A stretch of 64,000 nucleotides of DNA from positions 192,001 to 256,000 of the forward strand of contig JAHLVW010000062.1 of the NCBI GenBank assembly GCA_019058275.1, in the 5' to 3' direction. How positions within the stretch are numbered: position 1 is the first letter of the stretch; every line of letters starts with the position of its first letter. The stretch is from Candidatus Heimdallarchaeota archaeon. GTDB taxonomy: Archaea; Asgardarchaeota; Heimdallarchaeia; JABLTI01. Shown here piece by piece: positions 1-64,000 of this stretch. The translations under genes and the position numbers were made by a program. The notes below the pieces were generated by a model, which worked only from the letters and a program-made list of their open reading frames with translations, did no database searches and was not told the DNA's origin.

Positions 1-7
1 GTCTGGT

Positions 8-193
8 TTGCCAAATCCCACCTATAAAATATTCAACCATTCATATGAAAGTGACTCAAGATATAAGAAGTTCAATAACGGGATAGCATATTTACCATGT
101 ATTGTTAATATGAGCAAAGATGAAATTATCTATCTAACTAATAAAATTAAGGAATTCTACATTACTTACAAATTAAATGATAAAGAAAAGTAA
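8..193 (+). CDS. 3' end of a gene entering from the left edge; possibly DegT/DnrJ-like PLP aminotransferase C-terminus
   Basis: YLPCIVNMSKDEIIYLTNKIKEF resembles the LP-x-x-x-M-x-x-EI C-terminal helix of DegT-family enzymes; partial only. Confidence 0.3.
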   Translation: MPNPTYKIFNHSYESDSRYKKFNNGIAYLPCIVNMSKDEIIYLTNKIKEFYITYKLNDKEK

Positions 194-1461
194 ACCACAA
201 ATTTCTCTTTCATTAATTTCCTATTTTCAACTAAAGTGATGAATTCTATTGATAGTTTACGAGCTAATTCAAGTGCTTCAGGTTCAACAACATCTACTGT
301 ATCATTTTTTGTATGATACCATCGTTTTACTTCTGGATTATCAATATCCATTGCTTCTAGAGATGCTCCGTTAAAAAATCCTCCTTTAACTATTGCACTT
401 CCATCTGTTGCGCCAAAGGGTAATTCACGATGTGGTAATTCAATACCTACATTTTTCGCTGATTGGACAACCAATTTTACAGTGTCAGAATTATATGTTA
501 CTCCCAATGTTTTTTCTTTGTGAATAACATGTATATCATCACTTTTTGCTATACCATCAAAGTTTAAGAAGAAAAATGGTTTCTTCTCAAGTTCAGTCTT
601 ATGTTTTTTAACCTAATATTTGGCTCCTCTTAATCCTGCTTCTTCAGAACCAAAACCAACCAACAGTATTTTCGTGTGGTTAGGGATCAAATTTTTACTA
701 TTTCCTAGAGTTTCACCTATTCCTTGTAGAATAGCTATACTTGATAAATTATCATTAGCCCCCAATACTGCCCAATTAGTTTTAAAGAAAAATAGCATTG
801 CTGCCATTGGAGCAATTATTGCAGCGATACCAATTCCTATGTAAATAAAAACTGTTCCTGGTACATTGAAAATCCAACTCGAGATAAAATAACTCACTGA
901 AAGAATAATATAAATCACCAATAAAATCAGCAAACCTATTAGAAAATAGTTGAAGGTTCTAGGCATATACAAATTAAAATTGAATTGATATGCGGAATCT
1001 AAATGAGCTGAAAACATTAGTGTCTGTTTCCATTCTTTTTTCGGATTTATTTCTCCAATAACATTAACACTTGTTTTTTTTCGGGAAGAGAAAATCAACA
1101 AATTATGCATAGCGTAGAAATTGCATGTAAAAGATTAACATCGCAAAAATAGCTAGCACAGCAGAGACAATCGGGTAAAACCAATAAATGGGGATTCCGA
1201 TTAAAACAAGTAAAGGTGAAAGGAAAGTAAAACTAAGAAATCCTTTTGGAGCTAATTGAAATTCTTTTTCTCTACCTTATCAGAGTATTTCTCGAATTCT
1301 TCTTTGACAAAATTTGCTGCCTTATGTTCAGCTACACTTCCTGCTTCTCTCGGACCAGCTTCCTCACAGATTTTAACCAAGAATCTATGCATGTTATTCA
1401 TTCGTTCTTCTGGAATTTCTTCCTTCCAAACTCGAGTTGCTAATTCTCTATTTTTTGGCAT
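166..1461 (-). pseudogene. M28 family membrane metallopeptidase, disrupted
   Basis: GPREAGS, SAHLDS, GANDNLS, GSEEAGLRG and WYHT motifs spread over three ORF pieces; frameshift near 1250 and in-frame TAG at 613-615 (AKY*VKKH). Confidence 0.85.
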
Positions 1462-1544
1462 ATCTTTCTTTTAGCATTTTTACTAAAAAACTTATTCCAG
1501 CTATTTGAAACAAAGTTTTTAATTTTTGGAAATAATTGCTCTAT

Positions 1545-2507
1545 ATGTCATTTTATGAAGAGATGAATCCAGCAGATATTACAATTGAGGAAATTGTATC
1601 ATCTGTTAGGAAATTTCTACCAGATATTTCATCTAAATCTATTCGTTTCTTCTATCATGGAAGCTACAATGTTTTTGAAATTGATAAAAAATACATTCTT
1701 CGCATCTCTGATAGAGAATTCCGAAATAATCAAGGTTTGGAAATGTTAAGAAGTGAATCAGAAATTCTAAAATTCCTAAAAAAGAAATTAACTTTAGCTA
1801 TTCCAGAAATTCTTTATCTCCATGACTCAACCAAAATTCCTTTCTCGATTCACCAAAAAATACCTGGAAAATCATTAGTTTTTGTAATTCAAGAACTATC
1901 TTTAGTTCAGAAAAAAAGCATTGGAGCCAAGATAGGTAAATTTCTTTCCAGATTTCATTCAAAGGAATTGAAAGATGAATATCTAAAATGCTTTTCTAAA
2001 TGGAAAGAATTCTTTTCTAGTGATAAAGATTTTTTACGATCTTTTAGAAAGAAATGCTTCACTTGGTTTGAGGAAGCAAAAGAGATTGCTTATCAGTATC
2101 TTAATCAAAACCAACAAGATTGGTTAACAAAGATCTTCGAAGACTATCTAAATAATGATGATAACTTTACTTTTTCTCCAAGGCTTTCACATAATGATTT
2201 TGATACCTCAAATATTTTGATAGATCCTAAATCTGCTAAACTAACAGGAATAATTGATTTCGAGGAATGCAATATATGGGATCCTGCTGTGGATTTGCTT
2301 TTTTTTGATGAAGGACCAGAATTTATAAAGGCTATACTTGATAACTACAAATACTCTAATCAGAAATCTTTAAAAGCTAGAATGAAATTTTTCTATAGCC
2401 AAACATGTACTCCTTACCTTGTTTGGGGAACACAGCACAATAGACCTGGAATGATTGAGGAAGGATTGAAGAGAATTAGAAAAAATATGAAAATGTTTCC
2501 AAAATAA
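1545..2507 (+). CDS. Aminoglycoside phosphotransferase (APH)/choline kinase-like protein
   Basis: HNDFDTSNIL (Brenner motif), GIIDF, DPAVDL. Confidence 0.85.
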   Translation: MSFYEEMNPADITIEEIVSSVRKFLPDISSKSIRFFYHGSYNVFEIDKKYILRISDREFRNNQGLEMLRSESEILKFLKKKLTLAIPEILYLHDSTKIPFSIHQKIPGKSLVFVIQELSLVQKKSIGAKIGKFLSRFHSKELKDEYLKCFSKWKEFFSSDKDFLRSFRKKCFTWFEEAKEIAYQYLNQNQQDWLTKIFEDYLNNDDNFTFSPRLSHNDFDTSNILIDPKSAKLTGIIDFEECNIWDPAVDLLFFDEGPEFIKAILDNYKYSNQKSLKARMKFFYSQTCTPYLVWGTQHNRPGMIEEGLKRIRKNMKMFPK

Positions 2508-2608
2508 AAGAATTATAAATATCAAAAAAGAAATCAATTTATTTATATTGGTATGATGTTTAAATAACTTGAAAAAGCTTTGTTAAAAAAAATCAAGTTG
2601 GTTAAAAA

Positions 2609-3091
2609 TTGACAGAACCGGATACATATTTTGCACCTGCCACAAGATTAGATCAAGGTGATGTTTATCTACAAACAATTAAAATACTTGGATTAAGAAG
2701 TGCAATACAAGTCCTAAATATCTTGCCAAATTTGGTTACTATTTTGAATGTGGAAAGGCAGATAGTTTTCACAAATAAGGCTTTTACAAAATATTTGGAA
2801 ACAAAGAATTTTGATGATGGTCTAGGGTTAAGATCTGGGGAACTTATTGACTGTATTCATGCAAATGATCATATTAATGGATGTGGAACTGGGAAAGATT
2901 GCAAATACTGTGGTGCAGTTCTTACATTATTGAAAAGCCAAGAAACAGGTGTTAAACAAGAAGGCAATGCTAAAATTACTATAAAAAAAGATGGAAAGCA
3001 AATACCTTTAGACTTTCATATTATTGCTAGTCCAATAACCGTTGATAATGAGGTATTTTACATAATTGTTTTAACAGAATATAGTAAGTAA
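2609..3091 (+). CDS. Stand-alone Cys-rich PAS-like sensor protein
   Basis: ILNVERQIVFTN PAS core; GELIDCIHA-x5-CG-x4-C-x2-C cluster. Confidence 0.65.
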   Translation: MTEPDTYFAPATRLDQGDVYLQTIKILGLRSAIQVLNILPNLVTILNVERQIVFTNKAFTKYLETKNFDDGLGLRSGELIDCIHANDHINGCGTGKDCKYCGAVLTLLKSQETGVKQEGNAKITIKKDGKQIPLDFHIIASPITVDNEVFYIIVLTEYSK

Positions 3092-3290
3092 AAGATATTT
3101 CTTGAAAAACAATCTCAAATGTCTATTTTTCATTGTTAATTTCTAAACAAAAAAAATCCCAATTTCCTTTTTAGGATAATAATAATATATCAATTCTTAA
3201 GAAAATTATGTGAAATAACAAATTGTGAATTTGCTTTATTTAGCTATGTTGGATTTATTGCTTAACACAAAGTGGGTTGATTTATTGGAA

Positions 3291-3878
3291 ATGAATATTG
3301 ATGATTCAAATGTTATTAAACTACTAGAAGAAAAAATACAGTTACTTTTGGAGAAAAATAAAATCATTGGTTTATCGATTACACTAATTAATGATGCAAA
3401 GGTTATTTGGGAAAAGGGGTTTGGTTATAAAGATAGAGAAGAGTGTACTAAAGTCACCCCTGAAACTTTATTTGAAGCAGCTTCATTGTCAAAACCAACT
3501 GTAGCATTTCTAACGTTAAAAGCATCAGAAGAAGGAAAACTAAATCTCGATACACCAATGATTGATTACTTGTCGAAACCATATTTAGAAAATCAACCAT
3601 TACAGTAGCAAATAACTGCTCGACATGTATTAACTCACACAACTGGATTTCCAAATTGGGGTGAAGTGAGAGGATCTCCTAAAATATTTTTTACTCCAGG
3701 TGAAAGATTTTCCTATTCTGGTGAGGGATTTATGTACTTGCAAAAAATTCTTGAGAGTATTTATGGAAAATCTCTAGAAGTACTTTCACAAGAAAAACTA
3801 TTCAAACATTTGGGTTTAACAAATGCAAGTTTCATTTGGAGTAATGATATTGAACAATTGTCTGCTCAAGATTATTTA
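3291..3878 (+). pseudogene. Serine hydrolase (beta-lactamase/AmpC-like), 5' part
   Basis: FEAASLSK (SxxK), in-frame TAG at 3606-3608 followed by QITARHVLTHTTGFPNW, FSYSGEG; ends at the left direct repeat. Confidence 0.9.
3849..3878 (+). repeat. 30-bp direct repeat, left copy (attgaacaattgtctgctcaagattattta)
   Basis: 29/30 identical to 6441-6470. Confidence 0.95.
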
Positions 3879-6440
3879 GTTTATTGATTTAATCTGGTGA
3901 GTAATAGATTAATATTAAATTTGTAACATTTTTCAACAAGAAATCTTTTGAATCCCATTCTTTCATTTATTGAAAGCATGGGCATATTACTATCAGCATT
4001 CCCAGTATTTACTATTCGCACTTCAGGAAAATTCTCTCGGAGGTAAAGTAACATTGCAGCTTTCAACCATTTCCCTAATCCTCTACCGCGATAATTTAGA
4101 CCAACTCCAGTAAGATCTTGTTCAACAAGATATGGTTCATCATGAGAATACTGCATATCTGTTAAGCCACTAATCGCGCCATTAGCTTCTTGGGTAATCA
4201 TAGTAAAACATCTAATACCTCTTTCTTTGAAATGTTTCTCCTTTAATCTCAAAGACTCTACTGTTTCTATTCTTCTTTCTTCAAGACCTTCAAGAGGAAC
4301 CAAGTTCATTATTTCAGTGTAAAAATCTGCATAAGATTTTACTATTTCCTCTGGTATTTCTTCAAAAAACAACAACTTGACATTGTTCTTTTTAGCAATC
4401 TTTTCTCCTTCCTTAACCCAGTTCTTCATAAGCTCCCAATCTACATCCTCAAATTTTAATCTGTTTTGTGCACCTTCAAGTGCGAGTTCACCATTGAAAT
4501 ATTCACAAAATGCCCAACCCGCTTCCATAAAACTAAAGGTTTGGAGTGTAGTTAAATTCTTTAAAGTAACCGCTTTGGTTACAAGTTTTTTCAATAATTG
4601 AGTTCCGTATGTTTTTCTTCGATGTTCTTTAGCAATATCTAACCAAAACCAAGCATAACGCTTATTTTCTTCAAAGGCAGGATTTTTTTCATTAGCAACA
4701 TAGAAAAGTGCTCCTCCTATGACTTTTTCTTCTGTTTCTGTTTGCTGAATCATTAACCAATAATAATAATCGAGTAATGGATAATCTGAAAGAAGGACTT
4801 TTTTTCGCGAAACTCTTGAGTATTTTGGATCTTCATCTGGAAAATTTTCTTTATGTATTCCATCAAGTAAATCCAAATAAGAGTTTAGGAGATCTTCCGA
4901 GATTCTCTTAGGATCAAATTCAATAATTTTATTACTTGTTTCCATGTAATATCGCCTTACTCTCTTTTGTTGGAAGATATAAAAGATATAAAATATAGTA
5001 TTGTGTTTGATATTTAATGTAAATTGTAAGATGAGAAAAGTATGCATGGACTTGTTTCAAGCATTTCTTATTCACAGCTATTATCAAATTATCACAGAAC
5101 ATAATTATAATATCTCTCTTCCTTTTTTGACAATAACGACTCGTTTATAAGGAAAAAACGTGGATGTATAATTATTATAGAGGGATTTGATTTATGATTA
5201 AACTGAGAAATGGGTTTTCCATTATTTTATTTATAATGTTACTTTTACCATTGAGTTCTTTGTTACCAGTTGTAGAATCGGCAACAGATGAACCAGTGAT
5301 TCAAGTACTATACCATCTGCAATAGATGATGCCTACGAAGATGATGATAGTTTTGCAACAGCTAGTGGTATAACACTTAATAGCATGCAATTACGATCAA
5401 TTTATCCTATCGCTGATCCTGACTTCATTGTATTTGAATTAGATACTTTTTATGATGTAGTGATAGCAACTAATACCACAGTCGGTGATACACGAATGTG
5501 GTTGTATGATTATCATCTCACACCAATTATGTTTGATGATAATACTGGTGAATGATCTAAATGCTTCAATTTCTATTGATTTCTTAAAACTAGGATTTTA
5601 CTTTATTAAAATCGAAGAAACAGGAAATGATGCAGAAATCGATGATTATTCAATAATGGTAACAGCCACAGAAGTTTATGATCCATGAACCTGGTGAATA
5701 TGGTGGCGTTACAAACATTGGTTTCAATTCTAGCATCACAAAGAGTATTAATCCAGCAGATGATTGGGATTTCTTTACATTCACAATAGCTACACAATAC
5801 AATATTACAGTGGAAACTTTTGGAACATCAGGGGATACTGTAATTGATCTTCGAACCGTTATTGATGAAGATGCAACGATAATAGATTACAATGATGATA
5901 AAGGAGGAGGGGACACATTCTCAAAACTTACTTTTACGAATTTAGCTCCTGGAACATATTATGTTAAAGTTTATGGGTGGAATAATAACTATTTATGTAA
6001 AAATTACACCTTGTATTTAACAGCATCTAGTAGCGCTGTTTCAGATACTACTGCTCCTGTAATTACAGCTATTACTCCTACTTTTAGTGAATCATATGGT
6101 CCTTACGGAGCAAATATTGATGTTACAAGTTATGATGCTTATGGAATTGAAGAAGTGAAATTATTCTATCGAGTTAATTATGGCAGTTGGAGTAATTATT
6201 CAATGTGGAAAGAATCCTATAATCACTATCTTGCTGCAATTGGTCATTTCGCTGAAGGTGATTTCGTTCAGTATTACTTCACTGCTGAGGATAGCTCTTC
6301 AAATCATAATGAAAGAATCAGTAACAATGGTGGATTATATTACAATTTTACTGTGCTTCATAATGATTTTACTGTTCCAATAATAACAAACGTTGATCAT
6401 AATCCTGTTGCACCAAATGAAACAGAATCAGTTGTTTTTA
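3879..6440. mobile_element. 2.56-kb insertion bounded by 30-bp direct repeats, no mobility gene
   Basis: Interrupts the serine hydrolase, whose reading resumes IEQLSAQGYLRDG at 6441; carries a GNAT gene and a truncated surface-protein gene. Confidence 0.6.
3881..4945 (-). CDS. Tandem-domain GNAT acetyltransferase
   Basis: HRRKTYGTQL and TGVGLNYRGRGLGKWLK acetyl-CoA motifs, NMPMLSINERMGF; probable start METS at 4945. Confidence 0.85.
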   Translation of the reverse strand: METSNKIIEFDPKRISEDLLNSYLDLLDGIHKENFPDEDPKYSRVSRKKVLLSDYPLLDYYYWLMIQQTETEEKVIGGALFYVANEKNPAFEENKRYAWFWLDIAKEHRRKTYGTQLLKKLVTKAVTLKNLTTLQTFSFMEAGWAFCEYFNGELALEGAQNRLKFEDVDWELMKNWVKEGEKIAKKNNVKLLFFEEIPEEIVKSYADFYTEIMNLVPLEGLEERRIETVESLRLKEKHFKERGIRCFTMITQEANGAISGLTDMQYSHDEPYLVEQDLTGVGLNYRGRGLGKWLKAAMLLYLRENFPEVRIVNTGNADSNMPMLSINERMGFKRFLVEKCYKFNINLLLTRLNQ

Positions 6441-6445
6441 ATTGA
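5194..6445 (+). pseudogene. Secreted surface protein with PPC (pre-peptidase C-terminal) and Ig-like repeats; frameshifted and 3'-truncated
   Basis: Signal peptide MIKLRNGFSIIFIIMLLL; DDAYEDDD, DWDFFTF, GDTVIDL, NDDKG, PGTYYVKV motifs; DTTAPVI repeat; cut at the right direct repeat. Confidence 0.75.
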
Positions 6446-6470
6446 ACAATTGTCTGCTCAAGGTTATTTA
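6441..6470 (+). repeat. 30-bp direct repeat, right copy (attgaacaattgtctgctcaaggttattta)
   Basis: 29/30 identical to 3849-3878. Confidence 0.95.
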
Positions 6471-6946
6471 CGTGATGGTACAATTAAGAAATGGAAACCT
6501 TTGGAATCTTCTGCTGCAGGTTCTTTACATATATCCGCCACTGGATATGCTCAATTCATAATTAGCTTAATAGAAAATAATTATAAAATGGCTACCAATT
6601 ATCAACGAAATCTCTTGCTGATATGTTCAAACCATGGGTTCCTGTTAGTGATGCTGGATTGGGTAACAAGCATGCTATTCCTAAATCAAAAATTAACGAA
6701 AGTGACTCTGTTTTCTGGGGATTGGGATGGGGTTTAGAGAAAACAAAAGATGGATCAAACTTCTGGCATTGGGGAAATAATGGTAGCTTCCAGAATCTAG
6801 TATTTGCAAACATAGAAGAGAAATCGGGATTTATTTTAATGAACAATTATGAAAGGACTCCATTTGTTTGGGAAGAGATATTGAAAATCGCTTTTGGTAC
6901 AGAACATCCTGGGTTTGATTGGTTAATGTCATTTTATTATGATTAG
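6441..6946 (+). pseudogene. Serine hydrolase, 3' part (frameshift near 6590)
   Basis: SAAGSLHISA, WGLGW, WHWGNNGSF, GFILMNN. Confidence 0.85.
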
Positions 6947-7020
6947 AATAAGAGATATTGTATTTTAATATCGTAATTTTAAAGAAAAGATATTAATTAA
7001 CAAACAATCAATTCATAATT

Positions 7021-7812
7021 ATGCATACTGAAGTTCTACAAATTTCTTTATTAACTGCTTATGGAAAAGCTTACATTGAAGGCAAAGATGTTTCTTTTGA
7101 AAAAAATCATCCTGGTGCTTATAATCATCGAAATATCCGATTTGTTGCAAAACTTCCCCAAGAACAATTGATAAAAAAAGACATCATAGCAGAAAATCCT
7201 AATGATTGGTTTAAGTACCTTAAAAAAGAGAAATTCATACGATTGCATTTAACCTATCAACCTTCAGCGTATATAAGCTCTAAAGCTCGTCTCAAATCAG
7301 TTTCCGATAACAAAGGTAGTCATTGGCATATTATCGCTGAGAAAGAAGAGAAATGTGATATCTGGAAATCAAAATGGCAATCTGAATCTGGAGAACTAAT
7401 GTCTTACTATTTTTTAATGATTAAAGATTTGGATTTAGGAAGTGTAAACTTTCCAACAATAGAAACAACAAAACTCTATCTAAAGGAGATTTTAAATGAC
7501 TTAGTTGAATTTACCAAGAAGAATGAACTGACCAATTGGATTGAAGTTTTCCAAAATGCCTTAAATTATCTAAGTATTGAGAATCCATCAAAATTAATAG
7601 AAGATGATTACCTTCCTACTGGTTGTTATAGTTTGGAAGCAAAGCAAATACTTGCAGCTTGTGATCAAGCGTGGGTATTTGGTGGTATAGGTTCCTGGAA
7701 TGATGTTGTCCATGTCCATGATTATGATCTATACCGTCGGCTTACTGCTAATCTTTATGACACTCTTTGTAATAGCATTGTTTCTGCGATAAATAGCTAT
7801 CCTGATAAATAA
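7021..7812 (+). CDS. Conserved hypothetical protein
   Basis: Intact 263-aa ORF with WVFGGIGSWND motif. Confidence 0.7.
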   Translation: MHTEVLQISLLTAYGKAYIEGKDVSFEKNHPGAYNHRNIRFVAKLPQEQLIKKDIIAENPNDWFKYLKKEKFIRLHLTYQPSAYISSKARLKSVSDNKGSHWHIIAEKEEKCDIWKSKWQSESGELMSYYFLMIKDLDLGSVNFPTIETTKLYLKEILNDLVEFTKKNELTNWIEVFQNALNYLSIENPSKLIEDDYLPTGCYSLEAKQILAACDQAWVFGGIGSWNDVVHVHDYDLYRRLTANLYDTLCNSIVSAINSYPDK

Positions 7813-7995
7813 GTCATACTTCGTTAGAAGCTATCTGAATCCAATTCCATTAAATAGTGCAAAAAATTTCATTCATTAATCTAGCAGCTTTCCTACATTT
7901 TTTTATATTGATTACTGTTTTTCATCATTTTCTTTATTTTAGTCTATTAAATTGATCATGAAAAATCTATTAAAAGAATTTGAATATTTTAATTT

Positions 7996-8610
7996 ATGAG
8001 TATTTGTGTCTGGCTTAATTTTACATTTTTAGTCTTATCAATGATTATATTTACTGCGTTATATTCAATTAGCCTTATGCCTGCAACTCGAAGCAAGAAG
8101 AGAGGAGAGAGAGTCTGGAAGGAAAGCAAAATTTATCGTATTATTGCTTCTATATTTGAAATCATTTTCACTACTTGTTTGATCTTTTGGTATTGGCTTC
8201 CTATACCTACTGTTGCTTGGAAAATATTCGTTACTAGATGGTGGATTGGATTGATTATTTTTTCAGTGATTTTTATTCCAGGATTAATTATTGTTCTTAA
8301 AGGAGTCAAAGATGCAGGTAGTGAAACACTTTCACCTTCAGAAGAAACAAAAATATATGGAGGTATTTACAAAAAGATCAGACATCCACAGACACTTGGA
8401 GAGATGCCTATGTTTGTAGCACTTGCTTTTGCTTTAAATTCCTGGTTTCTAGTCATTTTTACATCTATTTTTATTATACTATATACTCCGCTCACTCTTT
8501 ATCTTGAAGAAAAAGATCTTGTCATACGATTTGGTGAAGATTATTGTCAATATAAGAAAGAGCTAGGAGTTCTTTTGCCAAAATTGAGGAAAAGAAAGAA
8601 TGATAATTAG
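7996..8610 (+). CDS. Isoprenylcysteine carboxyl methyltransferase/PEMT family membrane protein
   Basis: Multiple TM helices, GIYKKIRHPQ, EEKDLVIRFGEDY. Confidence 0.85.
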   Translation: MSICVWLNFTFLVLSMIIFTALYSISLMPATRSKKRGERVWKESKIYRIIASIFEIIFTTCLIFWYWLPIPTVAWKIFVTRWWIGLIIFSVIFIPGLIIVLKGVKDAGSETLSPSEETKIYGGIYKKIRHPQTLGEMPMFVALAFALNSWFLVIFTSIFIILYTPLTLYLEEKDLVIRFGEDYCQYKKELGVLLPKLRKRKNDN

Positions 8611-8616
8611 TGCTTC

Positions 8617-9231
8617 TCAACTTGAGCATGTTAGATCTCTTGCAAAGGTAAAAGTAAATCTATTTTTGTTCACTAGCTCAAGACCATATTTTTTATAGAA
8701 GTTTATACCAAGATTATTCTTTGCTCCAACTTCCAAATGGTAACCAATTACATTATTATTTATAAGATGAGATTCAAGCGTTTGCATTAATCTATGACCA
8801 ATACCTTGTCGTTGATATTCAAGTAGAATATTAATATGGAGGTGTGCCGGATATCTTTTCAATAGATTTCTTTGTTTTTTAGAAGTAGGTTTGTTTATGA
8901 TAAAGTGAGCAATAATGCGAGTTTTTAATGATTTTATTTTTATTTCTTTAATTCTGTTTTTAATCAAAGTGGCTGTTGTTTTCTTAAAATCCTCTTCTTG
9001 TTTCTTTGTATCGAGGGTACTCAGAATATAACCAATCACTTTTTTTGTTTTAGTATCAAAGGCTACAAAAGAGTTATTCGTTTCATACCAAACATAGTAT
9101 AAACACCAAAATAAGCTGAAGAGATAGGGATCTGGAAACACTTCTTTTAAGAATAAATCGCCTGTTATAAAACAAATATCGATTAATGACTTTTCATCCT
9201 TTTTATCTAATTTCCTGATTTTGATAGTCAA
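8617..9231 (-). CDS. GNAT family acetyltransferase
   Basis: YPAHLHINILLEYQRQGIG, HLEV-x3-N-x4-FYKKYG. Confidence 0.85.
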   Translation of the reverse strand: MTIKIRKLDKKDEKSLIDICFITGDLFLKEVFPDPYLFSLFWCLYYVWYETNNSFVAFDTKTKKVIGYILSTLDTKKQEEDFKKTTATLIKNRIKEIKIKSLKTRIIAHFIINKPTSKKQRNLLKRYPAHLHINILLEYQRQGIGHRLMQTLESHLINNNVIGYHLEVGAKNNLGINFYKKYGLELVNKNRFTFTFARDLTCSS

Positions 9232-9276
9232 TTAACTGGACTCCTATTTTTAATATTTAGTTCAAATTTCTACTAA

Positions 9277-9789
9277 TCATTTATCTAACTCTATGATCTG
9301 GATATGTTTAGGTGTGCTTGGTATATTCTTTAATTCTTCTTTCAAAATATCTGGTTTGATTACAATATCATCAAGTTCAGATGGTAGAAACCAGCGAAAA
9401 ATTAAGGTTATTTCTCCATACTTCTTTACCCAGGATTCTTCTTTTTCTACTCCATAAAATTCATCCTGTTTTAATTTATCTGCTGAATTTAATGGAGAAA
9501 CCAGGTAAATTAATTCCATTCCATGATGTCTCTCATTATCATATTCAAATAAATTCTCCAATACCCAAAGAAGTCTTTCAATAGTTATATCAACACCAAT
9601 TTCCTCTCGAAATTCTCTTTTCAATGCTTGATCAGAAGTCTCATATAATTGTATGCCACAACCAGGTATTACATAAAAATCATCAATGTTGGATGTATGC
9701 AGAAGAAGCTTTTCTCCTTCCATTATTAAACCACCTGCTCGAAAACCAATATTCTTTATTTCAGTGCTAAATTCTGTCAAAGCTATCAT
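9277..9789 (-). CDS. NUDIX hydrolase
   Basis: Nudix box G-x5-E-x7-REFREEIG. Confidence 0.85.
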   Translation of the reverse strand: MIALTEFSTEIKNIGFRAGGLIMEGEKLLLHTSNIDDFYVIPGCGIQLYETSDQALKREFREEIGVDITIERLLWVLENLFEYDNERHHGMELIYLVSPLNSADKLKQDEFYGVEKEESWVKKYGEITLIFRWFLPSELDDIVIKPDILKEELKNIPSTPKHIQIIELDK

Positions 9790-9860
9790 TTTTTATTTTT
9801 CTAGCTCTTCTTATAGATTTTTTGCTGTTATTTTATTGTGAAACTTTTTTTATCTAAAAC

Positions 9861-10526
9861 ATGTACTGTCTAGATATGGTAGAAATTTCACACTATTCAA
9901 AGGAAGTTGTAAATATCTGTCGAAAGATATACAATAATCAATTAGTGAAACAAGGAGAAGGGAATGTTTCAATTAGAATTCCTAATCAAAATGCTATGAT
10001 TATTACACCATCAGAAAATGATTATGAAAATCTTTCAGAAGATAATATGATCCATATGGATTTTGATGGAGTAGTTTTACAAGGAAAATTGAAACCTTCT
10101 AGCGAACATATCATGCATTGTTACATTTACAGAAAAAGACCAAAAGTAAATTGTATAATTCACACACATTCACCAAATGTTTCTATCCTATCCGTTTTGC
10201 ACAATGATTTACCCGTAATATTTGAAGAAATGGCTATGCTTTTAGGTGGCAGTGTGAAATGTTCAAAATTTGCTCAAGCAGGTACTGAAGAGTTGCCTAA
10301 AGTTGCAATAAAAGCTATGAAAAAACAGAACACAGTTATACTAGCAAATCATGGGTTGTTAGTTGTAGGTCGTACGAGTGAATATTGTGTTAAAACTGCT
10401 GTGATCATTGAAAAAATGGTAAATATCTTTCTTAATGCTAAAAAAATTGGAGATGTAAAAGTAATTTCCACTGATAATCAAAAGAAATTTATTGAAATTT
10501 TTGATGCCAGATACTCTACATATTGA
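9861..10526 (+). CDS. Class II aldolase/adducin family (FucA-like)
   Basis: EGNVS, PSSE-x2-MH, IHTHS, LANHG. Confidence 0.9.
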   Translation: MYCLDMVEISHYSKEVVNICRKIYNNQLVKQGEGNVSIRIPNQNAMIITPSENDYENLSEDNMIHMDFDGVVLQGKLKPSSEHIMHCYIYRKRPKVNCIIHTHSPNVSILSVLHNDLPVIFEEMAMLLGGSVKCSKFAQAGTEELPKVAIKAMKKQNTVILANHGLLVVGRTSEYCVKTAVIIEKMVNIFLNAKKIGDVKVISTDNQKKFIEIFDARYSTY

Positions 10527-10546
10527 ATAGAATTTGATTCCCATAA

Positions 10547-11155
10547 TTGGAAAAGATATTAATTCACATTAAACAATTGAATATCACAAATGATTATATC
10601 AACTTAAATGCTACTTTGGTGGTGAATACACTGCAAGTTTATCACTATATTCTAATTGGAATAGCTGTAATATGGTTCATTGTTATTGTTTCTGTATCTT
10701 GGTCAATCATTAAAGGAGCACCATATTCACCTACGAGAATGGAAAAGGTTCACAATATGCTCAAATTAACTAATTTAAAATCCGGAGAATTAATTTATGA
10801 TCTTGGTTGTGGTGATGGTCGGATATTAATTACTGCTGCACGTCATTTTAATGCTCAAGCTGTTGGTATTGAAATTGATCCTTTCAGATATCTATGGTGT
10901 CAATTTCTTATATCCATTTTAAGATTAAGAAAGAAAGTACGTGTCCTTTATGGTAATCTTTTTACCTTGGATATAAGTGAAGCAGATGTTGTTGTTTGTT
11001 ATTTACTTCAAAAAACAAATGATAAATTGGAAGATAAGCTTAAAGAGGAGTTACAATCTAATTCAAGAATTGTATCAAATAAATTCCTTTTCTCTAGTTT
11101 AACAGCAATACACAAAGATAGTGATCAAGGAATATATGTTTACAAAATTGATTAA
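10547..11155 (+). CDS. Class I SAM-dependent methyltransferase with N-terminal TM (paralog 1; true start may be ~10621)
   Basis: GAPYSPT, YDLGCGDGRI, GIEID. Confidence 0.85.
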   Translation: MEKILIHIKQLNITNDYINLNATLVVNTLQVYHYILIGIAVIWFIVIVSVSWSIIKGAPYSPTRMEKVHNMLKLTNLKSGELIYDLGCGDGRILITAARHFNAQAVGIEIDPFRYLWCQFLISILRLRKKVRVLYGNLFTLDISEADVVVCYLLQKTNDKLEDKLKEELQSNSRIVSNKFLFSSLTAIHKDSDQGIYVYKID

Positions 11156-11210
11156 CTACCCTTATTGATACTATTAATTTAAAATCGTCAATACTAGTAA
11201 AATTCATTAG

Positions 11211-11789
11211 TTGAAAAAGACAATAAAGATGTTACTTATGCCAAATACTTCTTATTTTGTAGCACTTGGGTTTATTATTCTTGGAATTTTAACACTTGTT
11301 TCTGTTTCTTGGCCAAACAAACGAGGTGCTCCCTACTGGCCTACAAGATTAAAGAAGGTTCGTCAAATGCTAACTATGGCCAATGTTCAACCTGGTGAAT
11401 TGGTTTTTGACCTTGGTTGTGGTGATGGTCGGATTATTGTTATGGCTGCAAGACGCTTTAATGCTAGAGCTGTAGGTATAGAAATTGATCTTATACGTTA
11501 TCTTTGGTGTCAATTTTTAATCACAATACTTGGCTTACGTAAAAAAGTTCGAGTAATTTATGGTGATCTATTTACAAAGGATATTAGTAATGCTGATGTT
11601 GTCATTTGTTTTTTACTTCAAAATACTAATGATAAACTTGAAAGCAAACTTATAGAAGAACTACGACCTAATGCTAGAGTTGTTTCTCATACATATCTCT
11701 TTTCAGGTTTACCTTTAATTGCTATGGACGGAGAACAAGGATTATATGCTTATAATATTGGAATACAATCTGAAGGAAAAACTGATTAA
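11211..11789 (+). CDS. Class I SAM-dependent methyltransferase with N-terminal TM (paralog 2)
   Basis: GAPYWPT, FDLGCGDGRI; closely similar to the upstream gene. Confidence 0.85.
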   Translation: MKKTIKMLLMPNTSYFVALGFIILGILTLVSVSWPNKRGAPYWPTRLKKVRQMLTMANVQPGELVFDLGCGDGRIIVMAARRFNARAVGIEIDLIRYLWCQFLITILGLRKKVRVIYGDLFTKDISNADVVICFLLQNTNDKLESKLIEELRPNARVVSHTYLFSGLPLIAMDGEQGLYAYNIGIQSEGKTD

Positions 11790-12151
11790 TCCTTTTCTGT
11801 CTCATCATTACTCTTCTTAATATACTCCTTATAAACTGGAGACATAAGTTCAATGCCCTCTCGCATCATATTAGAAATTATTCATCTATTATTAACTGAT
11901 ATTTTTACTATTTATTCGATAATTAAAAATGGAAAAGATTCACTAAATCAAACTAATATTGATTAAGGTTATTCAAATACAAGAATAATGGATTAAACTT
12001 TTAGGGGTATTTTTTCAAAATAATAATTTACTTTGTAATGATTTGAATTTCTACTACTATGATGCGAAAAGATTCATTAAATTAGAATAGTAGTTATTAA
12101 TACAAGGAGAAGAATATTCTATCCTGAGAATTATTATAGGGGATTAATAAT

Positions 12152-13207
12152 TTGAAGAACAAAATTTTGAGAAGAATTTCTCTTTTTTCTTTTGCTATGC
12201 TATTGGTTTTTAATTCATTTAATTCAATGAATCTAAATAAAATAGAGAGTATTGATCCTTACTTCACTCTTGTTTTCAAAACAAATAGCGGTGGAGTAAG
12301 ACCCGATTATGGTTATAAATTACAAGAACAGCTAGAACTTGTTGGGATTAATTTAACAGTTATTGTACAAGACTGGCCAACCTTTGTAGCTAAATTGATC
12401 ATTTTCAGAGACTTTGACCTTTTTTACGTCTGTCTACAAGGTGGTGGAAAAAGTCCAGATTATACTGGAATTTACGATGAAAACGGTTCACTCAACTTGT
12501 TCGGTTATAGTACAGACATGGATTATCATCATGATTTTGGTACAGGTATTAATCAATGGTATATGGACTTTGGTAATTTGATGATACCATCTGATAGTGC
12601 AAATAGGATACAACATTACTGGGATTGGGAACAATATATGATGAATAACATACTTCCCTTACAATCGACTTTCACACCTTATTATTACACAGCAAATTGG
12701 GCTAATCTTGATGGATACGATGTTCAGAATGATCTAATACAGTCTTGGGGAAAAATGTCTTGGAATGGAGCTCATTCTGAACAAGCTTCATTAAATGAAA
12801 TAGTTTATTCTGATGGCCCTTGGTCTGATCTTAACCTATTGTTCCAAGATGATGCTGCATCAGCTAGGATAAGCAAAGCTACACTGGATCCTTTGATATG
12901 GTATGATTCTGATGCAACATGGCAAAAACAAAAACACGATGATTTACAAGGAAAATATGTTTTTGTTTCTGGAAAGAGATTCTTCCATTATTTCGGATCC
13001 AAACCTTTAGAGCTTCCTTCAACTGAACTAATTAACATTCTTTATTGTGATATTGGTCATAAATGTATAGCTGATCCTGAGGTTCCACAAGAATTTCTTG
13101 ATTTTATTCATGATTTTAAGAAACAAAAGAAAATTGGATTTGTATCTCCTCCAGAAATTTGGCTAGAAAATGATGAATCATGGAAACAGTGTGAACCCAA
13201 AGAATAA
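12152..13207 (+). pseudogene. Chimeric ORF: N-terminal part of a permuted family-5 solute-binding protein fused at ~12915 to an unrelated Nmad2-like C-terminal fragment
   Basis: Collinear with 40742..42622 up to LDPLIWYDSD, then switches to DLQGKYVFVSGKRFFHYFGSKPLELP...GHKC. Confidence 0.65.
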
Positions 13208-13247
13208 ATATGATTTAATTCCTTTATCAGCGAAAAGTTAAAATGGA

Positions 13248-13267
13248 AGTCTTATAAAAATAAGACT
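13248..13267. promoter_or_regulatory. 20-bp palindrome AGTCTTA-taaaaa-TAAGACT (site A)
   Basis: Perfect inverted repeat overlapping a TATA-like TTATAAAA, 12 bp before the wHTH start; three more copies in the window. Confidence 0.65.
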
Positions 13268-13279
13268 GAGCTGAATTTT

Positions 13280-13645
13280 ATGTCCAAAAAGTCAAAAATA
13301 GTTTTTAATGCAGCTGATATTCATTCTAAACTTACATTAGAAGAAATTATTGCATTGATATCTACAGGAGATCGTGATTCACCTGAATATGGTCTAACAC
13401 TGATGATTCTTAAGAATCTGATTTCTGGTGATCGTTCTATCTCTAAAGATCAAATGTATGATATGTTTATGAGGAATCGGGAGCATATTTCAAAAGCAAG
13501 TTTCTATCGCATTCTTAGTAGACTTATATCTAGGGGAATGGTCACTTTTGATGATAAAAGACAAATCTATACACCAGCAATTTTATTTTCAAATTCATTA
13601 CAAAAATTAGCAATTGCATGGGAATCATTAGTATTAAGTCAGTGA
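13280..13645 (+). CDS. Winged-helix DNA-binding protein
   Basis: ISKASFYRILSRLISRGMV recognition helix plus wing hairpin. Confidence 0.7.
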   Translation: MSKKSKIVFNAADIHSKLTLEEIIALISTGDRDSPEYGLTLMILKNLISGDRSISKDQMYDMFMRNREHISKASFYRILSRLISRGMVTFDDKRQIYTPAILFSNSLQKLAIAWESLVLSQ

Positions 13646-13718
13646 TTTCTTTAACTTCAGAAAAACAGACACAAGTGATTTCAAGATTCAAAGAATATGA
13701 AATAGAGCTTTAGAGACA

Positions 13719-14777
13719 TCATAAAATATCTCTTTTTTCTAGCTCTTCTCTAATATCTTGCGATGAAAGGTGTATATACTTTAAGACATTGTTAATATTC
13801 CTATGTCTTGTTATTCTCCTAACCCATCCGATATCAAGACCTTGTTTAAGCAAATTAGTTGCACGACTATGTCTTAATGTGTAGTATCTAACATCATATC
13901 CTGCAGCTTTAGCAACAGGTCTAAAAACATGAGTTGCAAAATTGTTAGGATGATATTTCTTACCAGTTTTTGTTGGAAATAGAATATCTTCACCTTTTTT
14001 CAAATACTTGTAGTTATCAAGATAGTTCTTCAAAACTTTGCACAATTTATCTGAAATAGGAATTGCTTGGGGTTGCGAGTGTTTTAAAGGTTTTTCAATG
14101 AACACTTCTTTTTTCTTAAGATCTAAGTGTTTTAGTTTTAAATTACATAGCTCATCTGTTCTTAGTGCTGCTTCATAAGCCATTATAATCATTGATTTCA
14201 GTTTAAGTCCATCAAAATAGAAGCAGATATTTGGATAGGTTTTATGTTGTGTTGCTCTTGTGCTCTTAGGTGCAGGATATTTTCTACATGAGCAACAATC
14301 TGCTTCTGAAACTGCTTTGTGTTGAAAAGTACAATATTTAGAAGCAGTGTCTGCTATTTGTACAATGTTGTCAATTGTAAGAACATCTGGATTAAAATTA
14401 TCATTAAATTTCGGTGATGGAATTCTTGTCCAATTTAATTGTCTCTCATTTACTTCTAGGAATTTCTTTATTGTAGTTAGATATTTGTAAACACTCTTTC
14501 CACTTAATCCCGAATTCTCTTTAGTATAATCCTCTAATTCTTGTTTTGAAGGATTTCGACCAAAATTCCTTACGAATTTCTTAATCATACGTTTTTCTTT
14601 TAACCAGAGTTGGAACTTAATAATGTCATTTTCTTTTAGATACTCAAATTGTATACTATTCTCGAGTAGAAACTCTTGAAACCACTCTAATATGTCCAAA
14701 TATTGTCTTACTGTATGTGGAGAACGTTCCTCCACCTCTAGGAATCCTTTGAAAATTTCAATTTGAGTTGATAACAA
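13719..14777 (-). CDS. Tyrosine recombinase (XerA/XerC-like) with Cys-rich insertion
   Basis: RSPHTVRQY N-terminal domain, ALRTDEL (Arg), YTLRHSRAT, RH-x7-Y; C-x11-CC-x-C...C insert before box I. Confidence 0.9.
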   Translation of the reverse strand: MLSTQIEIFKGFLEVEERSPHTVRQYLDILEWFQEFLLENSIQFEYLKENDIIKFQLWLKEKRMIKKFVRNFGRNPSKQELEDYTKENSGLSGKSVYKYLTTIKKFLEVNERQLNWTRIPSPKFNDNFNPDVLTIDNIVQIADTASKYCTFQHKAVSEADCCSCRKYPAPKSTRATQHKTYPNICFYFDGLKLKSMIIMAYEAALRTDELCNLKLKHLDLKKKEVFIEKPLKHSQPQAIPISDKLCKVLKNYLDNYKYLKKGEDILFPTKTGKKYHPNNFATHVFRPVAKAAGYDVRYYTLRHSRATNLLKQGLDIGWVRRITRHRNINNVLKYIHLSSQDIREELEKRDIL

Positions 14778-15073
14778 AACCTCACATCACTCAAGCATTT
14801 TGTTTTATACGTAAAGAAAGATGAACACGAATAAAAACAACTGTAATACTAATATCATATATCGATAATACAAAATTTACTGCTAAGAAACATAGTTTCA
14901 TTATAGTTGCTATTTTAATTACATTTTATGTTGAAAACAAAAAAGTGAAATAAGAGATGTGTATACAAAAGATTGATTATGTTATATTATCAGATTCAAA
15001 AAATAAAGCAACAATGTAATAAAGTAAACCTATTTGATATTTAAATACAATTGAGTATTGAGTGTTTCGCATT

Positions 15074-16654
15074 ATGAATAGAAAGGCTAAGAAAACCAAA
15101 AAGCCTAAAGAAAATAATAAAACAGTTAGTGGAAACAAGAATGTTATTGTAGAAGAGCTAAAGAACACTAAAGAAGAGTTAATTTTACTTAAAAAACGTT
15201 TTAATTCATTATTTGAAAGAACAAATGATGCAATAATTCTTACTGATCTTGAAACCATGAGATTTGAAATGGTAAATTAAAAAGCAATGGATTTATTTGG
15301 TTTTACAAAGGATGAGATGAAGAATTTTTCAGCAAGGGATTTTATTCCAGAGAGCGATTTAGAAGACAGTGAAAGCAAGCTGACTGAATTATTAAGTGGG
15401 GAAAATTTACCAATTTATGAACGTATTTTCCAAAAAAAATCTGGGGAGCTATTTCATGCAGAAATAAATCTTTCATTGATAGAGGATCATGTAACTAACA
15501 GAAAGTTCTTTCAAAGTATAATGAGAGATATAACAAAAAGAAAAATAACTGAGGTAGCAAAGGAACGAGAAAGAAGAGTCTTCCAGAAAATAGCTAATGC
15601 TGCTATCCAAACTACTGATATTCATGAATTTTGCAATCGTGCTCTAGCAGATTTATTGGAAGAACTTGATTTTAATTTTGGAACATTAAGAATACTGGAT
15701 AAGGATCTGGATGCCTTAGTACCTATTGCTGTAAATGGAATTCCTGATCATTTAACAAGAGAATTAAATCCAATTATAGTATCAGATGATAAATACATAG
15801 TCTCTTATGTTATAAGAAATAAGAAACCAATCTTTACTGGTGATGCAAGAAATGAATCTTTTTTAAAGAAATATCAGTCACGTTTGGAATTATTTAATGT
15901 TATAGCTTTACTCTCTTGACCTATTCTTGATAAGGATAATAATGTATTTGGTGTTTTACAACTTTCAGCAAACGAACCTAAAGAACTACAAAAAGAGGAC
16001 ATAGCATTTTTCGAATCAATTGCTCATATCTTAACAAATGCTTTGGAAAGATTACAAGCTGAAGAAGCTTTAGAAGAAGCCTTTCACGAAAGACAGGAAA
16101 TTAATCGGATTATTGAATTAAGTCCAGCTGTAATATTCTTGTGGCATAATGAAGAGGATTGGCTAGTGGAATATGTTTCTAAGAATGTTAACATATTTGG
16201 TTATAATCCTGATGAATTCTATTCTGGAAAAATTATCCATCCTAATGATCTTGAAGTAGAACCAATTTTAAATTATAATCACGATGTTTCTCCTTATACT
16301 TCCCCTCTTGAATATAGAATCATAACTAAAGATGGTAAAATTAAATGGGTTATAGAATATTCAACGCCAAGGGTGAATAAAGAAGGTAAAATAACTCATT
16401 ATTATGGTTTAATATTGGACATAACAGAAAGAAGAAAGCAAGAAGAATTTCTGATTAGAGACCGTACTACTTTTAAAATAGAATTAATTAAGAAGAAGGG
16501 TATTGAAACACCATTAGTTTGTGTTTCAGGTTCTGAGATGTTTGATATTAAAGATCAATGTCTTGATGTTGGAGCAAAAGCATTTATTCTGAAAGACAAT
16601 TTAACAGAATTTGCGAAAACAATAGAGAATATTTTGAAACAATGTTTTGGTTAA
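15074..16654 (+). pseudogene. PAS-GAF-PAS sensor with two in-frame stops, ending in a half receiver domain
   Basis: Three ORF pieces in one frame separated by TAA (15278) and TGA (15917); RDITKRK and DITERR PAC motifs; C-terminal CLDVGAKAFILKD. Confidence 0.8.
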
Positions 16655-16666
16655 TTAAAACATTAG

Positions 16667-16722
16667 AATGGAAGAATCAGGTAAGAAATAAAGAACAATA
16701 GTTCTTACCTGAATTCTCCATT
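16667..16722. terminator. Imperfect 21-bp inverted repeat between convergent genes
   Basis: aatggaagaatcaggtaagaa ... ttcttacctgaattctccatt. Confidence 0.5.
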
Positions 16723-16780
16723 ACTTTACCAATTATTTTGGATTTTGAGGGATATTCCAGATCAATGCATGGTGATCAAA

Positions 16781-17563
16781 TTAGACTGAAGCGCCACATT
16801 GAGGACAATAGCGAGTGTCCTTAGGGGTTAAGGGTGAACCGCAAGATTGGCAGAATTTACCATCTATATCTTCTGATAAATCATCATTATCTTCTTCTCT
16901 TTGTTCTGAAGAATCAGCTCTTTCTTCTCTTTTTGGTTTAGTATTTTTGCTATTGAAATATGCTGTAGCAATAATTTTTGCAAAGAAACCTGTTAATCCA
17001 AAAAGCAATATAAATGCCATTATTGAAGCAGCAGTTATGTGGCCCCAAGGTATAATAGTAACATCAAGGTCTAATGTAACATTAAATTCACTATCATTAA
17101 AAACAATGAAATAATAATCATCTTCCGATGAGACTTGTAAATTATTGACATCGAAATCTGCTCGATGATAGTAAAAAGTACTATTTAATGCAGTTGGTTC
17201 AGGATAACTAGCTATAGCCCAATCTTCAAATTGTATTCTTGACATTACTGATAGAATAATCGGCACAGGATCAAAATGTGTTACAATATATGTCCTGTTC
17301 TCATCATATGGGTCTGTTGTATTTACATCATATCGGTACTCTGAATCAAACCTCATGTTAATTCTAGCAGCTTCTCTTATTTCAAAATTAAAGTAACTAT
17401 GCTCTCCAACTAACATAATCTCATTGGGATAATACATATAAAAGGTTTTAACATTTCTACCTATATTAATCCCTTCAACAATACCAGCAACACAACTTCC
17501 AATAATTAAGAATACCATGATTCCTGTGAAATCTGTAAAGAATTTGTAATTACTACTGGTCAT
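16781..17563 (-). CDS. Two-TM membrane protein with C-terminal zinc ribbon
   Basis: Two hydrophobic helices; FCQSCG-x8-YCPQCG. Confidence 0.8.
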   Translation of the reverse strand: MTSSNYKFFTDFTGIMVFLIIGSCVAGIVEGINIGRNVKTFYMYYPNEIMLVGEHSYFNFEIREAARINMRFDSEYRYDVNTTDPYDENRTYIVTHFDPVPIILSVMSRIQFEDWAIASYPEPTALNSTFYYHRADFDVNNLQVSSEDDYYFIVFNDSEFNVTLDLDVTIIPWGHITAASIMAFILLFGLTGFFAKIIATAYFNSKNTKPKREERADSSEQREEDNDDLSEDIDGKFCQSCGSPLTPKDTRYCPQCGASV

Positions 17564-17611
17564 TCTTTTTCACCTTTTTTTTTGAACCTTATAATAACTA
17601 AAGTTTTGTTA

Positions 17612-17640
17612 GTTACTACTTGAGTAGTGACCTTTATATA
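17612..17640 (+). promoter_or_regulatory. Candidate operator (gttactac-ttga-gtagtgac) abutting TATA box (tttatata) of the TrmB gene
   Basis: 7/8 inverted repeat directly 5' of the TATA element in a divergent intergenic region. Confidence 0.45.
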
Positions 17641-17672
17641 TGTATCTTAACATATAGTAATCATTAAAATAG

Positions 17673-18728
17673 ATGAAATCAAAAGTTAGATGTTGTGATA
17701 GTATGCAGATAAGCGAACAGCTAGTTGAGGGTCTCACAAAAATAGGGTTGCAAAAATATCAAGCACAGGTATATATTGCCAGTCTTGTTCTAGGTGAAGC
17801 TTCTGCGTACTTAATTGCCAAAGAATCTAATGTACCTAGATCCAAAGTCTATGAGGTTTTAGATGGATTAGTTGAATTAGGATTTATAGCTAAAGTTCCT
17901 TCTGACAAAGGAATGCTTTTCAAAGCATTACCCCCAGAAGATACTATTGATAATGCCATAATAAGTATTGTTAATACTATTGATAGTGTAAAAAAGGAAA
18001 TTGAAGTTTTAAAAGAGGATCAAAAAGGAAAATCTTCAGATCCACCAATTGTAATTTTCAGTAATACTAGTTCTTTAATGGATATGATAAAAGATGGTGC
18101 TTTTCTCGAGGCATGGATTGATAACAATTTAGCTATTGCAATGGATTTACGAAAGGCAATTTCAAAGAAAAAGTGTGATATTCATACGATTACAAGTACT
18201 TTTCCCTTATCATTTATTTTGGGATCCGAGGATTCTTACTTTATTCGAGGAAGAAATGGTTCTTTGTTCATGATTAGATTTTCTAACAATATCATTCAAC
18301 AAATCCTTGGGTTAGTTGAAAAAACAAAACCTGAAATAAAAGAGGAAATCACTCGAGAAAGCGGAGTTAGAATTCTTCGAGAAACAGCTATTATGAGCTT
18401 AGATGACAAAATTAGATTAGTCATTCCAGGTTTTGATTGGAAAACTGAAAAGGTTCTTTTCTGGGGATATATTGACACATCTGCTGGTGCATTTAAGAGT
18501 ATAACTCCTTGTGATTGTTTTATTACTGATACTCGAATACTAATTAGTTCTGATGATGGTCGAGTTTTTGCTAGAGCTATTAAATTCATTAAGAAAATTT
18601 ATTTAGCTAATAATCAAGTTAATATCACGTTTTCTAGAGTTGGTGGAACAGAACAGTTAGCTATCAAATCTATTTCTTATGCTAAAATAATCGATAATTT
18701 ACTTGGTTTCATTTTGAAGAGAAAATAA
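17673..18728 (+). CDS. TrmB family transcriptional regulator with extra C-terminal domain
   Basis: GLQKYQAQVY, IAKESNVPRSKVYEVLDGLVELGFI. Confidence 0.85.
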   Translation: MKSKVRCCDSMQISEQLVEGLTKIGLQKYQAQVYIASLVLGEASAYLIAKESNVPRSKVYEVLDGLVELGFIAKVPSDKGMLFKALPPEDTIDNAIISIVNTIDSVKKEIEVLKEDQKGKSSDPPIVIFSNTSSLMDMIKDGAFLEAWIDNNLAIAMDLRKAISKKKCDIHTITSTFPLSFILGSEDSYFIRGRNGSLFMIRFSNNIIQQILGLVEKTKPEIKEEITRESGVRILRETAIMSLDDKIRLVIPGFDWKTEKVLFWGYIDTSAGAFKSITPCDCFITDTRILISSDDGRVFARAIKFIKKIYLANNQVNITFSRVGGTEQLAIKSISYAKIIDNLLGFILKRK

Positions 18729-18773
18729 TTAAGGGAAATTGTAAATAACCCTTTTCTTTATATTTTTGATGTA

Positions 18774-21211
18774 ATGAGGATACTAATTATGATACTTAAG
18801 TGAACGCTAAAGTTGGGATTTTTGATCACTTATGGAACTGACACAATGTCTTCGTGCTTAAGCGCTATTAGATATATGCTGAAGAACTTACCATCTAATG
18901 TAGCAATCACCGGATCACAAGTACCATTAAGCTTTCAATTTTCTTCCTCTGATGTTTATCCAAATGTCGAGAATTCAATCAAATTGCTTACACAACTAAC
19001 TGGACCAGAGGTTTTTGTTGTTTTCAATTATGGTCAAGCAGCATTTCAAGATGCATTATGGAAAATTGATAAGTGGTCTCCAGATGCTTTTACCGGGGAA
19101 GAATTAGCAAAAATTTCTTTGGATGAGATTATAATCAAGGGAAGAGCTTACCCACTTAATCTTACTAGAAAATTGGACAAGTTGTTTCACATACGAACTG
19201 AGGTACTATTGACTCTATTCAAACTGATGATGGTTTGTTAATACCAACTGGCAATCTTGTTTCCAATTTCATATCTCAGAGATTCAAAGAATCTTATGAG
19301 GAATTCATATCTATTTCACTAATGTCTGTAGATTCCTGGAAAATTATTAGTAAGAGAATTGCTGATGAATGTCAAAAAGCAGGTTATACTACCTTCTGTG
19401 ATGATAATTTCAATTCAAACATCCAAATTATATCTACTTCACCTTTGATGACAGAACAAGATTATATGGATGCTTTTGATAAAGCGGATGGAATCATTTT
19501 GAATGCTTTTGGAAGTGGGACAATCAACACTAAAATTGACTCTGGTTTTTTTCCTTTGCCAGCAATAGAAAAGGCAATTGCAAAAGGAAAAGTAATAGTA
19601 ATTGCTTCTCATACACCATTTGGGACACAAGATTTCATTTATCAAAACGCTTGGGAGCCTATAAGAAAAAGAGCTATTCCTGCTGGAGATTTCAGTATAT
19701 CCCATTGTCAGATAAAATTAGCTTATATTCTTGGGCATATGAAGGAACTAACTAAAATTGCAAAGAAAAACAAAATTCCTTTTGATGTACTCATCAAAAT
19801 CGCATTTCTAACAGGTATTGACTTTAGATCAAATGCTAGTAGAAAGAAGTTCGAGAAACTAATTGGATACCAAATACCCTTAAGAGATCCTTTCTTTAAT
19901 TTGCCATTTGAATTAGGATTACAAAAAATTATTCGTTTCTTGAATAAAAAAGAAACACAACAAATCAAAATTAATACTTAATCATTTGTAGATGCATTTG
20001 AGAAGTACTTCAAACAACCTAATAAGAGAAATAAATGGGCTATGATATTTAAACCAGATACTGTAATTGGTAGTAACCAATGGGGGGAATTAATTGATGA
20101 AGCAAAGAATTTAGCAACCATCACTAGTGAACTTCTTGATTGGAATGTTGTGATTCTAGAGTTATCTGAAATAAACTATCAAGATTTACTTGAGAAAGTG
20201 GGTTTATTATGTACAAATGAAACGTTTGGTGAATTCCTATGACCATTTAGATATGTCATTATTGAAGGGGAAAGACAATCCCTATACGATGCGCAAAGCT
20301 ATGATCAAATCTCAAATGGTTTATTCAGTAGAGAAGATTATTTGCATTTATTACGAAGTATTATGTTAGCTCGAAATAAACCTGGTTCAAATCCTGCATT
20401 ATTTTTATGTCTTGGACATCAAGGTTATGCAGAGATGCTAAGGGAATATTTAGTTAATTTAATCAAAAATGCAAAACAAACATCTGAAATCATTACTAAA
20501 TATGATGAAAAAGCAGCACAACATTTCAAAAAATTGATTAGTGAGATATCAAATGTTGGTGAGAATATTGTTGTTAGAAGAAGAAATGATGAAATTGTTG
20601 CGAGCAATTTTACAGATCAATATTTTGCTGTAAAACAAAATGAGATGCCAGAAGTTGGTTTAAAGAGACTAATTATCTACAAACCACCTAAAGATAAGGT
20701 TCCTGATGAACTAATTAAAGTCTATAATAAGATTTCAAAATTACATGTAGGATTACTCGAGGATTTCTATTTGCTAGAATCACTTGACATTGTAATGCTA
20801 CATGGTGATGAAGTCAATGAAGAAGCTATTCTATTCATAAATTGGGCACTTAGCTTAATATCAAAGTTCTCAAGATCACATTTCAAGATTCTACAAGAAG
20901 ACCCACAATTGCGTAAAATATCTAACCTACCTATTGGATTAGAAATACCAAGCTCAACACTTTATGGTTTTGATGAGAAGGATAAGACGCTAACAGAAAT
21001 TGCTGGATTGGTTGTTTACTATTATGATCCACAAACAGGAATTGTAAAACGAGATTACACTTTGCAATACCATCCTGAACTAATGGAAGAAATCAGGATA
21101 TTACAGAAAAAAGATTTCGAGAGCAAAACGCTCCTCGATTTGCCAGATGGTATACAATTATTGCTATCATGTCTACAAGCAGGATTTATTGAAACATCAA
21201 AGAAGTTTTAA
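18774..21211 (+). pseudogene. Asparaginase-like / class I glutamine amidotransferase fusion, disrupted
   Basis: YGTDT, ITGSQ, frameshifted T(G)GTI, GIILNAFGSG; later LCLGHQ, HGDEV, QYHPE; in-frame stops at 19979 and 20240. Confidence 0.7.
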
Positions 21212-21217
21212 TGAAAT

Positions 21218-21898
21218 CTATTTCTCTTCTTCTCCAGCTTTTTGTGCAACGATCCAAACGTAACCACGTAAATCATCTGGTCGTCGTAGTCTCTCGTCCC
21301 GTCCTACACTCAAAAGTGTCCAACCCTTAAAGACTTCTCTTAACTCTTCTTCGTAAATGAATTTCATTGGTGGATCTGTTTTGAAGTGTGGGGGAATATT
21401 TCCAGAATATGCAACCATGCCACCAGGTTTAATGGCCGCAGCAATTTCCTTAAGTCTAGGAATTGCTCTATCAAATAGATATTGTAATACTTGAACAGCA
21501 ACAATAATATCGTAACTTTCTGGTTCTAACGTCCAATCATCAATATTTTTCTGTTTAGCTATAACTTGTTTCTCTAATCCTAGTACTTTTGCTCTTCTGC
21601 TAGTCACTTCAATAGCACTTTCCAGAGCATCTATTGCATGAACCTTACAACCAAGTTTTGCAAGAAAACAAGCATATCGGCCATCCCCACAACCAAGATC
21701 TAAAGCTTTTAAACATTCACCTTTTCCATAAATCTTCATACCTATAACCTGAACTGGTTGAGTGATAAAAGTTAGATTCTTATACTGTTCGTCTGAACCT
21801 TCTAATAACTTCTTGTGATAATTGTCCCAACCATTCATCCATTTATCTGGAGCTTGAACTTTTAAGTGCTCTTTCTTTGAATTCATTTTGGCAACCAA
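21218..21898 (-). CDS. Class I SAM-dependent methyltransferase (TehB-like)
   Basis: ALDLGCGDGR, YDIIVA, IKPGG. Confidence 0.85.
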   Translation of the reverse strand: MVAKMNSKKEHLKVQAPDKWMNGWDNYHKKLLEGSDEQYKNLTFITQPVQVIGMKIYGKGECLKALDLGCGDGRYACFLAKLGCKVHAIDALESAIEVTSRRAKVLGLEKQVIAKQKNIDDWTLEPESYDIIVAVQVLQYLFDRAIPRLKEIAAAIKPGGMVAYSGNIPPHFKTDPPMKFIYEEELREVFKGWTLLSVGRDERLRRPDDLRGYVWIVAQKAGEEEK

Positions 21899-22019
21899 AA
21901 ATCAATTGATTTACATCTTTTTTAAACAAATCAAAGCTCTTGGAAAATCCCTTAAATATCCAGTTTGTAACATAAATGAGAAAGAATTATTAGATTTTAA
22001 TAATCATAAATAGTCTGGT

Positions 22020-23768
22020 ATGGAAAGTGGTTGTAGTTTGTTAAAGAAAGTATCATTATACAAAATCCTTATTATTTTTGGCTTACTCTTGTGCATTTTA
22101 CCAATTGGTATGCAGATTCAAGTAGACTATAGATTAAGAGATAATGAAGCAGTAATTTTCATAGATGCATTAGGTAACAAAATATACAACACCTACTATC
22201 CAGGTGATAGGGATGTTGGGATAATGCTTTTCCATGGTATGGGAGAAGATCAAACATCACTTGATATGTTTGTTTCAAAATTTCAAAAAATAGGTTATCA
22301 TGTATTTGGAACTGATTTCTCAGGGCATGGGAGATCTTCGGGGATAATTCCATCAGGGGAGAATTCGGGTGAAATCTTAGCTCATCAGGTAAGCTGGGCT
22401 AAAGATGCATTTAAACAAAAATCTGGTTTGGAAGATTCTGAGATTTTTATGCTAGGTCACAGTATGGGTGCAAGAGGTGTTATGAAATCAATTTTATCTG
22501 ATCCTAACCCAGTAAATGGTTGCATTCTTCTTGGTGCATCAATTCATGTTGATGAAGATAATAATACTGAAAATTGGGCAAACAGTTTAGGTCCAACAAA
22601 TCCTTCAATTAATGTTTTAATTGTTACTGGAACTTGGGAAGATGTTTTCCCACCTAAAGAAGCGTTTGATCTTTACAAGAAATTAGCAAATCTTACTACT
22701 CCAGCTGAACCAAAATCAGATTTTACAATAACTTCTGAAGGTTATAATAAGGAAATTGTTATTCTAAAAGGTATAACGCATACTCATGAATCTATGAGTA
22801 TGAGAGTAGTAAATAGTATTGCTCATTGGACTGAGGATATGTCAATAAGAAATAATGATCATATGCAAGAAATTCTTATGCCAGATCATAGATTTCATTT
22901 TCAAGATACTCGAGCATTACTTTCAATATTAGAGGTAATTGGGATATTTCTTATGCTAATCTTTGGTACAAAACTTGTTTCAATTCAAATGGATAAGAAT
23001 AAGCTTGAACAACCCACAGCTAAAACAGAGTATAACATTATAAATCAAAAGGAACTTGAAGGAATCAGCATAACAAATACTCGGAATTTCTTTTTATATA
23101 AATTCCTGATCTGGTTGGGAGGATTGGGTATTGCTGCTCTAATTGGTTTAATATTCATAGCTCTTCCTCTCGAATCCCCTTACTTCACTTTACTTTTCGT
23201 TTGTCCAATAGCAGGTTATGGTATCATGCTAATGATATTATATCTAATAGGCAGAAATCCTGGAACAGAAGGAAAGTGGCGTCCTAGTTTTAGAACAGTA
23301 ACTAAAGATGTGAATCAATGGAATATTCTTTTCGGATTCTTAGTTAGTCTGGTAATTATAACTGTTTTTTCATATTTCATTAGCTCATTTATGTATCATG
23401 TTTTTCCATTAAACATTAGGTTGTTCTGGTTAGTTATCTACACATTGTTTGCCACATTTGGTTTTTATTTCCTCCAGTACGAACAAGAACAGCTAAGAAA
23501 AGAATTCCCCGGTCAAAAGAAGTTTACAATTTATAACAATTTATTATTTTTAGCTCCTTTTGTCATTGGAAGTCTTTACATTCTAATCACTGGATCAATT
23601 ATCTACTTCGTTGATGCAATGCATGATTTAATCATTTTAGCACTGGTTATCTTTGTAGGTAATTTGCTGCAAAAAATATGGAAAAAACCAATTTTTACTG
23701 CTTACATTCAAGCATTTCTATTAATGTTCCTTCTACTACCAAGAGGACAACTTACTTGGTTCTTTTAG
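22020..23768 (+). CDS. Alpha/beta hydrolase with multi-pass C-terminal membrane domain
   Basis: FHG, DFSGHGRS, GHSMG nucleophile elbow; about 8 TM helices. Confidence 0.85.
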   Translation: MESGCSLLKKVSLYKILIIFGLLLCILPIGMQIQVDYRLRDNEAVIFIDALGNKIYNTYYPGDRDVGIMLFHGMGEDQTSLDMFVSKFQKIGYHVFGTDFSGHGRSSGIIPSGENSGEILAHQVSWAKDAFKQKSGLEDSEIFMLGHSMGARGVMKSILSDPNPVNGCILLGASIHVDEDNNTENWANSLGPTNPSINVLIVTGTWEDVFPPKEAFDLYKKLANLTTPAEPKSDFTITSEGYNKEIVILKGITHTHESMSMRVVNSIAHWTEDMSIRNNDHMQEILMPDHRFHFQDTRALLSILEVIGIFLMLIFGTKLVSIQMDKNKLEQPTAKTEYNIINQKELEGISITNTRNFFLYKFLIWLGGLGIAALIGLIFIALPLESPYFTLLFVCPIAGYGIMLMILYLIGRNPGTEGKWRPSFRTVTKDVNQWNILFGFLVSLVIITVFSYFISSFMYHVFPLNIRLFWLVIYTLFATFGFYFLQYEQEQLRKEFPGQKKFTIYNNLLFLAPFVIGSLYILITGSIIYFVDAMHDLIILALVIFVGNLLQKIWKKPIFTAYIQAFLLMFLLLPRGQLTWFF

Positions 23769-23792
23769 AAAAAAAATGTGGTTAGCAATAAA

Positions 23793-24644
23793 TTACAATA
23801 TTGCTAATCCTTGTTTTTTAGCTTTTTTCTCAACAGCAACTAATAATAATCTAGCTATGATTAGATACAAAACAGTGCAAACACCTAATATAACAAATTC
23901 TTGCCAAATTGGGAGCAGTGTAATATATTTATCGCCAAAAATAAAATGACGCATCAAATCGAAATTATATGTGAATGGAAAGGCTAGTGTTATGTATTTC
24001 ATAGCAGTTCCAAATCTTTGATTAAGAACAATAAAACCTTGAACAGGTAAAAATGCTCCAAATAGAAATTGAATTAATTGATGTGTCATTGAAACAAATA
24101 GTCTAGCTTGTCTGTAGAGAATAGCTAACATACCAAAATATATTCCAACAGCAATATTGGAAATCATAGCAATAAGTGCTATAAGTAATGTAAAACCAAT
24201 TACTGCAAAATTTGTTAGTACTCCCGCTAACCATAAAGTTAGTACATAGAGTGGTATAAAGAATACTAAGCTAATAAGAGCTCTAGCAATAGAGGTAGAT
24301 AACAAGTATCCTAACCTTGTAGAAGGTGTAACAAACACTGCCTCTAATGTTCCATAATGAATATCTTCTTCTATTCTATTGAGTGGAGCCCAAGTTGCTA
24401 TGCTCGAAAACATTTGTATAATAGCTCCTGTCATCATGAAGATGAAAAGATCATTTTCAGAAAGACCAATTAATGCCAATACTTCTGGACTGAAGTAGTA
24501 TGCTCCTCCAATTATGGCAAAACCGAGGGTTAATGAAATAATTTCCAAAAACATGCCCATGAAAAATGCTCTATATCTAACATAGGTTTTTAGATCTCGC
24601 CAAACACCTTAGAAGATTACTCTTGAATTATGTTGTATACTCAT
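23793..24644 (-). pseudogene. ABC-2 permease with in-frame TAA at 24609-24611
   Basis: MSIQHNSRVIF*GVWRDL parallels the upstream permease; YGTLEAVFVTP, FPFTY. Confidence 0.75.
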
Positions 24645-24656
24645 TTCATTATCCTC

Positions 24657-25529
24657 TTAAAGAATTGCTAATCCTGTATCTTTCGCTTTCTTTTCAACTC
24701 GTTTAAGTAGAAAATATGCAAATACTACAAAAAGCAATGATGATACTACTAGCAGAACAAATTCTAACCATACTGGGAAAAGAGTAGTATATTCTGAACC
24801 AAACATAAAGTATCTGAATAAATCATAACAGTATGTATAAGGAAACATTTGAACAATGTACTTTAGTATTGTTCCTCCGATTTTATTCATTCCAATGAAT
24901 GCTTGAACTGGAACAAATGCTCCACAAATGAATTGGAATATGTTGGCCAAGAATATCGCAATTGGTTGTATTCTTCTTATTAAAATTGCTAGCATAGCAA
25001 AAAAGAGTCCAAATGCAATCATACTTATTATAGTTAGAAGAACTGTTAACAATGTAGTACCAATTACATAACCATTTGTTAATGCTCCATGAACTCCTAG
25101 AATTATTACATAAGCTGGAACAAAGAAAAGTAAATTTAAAATTGAATCCGAGAGTATTGGTGAGAGTAAATAAGCTATTCTACTAGTTGGTGAGACAAAA
25201 ACAGCTTCTAATGTCCCATAATGTATATCTTGTTGTACTCTTCCTAAAGGTGCCCATAAAGCTGTGTCACTAAATGTACTTAGAGCAATACCTCCTGCAA
25301 AAAACACAAAAACTTGAGTGCTTAAAATTCCAGTTTCAGATGTTGTTATTGGATTGAAGGTGAGTATTACTCCAAAAATATATGCTGCTCCTAATCCTAC
25401 CATCATATTCATTAGCCAACCTATGAGCCTTAGCTTGTATCTTCGAATGTTTACTAAATCTCGCCATATTCCTTTTCCAACCACTCTTAGAGAACCGTTG
25501 AAAACATGTTTAACATATTGAACTGACAA
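24657..25529 (-). CDS. ABC-2 type permease
   Basis: YGTLEAVFVSP, GAFVPV, FPYTY; six TM helices. Confidence 0.9.
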   Translation of the reverse strand: MSVQYVKHVFNGSLRVVGKGIWRDLVNIRRYKLRLIGWLMNMMVGLGAAYIFGVILTFNPITTSETGILSTQVFVFFAGGIALSTFSDTALWAPLGRVQQDIHYGTLEAVFVSPTSRIAYLLSPILSDSILNLLFFVPAYVIILGVHGALTNGYVIGTTLLTVLLTIISMIAFGLFFAMLAILIRRIQPIAIFLANIFQFICGAFVPVQAFIGMNKIGGTILKYIVQMFPYTYCYDLFRYFMFGSEYTTLFPVWLEFVLLVVSSLLFVVFAYFLLKRVEKKAKDTGLAIL

Positions 25530-25531
25530 AA

Positions 25532-26509
25532 CTAAGCCTCCAAATCAACCTTTTTATCACAGTATTTTAGAAAAACGTCTTCTAAAGTAGCTGTTCTATA
25601 GGAAATAACCGGATTAATGTTATACTTCCTACAAATTTCCATAACAGATTCAAAAGCTTGAGAACTATCACTTACTGGCATTCGTAAGTAACCGTTTTCT
25701 TGTTTCACTTCCTTTACTGTATCAAGTGTAGCTATTTCTTGTAAAAATTCTGGAGTAGCTGTTTCAGTGGATCTTAAACGTAATTCCAATAGTTGGATAT
25801 TAATATCATCCATTAGATTTTGTGGAGTATCTACAGCAACAACTTTTCCTTCATAAATGATGGCTACACGATCACACAATTCCTCTATTTCAGACATGAT
25901 CTGAGAAGTTATTATAATTGTTTTTCCTTTTTTCTTTGCATAATCTTTCACAAAACTTCGAATCTTCTTGGCTGCAATTGGGTCTAAACCTTTACTGATT
26001 TCATCAGCAAAAACCAAATCAGGATTGTGTAAAAATCCCCTCATGACAACAATTGCTTGCTTTTGACCTCCAGAAAGTCTCATAACTTCTTTGTCGAAAA
26101 TCTCATGATTATCGTAAGTTTTTTTGAATTCCTCAAGTTGTTCAGCAAAATCATCTTTGCTCATATTATAAAGAGCAGCAAAGAATTCTAAGTTTTCTTT
26201 ACCCGTTAATCGTGCATATGTTGATCTTTCAGAATCTTGACCTATGTATCCAATTCTTTTACGAATTTCTTTTTCTTCTTTTACGACATCTAATCCGAGA
26301 ACTTTGACTTCTCCATCAGTTTTTCCTAAGAGAGTTGAACATATTTTAATGAAAGTGGTTTTTCCAGCACCGTTTGGTCCTAGAATGCCGAAAATCTCTC
26401 CTTCCTTTACCTGTAAATCTAATCCCTTTAATGCTTCTGTTTCTTTCTTTCTGCTTTTATATGTCTTCTTTACACCTTTCGCTTCTAAAGCATACACTTC
26501 TATCACCAT
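25532..26509 (-). CDS. ABC transporter ATP-binding protein (DrrA-like exporter)
   Basis: GPNGAGKTT, LSGGQ, VFADE, GLDP; the H-loop reads TSQ. Confidence 0.92.
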   Translation of the reverse strand: MVIEVYALEAKGVKKTYKSRKKETEALKGLDLQVKEGEIFGILGPNGAGKTTFIKICSTLLGKTDGEVKVLGLDVVKEEKEIRKRIGYIGQDSERSTYARLTGKENLEFFAALYNMSKDDFAEQLEEFKKTYDNHEIFDKEVMRLSGGQKQAIVVMRGFLHNPDLVFADEISKGLDPIAAKKIRSFVKDYAKKKGKTIIITSQIMSEIEELCDRVAIIYEGKVVAVDTPQNLMDDINIQLLELRLRSTETATPEFLQEIATLDTVKEVKQENGYLRMPVSDSSQAFESVMEICRKYNINPVISYRTATLEDVFLKYCDKKVDLEA

Positions 26510-26658
26510 TATTTGCTAACATAAAGTTGATATCTATGTATAAAAGAGGGATTCACAATTCGAAGACTCAAATTGAGACCACAATTAGTGAGGTCACGAC
26601 TTGAGACTTTTAGTTATATTAATATAGGGGATTTTTTTCGAATCTTGAGAAAAATTGA

Positions 26659-27597
26659 TTAAAATTTCTTTTGCCAATAATAAACTTCTATTTTTTCTGT
26701 AAATCCAAGTGAATCATAGAGACGATTGGCTCCTTCTGTTGTGGCAGCTCCGGGTATACAAATTACTGAGGGATTATATTCTTTTAATCGAATCAAAGCT
26801 TCATTTATTACTGCTTTTGCTAATCCAAGTCTTCTATACTTTGGATGTGTTCCTACAGGTTCTAGTTCAACAATTTTGCTTTTTGGATCTAACCTAACTG
26901 TACAAAAGGCTGCAAAATCACCATTAGGTGCAACTGCTATAATGTCTAATTTTTCATTATAGAAAGAAGCTGAAGTAAATATTTCAAATATTCTCTCAGT
27001 CATTTTGTTACAATGTGGAAAAACTGTGCTAATAACTTCTCGGTATTTAACAAAATCCTTTGTTATATTTACATTTCTAATATGAAACCCATTAGGAATA
27101 TCGTAATTAGATACAGGTAATTCTAGTGGTCTATTTCGATTGTATTCATCAAATCCAAGATTTTTATAATCAAGTTTTGACAGTAAATTAATCCGTTTTG
27201 TATCTGTTCCTAAAACATAGAAATTTAATTCTGGTTCTTCTGATGCTCTTCTGGTTTTTTTCCTTTGCTCCTCTATCCAATGAATGATTTCTTCTTCATA
27301 AAATCTATATTTGGGATGTATTTGTAACCAGCAAACCTTCTGCTTTTCAATAGCTAAAACAGCAATAATCTTAGGTTGAGATGCTATTTTGTCAATTTCT
27401 TCCCAAATTGTAACTTCTTTATCCTCTTCATCTTGATATTCAGTACCACATGAACATGCTTTCCGATTTTCAAATCTTGAAGGAACCCAAGTAAAATGTG
27501 AATCTTTTAGAGGATATGTTTTTCCAAGAAAATCGCGAACTAATTCAAAATCCTTATCCCAATTAAAAGAACGATTTTGTAAGGTCATATGAAACAC
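26659..27597 (-). CDS. GNAT family acetyltransferase
   Basis: EPVGTHPKYRRLGLA, ANRLYDSLGF. Confidence 0.88.
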   Translation of the reverse strand: MFHMTLQNRSFNWDKDFELVRDFLGKTYPLKDSHFTWVPSRFENRKACSCGTEYQDEEDKEVTIWEEIDKIASQPKIIAVLAIEKQKVCWLQIHPKYRFYEEEIIHWIEEQRKKTRRASEEPELNFYVLGTDTKRINLLSKLDYKNLGFDEYNRNRPLELPVSNYDIPNGFHIRNVNITKDFVKYREVISTVFPHCNKMTERIFEIFTSASFYNEKLDIIAVAPNGDFAAFCTVRLDPKSKIVELEPVGTHPKYRRLGLAKAVINEALIRLKEYNPSVICIPGAATTEGANRLYDSLGFTEKIEVYYWQKKF

Positions 27598-27685
27598 TAC
27601 TTCTAACTCAGATGTGAAATTTAAAAAAATACTGCTAAATCTTTAGAAGTTTTTGAATAAACAAAAAAAAGAAAATTGAAGAGAT

Positions 27686-29419
27686 TTATTTCAGATACTC
27701 AAACAATTTTGTGAATTTCTGAATATATTTTATCCCTTTAATCTTGAGCTTTCCTGATAAAATTGCTTTTAGAGGTTTAGTTTTTCCTAATGCTAATCCG
27801 AAGAAACTAGGTTTGGTTGTAATTAAAACACCATCGCTTTCATTCTTTTCCTTCTGGATATTATCTTTAGTGTTAGCAATTGGGTGAAAAGTCACTTTTC
27901 CTTTGTTGATAACAACTTTGATTGCATTTACATCATCTTTAGCAACTAAAAGAACAGAATAATTTTCATTAGAATATTTTTCTTCAAATGTTTTATTACT
28001 GTTTAGAGATTTCATCATAGCATAAATAATTCCCGCAAAACCTTGGTATGGTTTGACATCTTCATAGATTGGAAGAACCATTTCCAATGATTTTTTGAAT
28101 CGAACAAGTATTTCGTCAACAACTGCTTCATCCATAATTGTTGATAATATGAAGCCAGTTACTCCTCGAGAAATTACATATAATTCTTGAATTGCTAAAG
28201 CAATCTGAAGATATTCTGAAAATTCCAAGTAGGGTATAGTATTGAAGACTATGTGTTGCTTATTCATTGGAACTTCATCTGGGAATTGAATGTAAGTAAT
28301 AGATTGAATGCCATCCACATGACAAATTATGTCTAATTCCTTCATTATCTTCTTCAAACCATCCCGTAGCTTATTACCCAAAACATCTAATTTTTTGATT
28401 GCTGCTTCATCATATAGCTCCAAAGCAGCTATTCCAGCAGTCATAGTCATAGCATTACCACTGAAAGTACCAGAATGCATAATGTAGTCTTTCTTCATTG
28501 GATTAAATTGCTGCATAATTTCTCGTTTGCCACCAAAAGCACCAACAGGAAGTCCACCGCCAATAGTTTTTCCTAATGCAGTTAGGTCTGAATCAATTCC
28601 AATTAGCTTCTGTATTCCACCAGTTGATAAACGAAAAGTGATAACCTCATCTAAAATCAAAAGAATATTATATTTCTTTGTTAATTCACGTATACCCTTC
28701 AGATATTCAACAGTAAAAGTAGTACCACCACCATAGCCCATGACTGGTTCAACAATCATAGCAGCGATTTTCTTATGATGTTTTTTCATAACCTTTTCAG
28801 CTGCAGCTAAATCATTAAAAGGAACAACATAAACGTCTTTTAGGATAGCATCCGAAACTCCTTTTTCAACAAAAGCTTTAGGCATTTTTTCTGCTGTTAG
28901 ATCAGGATCCATATTTACCATTGCATAATCATGGGACCCATGATAACCACCTTCAGCTTTAATGATTCCTTTCTTTCCAGTATAAACTCTAGCAGCTCGA
29001 ATAGAAAACATAGTTGCTTCAGTTCCAGAATTACAAAAACGGATTTCTTCAATAGATGGAATACGTTCACAGAGAATTTTAGCAAGCTGATATTGATTTA
29101 CCATTGGTGCAGCATGAGCTGTTCCTTGACTTGCTTGTCTTTGTAATGCTTCAACAATTTTCGGATGAGCATGCCCATGCAGTAAAACTGTCATGTTGTT
29201 TTGTACATCAAGATATTTATTGCCATCAACATCCCAAAGATAATAGCCTTCACCTTTTGTTACAAAGAATGGATACGGTGGGAAATATGCGATATTTCTA
29301 GTTCCACCACCTGGTAACCATTTTTGAGCTTTTTCAAAATGTTCTTTTGATTTTGGTGTTCTAGCTTCATATTGACTAATAATGTCTTGTTTCACTTTTT
29401 CTAAGTTCTTAGATGCCAT
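27686..29419 (-). CDS. Class III aminotransferase (GSA-mutase-like) fused to C-terminal SCP2-like domain
   Basis: DVDGNKYLD, NSGTEA, DEVITFR, GKTIGGG, SGTFSGN; tail PLKAILSGKLKIKG. Confidence 0.85.
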   Translation of the reverse strand: MASKNLEKVKQDIISQYEARTPKSKEHFEKAQKWLPGGGTRNIAYFPPYPFFVTKGEGYYLWDVDGNKYLDVQNNMTVLLHGHAHPKIVEALQRQASQGTAHAAPMVNQYQLAKILCERIPSIEEIRFCNSGTEATMFSIRAARVYTGKKGIIKAEGGYHGSHDYAMVNMDPDLTAEKMPKAFVEKGVSDAILKDVYVVPFNDLAAAEKVMKKHHKKIAAMIVEPVMGYGGGTTFTVEYLKGIRELTKKYNILLILDEVITFRLSTGGIQKLIGIDSDLTALGKTIGGGLPVGAFGGKREIMQQFNPMKKDYIMHSGTFSGNAMTMTAGIAALELYDEAAIKKLDVLGNKLRDGLKKIMKELDIICHVDGIQSITYIQFPDEVPMNKQHIVFNTIPYLEFSEYLQIALAIQELYVISRGVTGFILSTIMDEAVVDEILVRFKKSLEMVLPIYEDVKPYQGFAGIIYAMMKSLNSNKTFEEKYSNENYSVLLVAKDDVNAIKVVINKGKVTFHPIANTKDNIQKEKNESDGVLITTKPSFFGLALGKTKPLKAILSGKLKIKGIKYIQKFTKLFEYLK

Positions 29420-29636
29420 ATATATTCAACTCAAATGTGATATTCAATCAAACATTTTACTAAATACTTTGTATATTAAAAACTTTCATATGAAAAAAAT
29501 CTACTAAAATTAGATATTTTGAATTGTTTGTAAATTTTAAACAAAAAAGTTTATTTTTTTTCGGAATTTAGGTTGTTGAATTTAATGAAATTTTACTATT
29601 AAAAAAAAAGAATAAATTAACACAAAGAGTGTTAAT

Positions 29637-30584
29637 TTAAGATGCTGAAATACTACCTGTAGTTGTATCAAGATCGAAAAGATATTTTATTGTTTTACTT
29701 GAATAACTGTTTGATTCGTAAAAGTTTTCTCCACCTGGAAGAGTTATACTACCTGTTGTTGTTTGAGCAGTTATTCTTATTCCAAAATCGTTCTCATCTA
29801 AAGTATATAGAACATCAATTGATCCTGTAGTTGTTGATGCGTCATATGTTGTTGTATAATTATCTGCAGGGATAGCTACTTGGTCTACCGTTAGATCAAT
29901 TGACCCAGTTGTAGTTGTTATGGTCCAGTAAATATCATCAGCGAATTTAACATCTTGTGATATTACATCAATGCTTCCAGTAGTAGTTACTAAGCTTATA
30001 GTTGAGGTATTAAGAAATGTGTTATCACCAAAATCAGCAGATATTGATCCAGTTGTTATAGCAACACTAAGCATTCGAATTTCGCTTTCTGTTATAGAAT
30101 CAAAATCTAAATCAATACTACCTGTTGTAGTTATTATATCGTATTCAGCAATAGCATCCGGATTAATCTTAACAAACAACTTTTGATAAAAAGCATCTTT
30201 ATCAGTCCATTTCCAGGTAAGATCACCTGAATCAAAAGAGATAATCACTTTTCCTTCAGTAATTGATGAAGTGAAATTTATAGCATCAGCTAATATGGCT
30301 TCTGATCTCCCCCACATTTCCATTCTCACTTCTACTAATGATGTTAATGTATCATCATTTTCAATGGAAATACTTCCAACAGTGTTTTCAATATTTACTG
30401 TGAGATTAAGATTGTCTGTTGTTGTATAAGTATAATTAGTCTCTCCAATTAAAGTGAAAGGCCCACCACGAAAAACAACTACTGCGACCACACCAGCAAT
30501 TACCGCTACAGCTATCACAATAATTATTATTAATCCAACAATTCCATTTCTGTCATTTTTTAGTTTTTTGAATTGTTTCTTCAA
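29637..30584 (-). CDS. DUF4097/adhesin-like beta-repeat surface protein with class III-like signal peptide
   Basis: Seven or more TTGSI-type repeats; KNDRNG|IVGLIIIIV N-terminus. Confidence 0.75.
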   Translation of the reverse strand: MKKQFKKLKNDRNGIVGLIIIIVIAVAVIAGVVAVVVFRGGPFTLIGETNYTYTTTDNLNLTVNIENTVGSISIENDDTLTSLVEVRMEMWGRSEAILADAINFTSSITEGKVIISFDSGDLTWKWTDKDAFYQKLFVKINPDAIAEYDIITTTGSIDLDFDSITESEIRMLSVAITTGSISADFGDNTFLNTSTISLVTTTGSIDVISQDVKFADDIYWTITTTTGSIDLTVDQVAIPADNYTTTYDASTTTGSIDVLYTLDENDFGIRITAQTTTGSITLPGGENFYESNSYSSKTIKYLFDLDTTTGSISAS

Positions 30585-30740
30585 ATTTACACACTCAATA
30601 TAAAATTAATACTAAAAGACACTAGGAAAAAGGGATAATAAATAGCATCATTTAATTTCTAATAAAAAAAAACAATTTGATAGTATAAAACTACTAAGTA
30701 GAATTCTTTTTTAATAGGAAAAAACTAACAAAAATCCATT

Positions 30741-32132
30741 ATGAAAGATTTAGCCCGAAAAATATTGGACAAAGTAGAACTTGGTCCGGGCGGGTTTGCT
30801 GATATTCGCTTTCAAAATTCTGAAACGTTGTATATGCATATTCAAAACGGCATTACTCATGAAATGAATTCAACCAGAATGGGTGGAGCAGCTGCTCGGG
30901 CTTTAGTTGGTGGAGCATGGGGTTTTAGTACTACCGCAGATATTACAAAAGAATCTCTCAAGAAGATTCTTAAATCAGCTGTAGGAATGGCAAAAGTTGC
31001 TTCTGCAAAAATAAAAGAACCTCGGAAAGTTGACTCTAGTTTCGCATCTCAAGGAACAGCGAAATTAAAGATGGATGTAGATCCAAAAGATGTCTCAATT
31101 AAGGAGAAATTAAAGATTACTCAAGATTATGAGAAGAGTATTCGCGAAGTAGATGAACGTATTGTGAATTCTACTAGCCGTTATGGAGAGACTATAAGTT
31201 CTGAAACAATAATTAATTCAAATGGAACAGATGTAACAACTGAGAGTGGTGTATTCCGATTAATCTCTGGTGCAGTAGCACGAGAAGGAAATTTACAACA
31301 AAGAGTGTCAGATGATGTAGCATCATCAAAAGGGATCAAGTCGATTTTAGATTACAATGCAATTGAACAGGGAACGAAAGTAGGAGAAAAAGCTATTGAG
31401 CTTCTTTCTGCAGATAAACCTCCAAGTGGAAAAATGAATTTAGTCATGGATGCAAGTTTAGTTGGAGTGTTCATACATGAAGCCTTTGGTCATGCTTGCG
31501 AAGCTGATGGAATTATTACTAAAAGATCAATTTTACATGATAAATTGAATAAAAAAGTAGGTGTAGAAGAGATAAGTGTAACTGACGACCCTACAAAAGA
31601 TGGTTTAAGAGGTTCATTTATGTATGATTCCGAAGGAACCAAAGCAAGACCAAGAAAGTTAGTTACAGATGGTGTTTTAACAGAATTCTTCCATACATTG
31701 GAAACAGCTACTATGTTAGGTCATGAACCAAATGGTTCTGGTAGAGCAATGGATTTTAGATCCCCACCTTTAGCTAGGATGGGTAATACCTATGTTGAAG
31801 CTGGTGATAAATCCATGGATGAATTGTTCGAAATAATCGGTGAAGGAGTCTTCCTTGAGAAATCATACGGAGGATATGTCAATCCAGCAAAAGGACAGTT
31901 TATGTTTTCAGCTCAAAATGGCTATGTCATTAAAAACGGTAAAAAAGACTCTATAACACAGAATGTCTCCATGTCTGGTATGATTATGGAAGTCTTGACA
32001 AATACTATTGGTGTGGGTAAGGATGAATTTCCAGCATTTAATGGTACATGTGGGAAATCTGGACAATGGGTTCCAGTTACTGGTGGGGGACCAGCCTTAG
32101 CAGTAAAAGATTTAGTACTAGGTGGACGTTAG
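30741..32132 (+). CDS. tldD: TldD metalloprotease
   Basis: HEAFGH, DDPT, RMGNT, CGKSGQ-x-VPV. Confidence 0.92.
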   Translation: MKDLARKILDKVELGPGGFADIRFQNSETLYMHIQNGITHEMNSTRMGGAAARALVGGAWGFSTTADITKESLKKILKSAVGMAKVASAKIKEPRKVDSSFASQGTAKLKMDVDPKDVSIKEKLKITQDYEKSIREVDERIVNSTSRYGETISSETIINSNGTDVTTESGVFRLISGAVAREGNLQQRVSDDVASSKGIKSILDYNAIEQGTKVGEKAIELLSADKPPSGKMNLVMDASLVGVFIHEAFGHACEADGIITKRSILHDKLNKKVGVEEISVTDDPTKDGLRGSFMYDSEGTKARPRKLVTDGVLTEFFHTLETATMLGHEPNGSGRAMDFRSPPLARMGNTYVEAGDKSMDELFEIIGEGVFLEKSYGGYVNPAKGQFMFSAQNGYVIKNGKKDSITQNVSMSGMIMEVLTNTIGVGKDEFPAFNGTCGKSGQWVPVTGGGPALAVKDLVLGGR

Positions 32133-32143
32133 GAGGAATTAAA

Positions 32144-33487
32144 ATGGTTAAAAACGAAAACATTGAGATTGCTGAAAAAGTTGTAAACCTAGCTCAAAAA
32201 CTTGGTGCTGAACAATCTGAAGTTTGTTTGTTACAAGGAAATCAGCTGAGCATAAATCTTGAAGAGTCTAGTATTGTTAAAGCAAATAGTAGAAGCTCTA
32301 CTGGAATTGGCTTAAGAGTTTTCATTAAAAAAGCATCAGGATTAGCTTCTTCCACACAATTTGGCAAGTCAATTCTAGAATCTATGACAAAAGATGCGGT
32401 TTCACTTGCTAAAGCAAGCAATCCCGATCCAGATAATATTGGTTTTGCTCAACCTCCTGATAAATATCCAGAAGTTGCAGGATTGTATGATAAGAAATTA
32501 GCTAATATGAGTAGTGAAGCATTAGTTGAATTCGCAATTAGAGCATTAAATGCTGGCTTAGAAGTTGATTCTACCTTTAACATTGCAGGTACAATAAATC
32601 TCACAATTGGTACTAAAATTATAGTCAATTCTAATAGTGTTAATGTTACAAGTGACAATACATTCATGCAGATTTACCTAAGTAACAAGATAACAAAAGA
32701 TGATGATGTCGGAGTAGGTATGGAATACAACTTCGGTCGATCTATTGATGAATTTGATCCTGAAGAAGTTGGCAAAGTAGCTGCTGAAAAAGCTCTTAAA
32801 ATGCTTGGCGGTAAGAAAATAGATTCCGGGAATTATCCTTTCTTAATTGATCAACGAGCTACAAGACAGACTTTTAATGGTATTATCTCTAGAGGTGTTT
32901 CAGCATATAACATTATACAAGGAACTGCCTTCTTTAATGATCGATTAGCAGAAGAAATTGCTAGTTCAGCACTAACTATTATTGATAACCCACTCGAGGA
33001 AGGTGGTTATGGTAGTAGGTATTTTGATGATGAAGGTTCACCTTGTCAAAAGACTGTTATCGTTGACAAAGGTACACTACTATCCTATATCAGTGATGTT
33101 TATACAGCTAAGAAACTTGACATCCCAAATACTGGTAGTGCTTCGAAGCAAGGGTATGATGGAATTCCACATCCAAGCACAAGCCTAATACAAATAGAAC
33201 CTGGTTCAGCAACAAAAGACGAACTCTTTGCAGAACTTGGTACAGGACTATATTTGGAAAATGGTTTGATGGTAAGAGGAGGAACTAATATCAGCCAACA
33301 AGTTGATGTCGGATTCTGGGTAGAAAATGGAGAAATTCAATATCCAGTAAAGAACACTATGCTAGGAACAACAGTATATGATATTATGAAAAATGTCAAG
33401 TTAGTTGGAAAAGACTTGCTAGTTGAAGGTGGTATGAAATCACCAATGGTCTTAATTGGTCCAACTAAATTCTCTGGTGGAAAATAA
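32144..33487 (+). CDS. pmbA: PmbA/TldE protein
   Basis: Follows tldD with an AGGAGG ribosome-binding site; FDDEG, GFWVENGEIQYPV; no HExxH. Confidence 0.88.
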   Translation: MVKNENIEIAEKVVNLAQKLGAEQSEVCLLQGNQLSINLEESSIVKANSRSSTGIGLRVFIKKASGLASSTQFGKSILESMTKDAVSLAKASNPDPDNIGFAQPPDKYPEVAGLYDKKLANMSSEALVEFAIRALNAGLEVDSTFNIAGTINLTIGTKIIVNSNSVNVTSDNTFMQIYLSNKITKDDDVGVGMEYNFGRSIDEFDPEEVGKVAAEKALKMLGGKKIDSGNYPFLIDQRATRQTFNGIISRGVSAYNIIQGTAFFNDRLAEEIASSALTIIDNPLEEGGYGSRYFDDEGSPCQKTVIVDKGTLLSYISDVYTAKKLDIPNTGSASKQGYDGIPHPSTSLIQIEPGSATKDELFAELGTGLYLENGLMVRGGTNISQQVDVGFWVENGEIQYPVKNTMLGTTVYDIMKNVKLVGKDLLVEGGMKSPMVLIGPTKFSGGK

Positions 33488-33508
33488 GTAAATTAACTGA
33501 TAATTTAC

Positions 33509-35455
33509 TTATCCCATTTTCCTTTTTCTTATTATTATCATAACAGGGATGATAAAAACTAAAGTTATAGTGAGTGTTATTATTGGTTTTTCAATTCCAA
33601 ACCAACCTGTTCTTGTATCATTTAGTGGTGGTTCTAATTCCTCAAAATCTGACAATGTATCATCAGTAGATACGTCAATACTAAGGACTTGCCCTACTTG
33701 AATGTCCTCAATTTTGTTTTCTTCCCAAACGATTTCTTCATTTAAGATATGTCTAACGGTCAGGTTGATATCTTGAAGAGCGCTTGCTGCTGTGGAAGCA
33801 TTTACTACAACGCTAAATAAACCTGAAGAATCCTTTCTCAGAGCTTGTATGCTTGTTGCTGGAATCCTGATGTTTGTCATACCAAACAACATGTCATCTG
33901 CAAATGATGCTCCTTCTACACCTACTTCTATTCCTGGAAAACTCATCGGATTAGAACGTCCGATATGTAGAGGTCTCTCAAATGGATCTGTTTCTATAAA
34001 CACATGCATATGAATGGTTGGGTCAATTGGTCCAATTTGTATTTCATATAATTCTAAATATTGGTAATGATCAAAAACTAAGTAGTTTTGAGGATAAGTA
34101 CCAAAAATGAAATCATCCCAGCTTGTATCTTTTGAGATGTCAAAATCCTCGTATAGATAAGGATAAAGGAATCCAGTATACACATCTAATGTATCTGGAA
34201 AGCAAATTGTGAAACCAGTTATGTTATCATCACGAAATGATTCCGTTATAAATTGTTTATGCAATATTTTCCCTGAACCTTCTGATAACTTATCAAGTAA
34301 TTGTATTCCATAGGTTTCAAGAAGTGTACCATAAACCATTTTATGCCTATTATCTAAGACTGCTGACACAAAATCACCAAGATCAAGCATCATACATTTA
34401 GAGCTAATTAAATTGAGAGGATAAAACAGCTTTCCTCTTATTTCTCTAAAAAGTTCCTGTCCTCTTGTTATGTTCTCATATAATTCATAATATAGTGTTT
34501 CTACAAAATCAGTGAAAATACCTGATAAACTATCTCTACCGGTATGTGGCAGCTTATGTAGTTCTGTTAAGTCATATATAGCAACTGTTGGCCAAACAGG
34601 TCGACCACCATAAGGATCATCTGGGGCAATTATTGGGTTTGCTGCCCCACTAAACCCAATATCTGCTAACATTGAACTATCAATACCAGTATTTCTACTT
34701 AAATTATAGAGGATATCCATAGGATGGTAAAGTGCTGAACCTCTTTGAATTGTCTCTCCAGCAACAACATAATGAGCATTACCTTCTAACTGCCACATAA
34801 GCTCAAATGATCCTCCTAAACAAGTATCTAAAAAGATAACATCTACTCCTCGTACCCATGTAAGAGCATCATCAAATTCATCAATCTCTAAACAATCACC
34901 TAATGCATAATCAAAGTAAGGATGTGAAGCGTGGTAGTCAAAACAAAGCCCTGCATATCCCACGTCCATGATCAGACATGAGCAAAGCATAATTGTTTGC
35001 TGGATAGTTTGTTTTGCAAAAATCGATGAAATCTCGTAAAGTTATGGGATTACCCATATTTCTAGCTCCATAATTTGCTAAAGTAGTTATAATATTCTTA
35101 CGAAGCTCATACAATTTACATTGTCCATAAGGGTAATCTGCAGAATAAGGATGATCAAAAAGAGCGATTACATTCAAGTTTGTATGTGAACCATCTAACA
35201 GTTGATTGTGATAAATATCATTTATTGTATAGAACATTGCTTGTCCTAAACCATTTAATGAATTGTCCAATCTTGAGTAACATAACTGTCTTGAGTATCT
35301 GCACAAAAATATAACATGAAAGTCCAATTTTTGACTGCTTGCGGTCTAATCTCAGGTTCAATCGTAATGTTAGATTGTTTTGCGTTAGTAAAAATTGGAG
35401 TTAATAAAATAAAAACTATAAATAGAAAGGTTAGGTAATTTAATCCCTTTTTCAT
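33509..35455 (-). pseudogene. Clostripain (peptidase C11) family, secreted and C-terminally anchored; two frameshifts
   Basis: NWTFMLYFCAD, YPANNYALLMSDHG, IFLDTCL; C-terminal TM and basic tail; frameshifts near 35280 and 34960. Confidence 0.85.
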
Positions 35456-35585
35456 TAGAGGTTCCCCCGGGAGATATTTCCTAAAATATATTGTCGCTTG
35501 AAGGTTATAAGTTTAAGCTCAAAAAATTCATTATCTTTTAAAGTACTAATTAATAGTAGTTATTGATTTAAGTGGTGATTGAATT

Positions 35586-35921
35586 TTGAACAAAGTTTTC
35601 CTTATTTTAAGTAGTGCTGATATGGAAGTGCATAAAGAATTAACCCTCAGATTAGCTCTTAATACTCTCAAGAAAAAATGGATGGAAGAAGTAAGAGTAA
35701 TTCTCTGGGGACCAACAGAAAAACTAGCTATAGAGAATAGTTGGTTCCAAGAACAGATTAAATTGCTGATAGATTCAGGTTTGGAAGTCTATGCATGTAA
35801 AGCTTGTAGTGATGAATATGGAGTAAGTCAACAGCTAAGTGAAATAGGAGTTAATGTTGATTATATGGGTAGATTCACAATGAAGATGCTGAAAGAAGGC
35901 TGGAATCAAATGACATTCTAA
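35586..35921 (+). CDS. DsrE-like protein
   Basis: VILWGP, VYACKACSDEYGV. Confidence 0.8.
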   Translation: MNKVFLILSSADMEVHKELTLRLALNTLKKKWMEEVRVILWGPTEKLAIENSWFQEQIKLLIDSGLEVYACKACSDEYGVSQQLSEIGVNVDYMGRFTMKMLKEGWNQMTF

Positions 35922-35940
35922 AGAAAGCAAAATTATTTTC

Positions 35941-36912
35941 TTATTTTTTCAAAAATTTTCTTATTTGAATTGAAGAAAATATTATAGAACTTAATGCTAT
36001 TACTACTCTGAAACCACTTATACTATTAGTGAAATCTCTATCACATGGATCATCTGTATTCATATCTCCAATATCAGGTGGAACACATATACTATAACCA
36101 GCTATATCAATAAAATACCTTCCAGCTTTTAAGTGATGACAATATTCAATGATATCTGGATTACATAAACAGCTATTTTGAAAGTAAACTGGTGTGTTAA
36201 CAATGGAATATGAACTTCCATGAACAATCTTGTTAATTTCTTCTCTGTTAATTGCATAAGCTATTGCTTTTCTGACTGCTAAACCTATTGACATTTTAGG
36301 TCTTAAAGGACAGGGATCTCTATTACCTATTGCAGGTCTAGCTTCTCGCATATTGAAAGCAAGCATACTGAATGAATCATTATCCTTTGTAAAGAGAGGG
36401 ACTCCTGGAAGGATTTTATCCATGAGATACTGTTGCCATTCCCAGTTAAGATTTATGCTAGCATTTGAATCTGGAGGATATAATTGCGAACCATTTTGTA
36501 TATACCATTCATTTCTTCCTGTTTGCAGCTCATCATCCCAATCCATACTAGTATCATATCCAAATACATTATAGATTCCATTTTCGCTATAATAGTTAGT
36601 CAAATAAGGATCAAATTCTGTTTGATTTATTTCTATTATCGTTAAATCAAAATTTCTGAAAGTCATTAATTCATTCTGCCAAACAAAAGGATCTTGGATA
36701 GTTATTTTTAAATCTATGCCAATAAATCTTAATTGTTGTTTAATCAAATTGAAATAGTCAACACCATAACTATCTGATGGAATTTTCGCATAGAGGTAAA
36801 AATATGCATATGGTAATTTTTGTAGTGTGGGTTGCACCTGAATAATTGAGGATATAGTTAATATTAGAATAACTATACCAACTAAATTCTTTCTTTTTGA
36901 TTTTCCTCTCAT
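35941..36912 (-). CDS. Single-lobe (domain III only) permuted family-5 solute-binding-like protein, C-terminal TM anchor
   Basis: QQLRFIGI...LPGVPLF-TKDNDS-FSMLAFN...VRKAIAYAINREEIN. Confidence 0.8.
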   Translation of the reverse strand: MRGKSKRKNLVGIVILILTISSIIQVQPTLQKLPYAYFYLYAKIPSDSYGVDYFNLIKQQLRFIGIDLKITIQDPFVWQNELMTFRNFDLTIIEINQTEFDPYLTNYYSENGIYNVFGYDTSMDWDDELQTGRNEWYIQNGSQLYPPDSNASINLNWEWQQYLMDKILPGVPLFTKDNDSFSMLAFNMREARPAIGNRDPCPLRPKMSIGLAVRKAIAYAINREEINKIVHGSSYSIVNTPVYFQNSCLCNPDIIEYCHHLKAGRYFIDIAGYSICVPPDIGDMNTDDPCDRDFTNSISGFRVVIALSSIIFSSIQIRKFLKK

Positions 36913-37913
36913 CTTTTTATTCTCTTTTTATTTTGATATAAAATTACTAATGATACTGTAAATATTGAGCATAGAATAAATTCTATTGAGTTATCTATTG
37001 TAACGGTATTATATTCTTCACAAACTTCCTCCCATTTAGGCCAAGTAGGAATATCCTTCTTTTTTTCTTTCTGGCCACAAATTCGAGTAACGCCTAAATC
37101 ATATCCTGACAGTGTCATAACATCCCTACTTACTTGCAGATTGTGACAGTACTTTATAATATTAGGATTGCACCATGAGCTATTCATTAGAGTTATAGGC
37201 CAGTGTGAAATTTCGTATTTGCCACCATGAACAATATTATTTATCTCTTCTCTGTCTATTGCATAAACAATAGCTTTTCTAACAGCAAGACCAATTGATT
37301 TATCTGGATATAATGGACAAGGATCTCTATTTCCTAAAACTGGTCTTACTTCTCTTAAATTAAATACAAGCATACTTAGGGTATCGTTATTTATAATAAA
37401 AAGAGGTAAACATGGTAAAATATCATCCATCAGGTAATGCTGCCATTCCCAATTAAGTTTTAAGTTTTCAGTTGAATTCTGAGGATATAGAACTGAACCA
37501 TTTTGTATATACCACTCATTTCTTCCAGTTTCTAGCTCATCATCCCAATCCAAGGATATGTCATAACCAATTAGATTGTTGTATGTACCATTTTCACTAT
37601 ATAATTCTGGAAAATAAGGATTGAAGATTTCTTGCTTTAATTCTATATAAGCTATATCAAAATCACTCATAGAATAATAAGGCTCAACAAAAAGCGGATT
37701 GTTTGCTAAAATATCAAGTCTAATTCCAATTCTAGCTAATTGTTGTTTTACCAAATTCAAATAATCAGGACCATTGTTGTCACTTCTTGTTTTAGCTATT
37801 AAGAGAAAAAAAGAATCTGGATTTGCAGCTAATGTTTGTTTTTGAACGTAGAGTATGCTAGAACAGATAAGTAAAACTAATATGATTCTCTTTATCCTAT
37901 TCTTCCCAATCAA
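36909..37913 (-). CDS. Single-lobe (domain III only) permuted family-5 solute-binding-like protein, C-terminal TM anchor
   Basis: QQLARIGI...LPCLPLF-IINNDT-LSMLVFN...VRKAIVYAIDREEIN; ATGA overlap with the next gene. Confidence 0.8.
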   Translation of the reverse strand: MIGKNRIKRIILVLLICSSILYVQKQTLAANPDSFFLLIAKTRSDNNGPDYLNLVKQQLARIGIRLDILANNPLFVEPYYSMSDFDIAYIELKQEIFNPYFPELYSENGTYNNLIGYDISLDWDDELETGRNEWYIQNGSVLYPQNSTENLKLNWEWQHYLMDDILPCLPLFIINNDTLSMLVFNLREVRPVLGNRDPCPLYPDKSIGLAVRKAIVYAIDREEINNIVHGGKYEISHWPITLMNSSWCNPNIIKYCHNLQVSRDVMTLSGYDLGVTRICGQKEKKKDIPTWPKWEEVCEEYNTVTIDNSIEFILCSIFTVSLVILYQNKKRIKR

Positions 37914-37963
37914 TGTAATTTTCCATCCACCTTTTTTTTACTTTAATTGACTTCCCTTGCTTC

Positions 37964-38000
37964 AAAGACTATATAAACCTTTTTGGTTTATATAGTCTTT
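37964..38000. promoter_or_regulatory. Perfect 16-bp inverted repeat containing TATA boxes on both strands
   Basis: aaagactatataaacc-ttttt-ggtttatatagtcttt in a divergent intergenic region. Confidence 0.6.
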
Positions 38001-38142
38001 TATCTTTTACAAAATGTGGTTTTGAATGTTAGAACCTTAAGAAAATAACTAAGAATGAATAATTAAGAATCTGATAATCGTTAAAATAAGAACTGAGCAA
38101 TTTTTATGAATAGTAAAAACTAATTATATTAGAGGTAAGAAA

Positions 38143-38652
38143 ATGGAATTAATGGAAGGAATTCTAACTAGGAGAAGCATTCGTAAGTTTACTGATAAAT
38201 CGGTAACAAAAGAAATCATCGATGATTTATTACGAGCAGCTATGCAAGCACCATCAGCTGGAAATAATCAACCATGGCATTTTGTAGTTATTGATGATCG
38301 CAAGATATTGGATAAAGTTCCTGATTTTCATCCTTATTCAAAAATGTTGAAAGAAGCTCCAATAGCAATTTTGGTTTGTGCTCAAGTAACAACTGAGAAA
38401 TATTGTGATTACTGGGTACAAGATTGTTCTGCTGCAACACAAAATCTACTTTTAGCAGCACATGCTAAGGGACTAGGTGCAGTTTGGTTAGGAATGTATC
38501 CTAGACAAGAAAGGGTTACTGGAATTCAAGAACTATTAGGACTTCCAGCAGATATTATTCCTCTCTCTTTGAATGCAATTGGTTATCCTGCTGAGAAGAA
38601 AGAACCGGCTGATCGATACAATAAAGATAAAATTCGTTACAACAAATGGTGA
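38143..38652 (+). CDS. Nitroreductase family protein
   Basis: RRSIRKF, APSAGNNQPW, LAAHAKGLGAVW. Confidence 0.93.
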   Translation: MELMEGILTRRSIRKFTDKSVTKEIIDDLLRAAMQAPSAGNNQPWHFVVIDDRKILDKVPDFHPYSKMLKEAPIAILVCAQVTTEKYCDYWVQDCSAATQNLLLAAHAKGLGAVWLGMYPRQERVTGIQELLGLPADIIPLSLNAIGYPAEKKEPADRYNKDKIRYNKW

Positions 38653-38757
38653 TTTATCACCTTCCTTTTTTTTTGCCCCCACCAACGATTTATTAAATGA
38701 TTTTAGATACTATTTTTTAGTGGTTCAAGTTAAAAAACTGAATTTTTGGGATTTATT

Positions 38758-39096
38758 ATGAAAATCAAATTGTTAATTAACACACCAGACCTTTCAGTTG
38801 GAGGGAATTCTCCTAAGAAATCCGTTGATTTGAAATCAGATGACTATAAAGGAAAATCAATTAAGCAGGTCGTTTCAAAGCATATTTTCTCTGACATTCT
38901 ACAAGGACAAGATGAGAGTATAGCAGCCCAAGCTATTGAATTGTTATTTAATTTCGTTCAACCAAAAAATGTAACAGATGTTGATAACTGGTGGTCACAA
39001 CCTTTTGAATCTCTAATAGCTGATGATTTTAAAGAAGTTAATTTAGATTTGGAATTCAGCCAAGAAGGCATTGCTTTTATGGAACAAATGATGTAG
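38758..39096 (+). CDS. Hypothetical protein
   Basis: Intact ORF between two co-oriented genes, followed by a hairpin and T-tract. Confidence 0.55.
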   Translation: MKIKLLINTPDLSVGGNSPKKSVDLKSDDYKGKSIKQVVSKHIFSDILQGQDESIAAQAIELLFNFVQPKNVTDVDNWWSQPFESLIADDFKEVNLDLEFSQEGIAFMEQMM

Positions 39097-39108
39097 AAGG
39101 TCTCAAAT

Positions 39109-39134
39109 TAGGAGTTTTACTCCTATCTTTTTTT
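39109..39134 (+). terminator. Hairpin plus T-tract
   Basis: taggagt-ttt-actccta followed by T7. Confidence 0.5.
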
Positions 39135-39215
39135 CAATATTTCATTTCTTGATAACAAAATATAAGTAATGATAACATTTTCAAATATCGCAGAAAAGTA
39201 ATTGATGGATTCGAA

Positions 39216-40709
39216 ATGAAAGTTTCTACATTAATATCTGATCTGGAAAAAATCGATACACCATTATTGATTATTGGTGGTATCGAAAAGGCTAAGGATG
39301 ATTCATTAATTATCAAAGATCCTCTTGGTAAAATTATTAAAGATATAATAGATCTTGAGGATTTCAAAGGAGAATCAGGAAAACTAATCTTTGCTTATAC
39401 TCATGGAAAGCTTCCTGCAAAGCGACTTTTATTAATGGGTTTAGGTAAAGAAGAGGATTTGACAGCTGAAAGCATACGAAAAGCTTTTGGCGATGCATCA
39501 AGAAAAGCAAGAGATCTTGGAGTCAAGAAAATTGCAATCAGCTTAGATCACTTTCTAAGGAATAAACTTGATTTGGTAGATGTTACTGAGGCAATCGTTC
39601 AAGGATTAATTATGGGCAGTTTTCAAAATTTAAAGTACAAGACAAAGAAGCTTGATAAATTCAAACATCTAAAAGAACTAACTTTAGTTAGTAAGGATGT
39701 TGATGAGAAGAAACTCAAAAGTGCTGCTAAATCTGGTAAGATTATAGCTAATGCTGTTAATTTCAATAGGGAATTAGCATGGGGACCAGCAAATGACATT
39801 ACTCCTACAAAGCTTGCAGAAGAAGCTGATCGTTTAGCTAAAGAGCATGGTATCATAACAACTATTTTCGATCGAAAGAAATCAGAGGAAATTGGTTTAC
39901 ATAGTTTCATAGCTGTTGCACAAGGAACTGAGGAACCTCCTAAATTCATTATCATGGATTATGGTAGTGATAAAACAGATGTTGATACTATTGCTTTAAT
40001 TGGTAAAGCAATTACCTTTGACACTGGAGGTATAAGCCTAAAACCGGGACAAGATATGCTCAATATGAAAGCTGATATGTCTGGTGGTGCAGTTGTAGTT
40101 GCTGCAATGGAGGCTATTGCTAAACTAAAACCCAATTTGCGTGTTATTGGATTAGTTCCTGCTACAGATAACATGCCTTCAGGTAAAGCCTATCATCCAG
40201 GTGATGTAATCAAAAGTTATTCTGGACAAACTATTGAAGTCATAAGCACAGATGCAGAAGGTCGTATGGTCATTAATGATGCTTTAACATATGCTGCTCG
40301 TACCTATAAACCAAAAGCAATGTTTGATTTTGCTACTTTAACAGGTTCAATGATGATTGCTCTAGGTAGTCATGCAATAGGTTATTTTGCTAATGATGAT
40401 GAATTAGCAGTTATACTTGAGGAAGCATCTAAAACATCTGGTGAAAGAGTATGGCGTATGCCCTTATGGGAAGTTTATGATCAACAACTTAAGAGTGATG
40501 TGGCAGATTTCAAGCACACAGGAGGAAGACCTGGTGGAGCAATTACAGCTGCTAGATTTCTTAGCAAGTTTGTTGAAGAAGTCCCTTGGATTCACATGGA
40601 TATCGCTGGTGTCTCAAGACAGGAAAGTGATAAAGGATATAACCCTAAAGGTGGCAAAGGAGCTGCTGTACGCTTAATAATAGATGTCATCAGAAATTGG
40701 AAACAATAA
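39216..40709 (+). CDS. pepA: Leucyl aminopeptidase (M17)
   Basis: GKAITFDTGG, MKADMSG, STDAEGR, ATLTG, WIHMDIAG. Confidence 0.95.
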   Translation: MKVSTLISDLEKIDTPLLIIGGIEKAKDDSLIIKDPLGKIIKDIIDLEDFKGESGKLIFAYTHGKLPAKRLLLMGLGKEEDLTAESIRKAFGDASRKARDLGVKKIAISLDHFLRNKLDLVDVTEAIVQGLIMGSFQNLKYKTKKLDKFKHLKELTLVSKDVDEKKLKSAAKSGKIIANAVNFNRELAWGPANDITPTKLAEEADRLAKEHGIITTIFDRKKSEEIGLHSFIAVAQGTEEPPKFIIMDYGSDKTDVDTIALIGKAITFDTGGISLKPGQDMLNMKADMSGGAVVVAAMEAIAKLKPNLRVIGLVPATDNMPSGKAYHPGDVIKSYSGQTIEVISTDAEGRMVINDALTYAARTYKPKAMFDFATLTGSMMIALGSHAIGYFANDDELAVILEEASKTSGERVWRMPLWEVYDQQLKSDVADFKHTGGRPGGAITAARFLSKFVEEVPWIHMDIAGVSRQESDKGYNPKGGKGAAVRLIIDVIRNWKQ

Positions 40710-40731
40710 GGTGAAAGATATTTTTCACCTT
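40708..40731. terminator. 9-bp inverted repeat between convergent genes
   Basis: aaggtgaaa-gatatt-tttcacctt. Confidence 0.5.
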
Positions 40732-40741
40732 TAATTTTTTA

Positions 40742-42622
40742 TTAATTATATTTTCTAGGTTTCTTTTTGTTAATCAAAACTAATATTACAGCTGCAAAAA
40801 TTATCGCTATAGAATAGAGATTAATACTTAATTGAGTTGTAAAACCAGGGATATCAAAACCAGCTATTTCCATAAAAGTTTTAGCTCTTTTTAGGTTATA
40901 ATCATAGACAATGATATCGGGATTACACCAAATACCTAAAGCAGGATAAATTGGTGTATTATATATATAATAATCTCCATCATGTATAACCTGATTAATT
41001 TCTTCACGATTAATAGCATGACAAATTGCTTTTCTGATAGCCAATCCTTTTGTTAGTAATGGATCACGAGGAGCAGGATCACGATCCCCTAAAATTCCTC
41101 TCTCATTTCGAATATTAAAAGCTACAAAGCTAAACGAATATGTAAACTTTTTATGCACGTCAAAATTCCTGTCCTCTTGAAATTCTATTCTCTTTTCTCT
41201 ATTCCAACCTATTCCTTCAACATCTACCTTCCCAGCTTCAAATTCCAACAAAGATTTTTGTAAATCTGGTATAATTCTAATTCGTAATTGTGTTAATCCT
41301 CTTGAAAAATTTCCAAAACGTCGTTCCCAATCAAGATCTGGATTATTTGTTTTATCAGGATCTAACCACCAGCAATCAGGTCTAATAGTTAGTACAGTTT
41401 CAACACCTTGCACATAATTTCCTATTTCAAATAAGCCTGTTCCATATCCACTCTGTGAGTACTCATTCCATGATGCATGTGTAGTATTTGGAGTGATGTT
41501 ATCATCTAATTGTGTTTGATTTAGAAAATGCTCTGGAAGAATATACTCTGATATCCTGTGCAGATATGGTGCAAATGGTTCGTTTTCTGGAGTATTTGGA
41601 TTGCCATCAATAAAAATATCCAGAGTATATTCATCAACTATAACCATATCTTCTATCCATTCATATAGGTCCTGATTATTTGCTACCTCTTTCCAACAAT
41701 ACAATGTAAAGAAAACATCTCTAGCATCTAGATATTCATTTGTAAAACCCCAATCAGGTATATCTGCCCATTTTATACCTTCACGTATCTCAATACGAAT
41801 ATGTGTATCGTTTATATGTGTGAAGCTTTTTGCTAAGTGAGGCCAAACTGTTTGATCTGTATCAAACCAAATCAAAGGATCCAATGTAGCACTGGATACT
41901 AAATTTGATGAACTATCATTTTGAAACAAAGGTGAAAGTTCAGACCATTCAGCATCAGTTATGACTATTTCACTAGTGTTTTTTTGTCCTAGATGTTTAT
42001 CTGACCAAAACATCTTCCCCCAAGATTGAAGGATACCATCTGAATAATTGTAACCTTTAAGTTGTGACCAAGAAACAATAAAATAAGAAGGTGTAAACAT
42101 TGGAAGAAGTGGTAAAATATTATCCATAAGATGTTCTTGCCAATCATAATAATGTTGTATTCTCTCATCCGAATTAGGTGGCATAATGGTTCTTCCTTCT
42201 TTCAGATACCATTCATTTTTCCCAGTTCCTAGTTCATCATTCCAATCCATGGAAGTATCATAACCAAAAAGATTAAGTGAACCGTTTTCATCATAAACAC
42301 CAGTAAAATCTGGATTACCACCACCACCAGTAAGTCCAATGAAAGTAATATCAAAATTAAAGCCCATTAACATCTCATAAACAAATGTTGACCAATCAAC
42401 ATTTCTAATATTCAAATTAATTCCTATTCGATTTAATTGTTGATTTAACATATTGAAATAATCAGGTTTAACTCCTCCTCCGTGTTCTAAAGCTTCTAAA
42501 GTAAAGAATGGTGAAATAGAATTCGTCTTAATTGGTTCAACAAGAACTAATGTAGTTGATATAATGATTATAATATTTATACAGAGAGAAAACCTTCTCT
42601 TATTTCCCCTCAAAATACTCAC
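40742..42622 (-). CDS. Circularly permuted family-5 (DppA/OppA-like) solute-binding protein with C-terminal TM anchor
   Basis: PHLAKSF, IREGIKW, GTGLF, RKAICHAINR; the normally C-terminal segment (QQLNRIGI..DW) is at the N-terminus. Confidence 0.88.
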   Translation of the reverse strand: MSILRGNKRRFSLCINIIIIISTTLVLVEPIKTNSISPFFTLEALEHGGGVKPDYFNMLNQQLNRIGINLNIRNVDWSTFVYEMLMGFNFDITFIGLTGGGGNPDFTGVYDENGSLNLFGYDTSMDWNDELGTGKNEWYLKEGRTIMPPNSDERIQHYYDWQEHLMDNILPLLPMFTPSYFIVSWSQLKGYNYSDGILQSWGKMFWSDKHLGQKNTSEIVITDAEWSELSPLFQNDSSSNLVSSATLDPLIWFDTDQTVWPHLAKSFTHINDTHIRIEIREGIKWADIPDWGFTNEYLDARDVFFTLYCWKEVANNQDLYEWIEDMVIVDEYTLDIFIDGNPNTPENEPFAPYLHRISEYILPEHFLNQTQLDDNITPNTTHASWNEYSQSGYGTGLFEIGNYVQGVETVLTIRPDCWWLDPDKTNNPDLDWERRFGNFSRGLTQLRIRIIPDLQKSLLEFEAGKVDVEGIGWNREKRIEFQEDRNFDVHKKFTYSFSFVAFNIRNERGILGDRDPAPRDPLLTKGLAIRKAICHAINREEINQVIHDGDYYIYNTPIYPALGIWCNPDIIVYDYNLKRAKTFMEIAGFDIPGFTTQLSINLYSIAIIFAAVILVLINKKKPRKYN

Positions 42623-42733
42623 ACAATACTTACTGTCAAACTTATTATAAATACTTTTTAGTATAACAAAGTGTTTGATTCTTTCTTAGTATAAAAAAGG
42701 GATTTGACTAGTAGCAGTCACACCTATGCTTTA

Positions 42734-44596
42734 TCATGGACTAGGTTTTTTCTTGAAAAGGATAATAACAACAGCTACAGCAAGAATTAATGTTAAAGGA
42801 TAAAGATTGCCATTAATAGATGGAGTAAAATTAGGTATGTCAAAGCCAGCTATTTCCATAAACATTTTAGTTTTCGTTAAGTCATAATCATAGACTATGA
42901 TATCAGGATTGCACCAAATACCCAATTTGAATAAATTGGTGTATTATATATATGGTATTCTCCACTATGCATAATTTTGTTAATTTCTTCGCGATTAATT
43001 GCATGACACATTGCTTTTCTTATTGCTAATCCTTTTGTTAATAATGGATTGCTTGGAGCAGGTTCTCTATTCCCTAAAATACCTCTTTCTTCTCGAATAT
43101 TGAATATTACAAAACTAAATGTATAATGAATATTCTTCTGAATGCTATAGGTTGGATTTTGTTCTAAATCTAATCTCTTTTTTCTATTCCAAAAAATATC
43201 TACGATATCTACATTCCCAGCTTCAAATTCCAAAATAGAAGTCTGTAAATCAGGAATGATTTTAATTCTTAATTGTGACAACCTGCCTGAAAAATCACCA
43301 AAACGTCGTTCCCAATCAAGTGTAGGATCCTTAGTAATTGTAGCATTAAGTCTCCAACAATCAGGTCTTACAGTAAGAATTGTTTCAACACCTTCAATAT
43401 AGCTACTGATATTAAACAATCCTGTACCATAACAATTTTGCGAATATTCATTCCATGCTGGATGTGTGATATCTGGTGTTATGTTATCCACTAGTTGTGA
43501 TTGATTTAAAAAGTGTTCAGGAAACATTCTAATTGCAATTCTTGGAAGATACTTTGCAAATGGTTCATTTTCGGGAGTTAGAGGGTCTTCATCGATATAG
43601 AAGTCTATAGTATGATCATCAATTATAACCATCTCATCTATCCATTCATATAAATGTTGATCATTAGAGACTTCTTGCCAAAAATAAAATGTGAAGTAAA
43701 CATCTTTGGCATCTAGATATTCGTTAGTAAAACTCCAACTAGGTATATCTGCCCATTTTATTCCTTCACGTATCTCAATACGAACATGAATGTCATTTAT
43801 ATGAGTGAAGCTTTTTGCTAAGTGAGGTCAAACTGAAAGATCTGAATCATACCAAATTAGAGGATCCATTATAGCACTGGATATTAAACTTGTTGAACTA
43901 TCATCTTGAAAGAAAGGTGAAAGCTCAGACCATTCAGCTTCTGTTATGACTATTTCTCTTGTGCTTTTTTGTCTTGGATGTTTATTTTCCCATAACATTT
44001 TTCCCAATATTGTAAAAGACCATCAGTGTAATTATAACCTTCTAATTCTGACCATGTTGCTACATATCCATAAGATGTAAATGTTGGAAAAATTGGTAGA
44101 ATATTATCCATGAGATGTTCTTGCCAATCATAGTAATGTTGTATTCTTTCTTCTGAATTTGGTGGCATAATTAGTAAGCCTTGATCCATATACCACTCAT
44201 TCTTACCAGTTCCCAATTCATCGTCCCAATCCATGGAGGTGTCATATCCAAACACATTCATTGAACCGTTTTCATTATAAACACCAGTAAAATCAGGATC
44301 ACCTCCACAACCTGTTAACCCAATATATGTTATGTCAAAGTCTCGGTATGCGATCAATTCACCAACAAATTCTGGCCAATCAGCATACCTAACATTTAAA
44401 TCAATACCAATCTGACTCAATTGTTGATCTATCAAATGGAAATAATCGTATCTTGTAGGTCCACCACTTGCTATAGCATATAAAGTAAAAATGGGGTTAT
44501 AGAATCTCCTTTTGTTGGTTCATTAAAAACTAAAGGTGATGATTTTATAAGAACTGCAAAAATTAAAACGTAAATCCTCCTCATTTTGCCCCTCAT
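42734..44596 (-). pseudogene. Permuted family-5 SBP paralog, disrupted
   Basis: Collinear with 40742..42622; frameshifts near 44490, 44005 and 42925; TGA at 43828-43830 where the paralog has W. Confidence 0.88.
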
Positions 44597-44714
44597 TATA
44601 ACCACTCACAGTAATTAACATTGATTCAAAAAAATAAAAATTTTTCTGTAAAATAAGAGTTTCATTTATCAATCAGAGGATAAAAAATTGGTGTGATTAG
44701 TAATTATCACACTG

Positions 44715-46580
44715 TTAATTTTTCTTTTTAGTGAATTTAGATTTTCTTATGAAGAAGAAAATCACAACAACTATTGAAAAAATAACTGTTAATGAGTAAA
44801 TATTAGTACCAGCTGGAATGGTAAAATCTGGGATATCATAACCTGCAATTTCCATGTAAGTTTTAGCTTTGGTTAAATCATAGTTGTATTTAATGATATC
44901 TGGTTTGCACCATGTGCTTAATGTTGGATGAATCAGCCAATGGTTAATATAAGCATCTCCTCCATAGAAAATTCTGTTTAATTCATTGCGATTTATCGTA
45001 TAGCATATTGCTTTTCTTACAGCTAATCCCTTGGTTATATCAGAATCACCTGGTGCTGGTTCAAAATTATCTAGAATTTCATTATCTTGTAAGTTAAACA
45101 CAATAAATTCAAATGCATTACCCAATTTATTTTGTATAGTAAATGAATTACTTTCTTGATATTTTTGTCTTTTAAAATAATTACTAGAAATGGATATTAG
45201 ATCTATGTTTCCATCTTCAAAAGCTTTTGTTTCTACATTTTCATCTTCAATAATTCTAATTCGAAGTTGGTCTAATCCACCTGAGAAATCACCAAATCGT
45301 TCTACCCAATTAAGTTCTTCATCATTTGTTATATCTGAATCCAACCACCAACTATCTGGCCTAACAGCTAGAACTGTTTCTATATTTGGAGTGAATGAAT
45401 CTATTTCAAATAATCCTGTTCCAAAACAATGTGTAGCAAATGTATTCCATGAGGGATGAAAAATATCTGGTGTAACACCATCTTCCAATTGTGTTTGGTT
45501 TAAGTAGTGTTCAGGAAGTATGGGTAAGTCAAGGTATTGTATTAATGGAGCATAACCTTCCTCGTAATATTCATCTACGTATATTCTCATTGTTATATCA
45601 TCAACAATTTCTGTATCACCTAACCAGCGATAAGGATATAAATCACAGGAAACTCTTCTTAAGACATAAAAGGTGAAATAGCCATCTCTAATATCAAAAT
45701 AATGGTCAACAAACAATCCATCAGGATCTGTTGCCCATTTAATCCCTTCTCTTACTTCAATTTCTACTGTTGTGTCATTAATATATTCAATTCTTTTAGC
45801 AAGATGATTCTCTGCATTCTTGTTGCCATCAAATGTTACAAGTGAATCCATACATAAGGAACTAATAAACATCGATGAGCTATCATCTTGATATAATGGA
45901 TTAAGGTCTGACTAAGCATTATCAGCTATTACTATCTCATTTATGCTTGACTGTCCTGTATGTGAGCCATCCCAAGACATTTTACCCTAAGACCGATGAA
46001 TATCTTCTATATAATTATATCCTTGTAAATTTGACCAATGCGCTTTATAATTATAAGGAATAAAAGTAGGTAGCATTGGACATAGATTATCCATTAAATG
46101 TTGTTCCCAATTCCAATAATGTTGTATTCGTTCTTCGGAATTGTCCGGTAAGATTTTAGAACCCTCAGATAGGTACCACTCATTTAAACCAGTTTTAATA
46201 TCATCATTCCAATCCATACTAGTATTAAAAGCAGAAGACGTTCAATGAACCATTTTCACTATAAATACCTCTATAATCATTAGGATCAATGTCACTACCC
46301 GAAATACCAACATAGGTCATATCATAACTATGATGTTTAATAAGCTCAAAAACCATCGTTGACCAGCTAACTATATTTATGTCTAAATCAATACCAATTA
46401 GGTTTAGTTGTTGATCAATTATATTGAAATAATCAGCTCTTTCACCTTCATTTATTATTACTTTTAGAGTAAAGAATGGAGATGAGGTATCTCCTCTAAT
46501 GGGGTATATTGTGTAAAAGCTGATGAAATAAATAAGACTATGATTAAGCAATTTATGACCCTATACATTTTACCTCTCAA
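44715..46580 (-). pseudogene. Permuted family-5 SBP paralog, disrupted
   Basis: TAG at 45912-45914 and 45987-45989 where paralogs have W; frameshifts near 46228 and 46550. Confidence 0.88.
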
Positions 46581-46679
46581 GAAAATTCACCAAATAATAT
46601 AGATTCTTTTATAATAAATAATTTCTTATAAATATTAACATAATAAATTTGAAATAAAAAACAAAAGGGTAGTATTTAC

Positions 46680-47639
46680 CTACCACTCAGAATTATTTGT
46701 AACTAAATTTGCTTTTTTCTCTGCAACACTGATGGTGGCAATTGTACCTGAATTAAATTCAAGAAAATCAGACTGAATTCCATCATTAAAAATTACACCA
46801 TTTTCTGACATATGTGATTCGATGGTTAAGTCAATATCTGAATAAATGGTATCAAAGATAATACTAGCAGAAGATATTTTGCTAACAAAAGGTTCTCTAA
46901 CAGAGAAATAAATGTAATTAGCATCCCATGGAAATCGATATTCATCCTCTGTAGCTTGATCAATTTGTACACTATATTTTCTGAATTTATAAACTATACC
47001 AATTGCACCTGTAATTACTGAGCGAAACCAAGCAGTAGATCCAGCTCCTGTTGAAACGATAATTCCACTGGAGCTTTGACGTTCAGTAAAATTGTTAAAA
47101 GTTATTGTGTATCTTGCAGAACCATGTGATTTGTGACCAATAAATAAGTCATTTACTCCATATAATTGCTGTCCATTGTTTAATTTAGCAACAGCCATTG
47201 TCACTTTAATTGAATTAAATTCTCCATCAGCTACCTTTTGTAGTATTTTGGGAAATTGTTCAACAGAAAATGGAATCATTATTCCATCAAATCTTTTTGG
47301 ATCAGGATTTACAGCGATAATTAGTTGATTCTCGAGATACTTTGCAGTGTTAATAACTAATCTGTCTTGTCCTATACATACAATAAGATTATTTGGACCA
47401 AAGAGGAAATTAGGTAGAAAGGATTTCTCAATGATTTGAAATTTATACTCCAGAGGTATTGATTTCTTAAGTTTCTCAAGCGACAAATAGTATTGCTTAT
47501 GAGCATCTTCATATTCTTCAAAGGATCCGCCCATATGCTCTATGTAAAATTTTGCTTGTGATTTTGTATTAAATCGTTCAATTAATCCTTCTAACCACGT
47601 TTTCATGGTTACAACGACAATCTTATCAATCTTAGTCAT
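46680..47639 (-). CDS. NAD kinase-like (ATP-NAD/sugar kinase) protein
   Basis: GQD-x-LVINTAKY, NDLFIG, QSSSGIIVSTGAGSTAW. Confidence 0.8.
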   Translation of the reverse strand: MTKIDKIVVVTMKTWLEGLIERFNTKSQAKFYIEHMGGSFEEYEDAHKQYYLSLEKLKKSIPLEYKFQIIEKSFLPNFLFGPNNLIVCIGQDRLVINTAKYLENQLIIAVNPDPKRFDGIMIPFSVEQFPKILQKVADGEFNSIKVTMAVAKLNNGQQLYGVNDLFIGHKSHGSARYTITFNNFTERQSSSGIIVSTGAGSTAWFRSVITGAIGIVYKFRKYSVQIDQATEDEYRFPWDANYIYFSVREPFVSKISSASIIFDTIYSDIDLTIESHMSENGVIFNDGIQSDFLEFNSGTIATISVAEKKANLVTNNSEW

Positions 47640-47653
47640 CTCGATGACCTGTG

Positions 47654-48517
47654 TTACTTTTTAGTTCCCTTTAATATCGAGGCCAAGATTTCTGGAGTAA
47701 TAGTAAGTGTATCTATTTTATCTGCATTTTCACCTATTTCTTTGAGTGCCAAAGCTAATAATGTATCTGGTACTAATTTCTTGTATGCTGCTAATTCGGT
47801 TTCATTTGCTTTTGCTCGGAATTCTGCTTCTTTGAAGATGTTTTCACCTTCAAGAGCTACAAATTGTTTTCTCTTCTTTTCTAGAGCTATTTGGGAATTT
47901 AATTCATTTTCTTTTATTTTACTCTCTTGTTCAACTGCTGCTGCTCTTCGCTCAAATATAGCTTTGTCAGCTTTCATTTGTAAATTCTCACGATATTCAG
48001 CTTCTAAAGCTCTCGCAAGTTCAGGTGTTGGACGAATTGAAAGAAAAGTTACAGATAGAATATCTATGCCCATTTCTTTTATTATATTGCTACCTTCAAC
48101 AGATTCCATTATTTTACTGGCAAGCATTTCAGAAGAAACAAGTGCTTGTTCAAGCTCCATCTTCTCTATTTCACTTCTTGTTCTGACTTGAAAGACATTT
48201 TTAATTCTCATTTCAAGCTTCTCTGGATCTTCTGTCAGATATTGTTTTGATCTAGGATGAATCTGGAAATCAAGAATTGTTGCCATTCTTTTTGGGTCTT
48301 TAATTTTATACATAAAATGACCTTGTAGAGTAATTGCTTGGTTGTTCTTAGTTATCTCATTGAATACAAAATTAGAGTCAATAGTCATAGCAGGAATAGT
48401 TGCTATACTTGTATTGATTCTCCAATAGAAAAAGCTTAAACCATGACCTGATCGTCTTCTTTTTCCATTAACGAACTTGATAATAAATTTTGATGGATCA
48501 TCTTTAAAATAAGCCAA
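47654..48517 (-). CDS. SPFH/band 7 domain protein
   Basis: GHGLSFFYW, ALEAEYRE...AD-x-AIFERRAAAVEQE coiled coil. Confidence 0.8.
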   Translation of the reverse strand: MAYFKDDPSKFIIKFVNGKRRRSGHGLSFFYWRINTSIATIPAMTIDSNFVFNEITKNNQAITLQGHFMYKIKDPKRMATILDFQIHPRSKQYLTEDPEKLEMRIKNVFQVRTRSEIEKMELEQALVSSEMLASKIMESVEGSNIIKEMGIDILSVTFLSIRPTPELARALEAEYRENLQMKADKAIFERRAAAVEQESKIKENELNSQIALEKKRKQFVALEGENIFKEAEFRAKANETELAAYKKLVPDTLLALALKEIGENADKIDTLTITPEILASILKGTKK

Positions 48518-48834
48518 TTTAATTCAGCGATGATAAAGCTATTTTTTGAATAAATATTGATTTTCATACTTTTCTTTTAACTTTTCACATGATAACTTAT
48601 ACTAATTCATCAATTTGCTTTTTATCAAGCAATTATTTCTTTTAGCTGTTTTTTTTTGTCGGATTTTGCTACCAACTATAGATATTTATATGATTGCAAG
48701 AGAGAGGATTTTAGACTATTTTATACTGAGGGAATAGTTGTATTTGGAAGACGCAAATATTCCCAATTCAAGATAAAAAAGGTTGAGATTAAGGTAGGAA
48801 TTATTATAGCACAATTTATAGGGTAGTGTGATTT

Positions 48835-49566
48835 ATGACACAAAACACCAGTAGTATATCAAGATTAATTCGTTTTACAGAGGACAAAATTGTTTGCACT
48901 GGTGGTGTTGTTTTCATAGGAGACGGAAACACAGGTAAAACTCACACAGCTTTTAGTATTACTAATTATCAAGGAAAAGCCTTTTACAACCTTGATGATG
49001 ACACTTTAAAGAAATCCGTTAATCTTGAATGGGATTATTTTATCTTTCAATCAAACATTGAAGAGTATTTAATCAGAACCAGCTCACAAATATTTATTAT
49101 GCCTGGACAAAAAGGTAGAGCCAAACCTGGTGAAGGTTTAGCTTTTGAAGATGCAGCTGACCTTTATTTTCATGTAGCTCCAATAAAAATAGTTGTTGTA
49201 TTAATTTTAACTTATGATCTTTCTGACATCAAGACATTTCAAGAATTAGAATATTGGTTAGATAGAGCAATTGAAAGAGATATGATTCAAACTCATACTA
49301 GCATAATAATTCTAGGAACACATTTAGATGAATCTGATAATATTATGGTTTCAGATGACTATATTGATGATGCTAAAGACTTTGTTAAATCACTTATTTT
49401 TGCTAGAATAGGAATGGTTCTAGATTCAAATAAAATTCATTCTGTGAAAGTTTCCAATATTACTGGAGAAGGTATTGCAGATTTAAAGGACGCTATAAAC
49501 ATATCATTTCTAACTGCTTTCAACTTGTTTGGTTTCGTTAGTAATAAGAAAGAGATTTCATTTTAG
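48835..49566 (+). CDS. Divergent Ras/Rab-like small GTPase
   Basis: VVFIGDGNTGKT (G1), MPGQ (altered G3), LTYDLSDIKTF, GTHLD (altered G4), VSNITGEGI (G5). Confidence 0.8.
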   Translation: MTQNTSSISRLIRFTEDKIVCTGGVVFIGDGNTGKTHTAFSITNYQGKAFYNLDDDTLKKSVNLEWDYFIFQSNIEEYLIRTSSQIFIMPGQKGRAKPGEGLAFEDAADLYFHVAPIKIVVVLILTYDLSDIKTFQELEYWLDRAIERDMIQTHTSIIILGTHLDESDNIMVSDDYIDDAKDFVKSLIFARIGMVLDSNKIHSVKVSNITGEGIADLKDAINISFLTAFNLFGFVSNKKEISF

Positions 49567-49775
49567 AATTTGTGTTTTAATATGCAAATTTACTATTATT
49601 CAGTTTTTTACCCAATTATAAAAACTTAAAAGATTGTTTTAGTAATCAATAAACTAGAATCCGAAAAAGAATCATTGAATTAGATGAATTCTTTGCTTAA
49701 TTCTAAAGAATTAGATTTGTAATTATTGACAAAAACAAATAAGATGTTAAAAATGAAATTAAGACGGGGTCCCAA

Positions 49776-52700
49776 ATGTTGAGAAAACAATCAAAGATTT
49801 ATTGTCTATTTTTGCTAATTTTATTTATCAATTCATTAATTTATTATTCAGAAATAAAAGGAGAAGAACCTTCTGTTAACAAAAAAGATGATTTAGAATC
49901 AGCTTCTCTTACATCAACTAACGCTGAGAATATTCCCAATCTTCCTGGAATTGTAGATTCTATTAACACAAGTGGAAGTTTCAAATTAAGAGCATTCTTC
50001 ACCCAAGATAATTTTGTTGATATAGATGAAAATGGATATGTTTACGAATGGGAGGACTATAATGATGTTCGATATAATGGTGAAGATAGTATTTATGCAA
50101 AATTCCGACAATATACTGGTTCCTCTGATCCAGATATATTTTGGCCCCCTGTTGATACATATCAACAATTACGTAGTGAAAGTTTAATTAATGGTGAACA
50201 TATTAACTCAACAGTTTTTAGTCCTGTTTTTAATTTTAATACCAAAATTCAAGGGAAAATCTTCTTCTTAGTCCATGGAGATGTTTGGCCTAGCTTTACT
50301 GCTAATTGGATATTGAAAATCACTTTAGATCTTTTTAACTCAACAGATAAAACTACAATATATGTAACTTCAACAGAGAATCATTTTGATGATACTCCAA
50401 ATCAAGGCACTACTTTTGAAGCAAATATAGCTAAAGCAGTTACAATCCCAGCTGGTTTCAGATTGAGGTTAACCTATGAAGTCATGAGAGATAGTGGTAC
50501 TCCTGAGGGTAACGTCGAAATAAGAACTGGTGAAGTTAATTTGGGATCAAATTTACCTTGGATTGTTAACGATATAAATAATACTTATGATAAAACATAT
50601 GCATTACACAATTTTCGCTCTACATTAGGTATACAGCTCTTAATGTATGAAGAAAGTTTTCCAACAATTGATTTAACAGGATTTACAAATAACACCATTT
50701 ATTCTGATTCTACTAATGCGACAATAACTGTTTCTGATTCCATACTAAACAATTACAAATGGGATAGTGATAGTTTTGCTGAATTCACATCACCATATAT
50801 TGTATCTTTACCAGAGACACAAGGTTGGCATACATTGACAATTAAAGCGGAGGATTATTATGTCAATATTATAGAGGATAGTTTTATTGTAGGTTATGAT
50901 TCATCACCTACAACTGTTATTTTAGAAAGTCCTGCAAACAATTCTCTGGTTACAGATGGACAAACATTAAACTTCTCAGTTTATGGAGTTACAGAAAATC
51001 CATATTATGAATGGGATAAAATTGCTCCGCAATATACTCTTCTTGGACCAGCTTATGATATTTATTTATCAACAGATTTTAATGATCTGCACAATTTAAC
51101 TATTTATGCTACAACAGATTTTGGTTTAGAAAAGTTCGTTTATTTCTTTGAATTTGATAATTCTGTTCCTGTAATTTCACTAAAAAATGTAGTTAACGAT
51201 ACAGATCAACCACCTTTCAAGAATATTGATGTTGAAATAACTGATAGAAGTGACCTAGAGATATTATATAAATGGGATGATGAAAATAGTAACTCTACTT
51301 GGGCTCCAATTGAAGGAGATACTTATAGAACTTATTTACCAGCTTCAGATGAGTATCATTTTCTATATATTTACGCTGAAGATAGTTTCAATCTTTCAAG
51401 TAAAGCTGTTTACAGATTTAATACAAGTGCCTTTACACTTTTGGTTGATTTAAAGACAATGGTGAATGGTTCATATTATTTTGGCAACGATATTGTTGAA
51501 GTCACTATCGTTAATTATAATTTAACATGCAAATATAAATGGGGAAATAATCCTTTGAGTATCGGTACTGTTATTGATAATACATTGAATTTAAGTGGAG
51601 GAGATGCTTTATCACAAAATCCTGGAACATATTGGTTAACAATAATTGTTTACGACCTACAACATTTACAATGCGAATTTGTTTTCAAATTTATAGTGGA
51701 TCGAGAAAAACCTACAATCATACAAGACCCAACAGATCCATATAATGATTTGAGATTCTTGCAAGCAACAACTCTTAGATTTACAATTGCAGATAACTGG
51801 ACAATTGCAGATCAAATAGAAATCTATCTATCTTTAGATAATGCAGCAAATGTTACTTATTCTGCAATAATTAACTACTATTTAGGTTCTGTTGAAGAAG
51901 GCTTGCATAATTTGACAATAATAGCTATTGATATAGCAGGTAATTCATACAAGTATTTCATTACTTTCACGATAGATATATCGAGTCCTGGAGTATCAGT
52001 AACTATTGACAAGTTAGCTACTTTATTAGATGGTAGCAGATATGTACCTGCTGATACAACAGTTACAGTTGTTTTAACAGATGATGATCTTACAATCAAT
52101 AGTTACTATAGCTGGAATTCTAATGATTATCTTTCATTCACAGATAATTTCACTTTACCTTCTACTGAAGGTTTTGCTGCTTTGATAATCAAAGCAAATG
52201 ATAGTTTAGGAAATTATAGAACTAGAACATACTGGTTAATAATAGATAACACTTCACCTTATATTACTCTAAAATTCATTAATAATGAATCAAAAATTAA
52301 TCTTGAAACAGCTTTAAGGTTTAATATTGAAGATTTATCCAACAATACAGTAGATCTCATAACAACCGAATGGAATCTAGATGCTGGTCCAAGCATAAAA
52401 GATGAAACTGACTTTACAGTTTATCTAATAGGATTATATCTAACACACACAGAAGCTAATTTAACAATTTACTCGCGTGATGTTGTAGGTAATGAACGAA
52501 CTCACGTTTATCTGTTTTATTTAGATTTTACAGCTCCTGTTTATGAATTAGTTGGATTAACAAACAATTCTTATGTCAGGGGAAATTCAACAATTGATTT
52601 CAATGTCATATCAAATGACTTATCATCATTCTATTATAGTTGGGACAACAATCCTGATTTAACTTCATTAAATGACCCTTGGGATTTACTTGTTCCTCTA

Positions 52701-54098
52701 GATGATGGAGTGCATAAACTATACATTTTCCTTGAAGATGATACTGGTGGTGGTTTGTTTACTAACTCAATCGAAGCTAACTATGTCTTTATTGTTGATG
52801 ATTTATCATTTGACTATATTACACCAAATGATTTCACTGATAATTACAACTATACTATGTTTTATGGTGAGAATTTCACTATTACAGTCAATATTACAGA
52901 TAGATGGGCAAATGATGAAATTGAAAATGTGTCATTTGCTGTAATTAAGGAAGATGCTTTATTGAATCTATCAGTAGACGTTAGAAATATCACAAATACT
53001 GAATATCTCATTACAATATTTGGAACTAATGTTACTAATGATCAACTAACTAGTATCGAAGTACGTTTCTGGCAAACAATAGGGAATAACCATTCTGTTT
53101 CTGTAAATCTAAGGGTAGACAAACTTAATGGTTATATTGTTATCCTGAGTACAAGTGAAACGATTATTTTTGGTGAGAATTTCACTTTGACTCTTCAATT
53201 ATTTGATAATCTTAATGATAGCTCACAAGAAATTCTTTACATAAGTGTTGATGGTAATGATCAAGACATATTCTATACTTGCATTGACGAAGCAAACCAA
53301 ATTTACCAAATTACCTTTAACACAAGATTCTTTGTAGAAGAGGAAGGAGAGCATTCATTCACCGTTCATATTGAAGCTAATTTCTATAGTAGCACTATTA
53401 ATAGTGATGTCCTTCAGGTTATAGTTCCATCTGGATTATCTTTACAATGGATAATCATTATAATTGCCTTAGCAGTTCTGTTTTCATTGGTCATGGGTTT
53501 TGTTATTTATAGAGTTGTTAGAGCAAGACCATTTGAAGAACTTATGAGCAAAGTCTCTGAAGAAGACATCAAAGCAAACATGGAAACAATGTCACCTGGT
53601 GTAATATTATCTATTTTTGACCAGAAGAAAGGACCAATTCCTCTAGTAGGAGATCATGCTCTTGATTCAGCTTTATACAATCATAGAATGCGTATAGGTG
53701 TTGAAAACTTCTTGCTTAAAATTTCAGATCAAGCTTATTCATCATTAGGATTTGAAGAACATGATGAAAGACGAAGAACTGGGTCTATTAATCTTCCTAA
53801 TGAAGATATGGTTGCTTTCATTCATGGTATTCAGCTAGCTAATCCTGCTATGCGAGGTGGATTCGAGAATCTTTCTCTAATTGTTCTTGCTGATAAAGAA
53901 GTTGGTGGTTTCCTCCTAGCGAACCAAGAATTCTTATTCCTTGAAATTGACGAATTAAAAGCTGCTCTGCAAGATAAGAAGGCTTTACCAGAAATAGAAA
54001 CTTTACTAACTAAAATACGAGAGCGTTCTCTAATCATAATGATTGCAGTACAAAAGAATGCTAAAAAAGATAAAAATAGCAAAGAAGAATACCAATAA
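49776..54098 (+). CDS. 1440-aa single-pass membrane protein: Ig-like ectodomain repeats, TM, cytoplasmic uDENN/longin-like domain
   Basis: Signal peptide; repeated YxWD...GxHxLxIxAxD...DxxxP units; TM ~53448-53510; VILSIFDQKKGP, RGGFENLSLIVL. Confidence 0.75.
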   Translation: MLRKQSKIYCLFLLILFINSLIYYSEIKGEEPSVNKKDDLESASLTSTNAENIPNLPGIVDSINTSGSFKLRAFFTQDNFVDIDENGYVYEWEDYNDVRYNGEDSIYAKFRQYTGSSDPDIFWPPVDTYQQLRSESLINGEHINSTVFSPVFNFNTKIQGKIFFLVHGDVWPSFTANWILKITLDLFNSTDKTTIYVTSTENHFDDTPNQGTTFEANIAKAVTIPAGFRLRLTYEVMRDSGTPEGNVEIRTGEVNLGSNLPWIVNDINNTYDKTYALHNFRSTLGIQLLMYEESFPTIDLTGFTNNTIYSDSTNATITVSDSILNNYKWDSDSFAEFTSPYIVSLPETQGWHTLTIKAEDYYVNIIEDSFIVGYDSSPTTVILESPANNSLVTDGQTLNFSVYGVTENPYYEWDKIAPQYTLLGPAYDIYLSTDFNDLHNLTIYATTDFGLEKFVYFFEFDNSVPVISLKNVVNDTDQPPFKNIDVEITDRSDLEILYKWDDENSNSTWAPIEGDTYRTYLPASDEYHFLYIYAEDSFNLSSKAVYRFNTSAFTLLVDLKTMVNGSYYFGNDIVEVTIVNYNLTCKYKWGNNPLSIGTVIDNTLNLSGGDALSQNPGTYWLTIIVYDLQHLQCEFVFKFIVDREKPTIIQDPTDPYNDLRFLQATTLRFTIADNWTIADQIEIYLSLDNAANVTYSAIINYYLGSVEEGLHNLTIIAIDIAGNSYKYFITFTIDISSPGVSVTIDKLATLLDGSRYVPADTTVTVVLTDDDLTINSYYSWNSNDYLSFTDNFTLPSTEGFAALIIKANDSLGNYRTRTYWLIIDNTSPYITLKFINNESKINLETALRFNIEDLSNNTVDLITTEWNLDAGPSIKDETDFTVYLIGLYLTHTEANLTIYSRDVVGNERTHVYLFYLDFTAPVYELVGLTNNSYVRGNSTIDFNVISNDLSSFYYSWDNNPDLTSLNDPWDLLVPLDDGVHKLYIFLEDDTGGGLFTNSIEANYVFIVDDLSFDYITPNDFTDNYNYTMFYGENFTITVNITDRWANDEIENVSFAVIKEDALLNLSVDVRNITNTEYLITIFGTNVTNDQLTSIEVRFWQTIGNNHSVSVNLRVDKLNGYIVILSTSETIIFGENFTLTLQLFDNLNDSSQEILYISVDGNDQDIFYTCIDEANQIYQITFNTRFFVEEEGEHSFTVHIEANFYSSTINSDVLQVIVPSGLSLQWIIIIIALAVLFSLVMGFVIYRVVRARPFEELMSKVSEEDIKANMETMSPGVILSIFDQKKGPIPLVGDHALDSALYNHRMRIGVENFLLKISDQAYSSLGFEEHDERRRTGSINLPNEDMVAFIHGIQLANPAMRGGFENLSLIVLADKEVGGFLLANQEFLFLEIDELKAALQDKKALPEIETLLTKIRERSLIIMIAVQKNAKKDKNSKEEYQ

Positions 54099-54191
54099 AT
54101 CATTCTGTTGCATAAACAGTAATATTGATATGATAACGATAAGCTTTAATGCCTTGATGCAAACCAAATGTAAACATTCCAGTGATGATAT

Positions 54192-55889
54192 ATGTCTTAC
54201 CTATTCGATAAACTCAAAACAAAAGTCGGAAAAGCTAAAGTAGAAGCTAAAATACTACTTATGGGTCTCCAAGAAGCTGGAAAAACAACTATCAAAGATG
54301 TAGTATTCTTTGGTAAAGAACTTGGTGAAGTCGAAGACTACATGGCTACGATTCACTATGAGCGCCAATTTATTGATGATGAAAAAGAGAATCTCATAAT
54401 TGATTCTGGCGGACAAGAAGCCTACTGGAATGAAGCTGTTACACAATTCCGACATTTGGTTTTTTCAAATGTAAAGTTATTACTTTGGATAATTGACATG
54501 ACACGATCAGATCTTTTTGAGGAGTCTGAAAGAAGGTTTAGTTTTACAATTCGTCAATTTAAAAAGGAGAATCCTAAAGGAAAAATCGCTGTTCTTTGTC
54601 ATAAAGTAGATTTAATTCCTCCAGAAGAAGTTGTTGCATTATTGGATCAGATTAAAATTAATTTTGATGAACCAAAATATAAAATACAATTCGAACCTTC
54701 TAGTATATATTATCCTGATAGTTTGAAAGAATTAATTTTTACATTAATGAAAAATGCAAAGATGAATGTTAAGCGTTTCGAGCTAATTACAAATCTTGGA
54801 AAGAAGATTGAAGAAAGTGAAGAATTCAAAAGCTATATTATAGATAACAAAGAAGATCCAAGAATTCTACAACTTATGGAATTCCTAAATCCTTCTTCAG
54901 AAACCACTCTACCAACGTTTGGAAAAGCTAGTGTTCAGTTTGATCTTTCTAAGTATGATATAATCGAATTAGTTCTCATCAATAAAGAAACAAACTCCCC
55001 AGTTATTGGTACTGCTTCTCAAGGTTCTGTAAGCATAGAAACTTCTTTGGACTATATATTGGCTTTACAAGAATTCAAAGAAATAATAAAAGAGAGAAAA
55101 ATTGATGAAGATTCAACCATTTTAATTGTAACTTCTTCCAATAAGAAAGTCCATGGTATGATTGTCAATTTAGGGATTAATTTTCTATTAATGACTTCAT
55201 TTTCACCAATTTCTGAAGAAAAAACAAAAACACTTTTTGGTCTTATTCGTGAATTTTCAAAAAGCATTGATATTCCAACTAAAATTAATGAAGTTATTCC
55301 AGAAGTATCAACATCTAAACCAGTTGAAGTAACTCCTCCAACTACTAATGTAACTCCAAAAATACCTGAGGAAGTTGTAAAAGCACCTGAAGTTATCAAA
55401 CCTTCAAAAGAAGTGGTTGCTGATGGAGAGGTTACTGAAGAAAAGAGTATGTTTTCATTTATTAATCAATTAAGGGATAATTTGAAGACCCAATCTGATG
55501 AAGAAGTTATCTTGGAAGAAGAACCTACAGATGAGATTATACAAGAAAAGGTTATTGTTCCAACACTTGAAAAGGAAATTGAACCAGAAGATATTCAAGT
55601 ACCTCCTGAGCCTATTATTGAACCTACTTCTCTGGAAGAAGCAGCTGAAGAAGTAATTGAAGCACCTGTTGTAGAAATTGTTGAAGTGCAACCAGAACCT
55701 GAACCAGCCAAACGCAAACCTAGCTTTGTTTCGAGACTAAAAGCAGAAAGGAGACGTTACAAAATCAAACAAATTCAAATGAAAGCTGAAAAACTTAATT
55801 TCTCAGAGGATGATCTTAAAGAATTAGCAGAATTCTTAACCAAAGAAAATTCTTCTGAAGAAAAAGAGACAAAAAAAGAAACAAAGTAA
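54192..55889 (+). CDS. Rag/Gtr1-family GTPase with roadblock/longin-like domain and acidic Pro/Glu-rich tail
   Basis: KILLMGLQEAGKTT, AT, DSGGQ, VFSNV, HKVD. Confidence 0.85.
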   Translation: MSYLFDKLKTKVGKAKVEAKILLMGLQEAGKTTIKDVVFFGKELGEVEDYMATIHYERQFIDDEKENLIIDSGGQEAYWNEAVTQFRHLVFSNVKLLLWIIDMTRSDLFEESERRFSFTIRQFKKENPKGKIAVLCHKVDLIPPEEVVALLDQIKINFDEPKYKIQFEPSSIYYPDSLKELIFTLMKNAKMNVKRFELITNLGKKIEESEEFKSYIIDNKEDPRILQLMEFLNPSSETTLPTFGKASVQFDLSKYDIIELVLINKETNSPVIGTASQGSVSIETSLDYILALQEFKEIIKERKIDEDSTILIVTSSNKKVHGMIVNLGINFLLMTSFSPISEEKTKTLFGLIREFSKSIDIPTKINEVIPEVSTSKPVEVTPPTTNVTPKIPEEVVKAPEVIKPSKEVVADGEVTEEKSMFSFINQLRDNLKTQSDEEVILEEEPTDEIIQEKVIVPTLEKEIEPEDIQVPPEPIIEPTSLEEAAEEVIEAPVVEIVEVQPEPEPAKRKPSFVSRLKAERRRYKIKQIQMKAEKLNFSEDDLKELAEFLTKENSSEEKETKKETK

Positions 55890-55890
55890 A

Positions 55891-57111
55891 TTATACTGGT
55901 CTACTTTTCTCATATCGTCTATATTCTAGATTAGCATCTAAAATAACTGGTATTTCTCTTATGCCCTCAATACATTCATGAACAGGATAAATTTTGATTG
56001 TTGTAGTACCAAATCCTGCAGTAACTTTAATACCCCTATCTATTTGTTCTGAGTTTTCTAAAGCGACATCCAAAACAGATTTTTGTATTTGTTTTCCGCA
56101 GACATCACATTTAACACCAATTTTGGTTTTAAATTTAATTTCTAGATTACCTACCTTTTTCACTTTATTCGATTTTAGATAATTTGCTAATGTTTCTCTC
56201 ATTTTGGCTTTTGCTTGTCCTAACAATTCATCTGGTTGGAATAAATTACTTATTTGTCCACATAATCGATCAAATGATTCTTGAGCAACTGCGAACGATG
56301 TATCTTCAGGAAAAATAGTTGTAACTATTAAATCATCTTCAACTTCTTTCATAAAAACACCATGCTTTCCATAAGTGAAAATCGCTTGGTTTAGTAACAT
56401 TCCTGGGAAGTAAGCTTTTGCTAATTCATTTTTTAATCTTGAATAATTAACTCCTGAAACTACTTCAGGTTCAGAATACAAAACTAATCCTTGTGCAGTT
56501 GATAAAGCTATAAATGATAGTTTATGACTGCCTTTAATACTTTTTATTTCAGTAGTTTTAGCATCATCCCTTGGATAAACAAAGGAGAGAACTTGTTGCA
56601 TTGCATCCCAAACAGTTTGGTCAAAAATAGAAGTTCCATAGATACTAGCATTTTGATATTTTTCTAATTCGAATATATCGTTAATAGATTTGATCATTGC
56701 TTCCCTTTTATTTAAAGGAACAATATCCATTTTATGAACGAATACATATATTCTTGCTGCAGAGCTCACTTCTTTTAAGCTTTTGAATGTTAAATCAAAA
56801 TAGTATTTCGATCGCATGATATTTGCTGCATCAGATACATCTACAACAAATATTACTGCTCTTACATCTGTGAAAGTTCTTTCTTTATATTGTTGAAATA
56901 TTTCATTAAGATAGTTTGTTTGTCCACCGATATCAAAGAGATTTATACCACCACCTGCAAGGTTGAAGAGCTTCCGGTTTATCCTTACAGTAGCTGGATT
57001 TAATTCTGTTGATTCAGGGGTAAATCCTTCAAAGACAACTTGACGTATAGAAGTTTTTCCTGATTGAGATAATCCTAGTACTATAACTTTCGATTCCAAT
57101 TTATCTACCAT
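55891..57111 (-). CDS. Rag/Gtr1-family GTPase with roadblock-like and C-terminal Cys/His domain
   Basis: GLSQSGKTSI, PAT, DIGGQ, VHKMD, GTSIFD; FIALSTAQGLVLYS; CDVC...HEC. Confidence 0.88.
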   Translation of the reverse strand: MVDKLESKVIVLGLSQSGKTSIRQVVFEGFTPESTELNPATVRINRKLFNLAGGGINLFDIGGQTNYLNEIFQQYKERTFTDVRAVIFVVDVSDAANIMRSKYYFDLTFKSLKEVSSAARIYVFVHKMDIVPLNKREAMIKSINDIFELEKYQNASIYGTSIFDQTVWDAMQQVLSFVYPRDDAKTTEIKSIKGSHKLSFIALSTAQGLVLYSEPEVVSGVNYSRLKNELAKAYFPGMLLNQAIFTYGKHGVFMKEVEDDLIVTTIFPEDTSFAVAQESFDRLCGQISNLFQPDELLGQAKAKMRETLANYLKSNKVKKVGNLEIKFKTKIGVKCDVCGKQIQKSVLDVALENSEQIDRGIKVTAGFGTTTIKIYPVHECIEGIREIPVILDANLEYRRYEKSRPV

Positions 57112-57268
57112 GTGCTCACCAGCAATCTCGTATGATTCTTTTCTAGAATATACTATTTTTATCTTTGGATTATGTCAATTTCAAATACTATTGATTTATC
57201 GTCTTAGAATCTGTATATTTTGAATAAGACCAACAGTTATATAGAGTATAATTTATGGTAAATTCATT

Positions 57269-58073
57269 ATGTCCTCCACGAAAAAGAAAATTCTTCTCAC
57301 ATGTGATGATGGCATACGTAGCAATGGTATGCTCGAGTTATACAGTCATTTATCTAAATTTGCTAATGTAACAATTATTACTCCACAAGGTCAACGAAGT
57401 GCTGAGAGCAAAGCAATAACTATTAACAAAATATTACGTGTAGAAAAGGTCAATATAATAGATGGGATTAGTGGATATTCCATTTCAGGGACATCAGCAG
57501 ATGCAGTTATTTTTGGGTTAAATAGCTTAGAAGAAAGGTCCTTTCGATTTAGTTGTTGCTGGTATTAATCAAGGACTTAATATTTCATCTCATATTGTAC
57601 TTACTTCAGGTACATGTGCTGCTGCATTTGAAGCTTCATTCTATAACGTTCCATCTATAGCATTTTCAATGGATGTTTCTCAAAAAAACTATTTTGTTAC
57701 ACCAACTCGAGAGATTTTCAAAAATGCCGGTAAAATAGCTGCTTCAATAACAAAGAAGGTTCTAAACCTAACCTTTCCAGAAAAATTAGCCTTTATCAAT
57801 GTCAACTTTCCTTTAGATGCTAATGACGAAACACCTGTAGAATTGACTTCATTAGCTAATAAGTTTTTAGTTTTCAAACCAGATTTAAGAAAAGATCCAA
57901 GGAACAATGATTACTATTTCTTGTGGGGGAATCCTGTGCAAGAAGCACCAAAAGGCAGTGATATAGAAGCTATAATGCATGGCAAAATTAGTGTATCACC
58001 TGTTACTGCAGATTTAAATCTTAATAACAATAAAGAATCAAATAACTTGCTAGATAAGTTAATAGAAAAATAA
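57269..58073 (+). pseudogene. surE: 5'/3'-nucleotidase SurE, frameshift near 57537
   Basis: ILLTCDDGI, SGTSAD, out-of-frame GINQG-x-N and SGT-x-AAA, INVNFP, ISVSP. Confidence 0.9.
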
Positions 58074-58095
58074 GAAAAAGATTAAGGAAGAATCC

Positions 58096-59508
58096 TTACT
58101 TCTTCTCTTTCTTCTTTGGTTTTAAAGGACCAATCTTGTGATATACATTTCGCTCAAAAACGAAATCAATTTTCCCTGTTTTAGCATCAATTTTGAACTC
58201 ACAAGGATATTTTATTAATCCCATTGGAATCCAGAATTTATAGTCCTTTTTCGAATCTGTTATTGGTATTATGGGAAATGCAGAGCAATCTTGATTTGGA
58301 TTTTTAAAGTAAAGTTGTTGACCATTTTTAATAATCTCTGCTTTGTTTATTCCTTTGAAAGTTTGATATGTTCCCACTAATTGCTCTATCTTTGAATCAA
58401 GACGTAATGTTGGATGATCTTCTAATGGATTTTTTCCAACTAATGTAGCAAAAATAGCTTGTGTTATAATACTGCCTTGAGTCTGCCCAACATTACCTTC
58501 TATAACAACACCCATTTTCTTTGAAGGAATAAAGCCCATGTAAGCACTTGAAACTGCTGTAGAACCGCCATGACCAATTACTGTTTCACCAAAAACATCT
58601 TCAGTTATTGTTAAACCTAAACCATAATATGATTTGCCAAAACTACCTTGAGGTAGATCAATCATAGGAGTTAACATCTGTTTTATTGAACTTGGTTTGA
58701 CAATTTGCTTATCTTTGAACTTACCTTTATTAAGAAACATAAGCATATAATTTTCCATTTCTTTTACAGATGAAATTAATCCTCCAGCAGCATGTATTAA
58801 ATCATCAAATGGATGCATTGATTCTTTCAAATTCCCTTTTTCAGTTCCATAAGCAGTCATTCTATCTTCTTCTTTTTCAAATTCATCTCTTAGGTAAGTA
58901 GAACGATTCATCTCTAGTGGTTTCAAGATGTTTTCTTTAATGTATTTATGATTCTTTTTACCTGAAACTGCTTCGATAACCATTCCAAGTAGAATATATC
59001 CACCATTGAAATAGAAGTAATTTTTTTCTGGATCAGCAAATACTTCTGCTTGAGCACTATTTGCATGAATCAAAAAATCGCTATCACTACTCATTGGAAC
59101 ATAAGTTTCATTTTCAGGAAATGAATGTCTGGAAATTAAAATGTTTGCTACTCCAAGATCAGGAATACCTGAAGAGTGTGACATTAAATGTTTAATAGCA
59201 ATAGGTTTTTCTTCATTTCCAAGTTTAAATGGTATATGTTTGGAAACTGAATCATCAAGTTTTAATTTTCCTTGTTCAACAAGTTGTAATAATGCTAAAC
59301 AAGTAAATGATTTGCTTATTGAACCGATACCATAAAGTGTATCAAGAGTAGCAGGTAGATTTCCTTGTAATGTTCTTGCTCCAATACCCTTAGTGAAGAT
59401 TGCTTTTCCTTTATCTACAACAGTAAGACTTAATCCTGGAATTTTCATCTGTTGCATTAAAGTAGTAATCATGCCTTCTAATTTTTCTATTGAATAATTC
59501 TCAGTCAT
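58096..59508 (-). CDS. Serine hydrolase (beta-lactamase family, Pab87-like) with C-terminal domain
   Basis: GSISK, LMSHSSG, YFN, AAGGL, GHGG. Confidence 0.9.
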   Translation of the reverse strand: MTENYSIEKLEGMITTLMQQMKIPGLSLTVVDKGKAIFTKGIGARTLQGNLPATLDTLYGIGSISKSFTCLALLQLVEQGKLKLDDSVSKHIPFKLGNEEKPIAIKHLMSHSSGIPDLGVANILISRHSFPENETYVPMSSDSDFLIHANSAQAEVFADPEKNYFYFNGGYILLGMVIEAVSGKKNHKYIKENILKPLEMNRSTYLRDEFEKEEDRMTAYGTEKGNLKESMHPFDDLIHAAGGLISSVKEMENYMLMFLNKGKFKDKQIVKPSSIKQMLTPMIDLPQGSFGKSYYGLGLTITEDVFGETVIGHGGSTAVSSAYMGFIPSKKMGVVIEGNVGQTQGSIITQAIFATLVGKNPLEDHPTLRLDSKIEQLVGTYQTFKGINKAEIIKNGQQLYFKNPNQDCSAFPIIPITDSKKDYKFWIPMGLIKYPCEFKIDAKTGKIDFVFERNVYHKIGPLKPKKKEKK

Positions 59509-59670
59509 TTTTATAACACCTAAAATTACAGAAAGCAAAATGATATTTGTATTTTCTTGTAAATCTCTTCTAAGGAACTCGTAATTGCAAAATTAATAAT
59601 ATTATTATAAGCTAAATTCACTGTTTGTATGCTTTATATTGAAAAATATCAATTGGACTAGGTATTTAAC

Positions 59671-60159
59671 ATGGCAAATCGTAGTAAAGCATTGAAAAAA
59701 TCTCTTCAAAAGGACTTGAAGAATCTTGAAGATATCTCAGTCAGTAAAGCTTTGAATATTATAGTACAGCATTTAAAGAAAAAAGGGAATTTTAATTCTT
59801 GTGTACTTACAGATAATAATGGCCTTATTATGGCTGAATCTATACATAAACAAGAGAATAGAGATAATTTATCTGCTACAAGTGCATTAATTGATGACAC
59901 ATCTGAGAGAATTTCTGATTATATAAAAATAGGTAAAATAAATCTCAGCTATTTTGTTTCTAAAAATGTCATGGTTTGGATGTTACCTATTGAACTACCC
60001 AATTGTGATGATCGTTATATTTTATTAGCAACAAAAGGTATTACTATCCTTACTGGTATGCCTAAATCAATCCTAAAATTACTCGGCAAGGAAGAAATCA
60101 ATATACATGCATTATTATTAATTTCTTCTAAGTGGATTGCAAAGGTTTGTAAAGAATAA
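59671..60159 (+). CDS. Roadblock/LC7-like protein
   Basis: CVLTDNNGLIMAES followed by helix LSATSALI. Confidence 0.7.
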   Translation: MANRSKALKKSLQKDLKNLEDISVSKALNIIVQHLKKKGNFNSCVLTDNNGLIMAESIHKQENRDNLSATSALIDDTSERISDYIKIGKINLSYFVSKNVMVWMLPIELPNCDDRYILLATKGITILTGMPKSILKLLGKEEINIHALLLISSKWIAKVCKE

Positions 60160-60247
60160 TTCTCGTTTTTTTGTTATTTTTCTAAAAAAATAGGTCGTTT
60201 TATTCAAATGATTATTTATATAAAATTTCATCTAACCATTCTCATTC

Positions 60248-60267
60248 TTCGTCGAAAAATCGACGAA
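60248..60267. terminator. Perfect 8-bp hairpin between convergent genes
   Basis: ttcgtcga-aaaa-tcgacgaa. Confidence 0.5.
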
Positions 60268-60272
60268 TTTGT

Positions 60273-60292
60273 AGTCTTAAAAAAATAAGACT
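60273..60292. repeat. 20-bp palindrome AGTCTTA-aaaaaa-TAAGACT (site B)
   Basis: Same arms and 6-bp spacer as 13248-13267. Confidence 0.7.
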
Positions 60293-60342
60293 AATTTCAG
60301 TGTTACAAAAATGGTATAAAAAATGTATAGCTGCTGAATCAG

Positions 60343-62505
60343 TTATTTCATTAATTCAGCAATTTTTTCTTCAAGCCATTTGTAAAGTGGAGATGGCTCT
60401 TCGAGAATCTTATTAATGACAATCTTTGCATCTTTGAGATATTCTGAAATCTCTTTTGCAAGAATATTAAGTTTCATAATAGAATCGTAGTTTTCTTGAG
60501 ATACAATAAAAGCTATATTTAGATCTTCGTTAATGTTTTGATAGAGGATGATATTATTTCCTCTACTGATAGAGAAGTAAGGTTCTTTAGTACCAAATAG
60601 CTGTTTCCCAAATGAATCGATAGCTGAGATGAAGTTCGATATCAATTGTTGATTCATTTTTTGAACATCAAATATTTTGGTGTAAATTGTTAGACCAGCG
60701 TTGTTTATCAGTAGTATAAGTTTAATATCAGCTTTAATTGGGTTAACTTGTTGAGGTAGTTGTACTAGTTCTTCTAGTGTTTTTTCAGTCATGTGCATTA
60801 CCATAACCTTAGCTGCATCTTTATTTGATGCAAGTTCCTGCATTAAAGGTTCAGAGTAACCTGTGATTTGGGTTTTTTTGCCTTCATCCTCATCTTTTCT
60901 CTTTGAAAATTCTAGTAATTGCTTCATCATTGCTTTATTAGCTTTGATTTTCTCTTCATTACTATCTGGAATAGCATCAATTAGTTCTTCTGCTCTGTCG
61001 AAGTTTTGCGACAGTATTTCGAATCCAGCTAATGAAACATTTCTATCTGCTACCCATTGTGGCAAATCTAAAGCTCCGACTAAAGTTAATAATTCATTCA
61101 ATCGTTTCTTTGCAGAGCTTAAGAATCGTTCTTTTTCAGTGATTTTATAGAATTGGAAATCTGTGTTAACTAAGTTATAAACAGAAGCTAATGCATTAAG
61201 GTAATCTTTCTGTTTATTGAAATAATAAAGTGATTCTTCACCCCACTTATAGGCTTCTTCTGAATTAATTTCTAAATCAAGATAGTAGCTGAATTTTGCA
61301 CTAGCAGCAATAGCTTTATTCATCAAGGTTGGAGCTTGTGCTACTTTTTCATCAAGTTTTTTCAGATATTTTTTAGCTAATTCATAATCATCTAAAGACA
61401 TAGCATTTGCTGCTACTGCATAAGCTCTAAACGGAGTTACTAGTTCATCACTTGTTTCTAATAATTCTACTAATTTCTTCAAGTATTTTCTTGCTTCAGA
61501 TTTTCGATTTGCTTGCGTATGTAATCCTATAAGATTGCTTAAAGCTGATGCTATTGATTGATAATCGCCCGTTCCATCTATTAATTCCAGACATGTTTCA
61601 TATGCTCCTACGCATTTATCTGTATCAACTAATGTATACATATAAGCTAGATTATGATAAAATGTGGATTTCCAGGAATTCCTTCCATAAACTTTCTTTA
61701 AGAGTTTTTCAGCTTTTTCCAATAGTTTTAGACCCTTTGTAGGTTGCCCAGCACTATAGTATAGCATAGCACTTATATGGAAGATATTGGCTTTCATCAC
61801 AGTACTTTGACTTAGCTTTAGAATCTCTTGAACATCTTCCTTTTCATAATATTCAAGTGCAGCATCAAGACCTTTTGAGTTCATTAGGATTTGAGTTTTT
61901 TGTAGGATTAAACGAGCAACACGTTCTTGAACAAAAACAACTTCCTTTGATTTCGACCATTCAATTGCTCTTTTCCAAACACCTTCTGCTTTCGCAGATA
62001 TTTCATCGATTTCTTCATATTCTTCTTTCATTGCTTTAAACATAATTTCTAAAGCAAAGCTTTGAAGGTCCATAATTACACTTGCTAGCTTATCAGCTGC
62101 AACTAATCGATTAAATATCATATTTCTATTGCCATCTGTTAAACGTGTTTTTCCTAGAACTTCTTCTATGTTATCAAAGATTCCCTTATCAACTTGCAAT
62201 TGTATATTATAAAACTGTAATTCAGGTGATTTAGGATATGTTTTAAGAAGTTCAGGTACTGCCTCTTCTTTTGTGAGATCAATCGTTATTTGACCAAACA
62301 TGATAAATACTAAAGATGAAATGTCATCGTTTTTGTACTTTGTTAAATAATCAGTTAGACCAAGGTAGAGAGCTTCATATTTATCTTTCATTTTACTATA
62401 ATTATCTTTGATTATCTTTAAGATACCAGATTTCTCAATTGGTGATACAATTTTGAATAATGATTGATACTCTATAGTAACTATATCTGTTGCTTCGAAA
62501 CTCAA
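60343..62505 (-). CDS. TPR-repeat protein with C-terminal longin domain
   Basis: TPR-like helices (YHNLAYMY, ALSNLIGLH); LILLINNAGLTIYT...LISNFISAIDSFGKQLF. Confidence 0.78.
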   Translation of the reverse strand: MSFEATDIVTIEYQSLFKIVSPIEKSGILKIIKDNYSKMKDKYEALYLGLTDYLTKYKNDDISSLVFIMFGQITIDLTKEEAVPELLKTYPKSPELQFYNIQLQVDKGIFDNIEEVLGKTRLTDGNRNMIFNRLVAADKLASVIMDLQSFALEIMFKAMKEEYEEIDEISAKAEGVWKRAIEWSKSKEVVFVQERVARLILQKTQILMNSKGLDAALEYYEKEDVQEILKLSQSTVMKANIFHISAMLYYSAGQPTKGLKLLEKAEKLLKKVYGRNSWKSTFYHNLAYMYTLVDTDKCVGAYETCLELIDGTGDYQSIASALSNLIGLHTQANRKSEARKYLKKLVELLETSDELVTPFRAYAVAANAMSLDDYELAKKYLKKLDEKVAQAPTLMNKAIAASAKFSYYLDLEINSEEAYKWGEESLYYFNKQKDYLNALASVYNLVNTDFQFYKITEKERFLSSAKKRLNELLTLVGALDLPQWVADRNVSLAGFEILSQNFDRAEELIDAIPDSNEEKIKANKAMMKQLLEFSKRKDEDEGKKTQITGYSEPLMQELASNKDAAKVMVMHMTEKTLEELVQLPQQVNPIKADIKLILLINNAGLTIYTKIFDVQKMNQQLISNFISAIDSFGKQLFGTKEPYFSISRGNNIILYQNINEDLNIAFIVSQENYDSIMKLNILAKEISEYLKDAKIVINKILEEPSPLYKWLEEKIAELMK

Positions 62506-62629
62506 GATCCATTCCTCTGGCAGGGTATAGGTAATCCTAAATTGCTCTTAAAATAAAGTAAAATATGCTTTTTAGTCTTTTTTGGTATAAGCAAAAGAGG
62601 TGAATTTTGTCAGTCATATATCGATTTTT

Positions 62630-63170
62630 TTACAAAATTCCACAAATAGGATAATCAATATGCTCAACTATCAATCCTCTAAATATTCTTTATGAAATAG
62701 AGATTTGCTTTCAGGACAAATTAGAATTTTTTTGTTTTTATTAATATTTAATTTAGATAGAATATATAGAATTCTTTTCAAAAGAAATCCTTGAATTACA
62801 TTAATTTCATTTTTTCCTCAATTTTGGGTTCATTTTTGTTACATTGATATGAATCTGATCTTACATTTACATAAGGAAATCTAAATCGTTTTTTGCCTTG
62901 ATGTTTTTAAAATGCTCATGTCTGATTTTTCTAAATCTATGGAAAATAAATATCAATATGATAAATGTTACAAAAAAACACAACAACTGATAATGTAATG
63001 ATTGTTGGTATGCTTAACCTCATTATTATAATTTTAAGAATAACCATAATTATAATAGTAAGACCTATGAAAAACTCAATCATTAAGCACTCAGATAATT
63101 CTGTTCTATCATCTGTTTCCGTTATACTAAAAGGATCTAGTCATCGATATTTGAATATTAACTAAATCAT
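62630..63170 (-). pseudogene. Degenerate TM-RING paralog, absent from the ORF track
   Basis: Manual minus-strand translation gives two TM segments, then SKLNINKNKKILICPESKSLFHKEYLED*...YPICG, collinear with the RING of 63228..63689; several stops and frameshifts. Confidence 0.65.
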
Positions 63171-63201
63171 TTTCCTTAAAATTCTACATGAATGAATTTA
63201 A

Positions 63202-63221
63202 GGTCTTATATTTATGAGACT
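63202..63221. repeat. 20-bp palindrome variant GGTCTTA-tattta-TGAGACT (site C)
   Basis: Two substitutions relative to sites A, B and D; same spacer length. Confidence 0.6.
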
Positions 63222-63227
63222 TAAATT

Positions 63228-63689
63228 TTAATTCTTAGTTTTTTTATAGGTTTTTAAAGCATACTTGTAAAAATCTTGGTTACAAACTGGACAAGAAGTG
63301 TCTATATTTAGCCATTGTTGGAAATGATCCTTATGATATAATGAATTACAGTATGGGCATGTATAAATCATCTTGTGTTTATCAATTTCTAGTTTGCAAA
63401 TCATGCATTCAATATTTTGTTTTTTTGGATAATATTTCGACGGTCTTAGATACATAATGATAAGTTCTTTTTTTGTAATCGGTTCGCTAGCAGATGTAAA
63501 AACTGTAATTAAACACAGAAGGGAAATAATAATCGATGAAACCAGAATTAAAACGAGTATTGTTTTTAGGGCGACACTAATTTGTTCTAATGTTAACATA
63601 AGTGTTAATGATATTATACCCAAAATAAAAAAGAAGATTGTAAAAAGCATACTTGATTTTAAAGATAAATCCTTGCCTATAATTTTCAT
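63228..63689 (-). CDS. Two-TM membrane protein with C-terminal RING-type zinc finger
   Basis: CMIC-x12-CPYC-x3-YH-x2-H-x3-W-x6-CPVC. Confidence 0.85.
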   Translation of the reverse strand: MKIIGKDLSLKSSMLFTIFFFILGIISLTLMLTLEQISVALKTILVLILVSSIIISLLCLITVFTSASEPITKKELIIMYLRPSKYYPKKQNIECMICKLEIDKHKMIYTCPYCNSLYHKDHFQQWLNIDTSCPVCNQDFYKYALKTYKKTKN

Positions 63690-63785
63690 TCACCAATTAG
63701 ATGTACTTCCCTATTAACGTTGATTTATGTAACCTATTATTTAAAGCTATTACTGTTAATTTTTCTATGACTGTTAGAAAATTAT

Positions 63786-63805
63786 AGTCTTAAAAATATA
63801 AGACT
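63786..63805. repeat. 20-bp palindrome AGTCTTA-aaaata-TAAGACT (site D)
   Basis: Shares the extended arm aaatggaagtctta with site A (opposite orientation). Confidence 0.7.
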
Positions 63806-64000
63806 TCCATTTCACCATATGTATAATTCAATTATGCTAGGGCAAAATAGCTTAAAATATGATTCGAGAGATACTTTTTGATCCTTTTCTTACAAACAAC
63901 TGGAGATTCTCTGGATATATGATAATGAGTATTATCATATATTCAGTATATAAAGGAATATATAAAGAAAAAGGAAAGAAATTGATACCCAAAAACGCTA

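Follow-up and report, generated by a model that had tools for sequence, protein, structure and literature searches.

Family-5 solute-binding proteins are among the best-studied components of bacterial transport and serve as biosensor templates, for which circular permutants are made by hand. Rearrangements of the periplasmic binding protein fold are familiar from the different strand orders of class I and class II proteins and from such engineered biosensor permutants. In DppA, residues R383 and D436, both named in the title of entry 8z1z, clamp the carboxyl and amino termini of the bound peptide. Crenarchaeal oligopeptide-class binding proteins from S. solfataricus and A. pernix combine an SPase I signal peptide with a Ser/Thr-rich stalk and a C-terminal transmembrane anchor (PMC3387779). 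Our literature search on natural permutation of these binding proteins found no paper describing it.

We analyzed a 64,000-nucleotide stretch of a Candidatus Heimdallarchaeota contig (hereafter, the window), in which an earlier note had described a family of circularly permuted DppA/OppA-type proteins. The intact gene encodes P0001, a binding protein of the SBP_bac_5 or cluster C (Opp/Dpp/Nik) class with a circularly permuted chain. Its new N terminus is the domain-III strand that in canonical proteins comes after the ‘YDxxKAKxLLxEAG’ helix, its new C terminus is that same helix, ~12 residues before a transmembrane anchor, and the ancestral domain-I termini are fused through a short conserved linker. 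The gene and its parts are as follows.

40742–42622 (−): intact gene for a permuted family-5 solute-binding protein (626 aa, P0001); open reading frame, Pfam SBP_bac_5 at 120 bits, AF2 pLDDT 89
42515–42622 (−): residues 1–36, basic n-region and hydrophobic helix, a putative Sec signal peptide or N-terminal anchor; from sequence, with an AF2 helix at 5–27 and then a low-confidence stretch
41978–42514 (−): part A, residues 37–215, the counterpart of the last third of canonical proteins, comprising the second half of domain III and the final domain-I strands
41972–42037 (−): junction, residues 196–217 (G..QSWGxM....H.GQ), joining the ancestral C and N termini; conserved columns
40847–41959 (−): part B, residues 222–592, corresponding to canonical residues 1–345 (domains I and II and the first half of domain III) and ending in the AKxFMEIAG helix; Pfam 3–282, PDB profile alignments, VIA Z 21.5 to 1dpe
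40766–40819 (−): C-terminal transmembrane anchor, residues 602–619, then a basic tail; from sequence, with an AF2 helix at 602–619

The motifs quoted in the earlier note are present, in the order given there, in the translation of this gene, and the permutation read from them was borne out by Pfam, by offset pieces on AppA and DppA, by a reordered HMM and by superposition of a structural model. Residues 260–593 matched positions 3–282 of the SBP_bac_5 profile (PF00496) with 120 bits against a cutoff of 32.4 (E = 1.6e-34), while the N-terminal 240 aa, searched alone, matched positions 298–355 at residues 49–106 (E = 3.4e-6). The N-to-C order is not collinear with the model, yet the gathering score is exceeded; with a plain match over two-thirds of the protein, the rearrangement stays hidden from standard annotation. 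A 67-sequence family profile compared against the PDB gave offset diagonals on Bacillus subtilis AppA (1xoc), with profile positions 226–415, 431–588 and 34–96 falling on residues 35–208, 205–346 and 359–421, respectively. Part A was delimited by profile alignments, using the second Pfam match, AppA 359–421 and DppA 393–441. The E. coli DppA sequence aligned to the family HMM in three pieces with swapped order; once the halves of the HMM were restored to canonical order, one piece ran across the junction (DppA 308–441) and the score rose from 15.9 + 1.8 to 28.6 bits. The split-HMM check proposed for DppA/OppA-type proteins yielded offset diagonals and no single collinear alignment.

The AF2 model (pLDDT 89, pTM 0.84) is confident across the junction, and VIA-align placed its residues 217–594 on residues 1–345 of DppA (1dpe) with a Z of 21.5 and an r.m.s.d. 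of 3.4 Å over 324 aligned residues. By AF2 and VIA, P0001 has the three-domain bilobal fold of the class, with the superposition covering residues 217–594 and residues 37–215 assigned by sequence profile only. Chain order aside, the predicted fold is unaltered relative to canonical family-5 proteins. The cut lies, as claimed, right after the AKxLLxEAG helix, and the linker, described as QSWGKMxW..H.GQ, was found as conserved columns in which G196, Q199, S200, W201, G202, M204, H210, G212 and Q213 are invariant or nearly so in the family alignment. Between the end of part A (residue 215) and the start of part B (residue 222), model residue 217 falls on mature residue 1 of DppA.

Mis-assembly or miscalling across tandem canonical genes might produce a similar order, given that tandem arrays do occur and that the genome is a 118-contig metagenome-assembled genome (MAG) with 6.8% estimated contamination. 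We regard this artefact as exceedingly improbable. It is refuted by a single unbroken 626-codon frame with signal peptide, conserved linker and C-terminal anchor, by the model confidence at the junction, by the same permuted order in the best 149 of 152 cluster representatives (E ≤ 1e-30, from many samples) and by its presence in closed single-contig genomes.

Among NCBIfam equivalogs, P0001 scored best with Opp4A, at 72.7 bits against a cutoff of 650, and reached 37 against 393 for nickel_nikA; no DppA or OppA model matched at E 0.1. The tether has indeed moved to domain III, with the signal peptide and the C-terminal anchor both leaving the domain-III lobe. A search for a PGF-CTERM/archaeosortase A sorting signal gave no NCBIfam match at E ≤ 0.1; P0001 contains ‘IPGF’, its paralogs have PNF or PDF and the family consensus lacks PGF.

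Further family members and a neighboring peptidase gene lie in the window.

42734–44605 (−): tandem copy 2, a pseudogene split over three or more frames, with TGA at the conserved Trp before PHLAKS
44715–46586 (−): tandem copy 3, pseudogene; at least one frameshift, two in-frame TAG codons, junction region lost
12152–13207 (+): truncated member; part A runs into ~37 initial positions of part B before the sequence becomes unrelated
35941–36912 (−): 323-aa half-size member in which positions 3–145 of part A run directly into positions 272–370 of part B
36909–37913 (−): second half-size member, 334 aa, with the same architecture
39216–40709 (+): M17 leucyl aminopeptidase; Pfam Peptidase_M17, E = 3.6e-117

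All six loci counted in the earlier note, three of them in tandem, were found, but only 40742–42622 is intact and full length; frame and Pfam analysis resolved the remainder into two tandem pseudogenes, a truncated remnant and a pair of half-size proteins. Copies 2 and 3 carry several frameshifts and stop codons apiece. Copy 2 shares 68% identity with P0001 over residues 201–560, with one TGA, and copy 3 (49% identity) retains a 385-aa open reading frame lacking a signal peptide. Genetic code 4 was considered as the cause of these breaks and rejected, as TAG, TAA and frameshifts are among the breaks and no TGA occurs in the long open reading frames of the window. With one live copy and two pseudogenes, the local array would evolve by tandem duplication and decay. 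The half-size member at 35941–36912 corresponds to the domain-III lobe alone. The truncated member is followed by a tyrosine recombinase gene. The aminopeptidase gene is convergent with the intact gene at a distance of 33 bp, and peptidase genes around the array comprise M17, TldD/PmbA, C11 and S12 types. In a genome of the same genus (G123), a four-gene array adjoins a nitroreductase gene, beyond the aminopeptidase gene.

Several Asgard families, Thermoproteota MAGs and a single bacterial MAG also have the permuted form. Two proteins on tree branches different from that of the P0001 family have the same cut site: one from Desulfurococcaceae archaeon AG1 (locus L105, 7731–9539; Pfam 1–287 at residues 292–592) and one from a Desulfobacterales MAG (locus L069, 2574–4223; Pfam 1–285 at residues 257–544). 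Directly downstream of both genes lie oppB and oppC, with oppD/F next in L069. A second natural cut site also exists in the family. When sequences were re-ordered and placed on a tree, five to six changes were required to account for the permuted rows, with two to three forced by well-supported branches; from these sequences, permutation appears to have been gained, or lost again, on more than one occasion. A single origin of the proteins permuted at this cut site was rejected by an AU test of their grouping (45 rows, LG+G4, re-ordered sequences; ΔlnL 93.6, P = 0.0009).

The absence of DppBCDF/OppBCDF permeases and ATPases from the vicinity, stated in the earlier note, holds for the whole contig of the array, on which a profile search found no permease or Opp-type ATPase. 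Genome-wide, Opp-type pairs and OppD/F-type ATPases exist, but none adjoins the array. Permeases with OppC_N or BPD_transp_1_N domains occur on five contigs, including the following pairs.

Contig C96, 7641–9762: Opp-type permease pair
Contig C69, 41721–43827: Opp-type permease pair
Contigs C44, 323–1444, and C10, 2–700: Opp-type permease pair

Five oligo_HPY (OppD/F-type) ATPases are distributed across four contigs. The C96 and C69 pairs, both inspected closely, have no adjoining binding-protein or ATPase gene and are flanked by unrelated genes (UvrC, TFIIB and LysRS); a permuted gene at C10 7493–9277 has an OppC/OppD/OppF group no more than 7 kb away. All PF00496 loci of the genome are permuted and fall into two subfamilies, and no canonical family-5 binding protein was found among them. 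Most Heimdall-group genomes examined appear to encode no family-5 binding protein other than permuted ones. The closed relatives G026 and G074 likewise encode Opp-type permease pairs, and their PF00496 matches all end near profile position 300, a signature that denoted permutation wherever checked directly.

From these loci, together with the permease pairs that have no neighboring binding protein and the operonic relatives with the same cut, we infer that P0001 is most likely a transporter receptor whose partner genes are scattered: this membrane-tethered, permuted Venus flytrap protein probably still serves unlinked Opp-type ABC importers. The peptidase-rich surroundings of the array also speak for this reading. 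It would capture a ligand between its lobes and deliver it to such importers, for which the separately encoded permease pairs (C96, C69 and C44 plus C10) and OppD/F-type ATPases would be the partners. The earlier proposal of orphan surface receptors is, therefore, not the best reading: the genome has Opp-type permeases and ATPases but no canonical family-5 binding protein, and proteins with the same cut are operonic in other lineages.

Several observations nevertheless count against a role in transport. Judged by coordinates in five related genomes, permuted genes are never next to permease genes, as in the present genome; across the six genomes, from two Asgard families with this subfamily, only two canonical genes of the Pfam family occur, both adjoining permeases. 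The permuted family is expanded and quick to decay, with 30 PF00496 matches and tandem arrays of four to five genes in genome G133, and with numerous pseudogenes. Some members are half-size, single-lobe paralogs, which cannot close around a ligand; in relatives, long TSP3_bac repeat stalks bear one or two permuted modules. In an HMM alignment of only 20–30 bits, a Thr/Glu column stands opposite R383 of DppA and a Gly column opposite D436 (precursor numbering); this suggests, but does not firmly show, loss of the clamps, which makes DppA-style peptide binding unlikely. These features would suit membrane-tethered binding modules that act independently of a transporter in sensing, adhesion or substrate retention, the half-size and stalked forms being further steps. 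We consider this unlikely. It would leave the Opp-type permeases and ATPases of this genome and of two closed relatives with no binding protein at all, the same-cut relatives are plainly operonic, and the full bilobal fold is retained with high predicted confidence. Several binding proteins per unlinked translocator are, moreover, common, as exemplified by the OppA paralogs of Borrelia.

A broader and rather doubtful possibility is that the Heimdall-group expansion as a whole has left ABC transport for a fast-evolving repertoire of tethered receptors or surface modules made possible by the permutation. Permutation makes domains I and II one central block, so that a single deletion gives a stand-alone lobe, and also sets both tethers on domain III. 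For the favored reading as a transporter receptor, permuted examples inside ordinary opp operons suggest that the transporter tolerates a rearranged receptor. Within the family, permutation thus occurs naturally at one defined loop, across several tree branches, and also at the second cut site. Reconstruction of peptide or oligosaccharide uptake in Heimdall-group Asgard archaea depends on permuted proteins.

Compared with the canonical cluster C proteins DppA (1dpe, 1dpp), AppA (1xoc) and NikZ (8efz, 4oet), P0001 shares fold and family, with VIA Z scores of 21–22 over ~320 residues and Foldseek E values of 1e-13 to 1e-15. It differs in that canonical residues ~346–507 come first and 1–345 last, that its genes are unlinked to oppBCDF in this genome and, relative to DppA, that the clamp residues are not conserved at the 20–30 bits of that alignment. 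Crenarchaeal oligopeptide-binding proteins, compared by export and anchor layout, follow a similar logic of N-terminal signal peptide and C-terminal transmembrane segment, whereas the P0001 anchor begins ~12 residues past the last helix, has no Ser/Thr stalk and leaves domain III instead of domain I. The L105 and L069 proteins share its cut site but sit directly upstream of oppB/oppC; the Desulfobacterales protein stops 5 residues past the Pfam match, leaving no room for a C-terminal anchor. That the flytrap fold can accommodate new termini is evident from the class I/II change and the engineered permutants, but the former is an ancient class-level difference and the latter are laboratory products, whereas the permutation described here is natural, recurrent and contained within one Pfam family.

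P0001, a family-5 solute-binding protein (Pfam SBP_bac_5, PF00496) encoded in the window, is circularly permuted according to four independent tests. In a Pfam search, residues 260-593 matched SBP_bac_5 profile positions 3-282, while the N-terminal 240 residues, searched alone, matched positions 298-355 with residues 49-106 (E 3.4e-6). Searched against PDB sequences, a profile built from 67 members of the family (A1) split into three pieces on B. subtilis AppA (1xoc), with 226-415, 431-588 and 34-96 matching chain residues 35-208, 205-346 and 359-421, respectively; the N-terminal start of P0001 therefore continues from where its C-terminal end stops. The E. coli DppA sequence aligned to the family HMM in pieces of swapped order, and an HMM with re-ordered halves spanned the junction as a single piece (DppA 308-441; 28.6 bits versus 15.9 + 1.8 without re-ordering). 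Lastly, an AF2 model of P0001 (pLDDT 89, pTM 0.84) returned family-5 proteins, for example NikZ, DppA and AppA, as top Foldseek matches, and VIA-align placed model residues 217-594 on DppA 1dpe 1-345 (Z 21.5, rmsd 3.4 Å, 324 aligned). The permutation is thus real, as an earlier note on this DNA had claimed: the split HMM alignment that it proposed, carried out against DppA and AppA, gave offset, swapped pieces.

The four tests place the cut at about mature DppA residue 345 (profile and structure alignments), behind the 'AKxLLxEAG' helix named in that note, and the 67-member alignment bears out its claim that a short linker, with invariant residues, joins the original termini. The soluble part of P0001 is flanked by a hydrophobic helix at the N-terminus and a TM helix at the C-terminus (602-619); no PGF-CTERM model in NCBIfam matched. 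Both termini would exit the domain-III lobe, which would carry signal peptide and anchor together; we infer, in agreement with the note, that the permutation shifted the membrane tether to domain III.

Six family members had been counted in the window. The number held, with three tandem relatives on the minus strand (40742-46586) and three others recovered by tblastn, but only one of the six is a whole full-length gene:

40742-42622, minus strand: P0001 gene (626 aa), first tandem copy, the sole intact one of the three
42734-44605, minus strand: second tandem copy, at least three reading frames; TGA replaces the conserved Trp before PHLAKS
44715-46586, minus strand: third tandem copy, at least one frameshift and two in-frame TAG codons; junction region gone
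12152-13207: truncated relative, terminating in unrelated sequence
13719-14777: tyrosine recombinase (Phage_integrase) gene, adjoining the truncated copy
35941-36912: half-size relative retaining only parts forming the domain-III lobe
36909-37913: half-size relative, likewise

Because the second and third tandem copies each bear several independent lesions, we read them as pseudogenes and not as single sequencing errors. The window (~31% G+C) reads under table 11, and code 4 was ruled out as the cause of the broken frames. For the truncated copy, the unrelated 3' sequence and the neighboring recombinase gene suggest a mobile element as disrupting agent. Pseudogenes were frequent across the genome (G000) in both permuted subfamilies; other permuted family-5 genes with frameshifts and stop codons lie on contigs C44 (66598-68400 and 81409-83000) and C80 (32809-34552).

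In G123, a genome of the same genus, band7, hypothetical, M17 and nitroreductase genes are followed by four tandem full-length permuted genes (L131, C101 9000-24011). Across 35941-48517 of the window, the half-size pair, beside a nitroreductase gene, occupies the place of this array, and the three-copy array sits between the M17 and the hypothetical gene. The permutation would turn domains I and II into a single central block, so that one internal deletion could give the half-size, single-lobe paralogs at 35941-37913. Duplication and trimming is the established model for how permutations usually arise, and the tandem arrays would fit such an origin.

The array is flanked by peptidase genes (M17, TldD/PmbA pair, C11, S12), the window containing:

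22020-23768: S33-type hydrolase
30741-33487: TldD/PmbA pair
33509-34990: C11 clostripain-like protein
39216-40709: M17 aminopeptidase
58096-59538: S12/Pab87-like protein

Signs as to the ligand diverge: in contrast to this peptidase-rich setting, the DppA clamps R383 and D436 fell on non-equivalent residues of the P0001 family in the HMM alignment, and NCBIfam equivalog scores of P0001 were far under cut-offs. Elsewhere, a class-III aminotransferase carries an SCP2 sterol-carrier-like domain fused to its C-terminus (27686-29419), and 48835-55889 holds eukaryote-like signature genes typical for Asgard archaea: a weak Ras-family match (48835-49566), a 1440-aa ORF without Pfam match (49776-54098) and a protein of 565 aa with a Gtr1/RagA-type GTPase domain at its N-terminus (54192-55889).

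A word-index search yielded 334 relatives; the best 120 measured ~620 aa, most at near-full coverage, and the named ones among them were mostly labelled as Heimdall-, Gerd-, Thor- or Asgard-group archaea. Exhaustive HMM searching of 1.84 billion cluster representatives (E <= 1e-30) gave 152, with P0001-like order in 149 of the best 150 and canonical order in the 150th (E 1.6e-32). Within a 151-genome phylum sample, the P0001 subfamily (E <= 1e-20) was confined to the window's family and one sister family (13/13 genomes), often as tandem arrays. All PF00496 loci of G000 (4.12 Mb, 118 contigs) are permuted and none is canonical; they include a second permuted subfamily:

C10 7493-9277
C94 33912-35717
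C55 173600-175384

The identical cut site recurred in other Asgard families (L022, L031, L039), in Thermoproteota MAGs, where DppA BLASTP gave two swapped HSPs versus one for canonical controls, and in a Geothermarchaeota MAG, Desulfurococcaceae archaeon AG1 and a Desulfobacterales MAG. A sigma-54 activator on the contig of the last marks it as truly bacterial. Six metagenome relatives of ~930-1770 aa (P0122, P0124, P0125, P0128, P0135, P0139) carry one or two permuted modules (two in P0122 and P0128), then bacterial TSP3 calcium-binding repeats that make up a long stalk.

When sequences were re-ordered for tree building, the P0001 family formed a single well-supported clade, while permuted sequences overall were interleaved with canonical ones. 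Together with an AU test rejecting all permuted sequences as one group (p 0.0009; LG+G4, 45 rows), this points to repeated origin of the permutation or reversion. A different, second permutation occurs in a Nitrososphaerota MAG (L054, CAYWZQ010000002.1 7431-9497), P0309 and P0331; cut near Pfam position 143, it runs from the second half of the canonical N-terminal part through the canonical C-terminal third to the first half. The L054 gene is directly followed by oppB, oppC, oppD and oppF. Literature searches turned up no account of natural circular permutation in the SBP_bac_5 family, which apparently makes it undescribed so far, and characterized crenarchaeal OppAs may themselves be permuted. 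Permuted family-5 proteins are clearly interesting with regard to both protein evolution and Asgard physiology.

The window's contig lacks permease and Opp-type ATPase genes, in line with the earlier note, which had seen none nearby. This separation is the note's strongest point for a transporter-independent surface receptor: judged by coordinates, permuted genes do not adjoin permease genes in five checked relatives either, while just two canonical SBP5 genes turned up in that group, each right next to a permease pair. Genome-wide, however, Opp-type permease genes (OppC_N or BPD_transp_1_N domains) occur on C96, C69, C44, C10 and C84, and five OppD/F-type ATPases on four contigs. The permease pairs at C96 7641-9762 and C69 41721-43827 adjoin no binding-protein or ATPase gene, their neighbors being unrelated or housekeeping (LysRS; UvrC and TFIIB). 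Importer genes are thus scattered for the most part, the exception being the C10 ATPase pair, which adjoins a permease gene. No family-5 proteins other than the permuted ones are candidates to serve these transporters, as also in two closed relatives judged by Pfam-coverage signature. In addition, no more than 7 kb separate the second-subfamily gene on C10 from an OppC/OppD/OppF group, and proteins of identical cut site are operonic: oppB and oppC directly follow the gene in Desulfurococcaceae AG1, and oppB, oppC and oppD/F do so in the Desulfobacterales MAG. A stand-alone surface receptor is therefore unlikely. We consider P0001 probably a permuted yet working ABC-importer receptor with unlinked genes, its function most likely ordinary despite the unusual topology.
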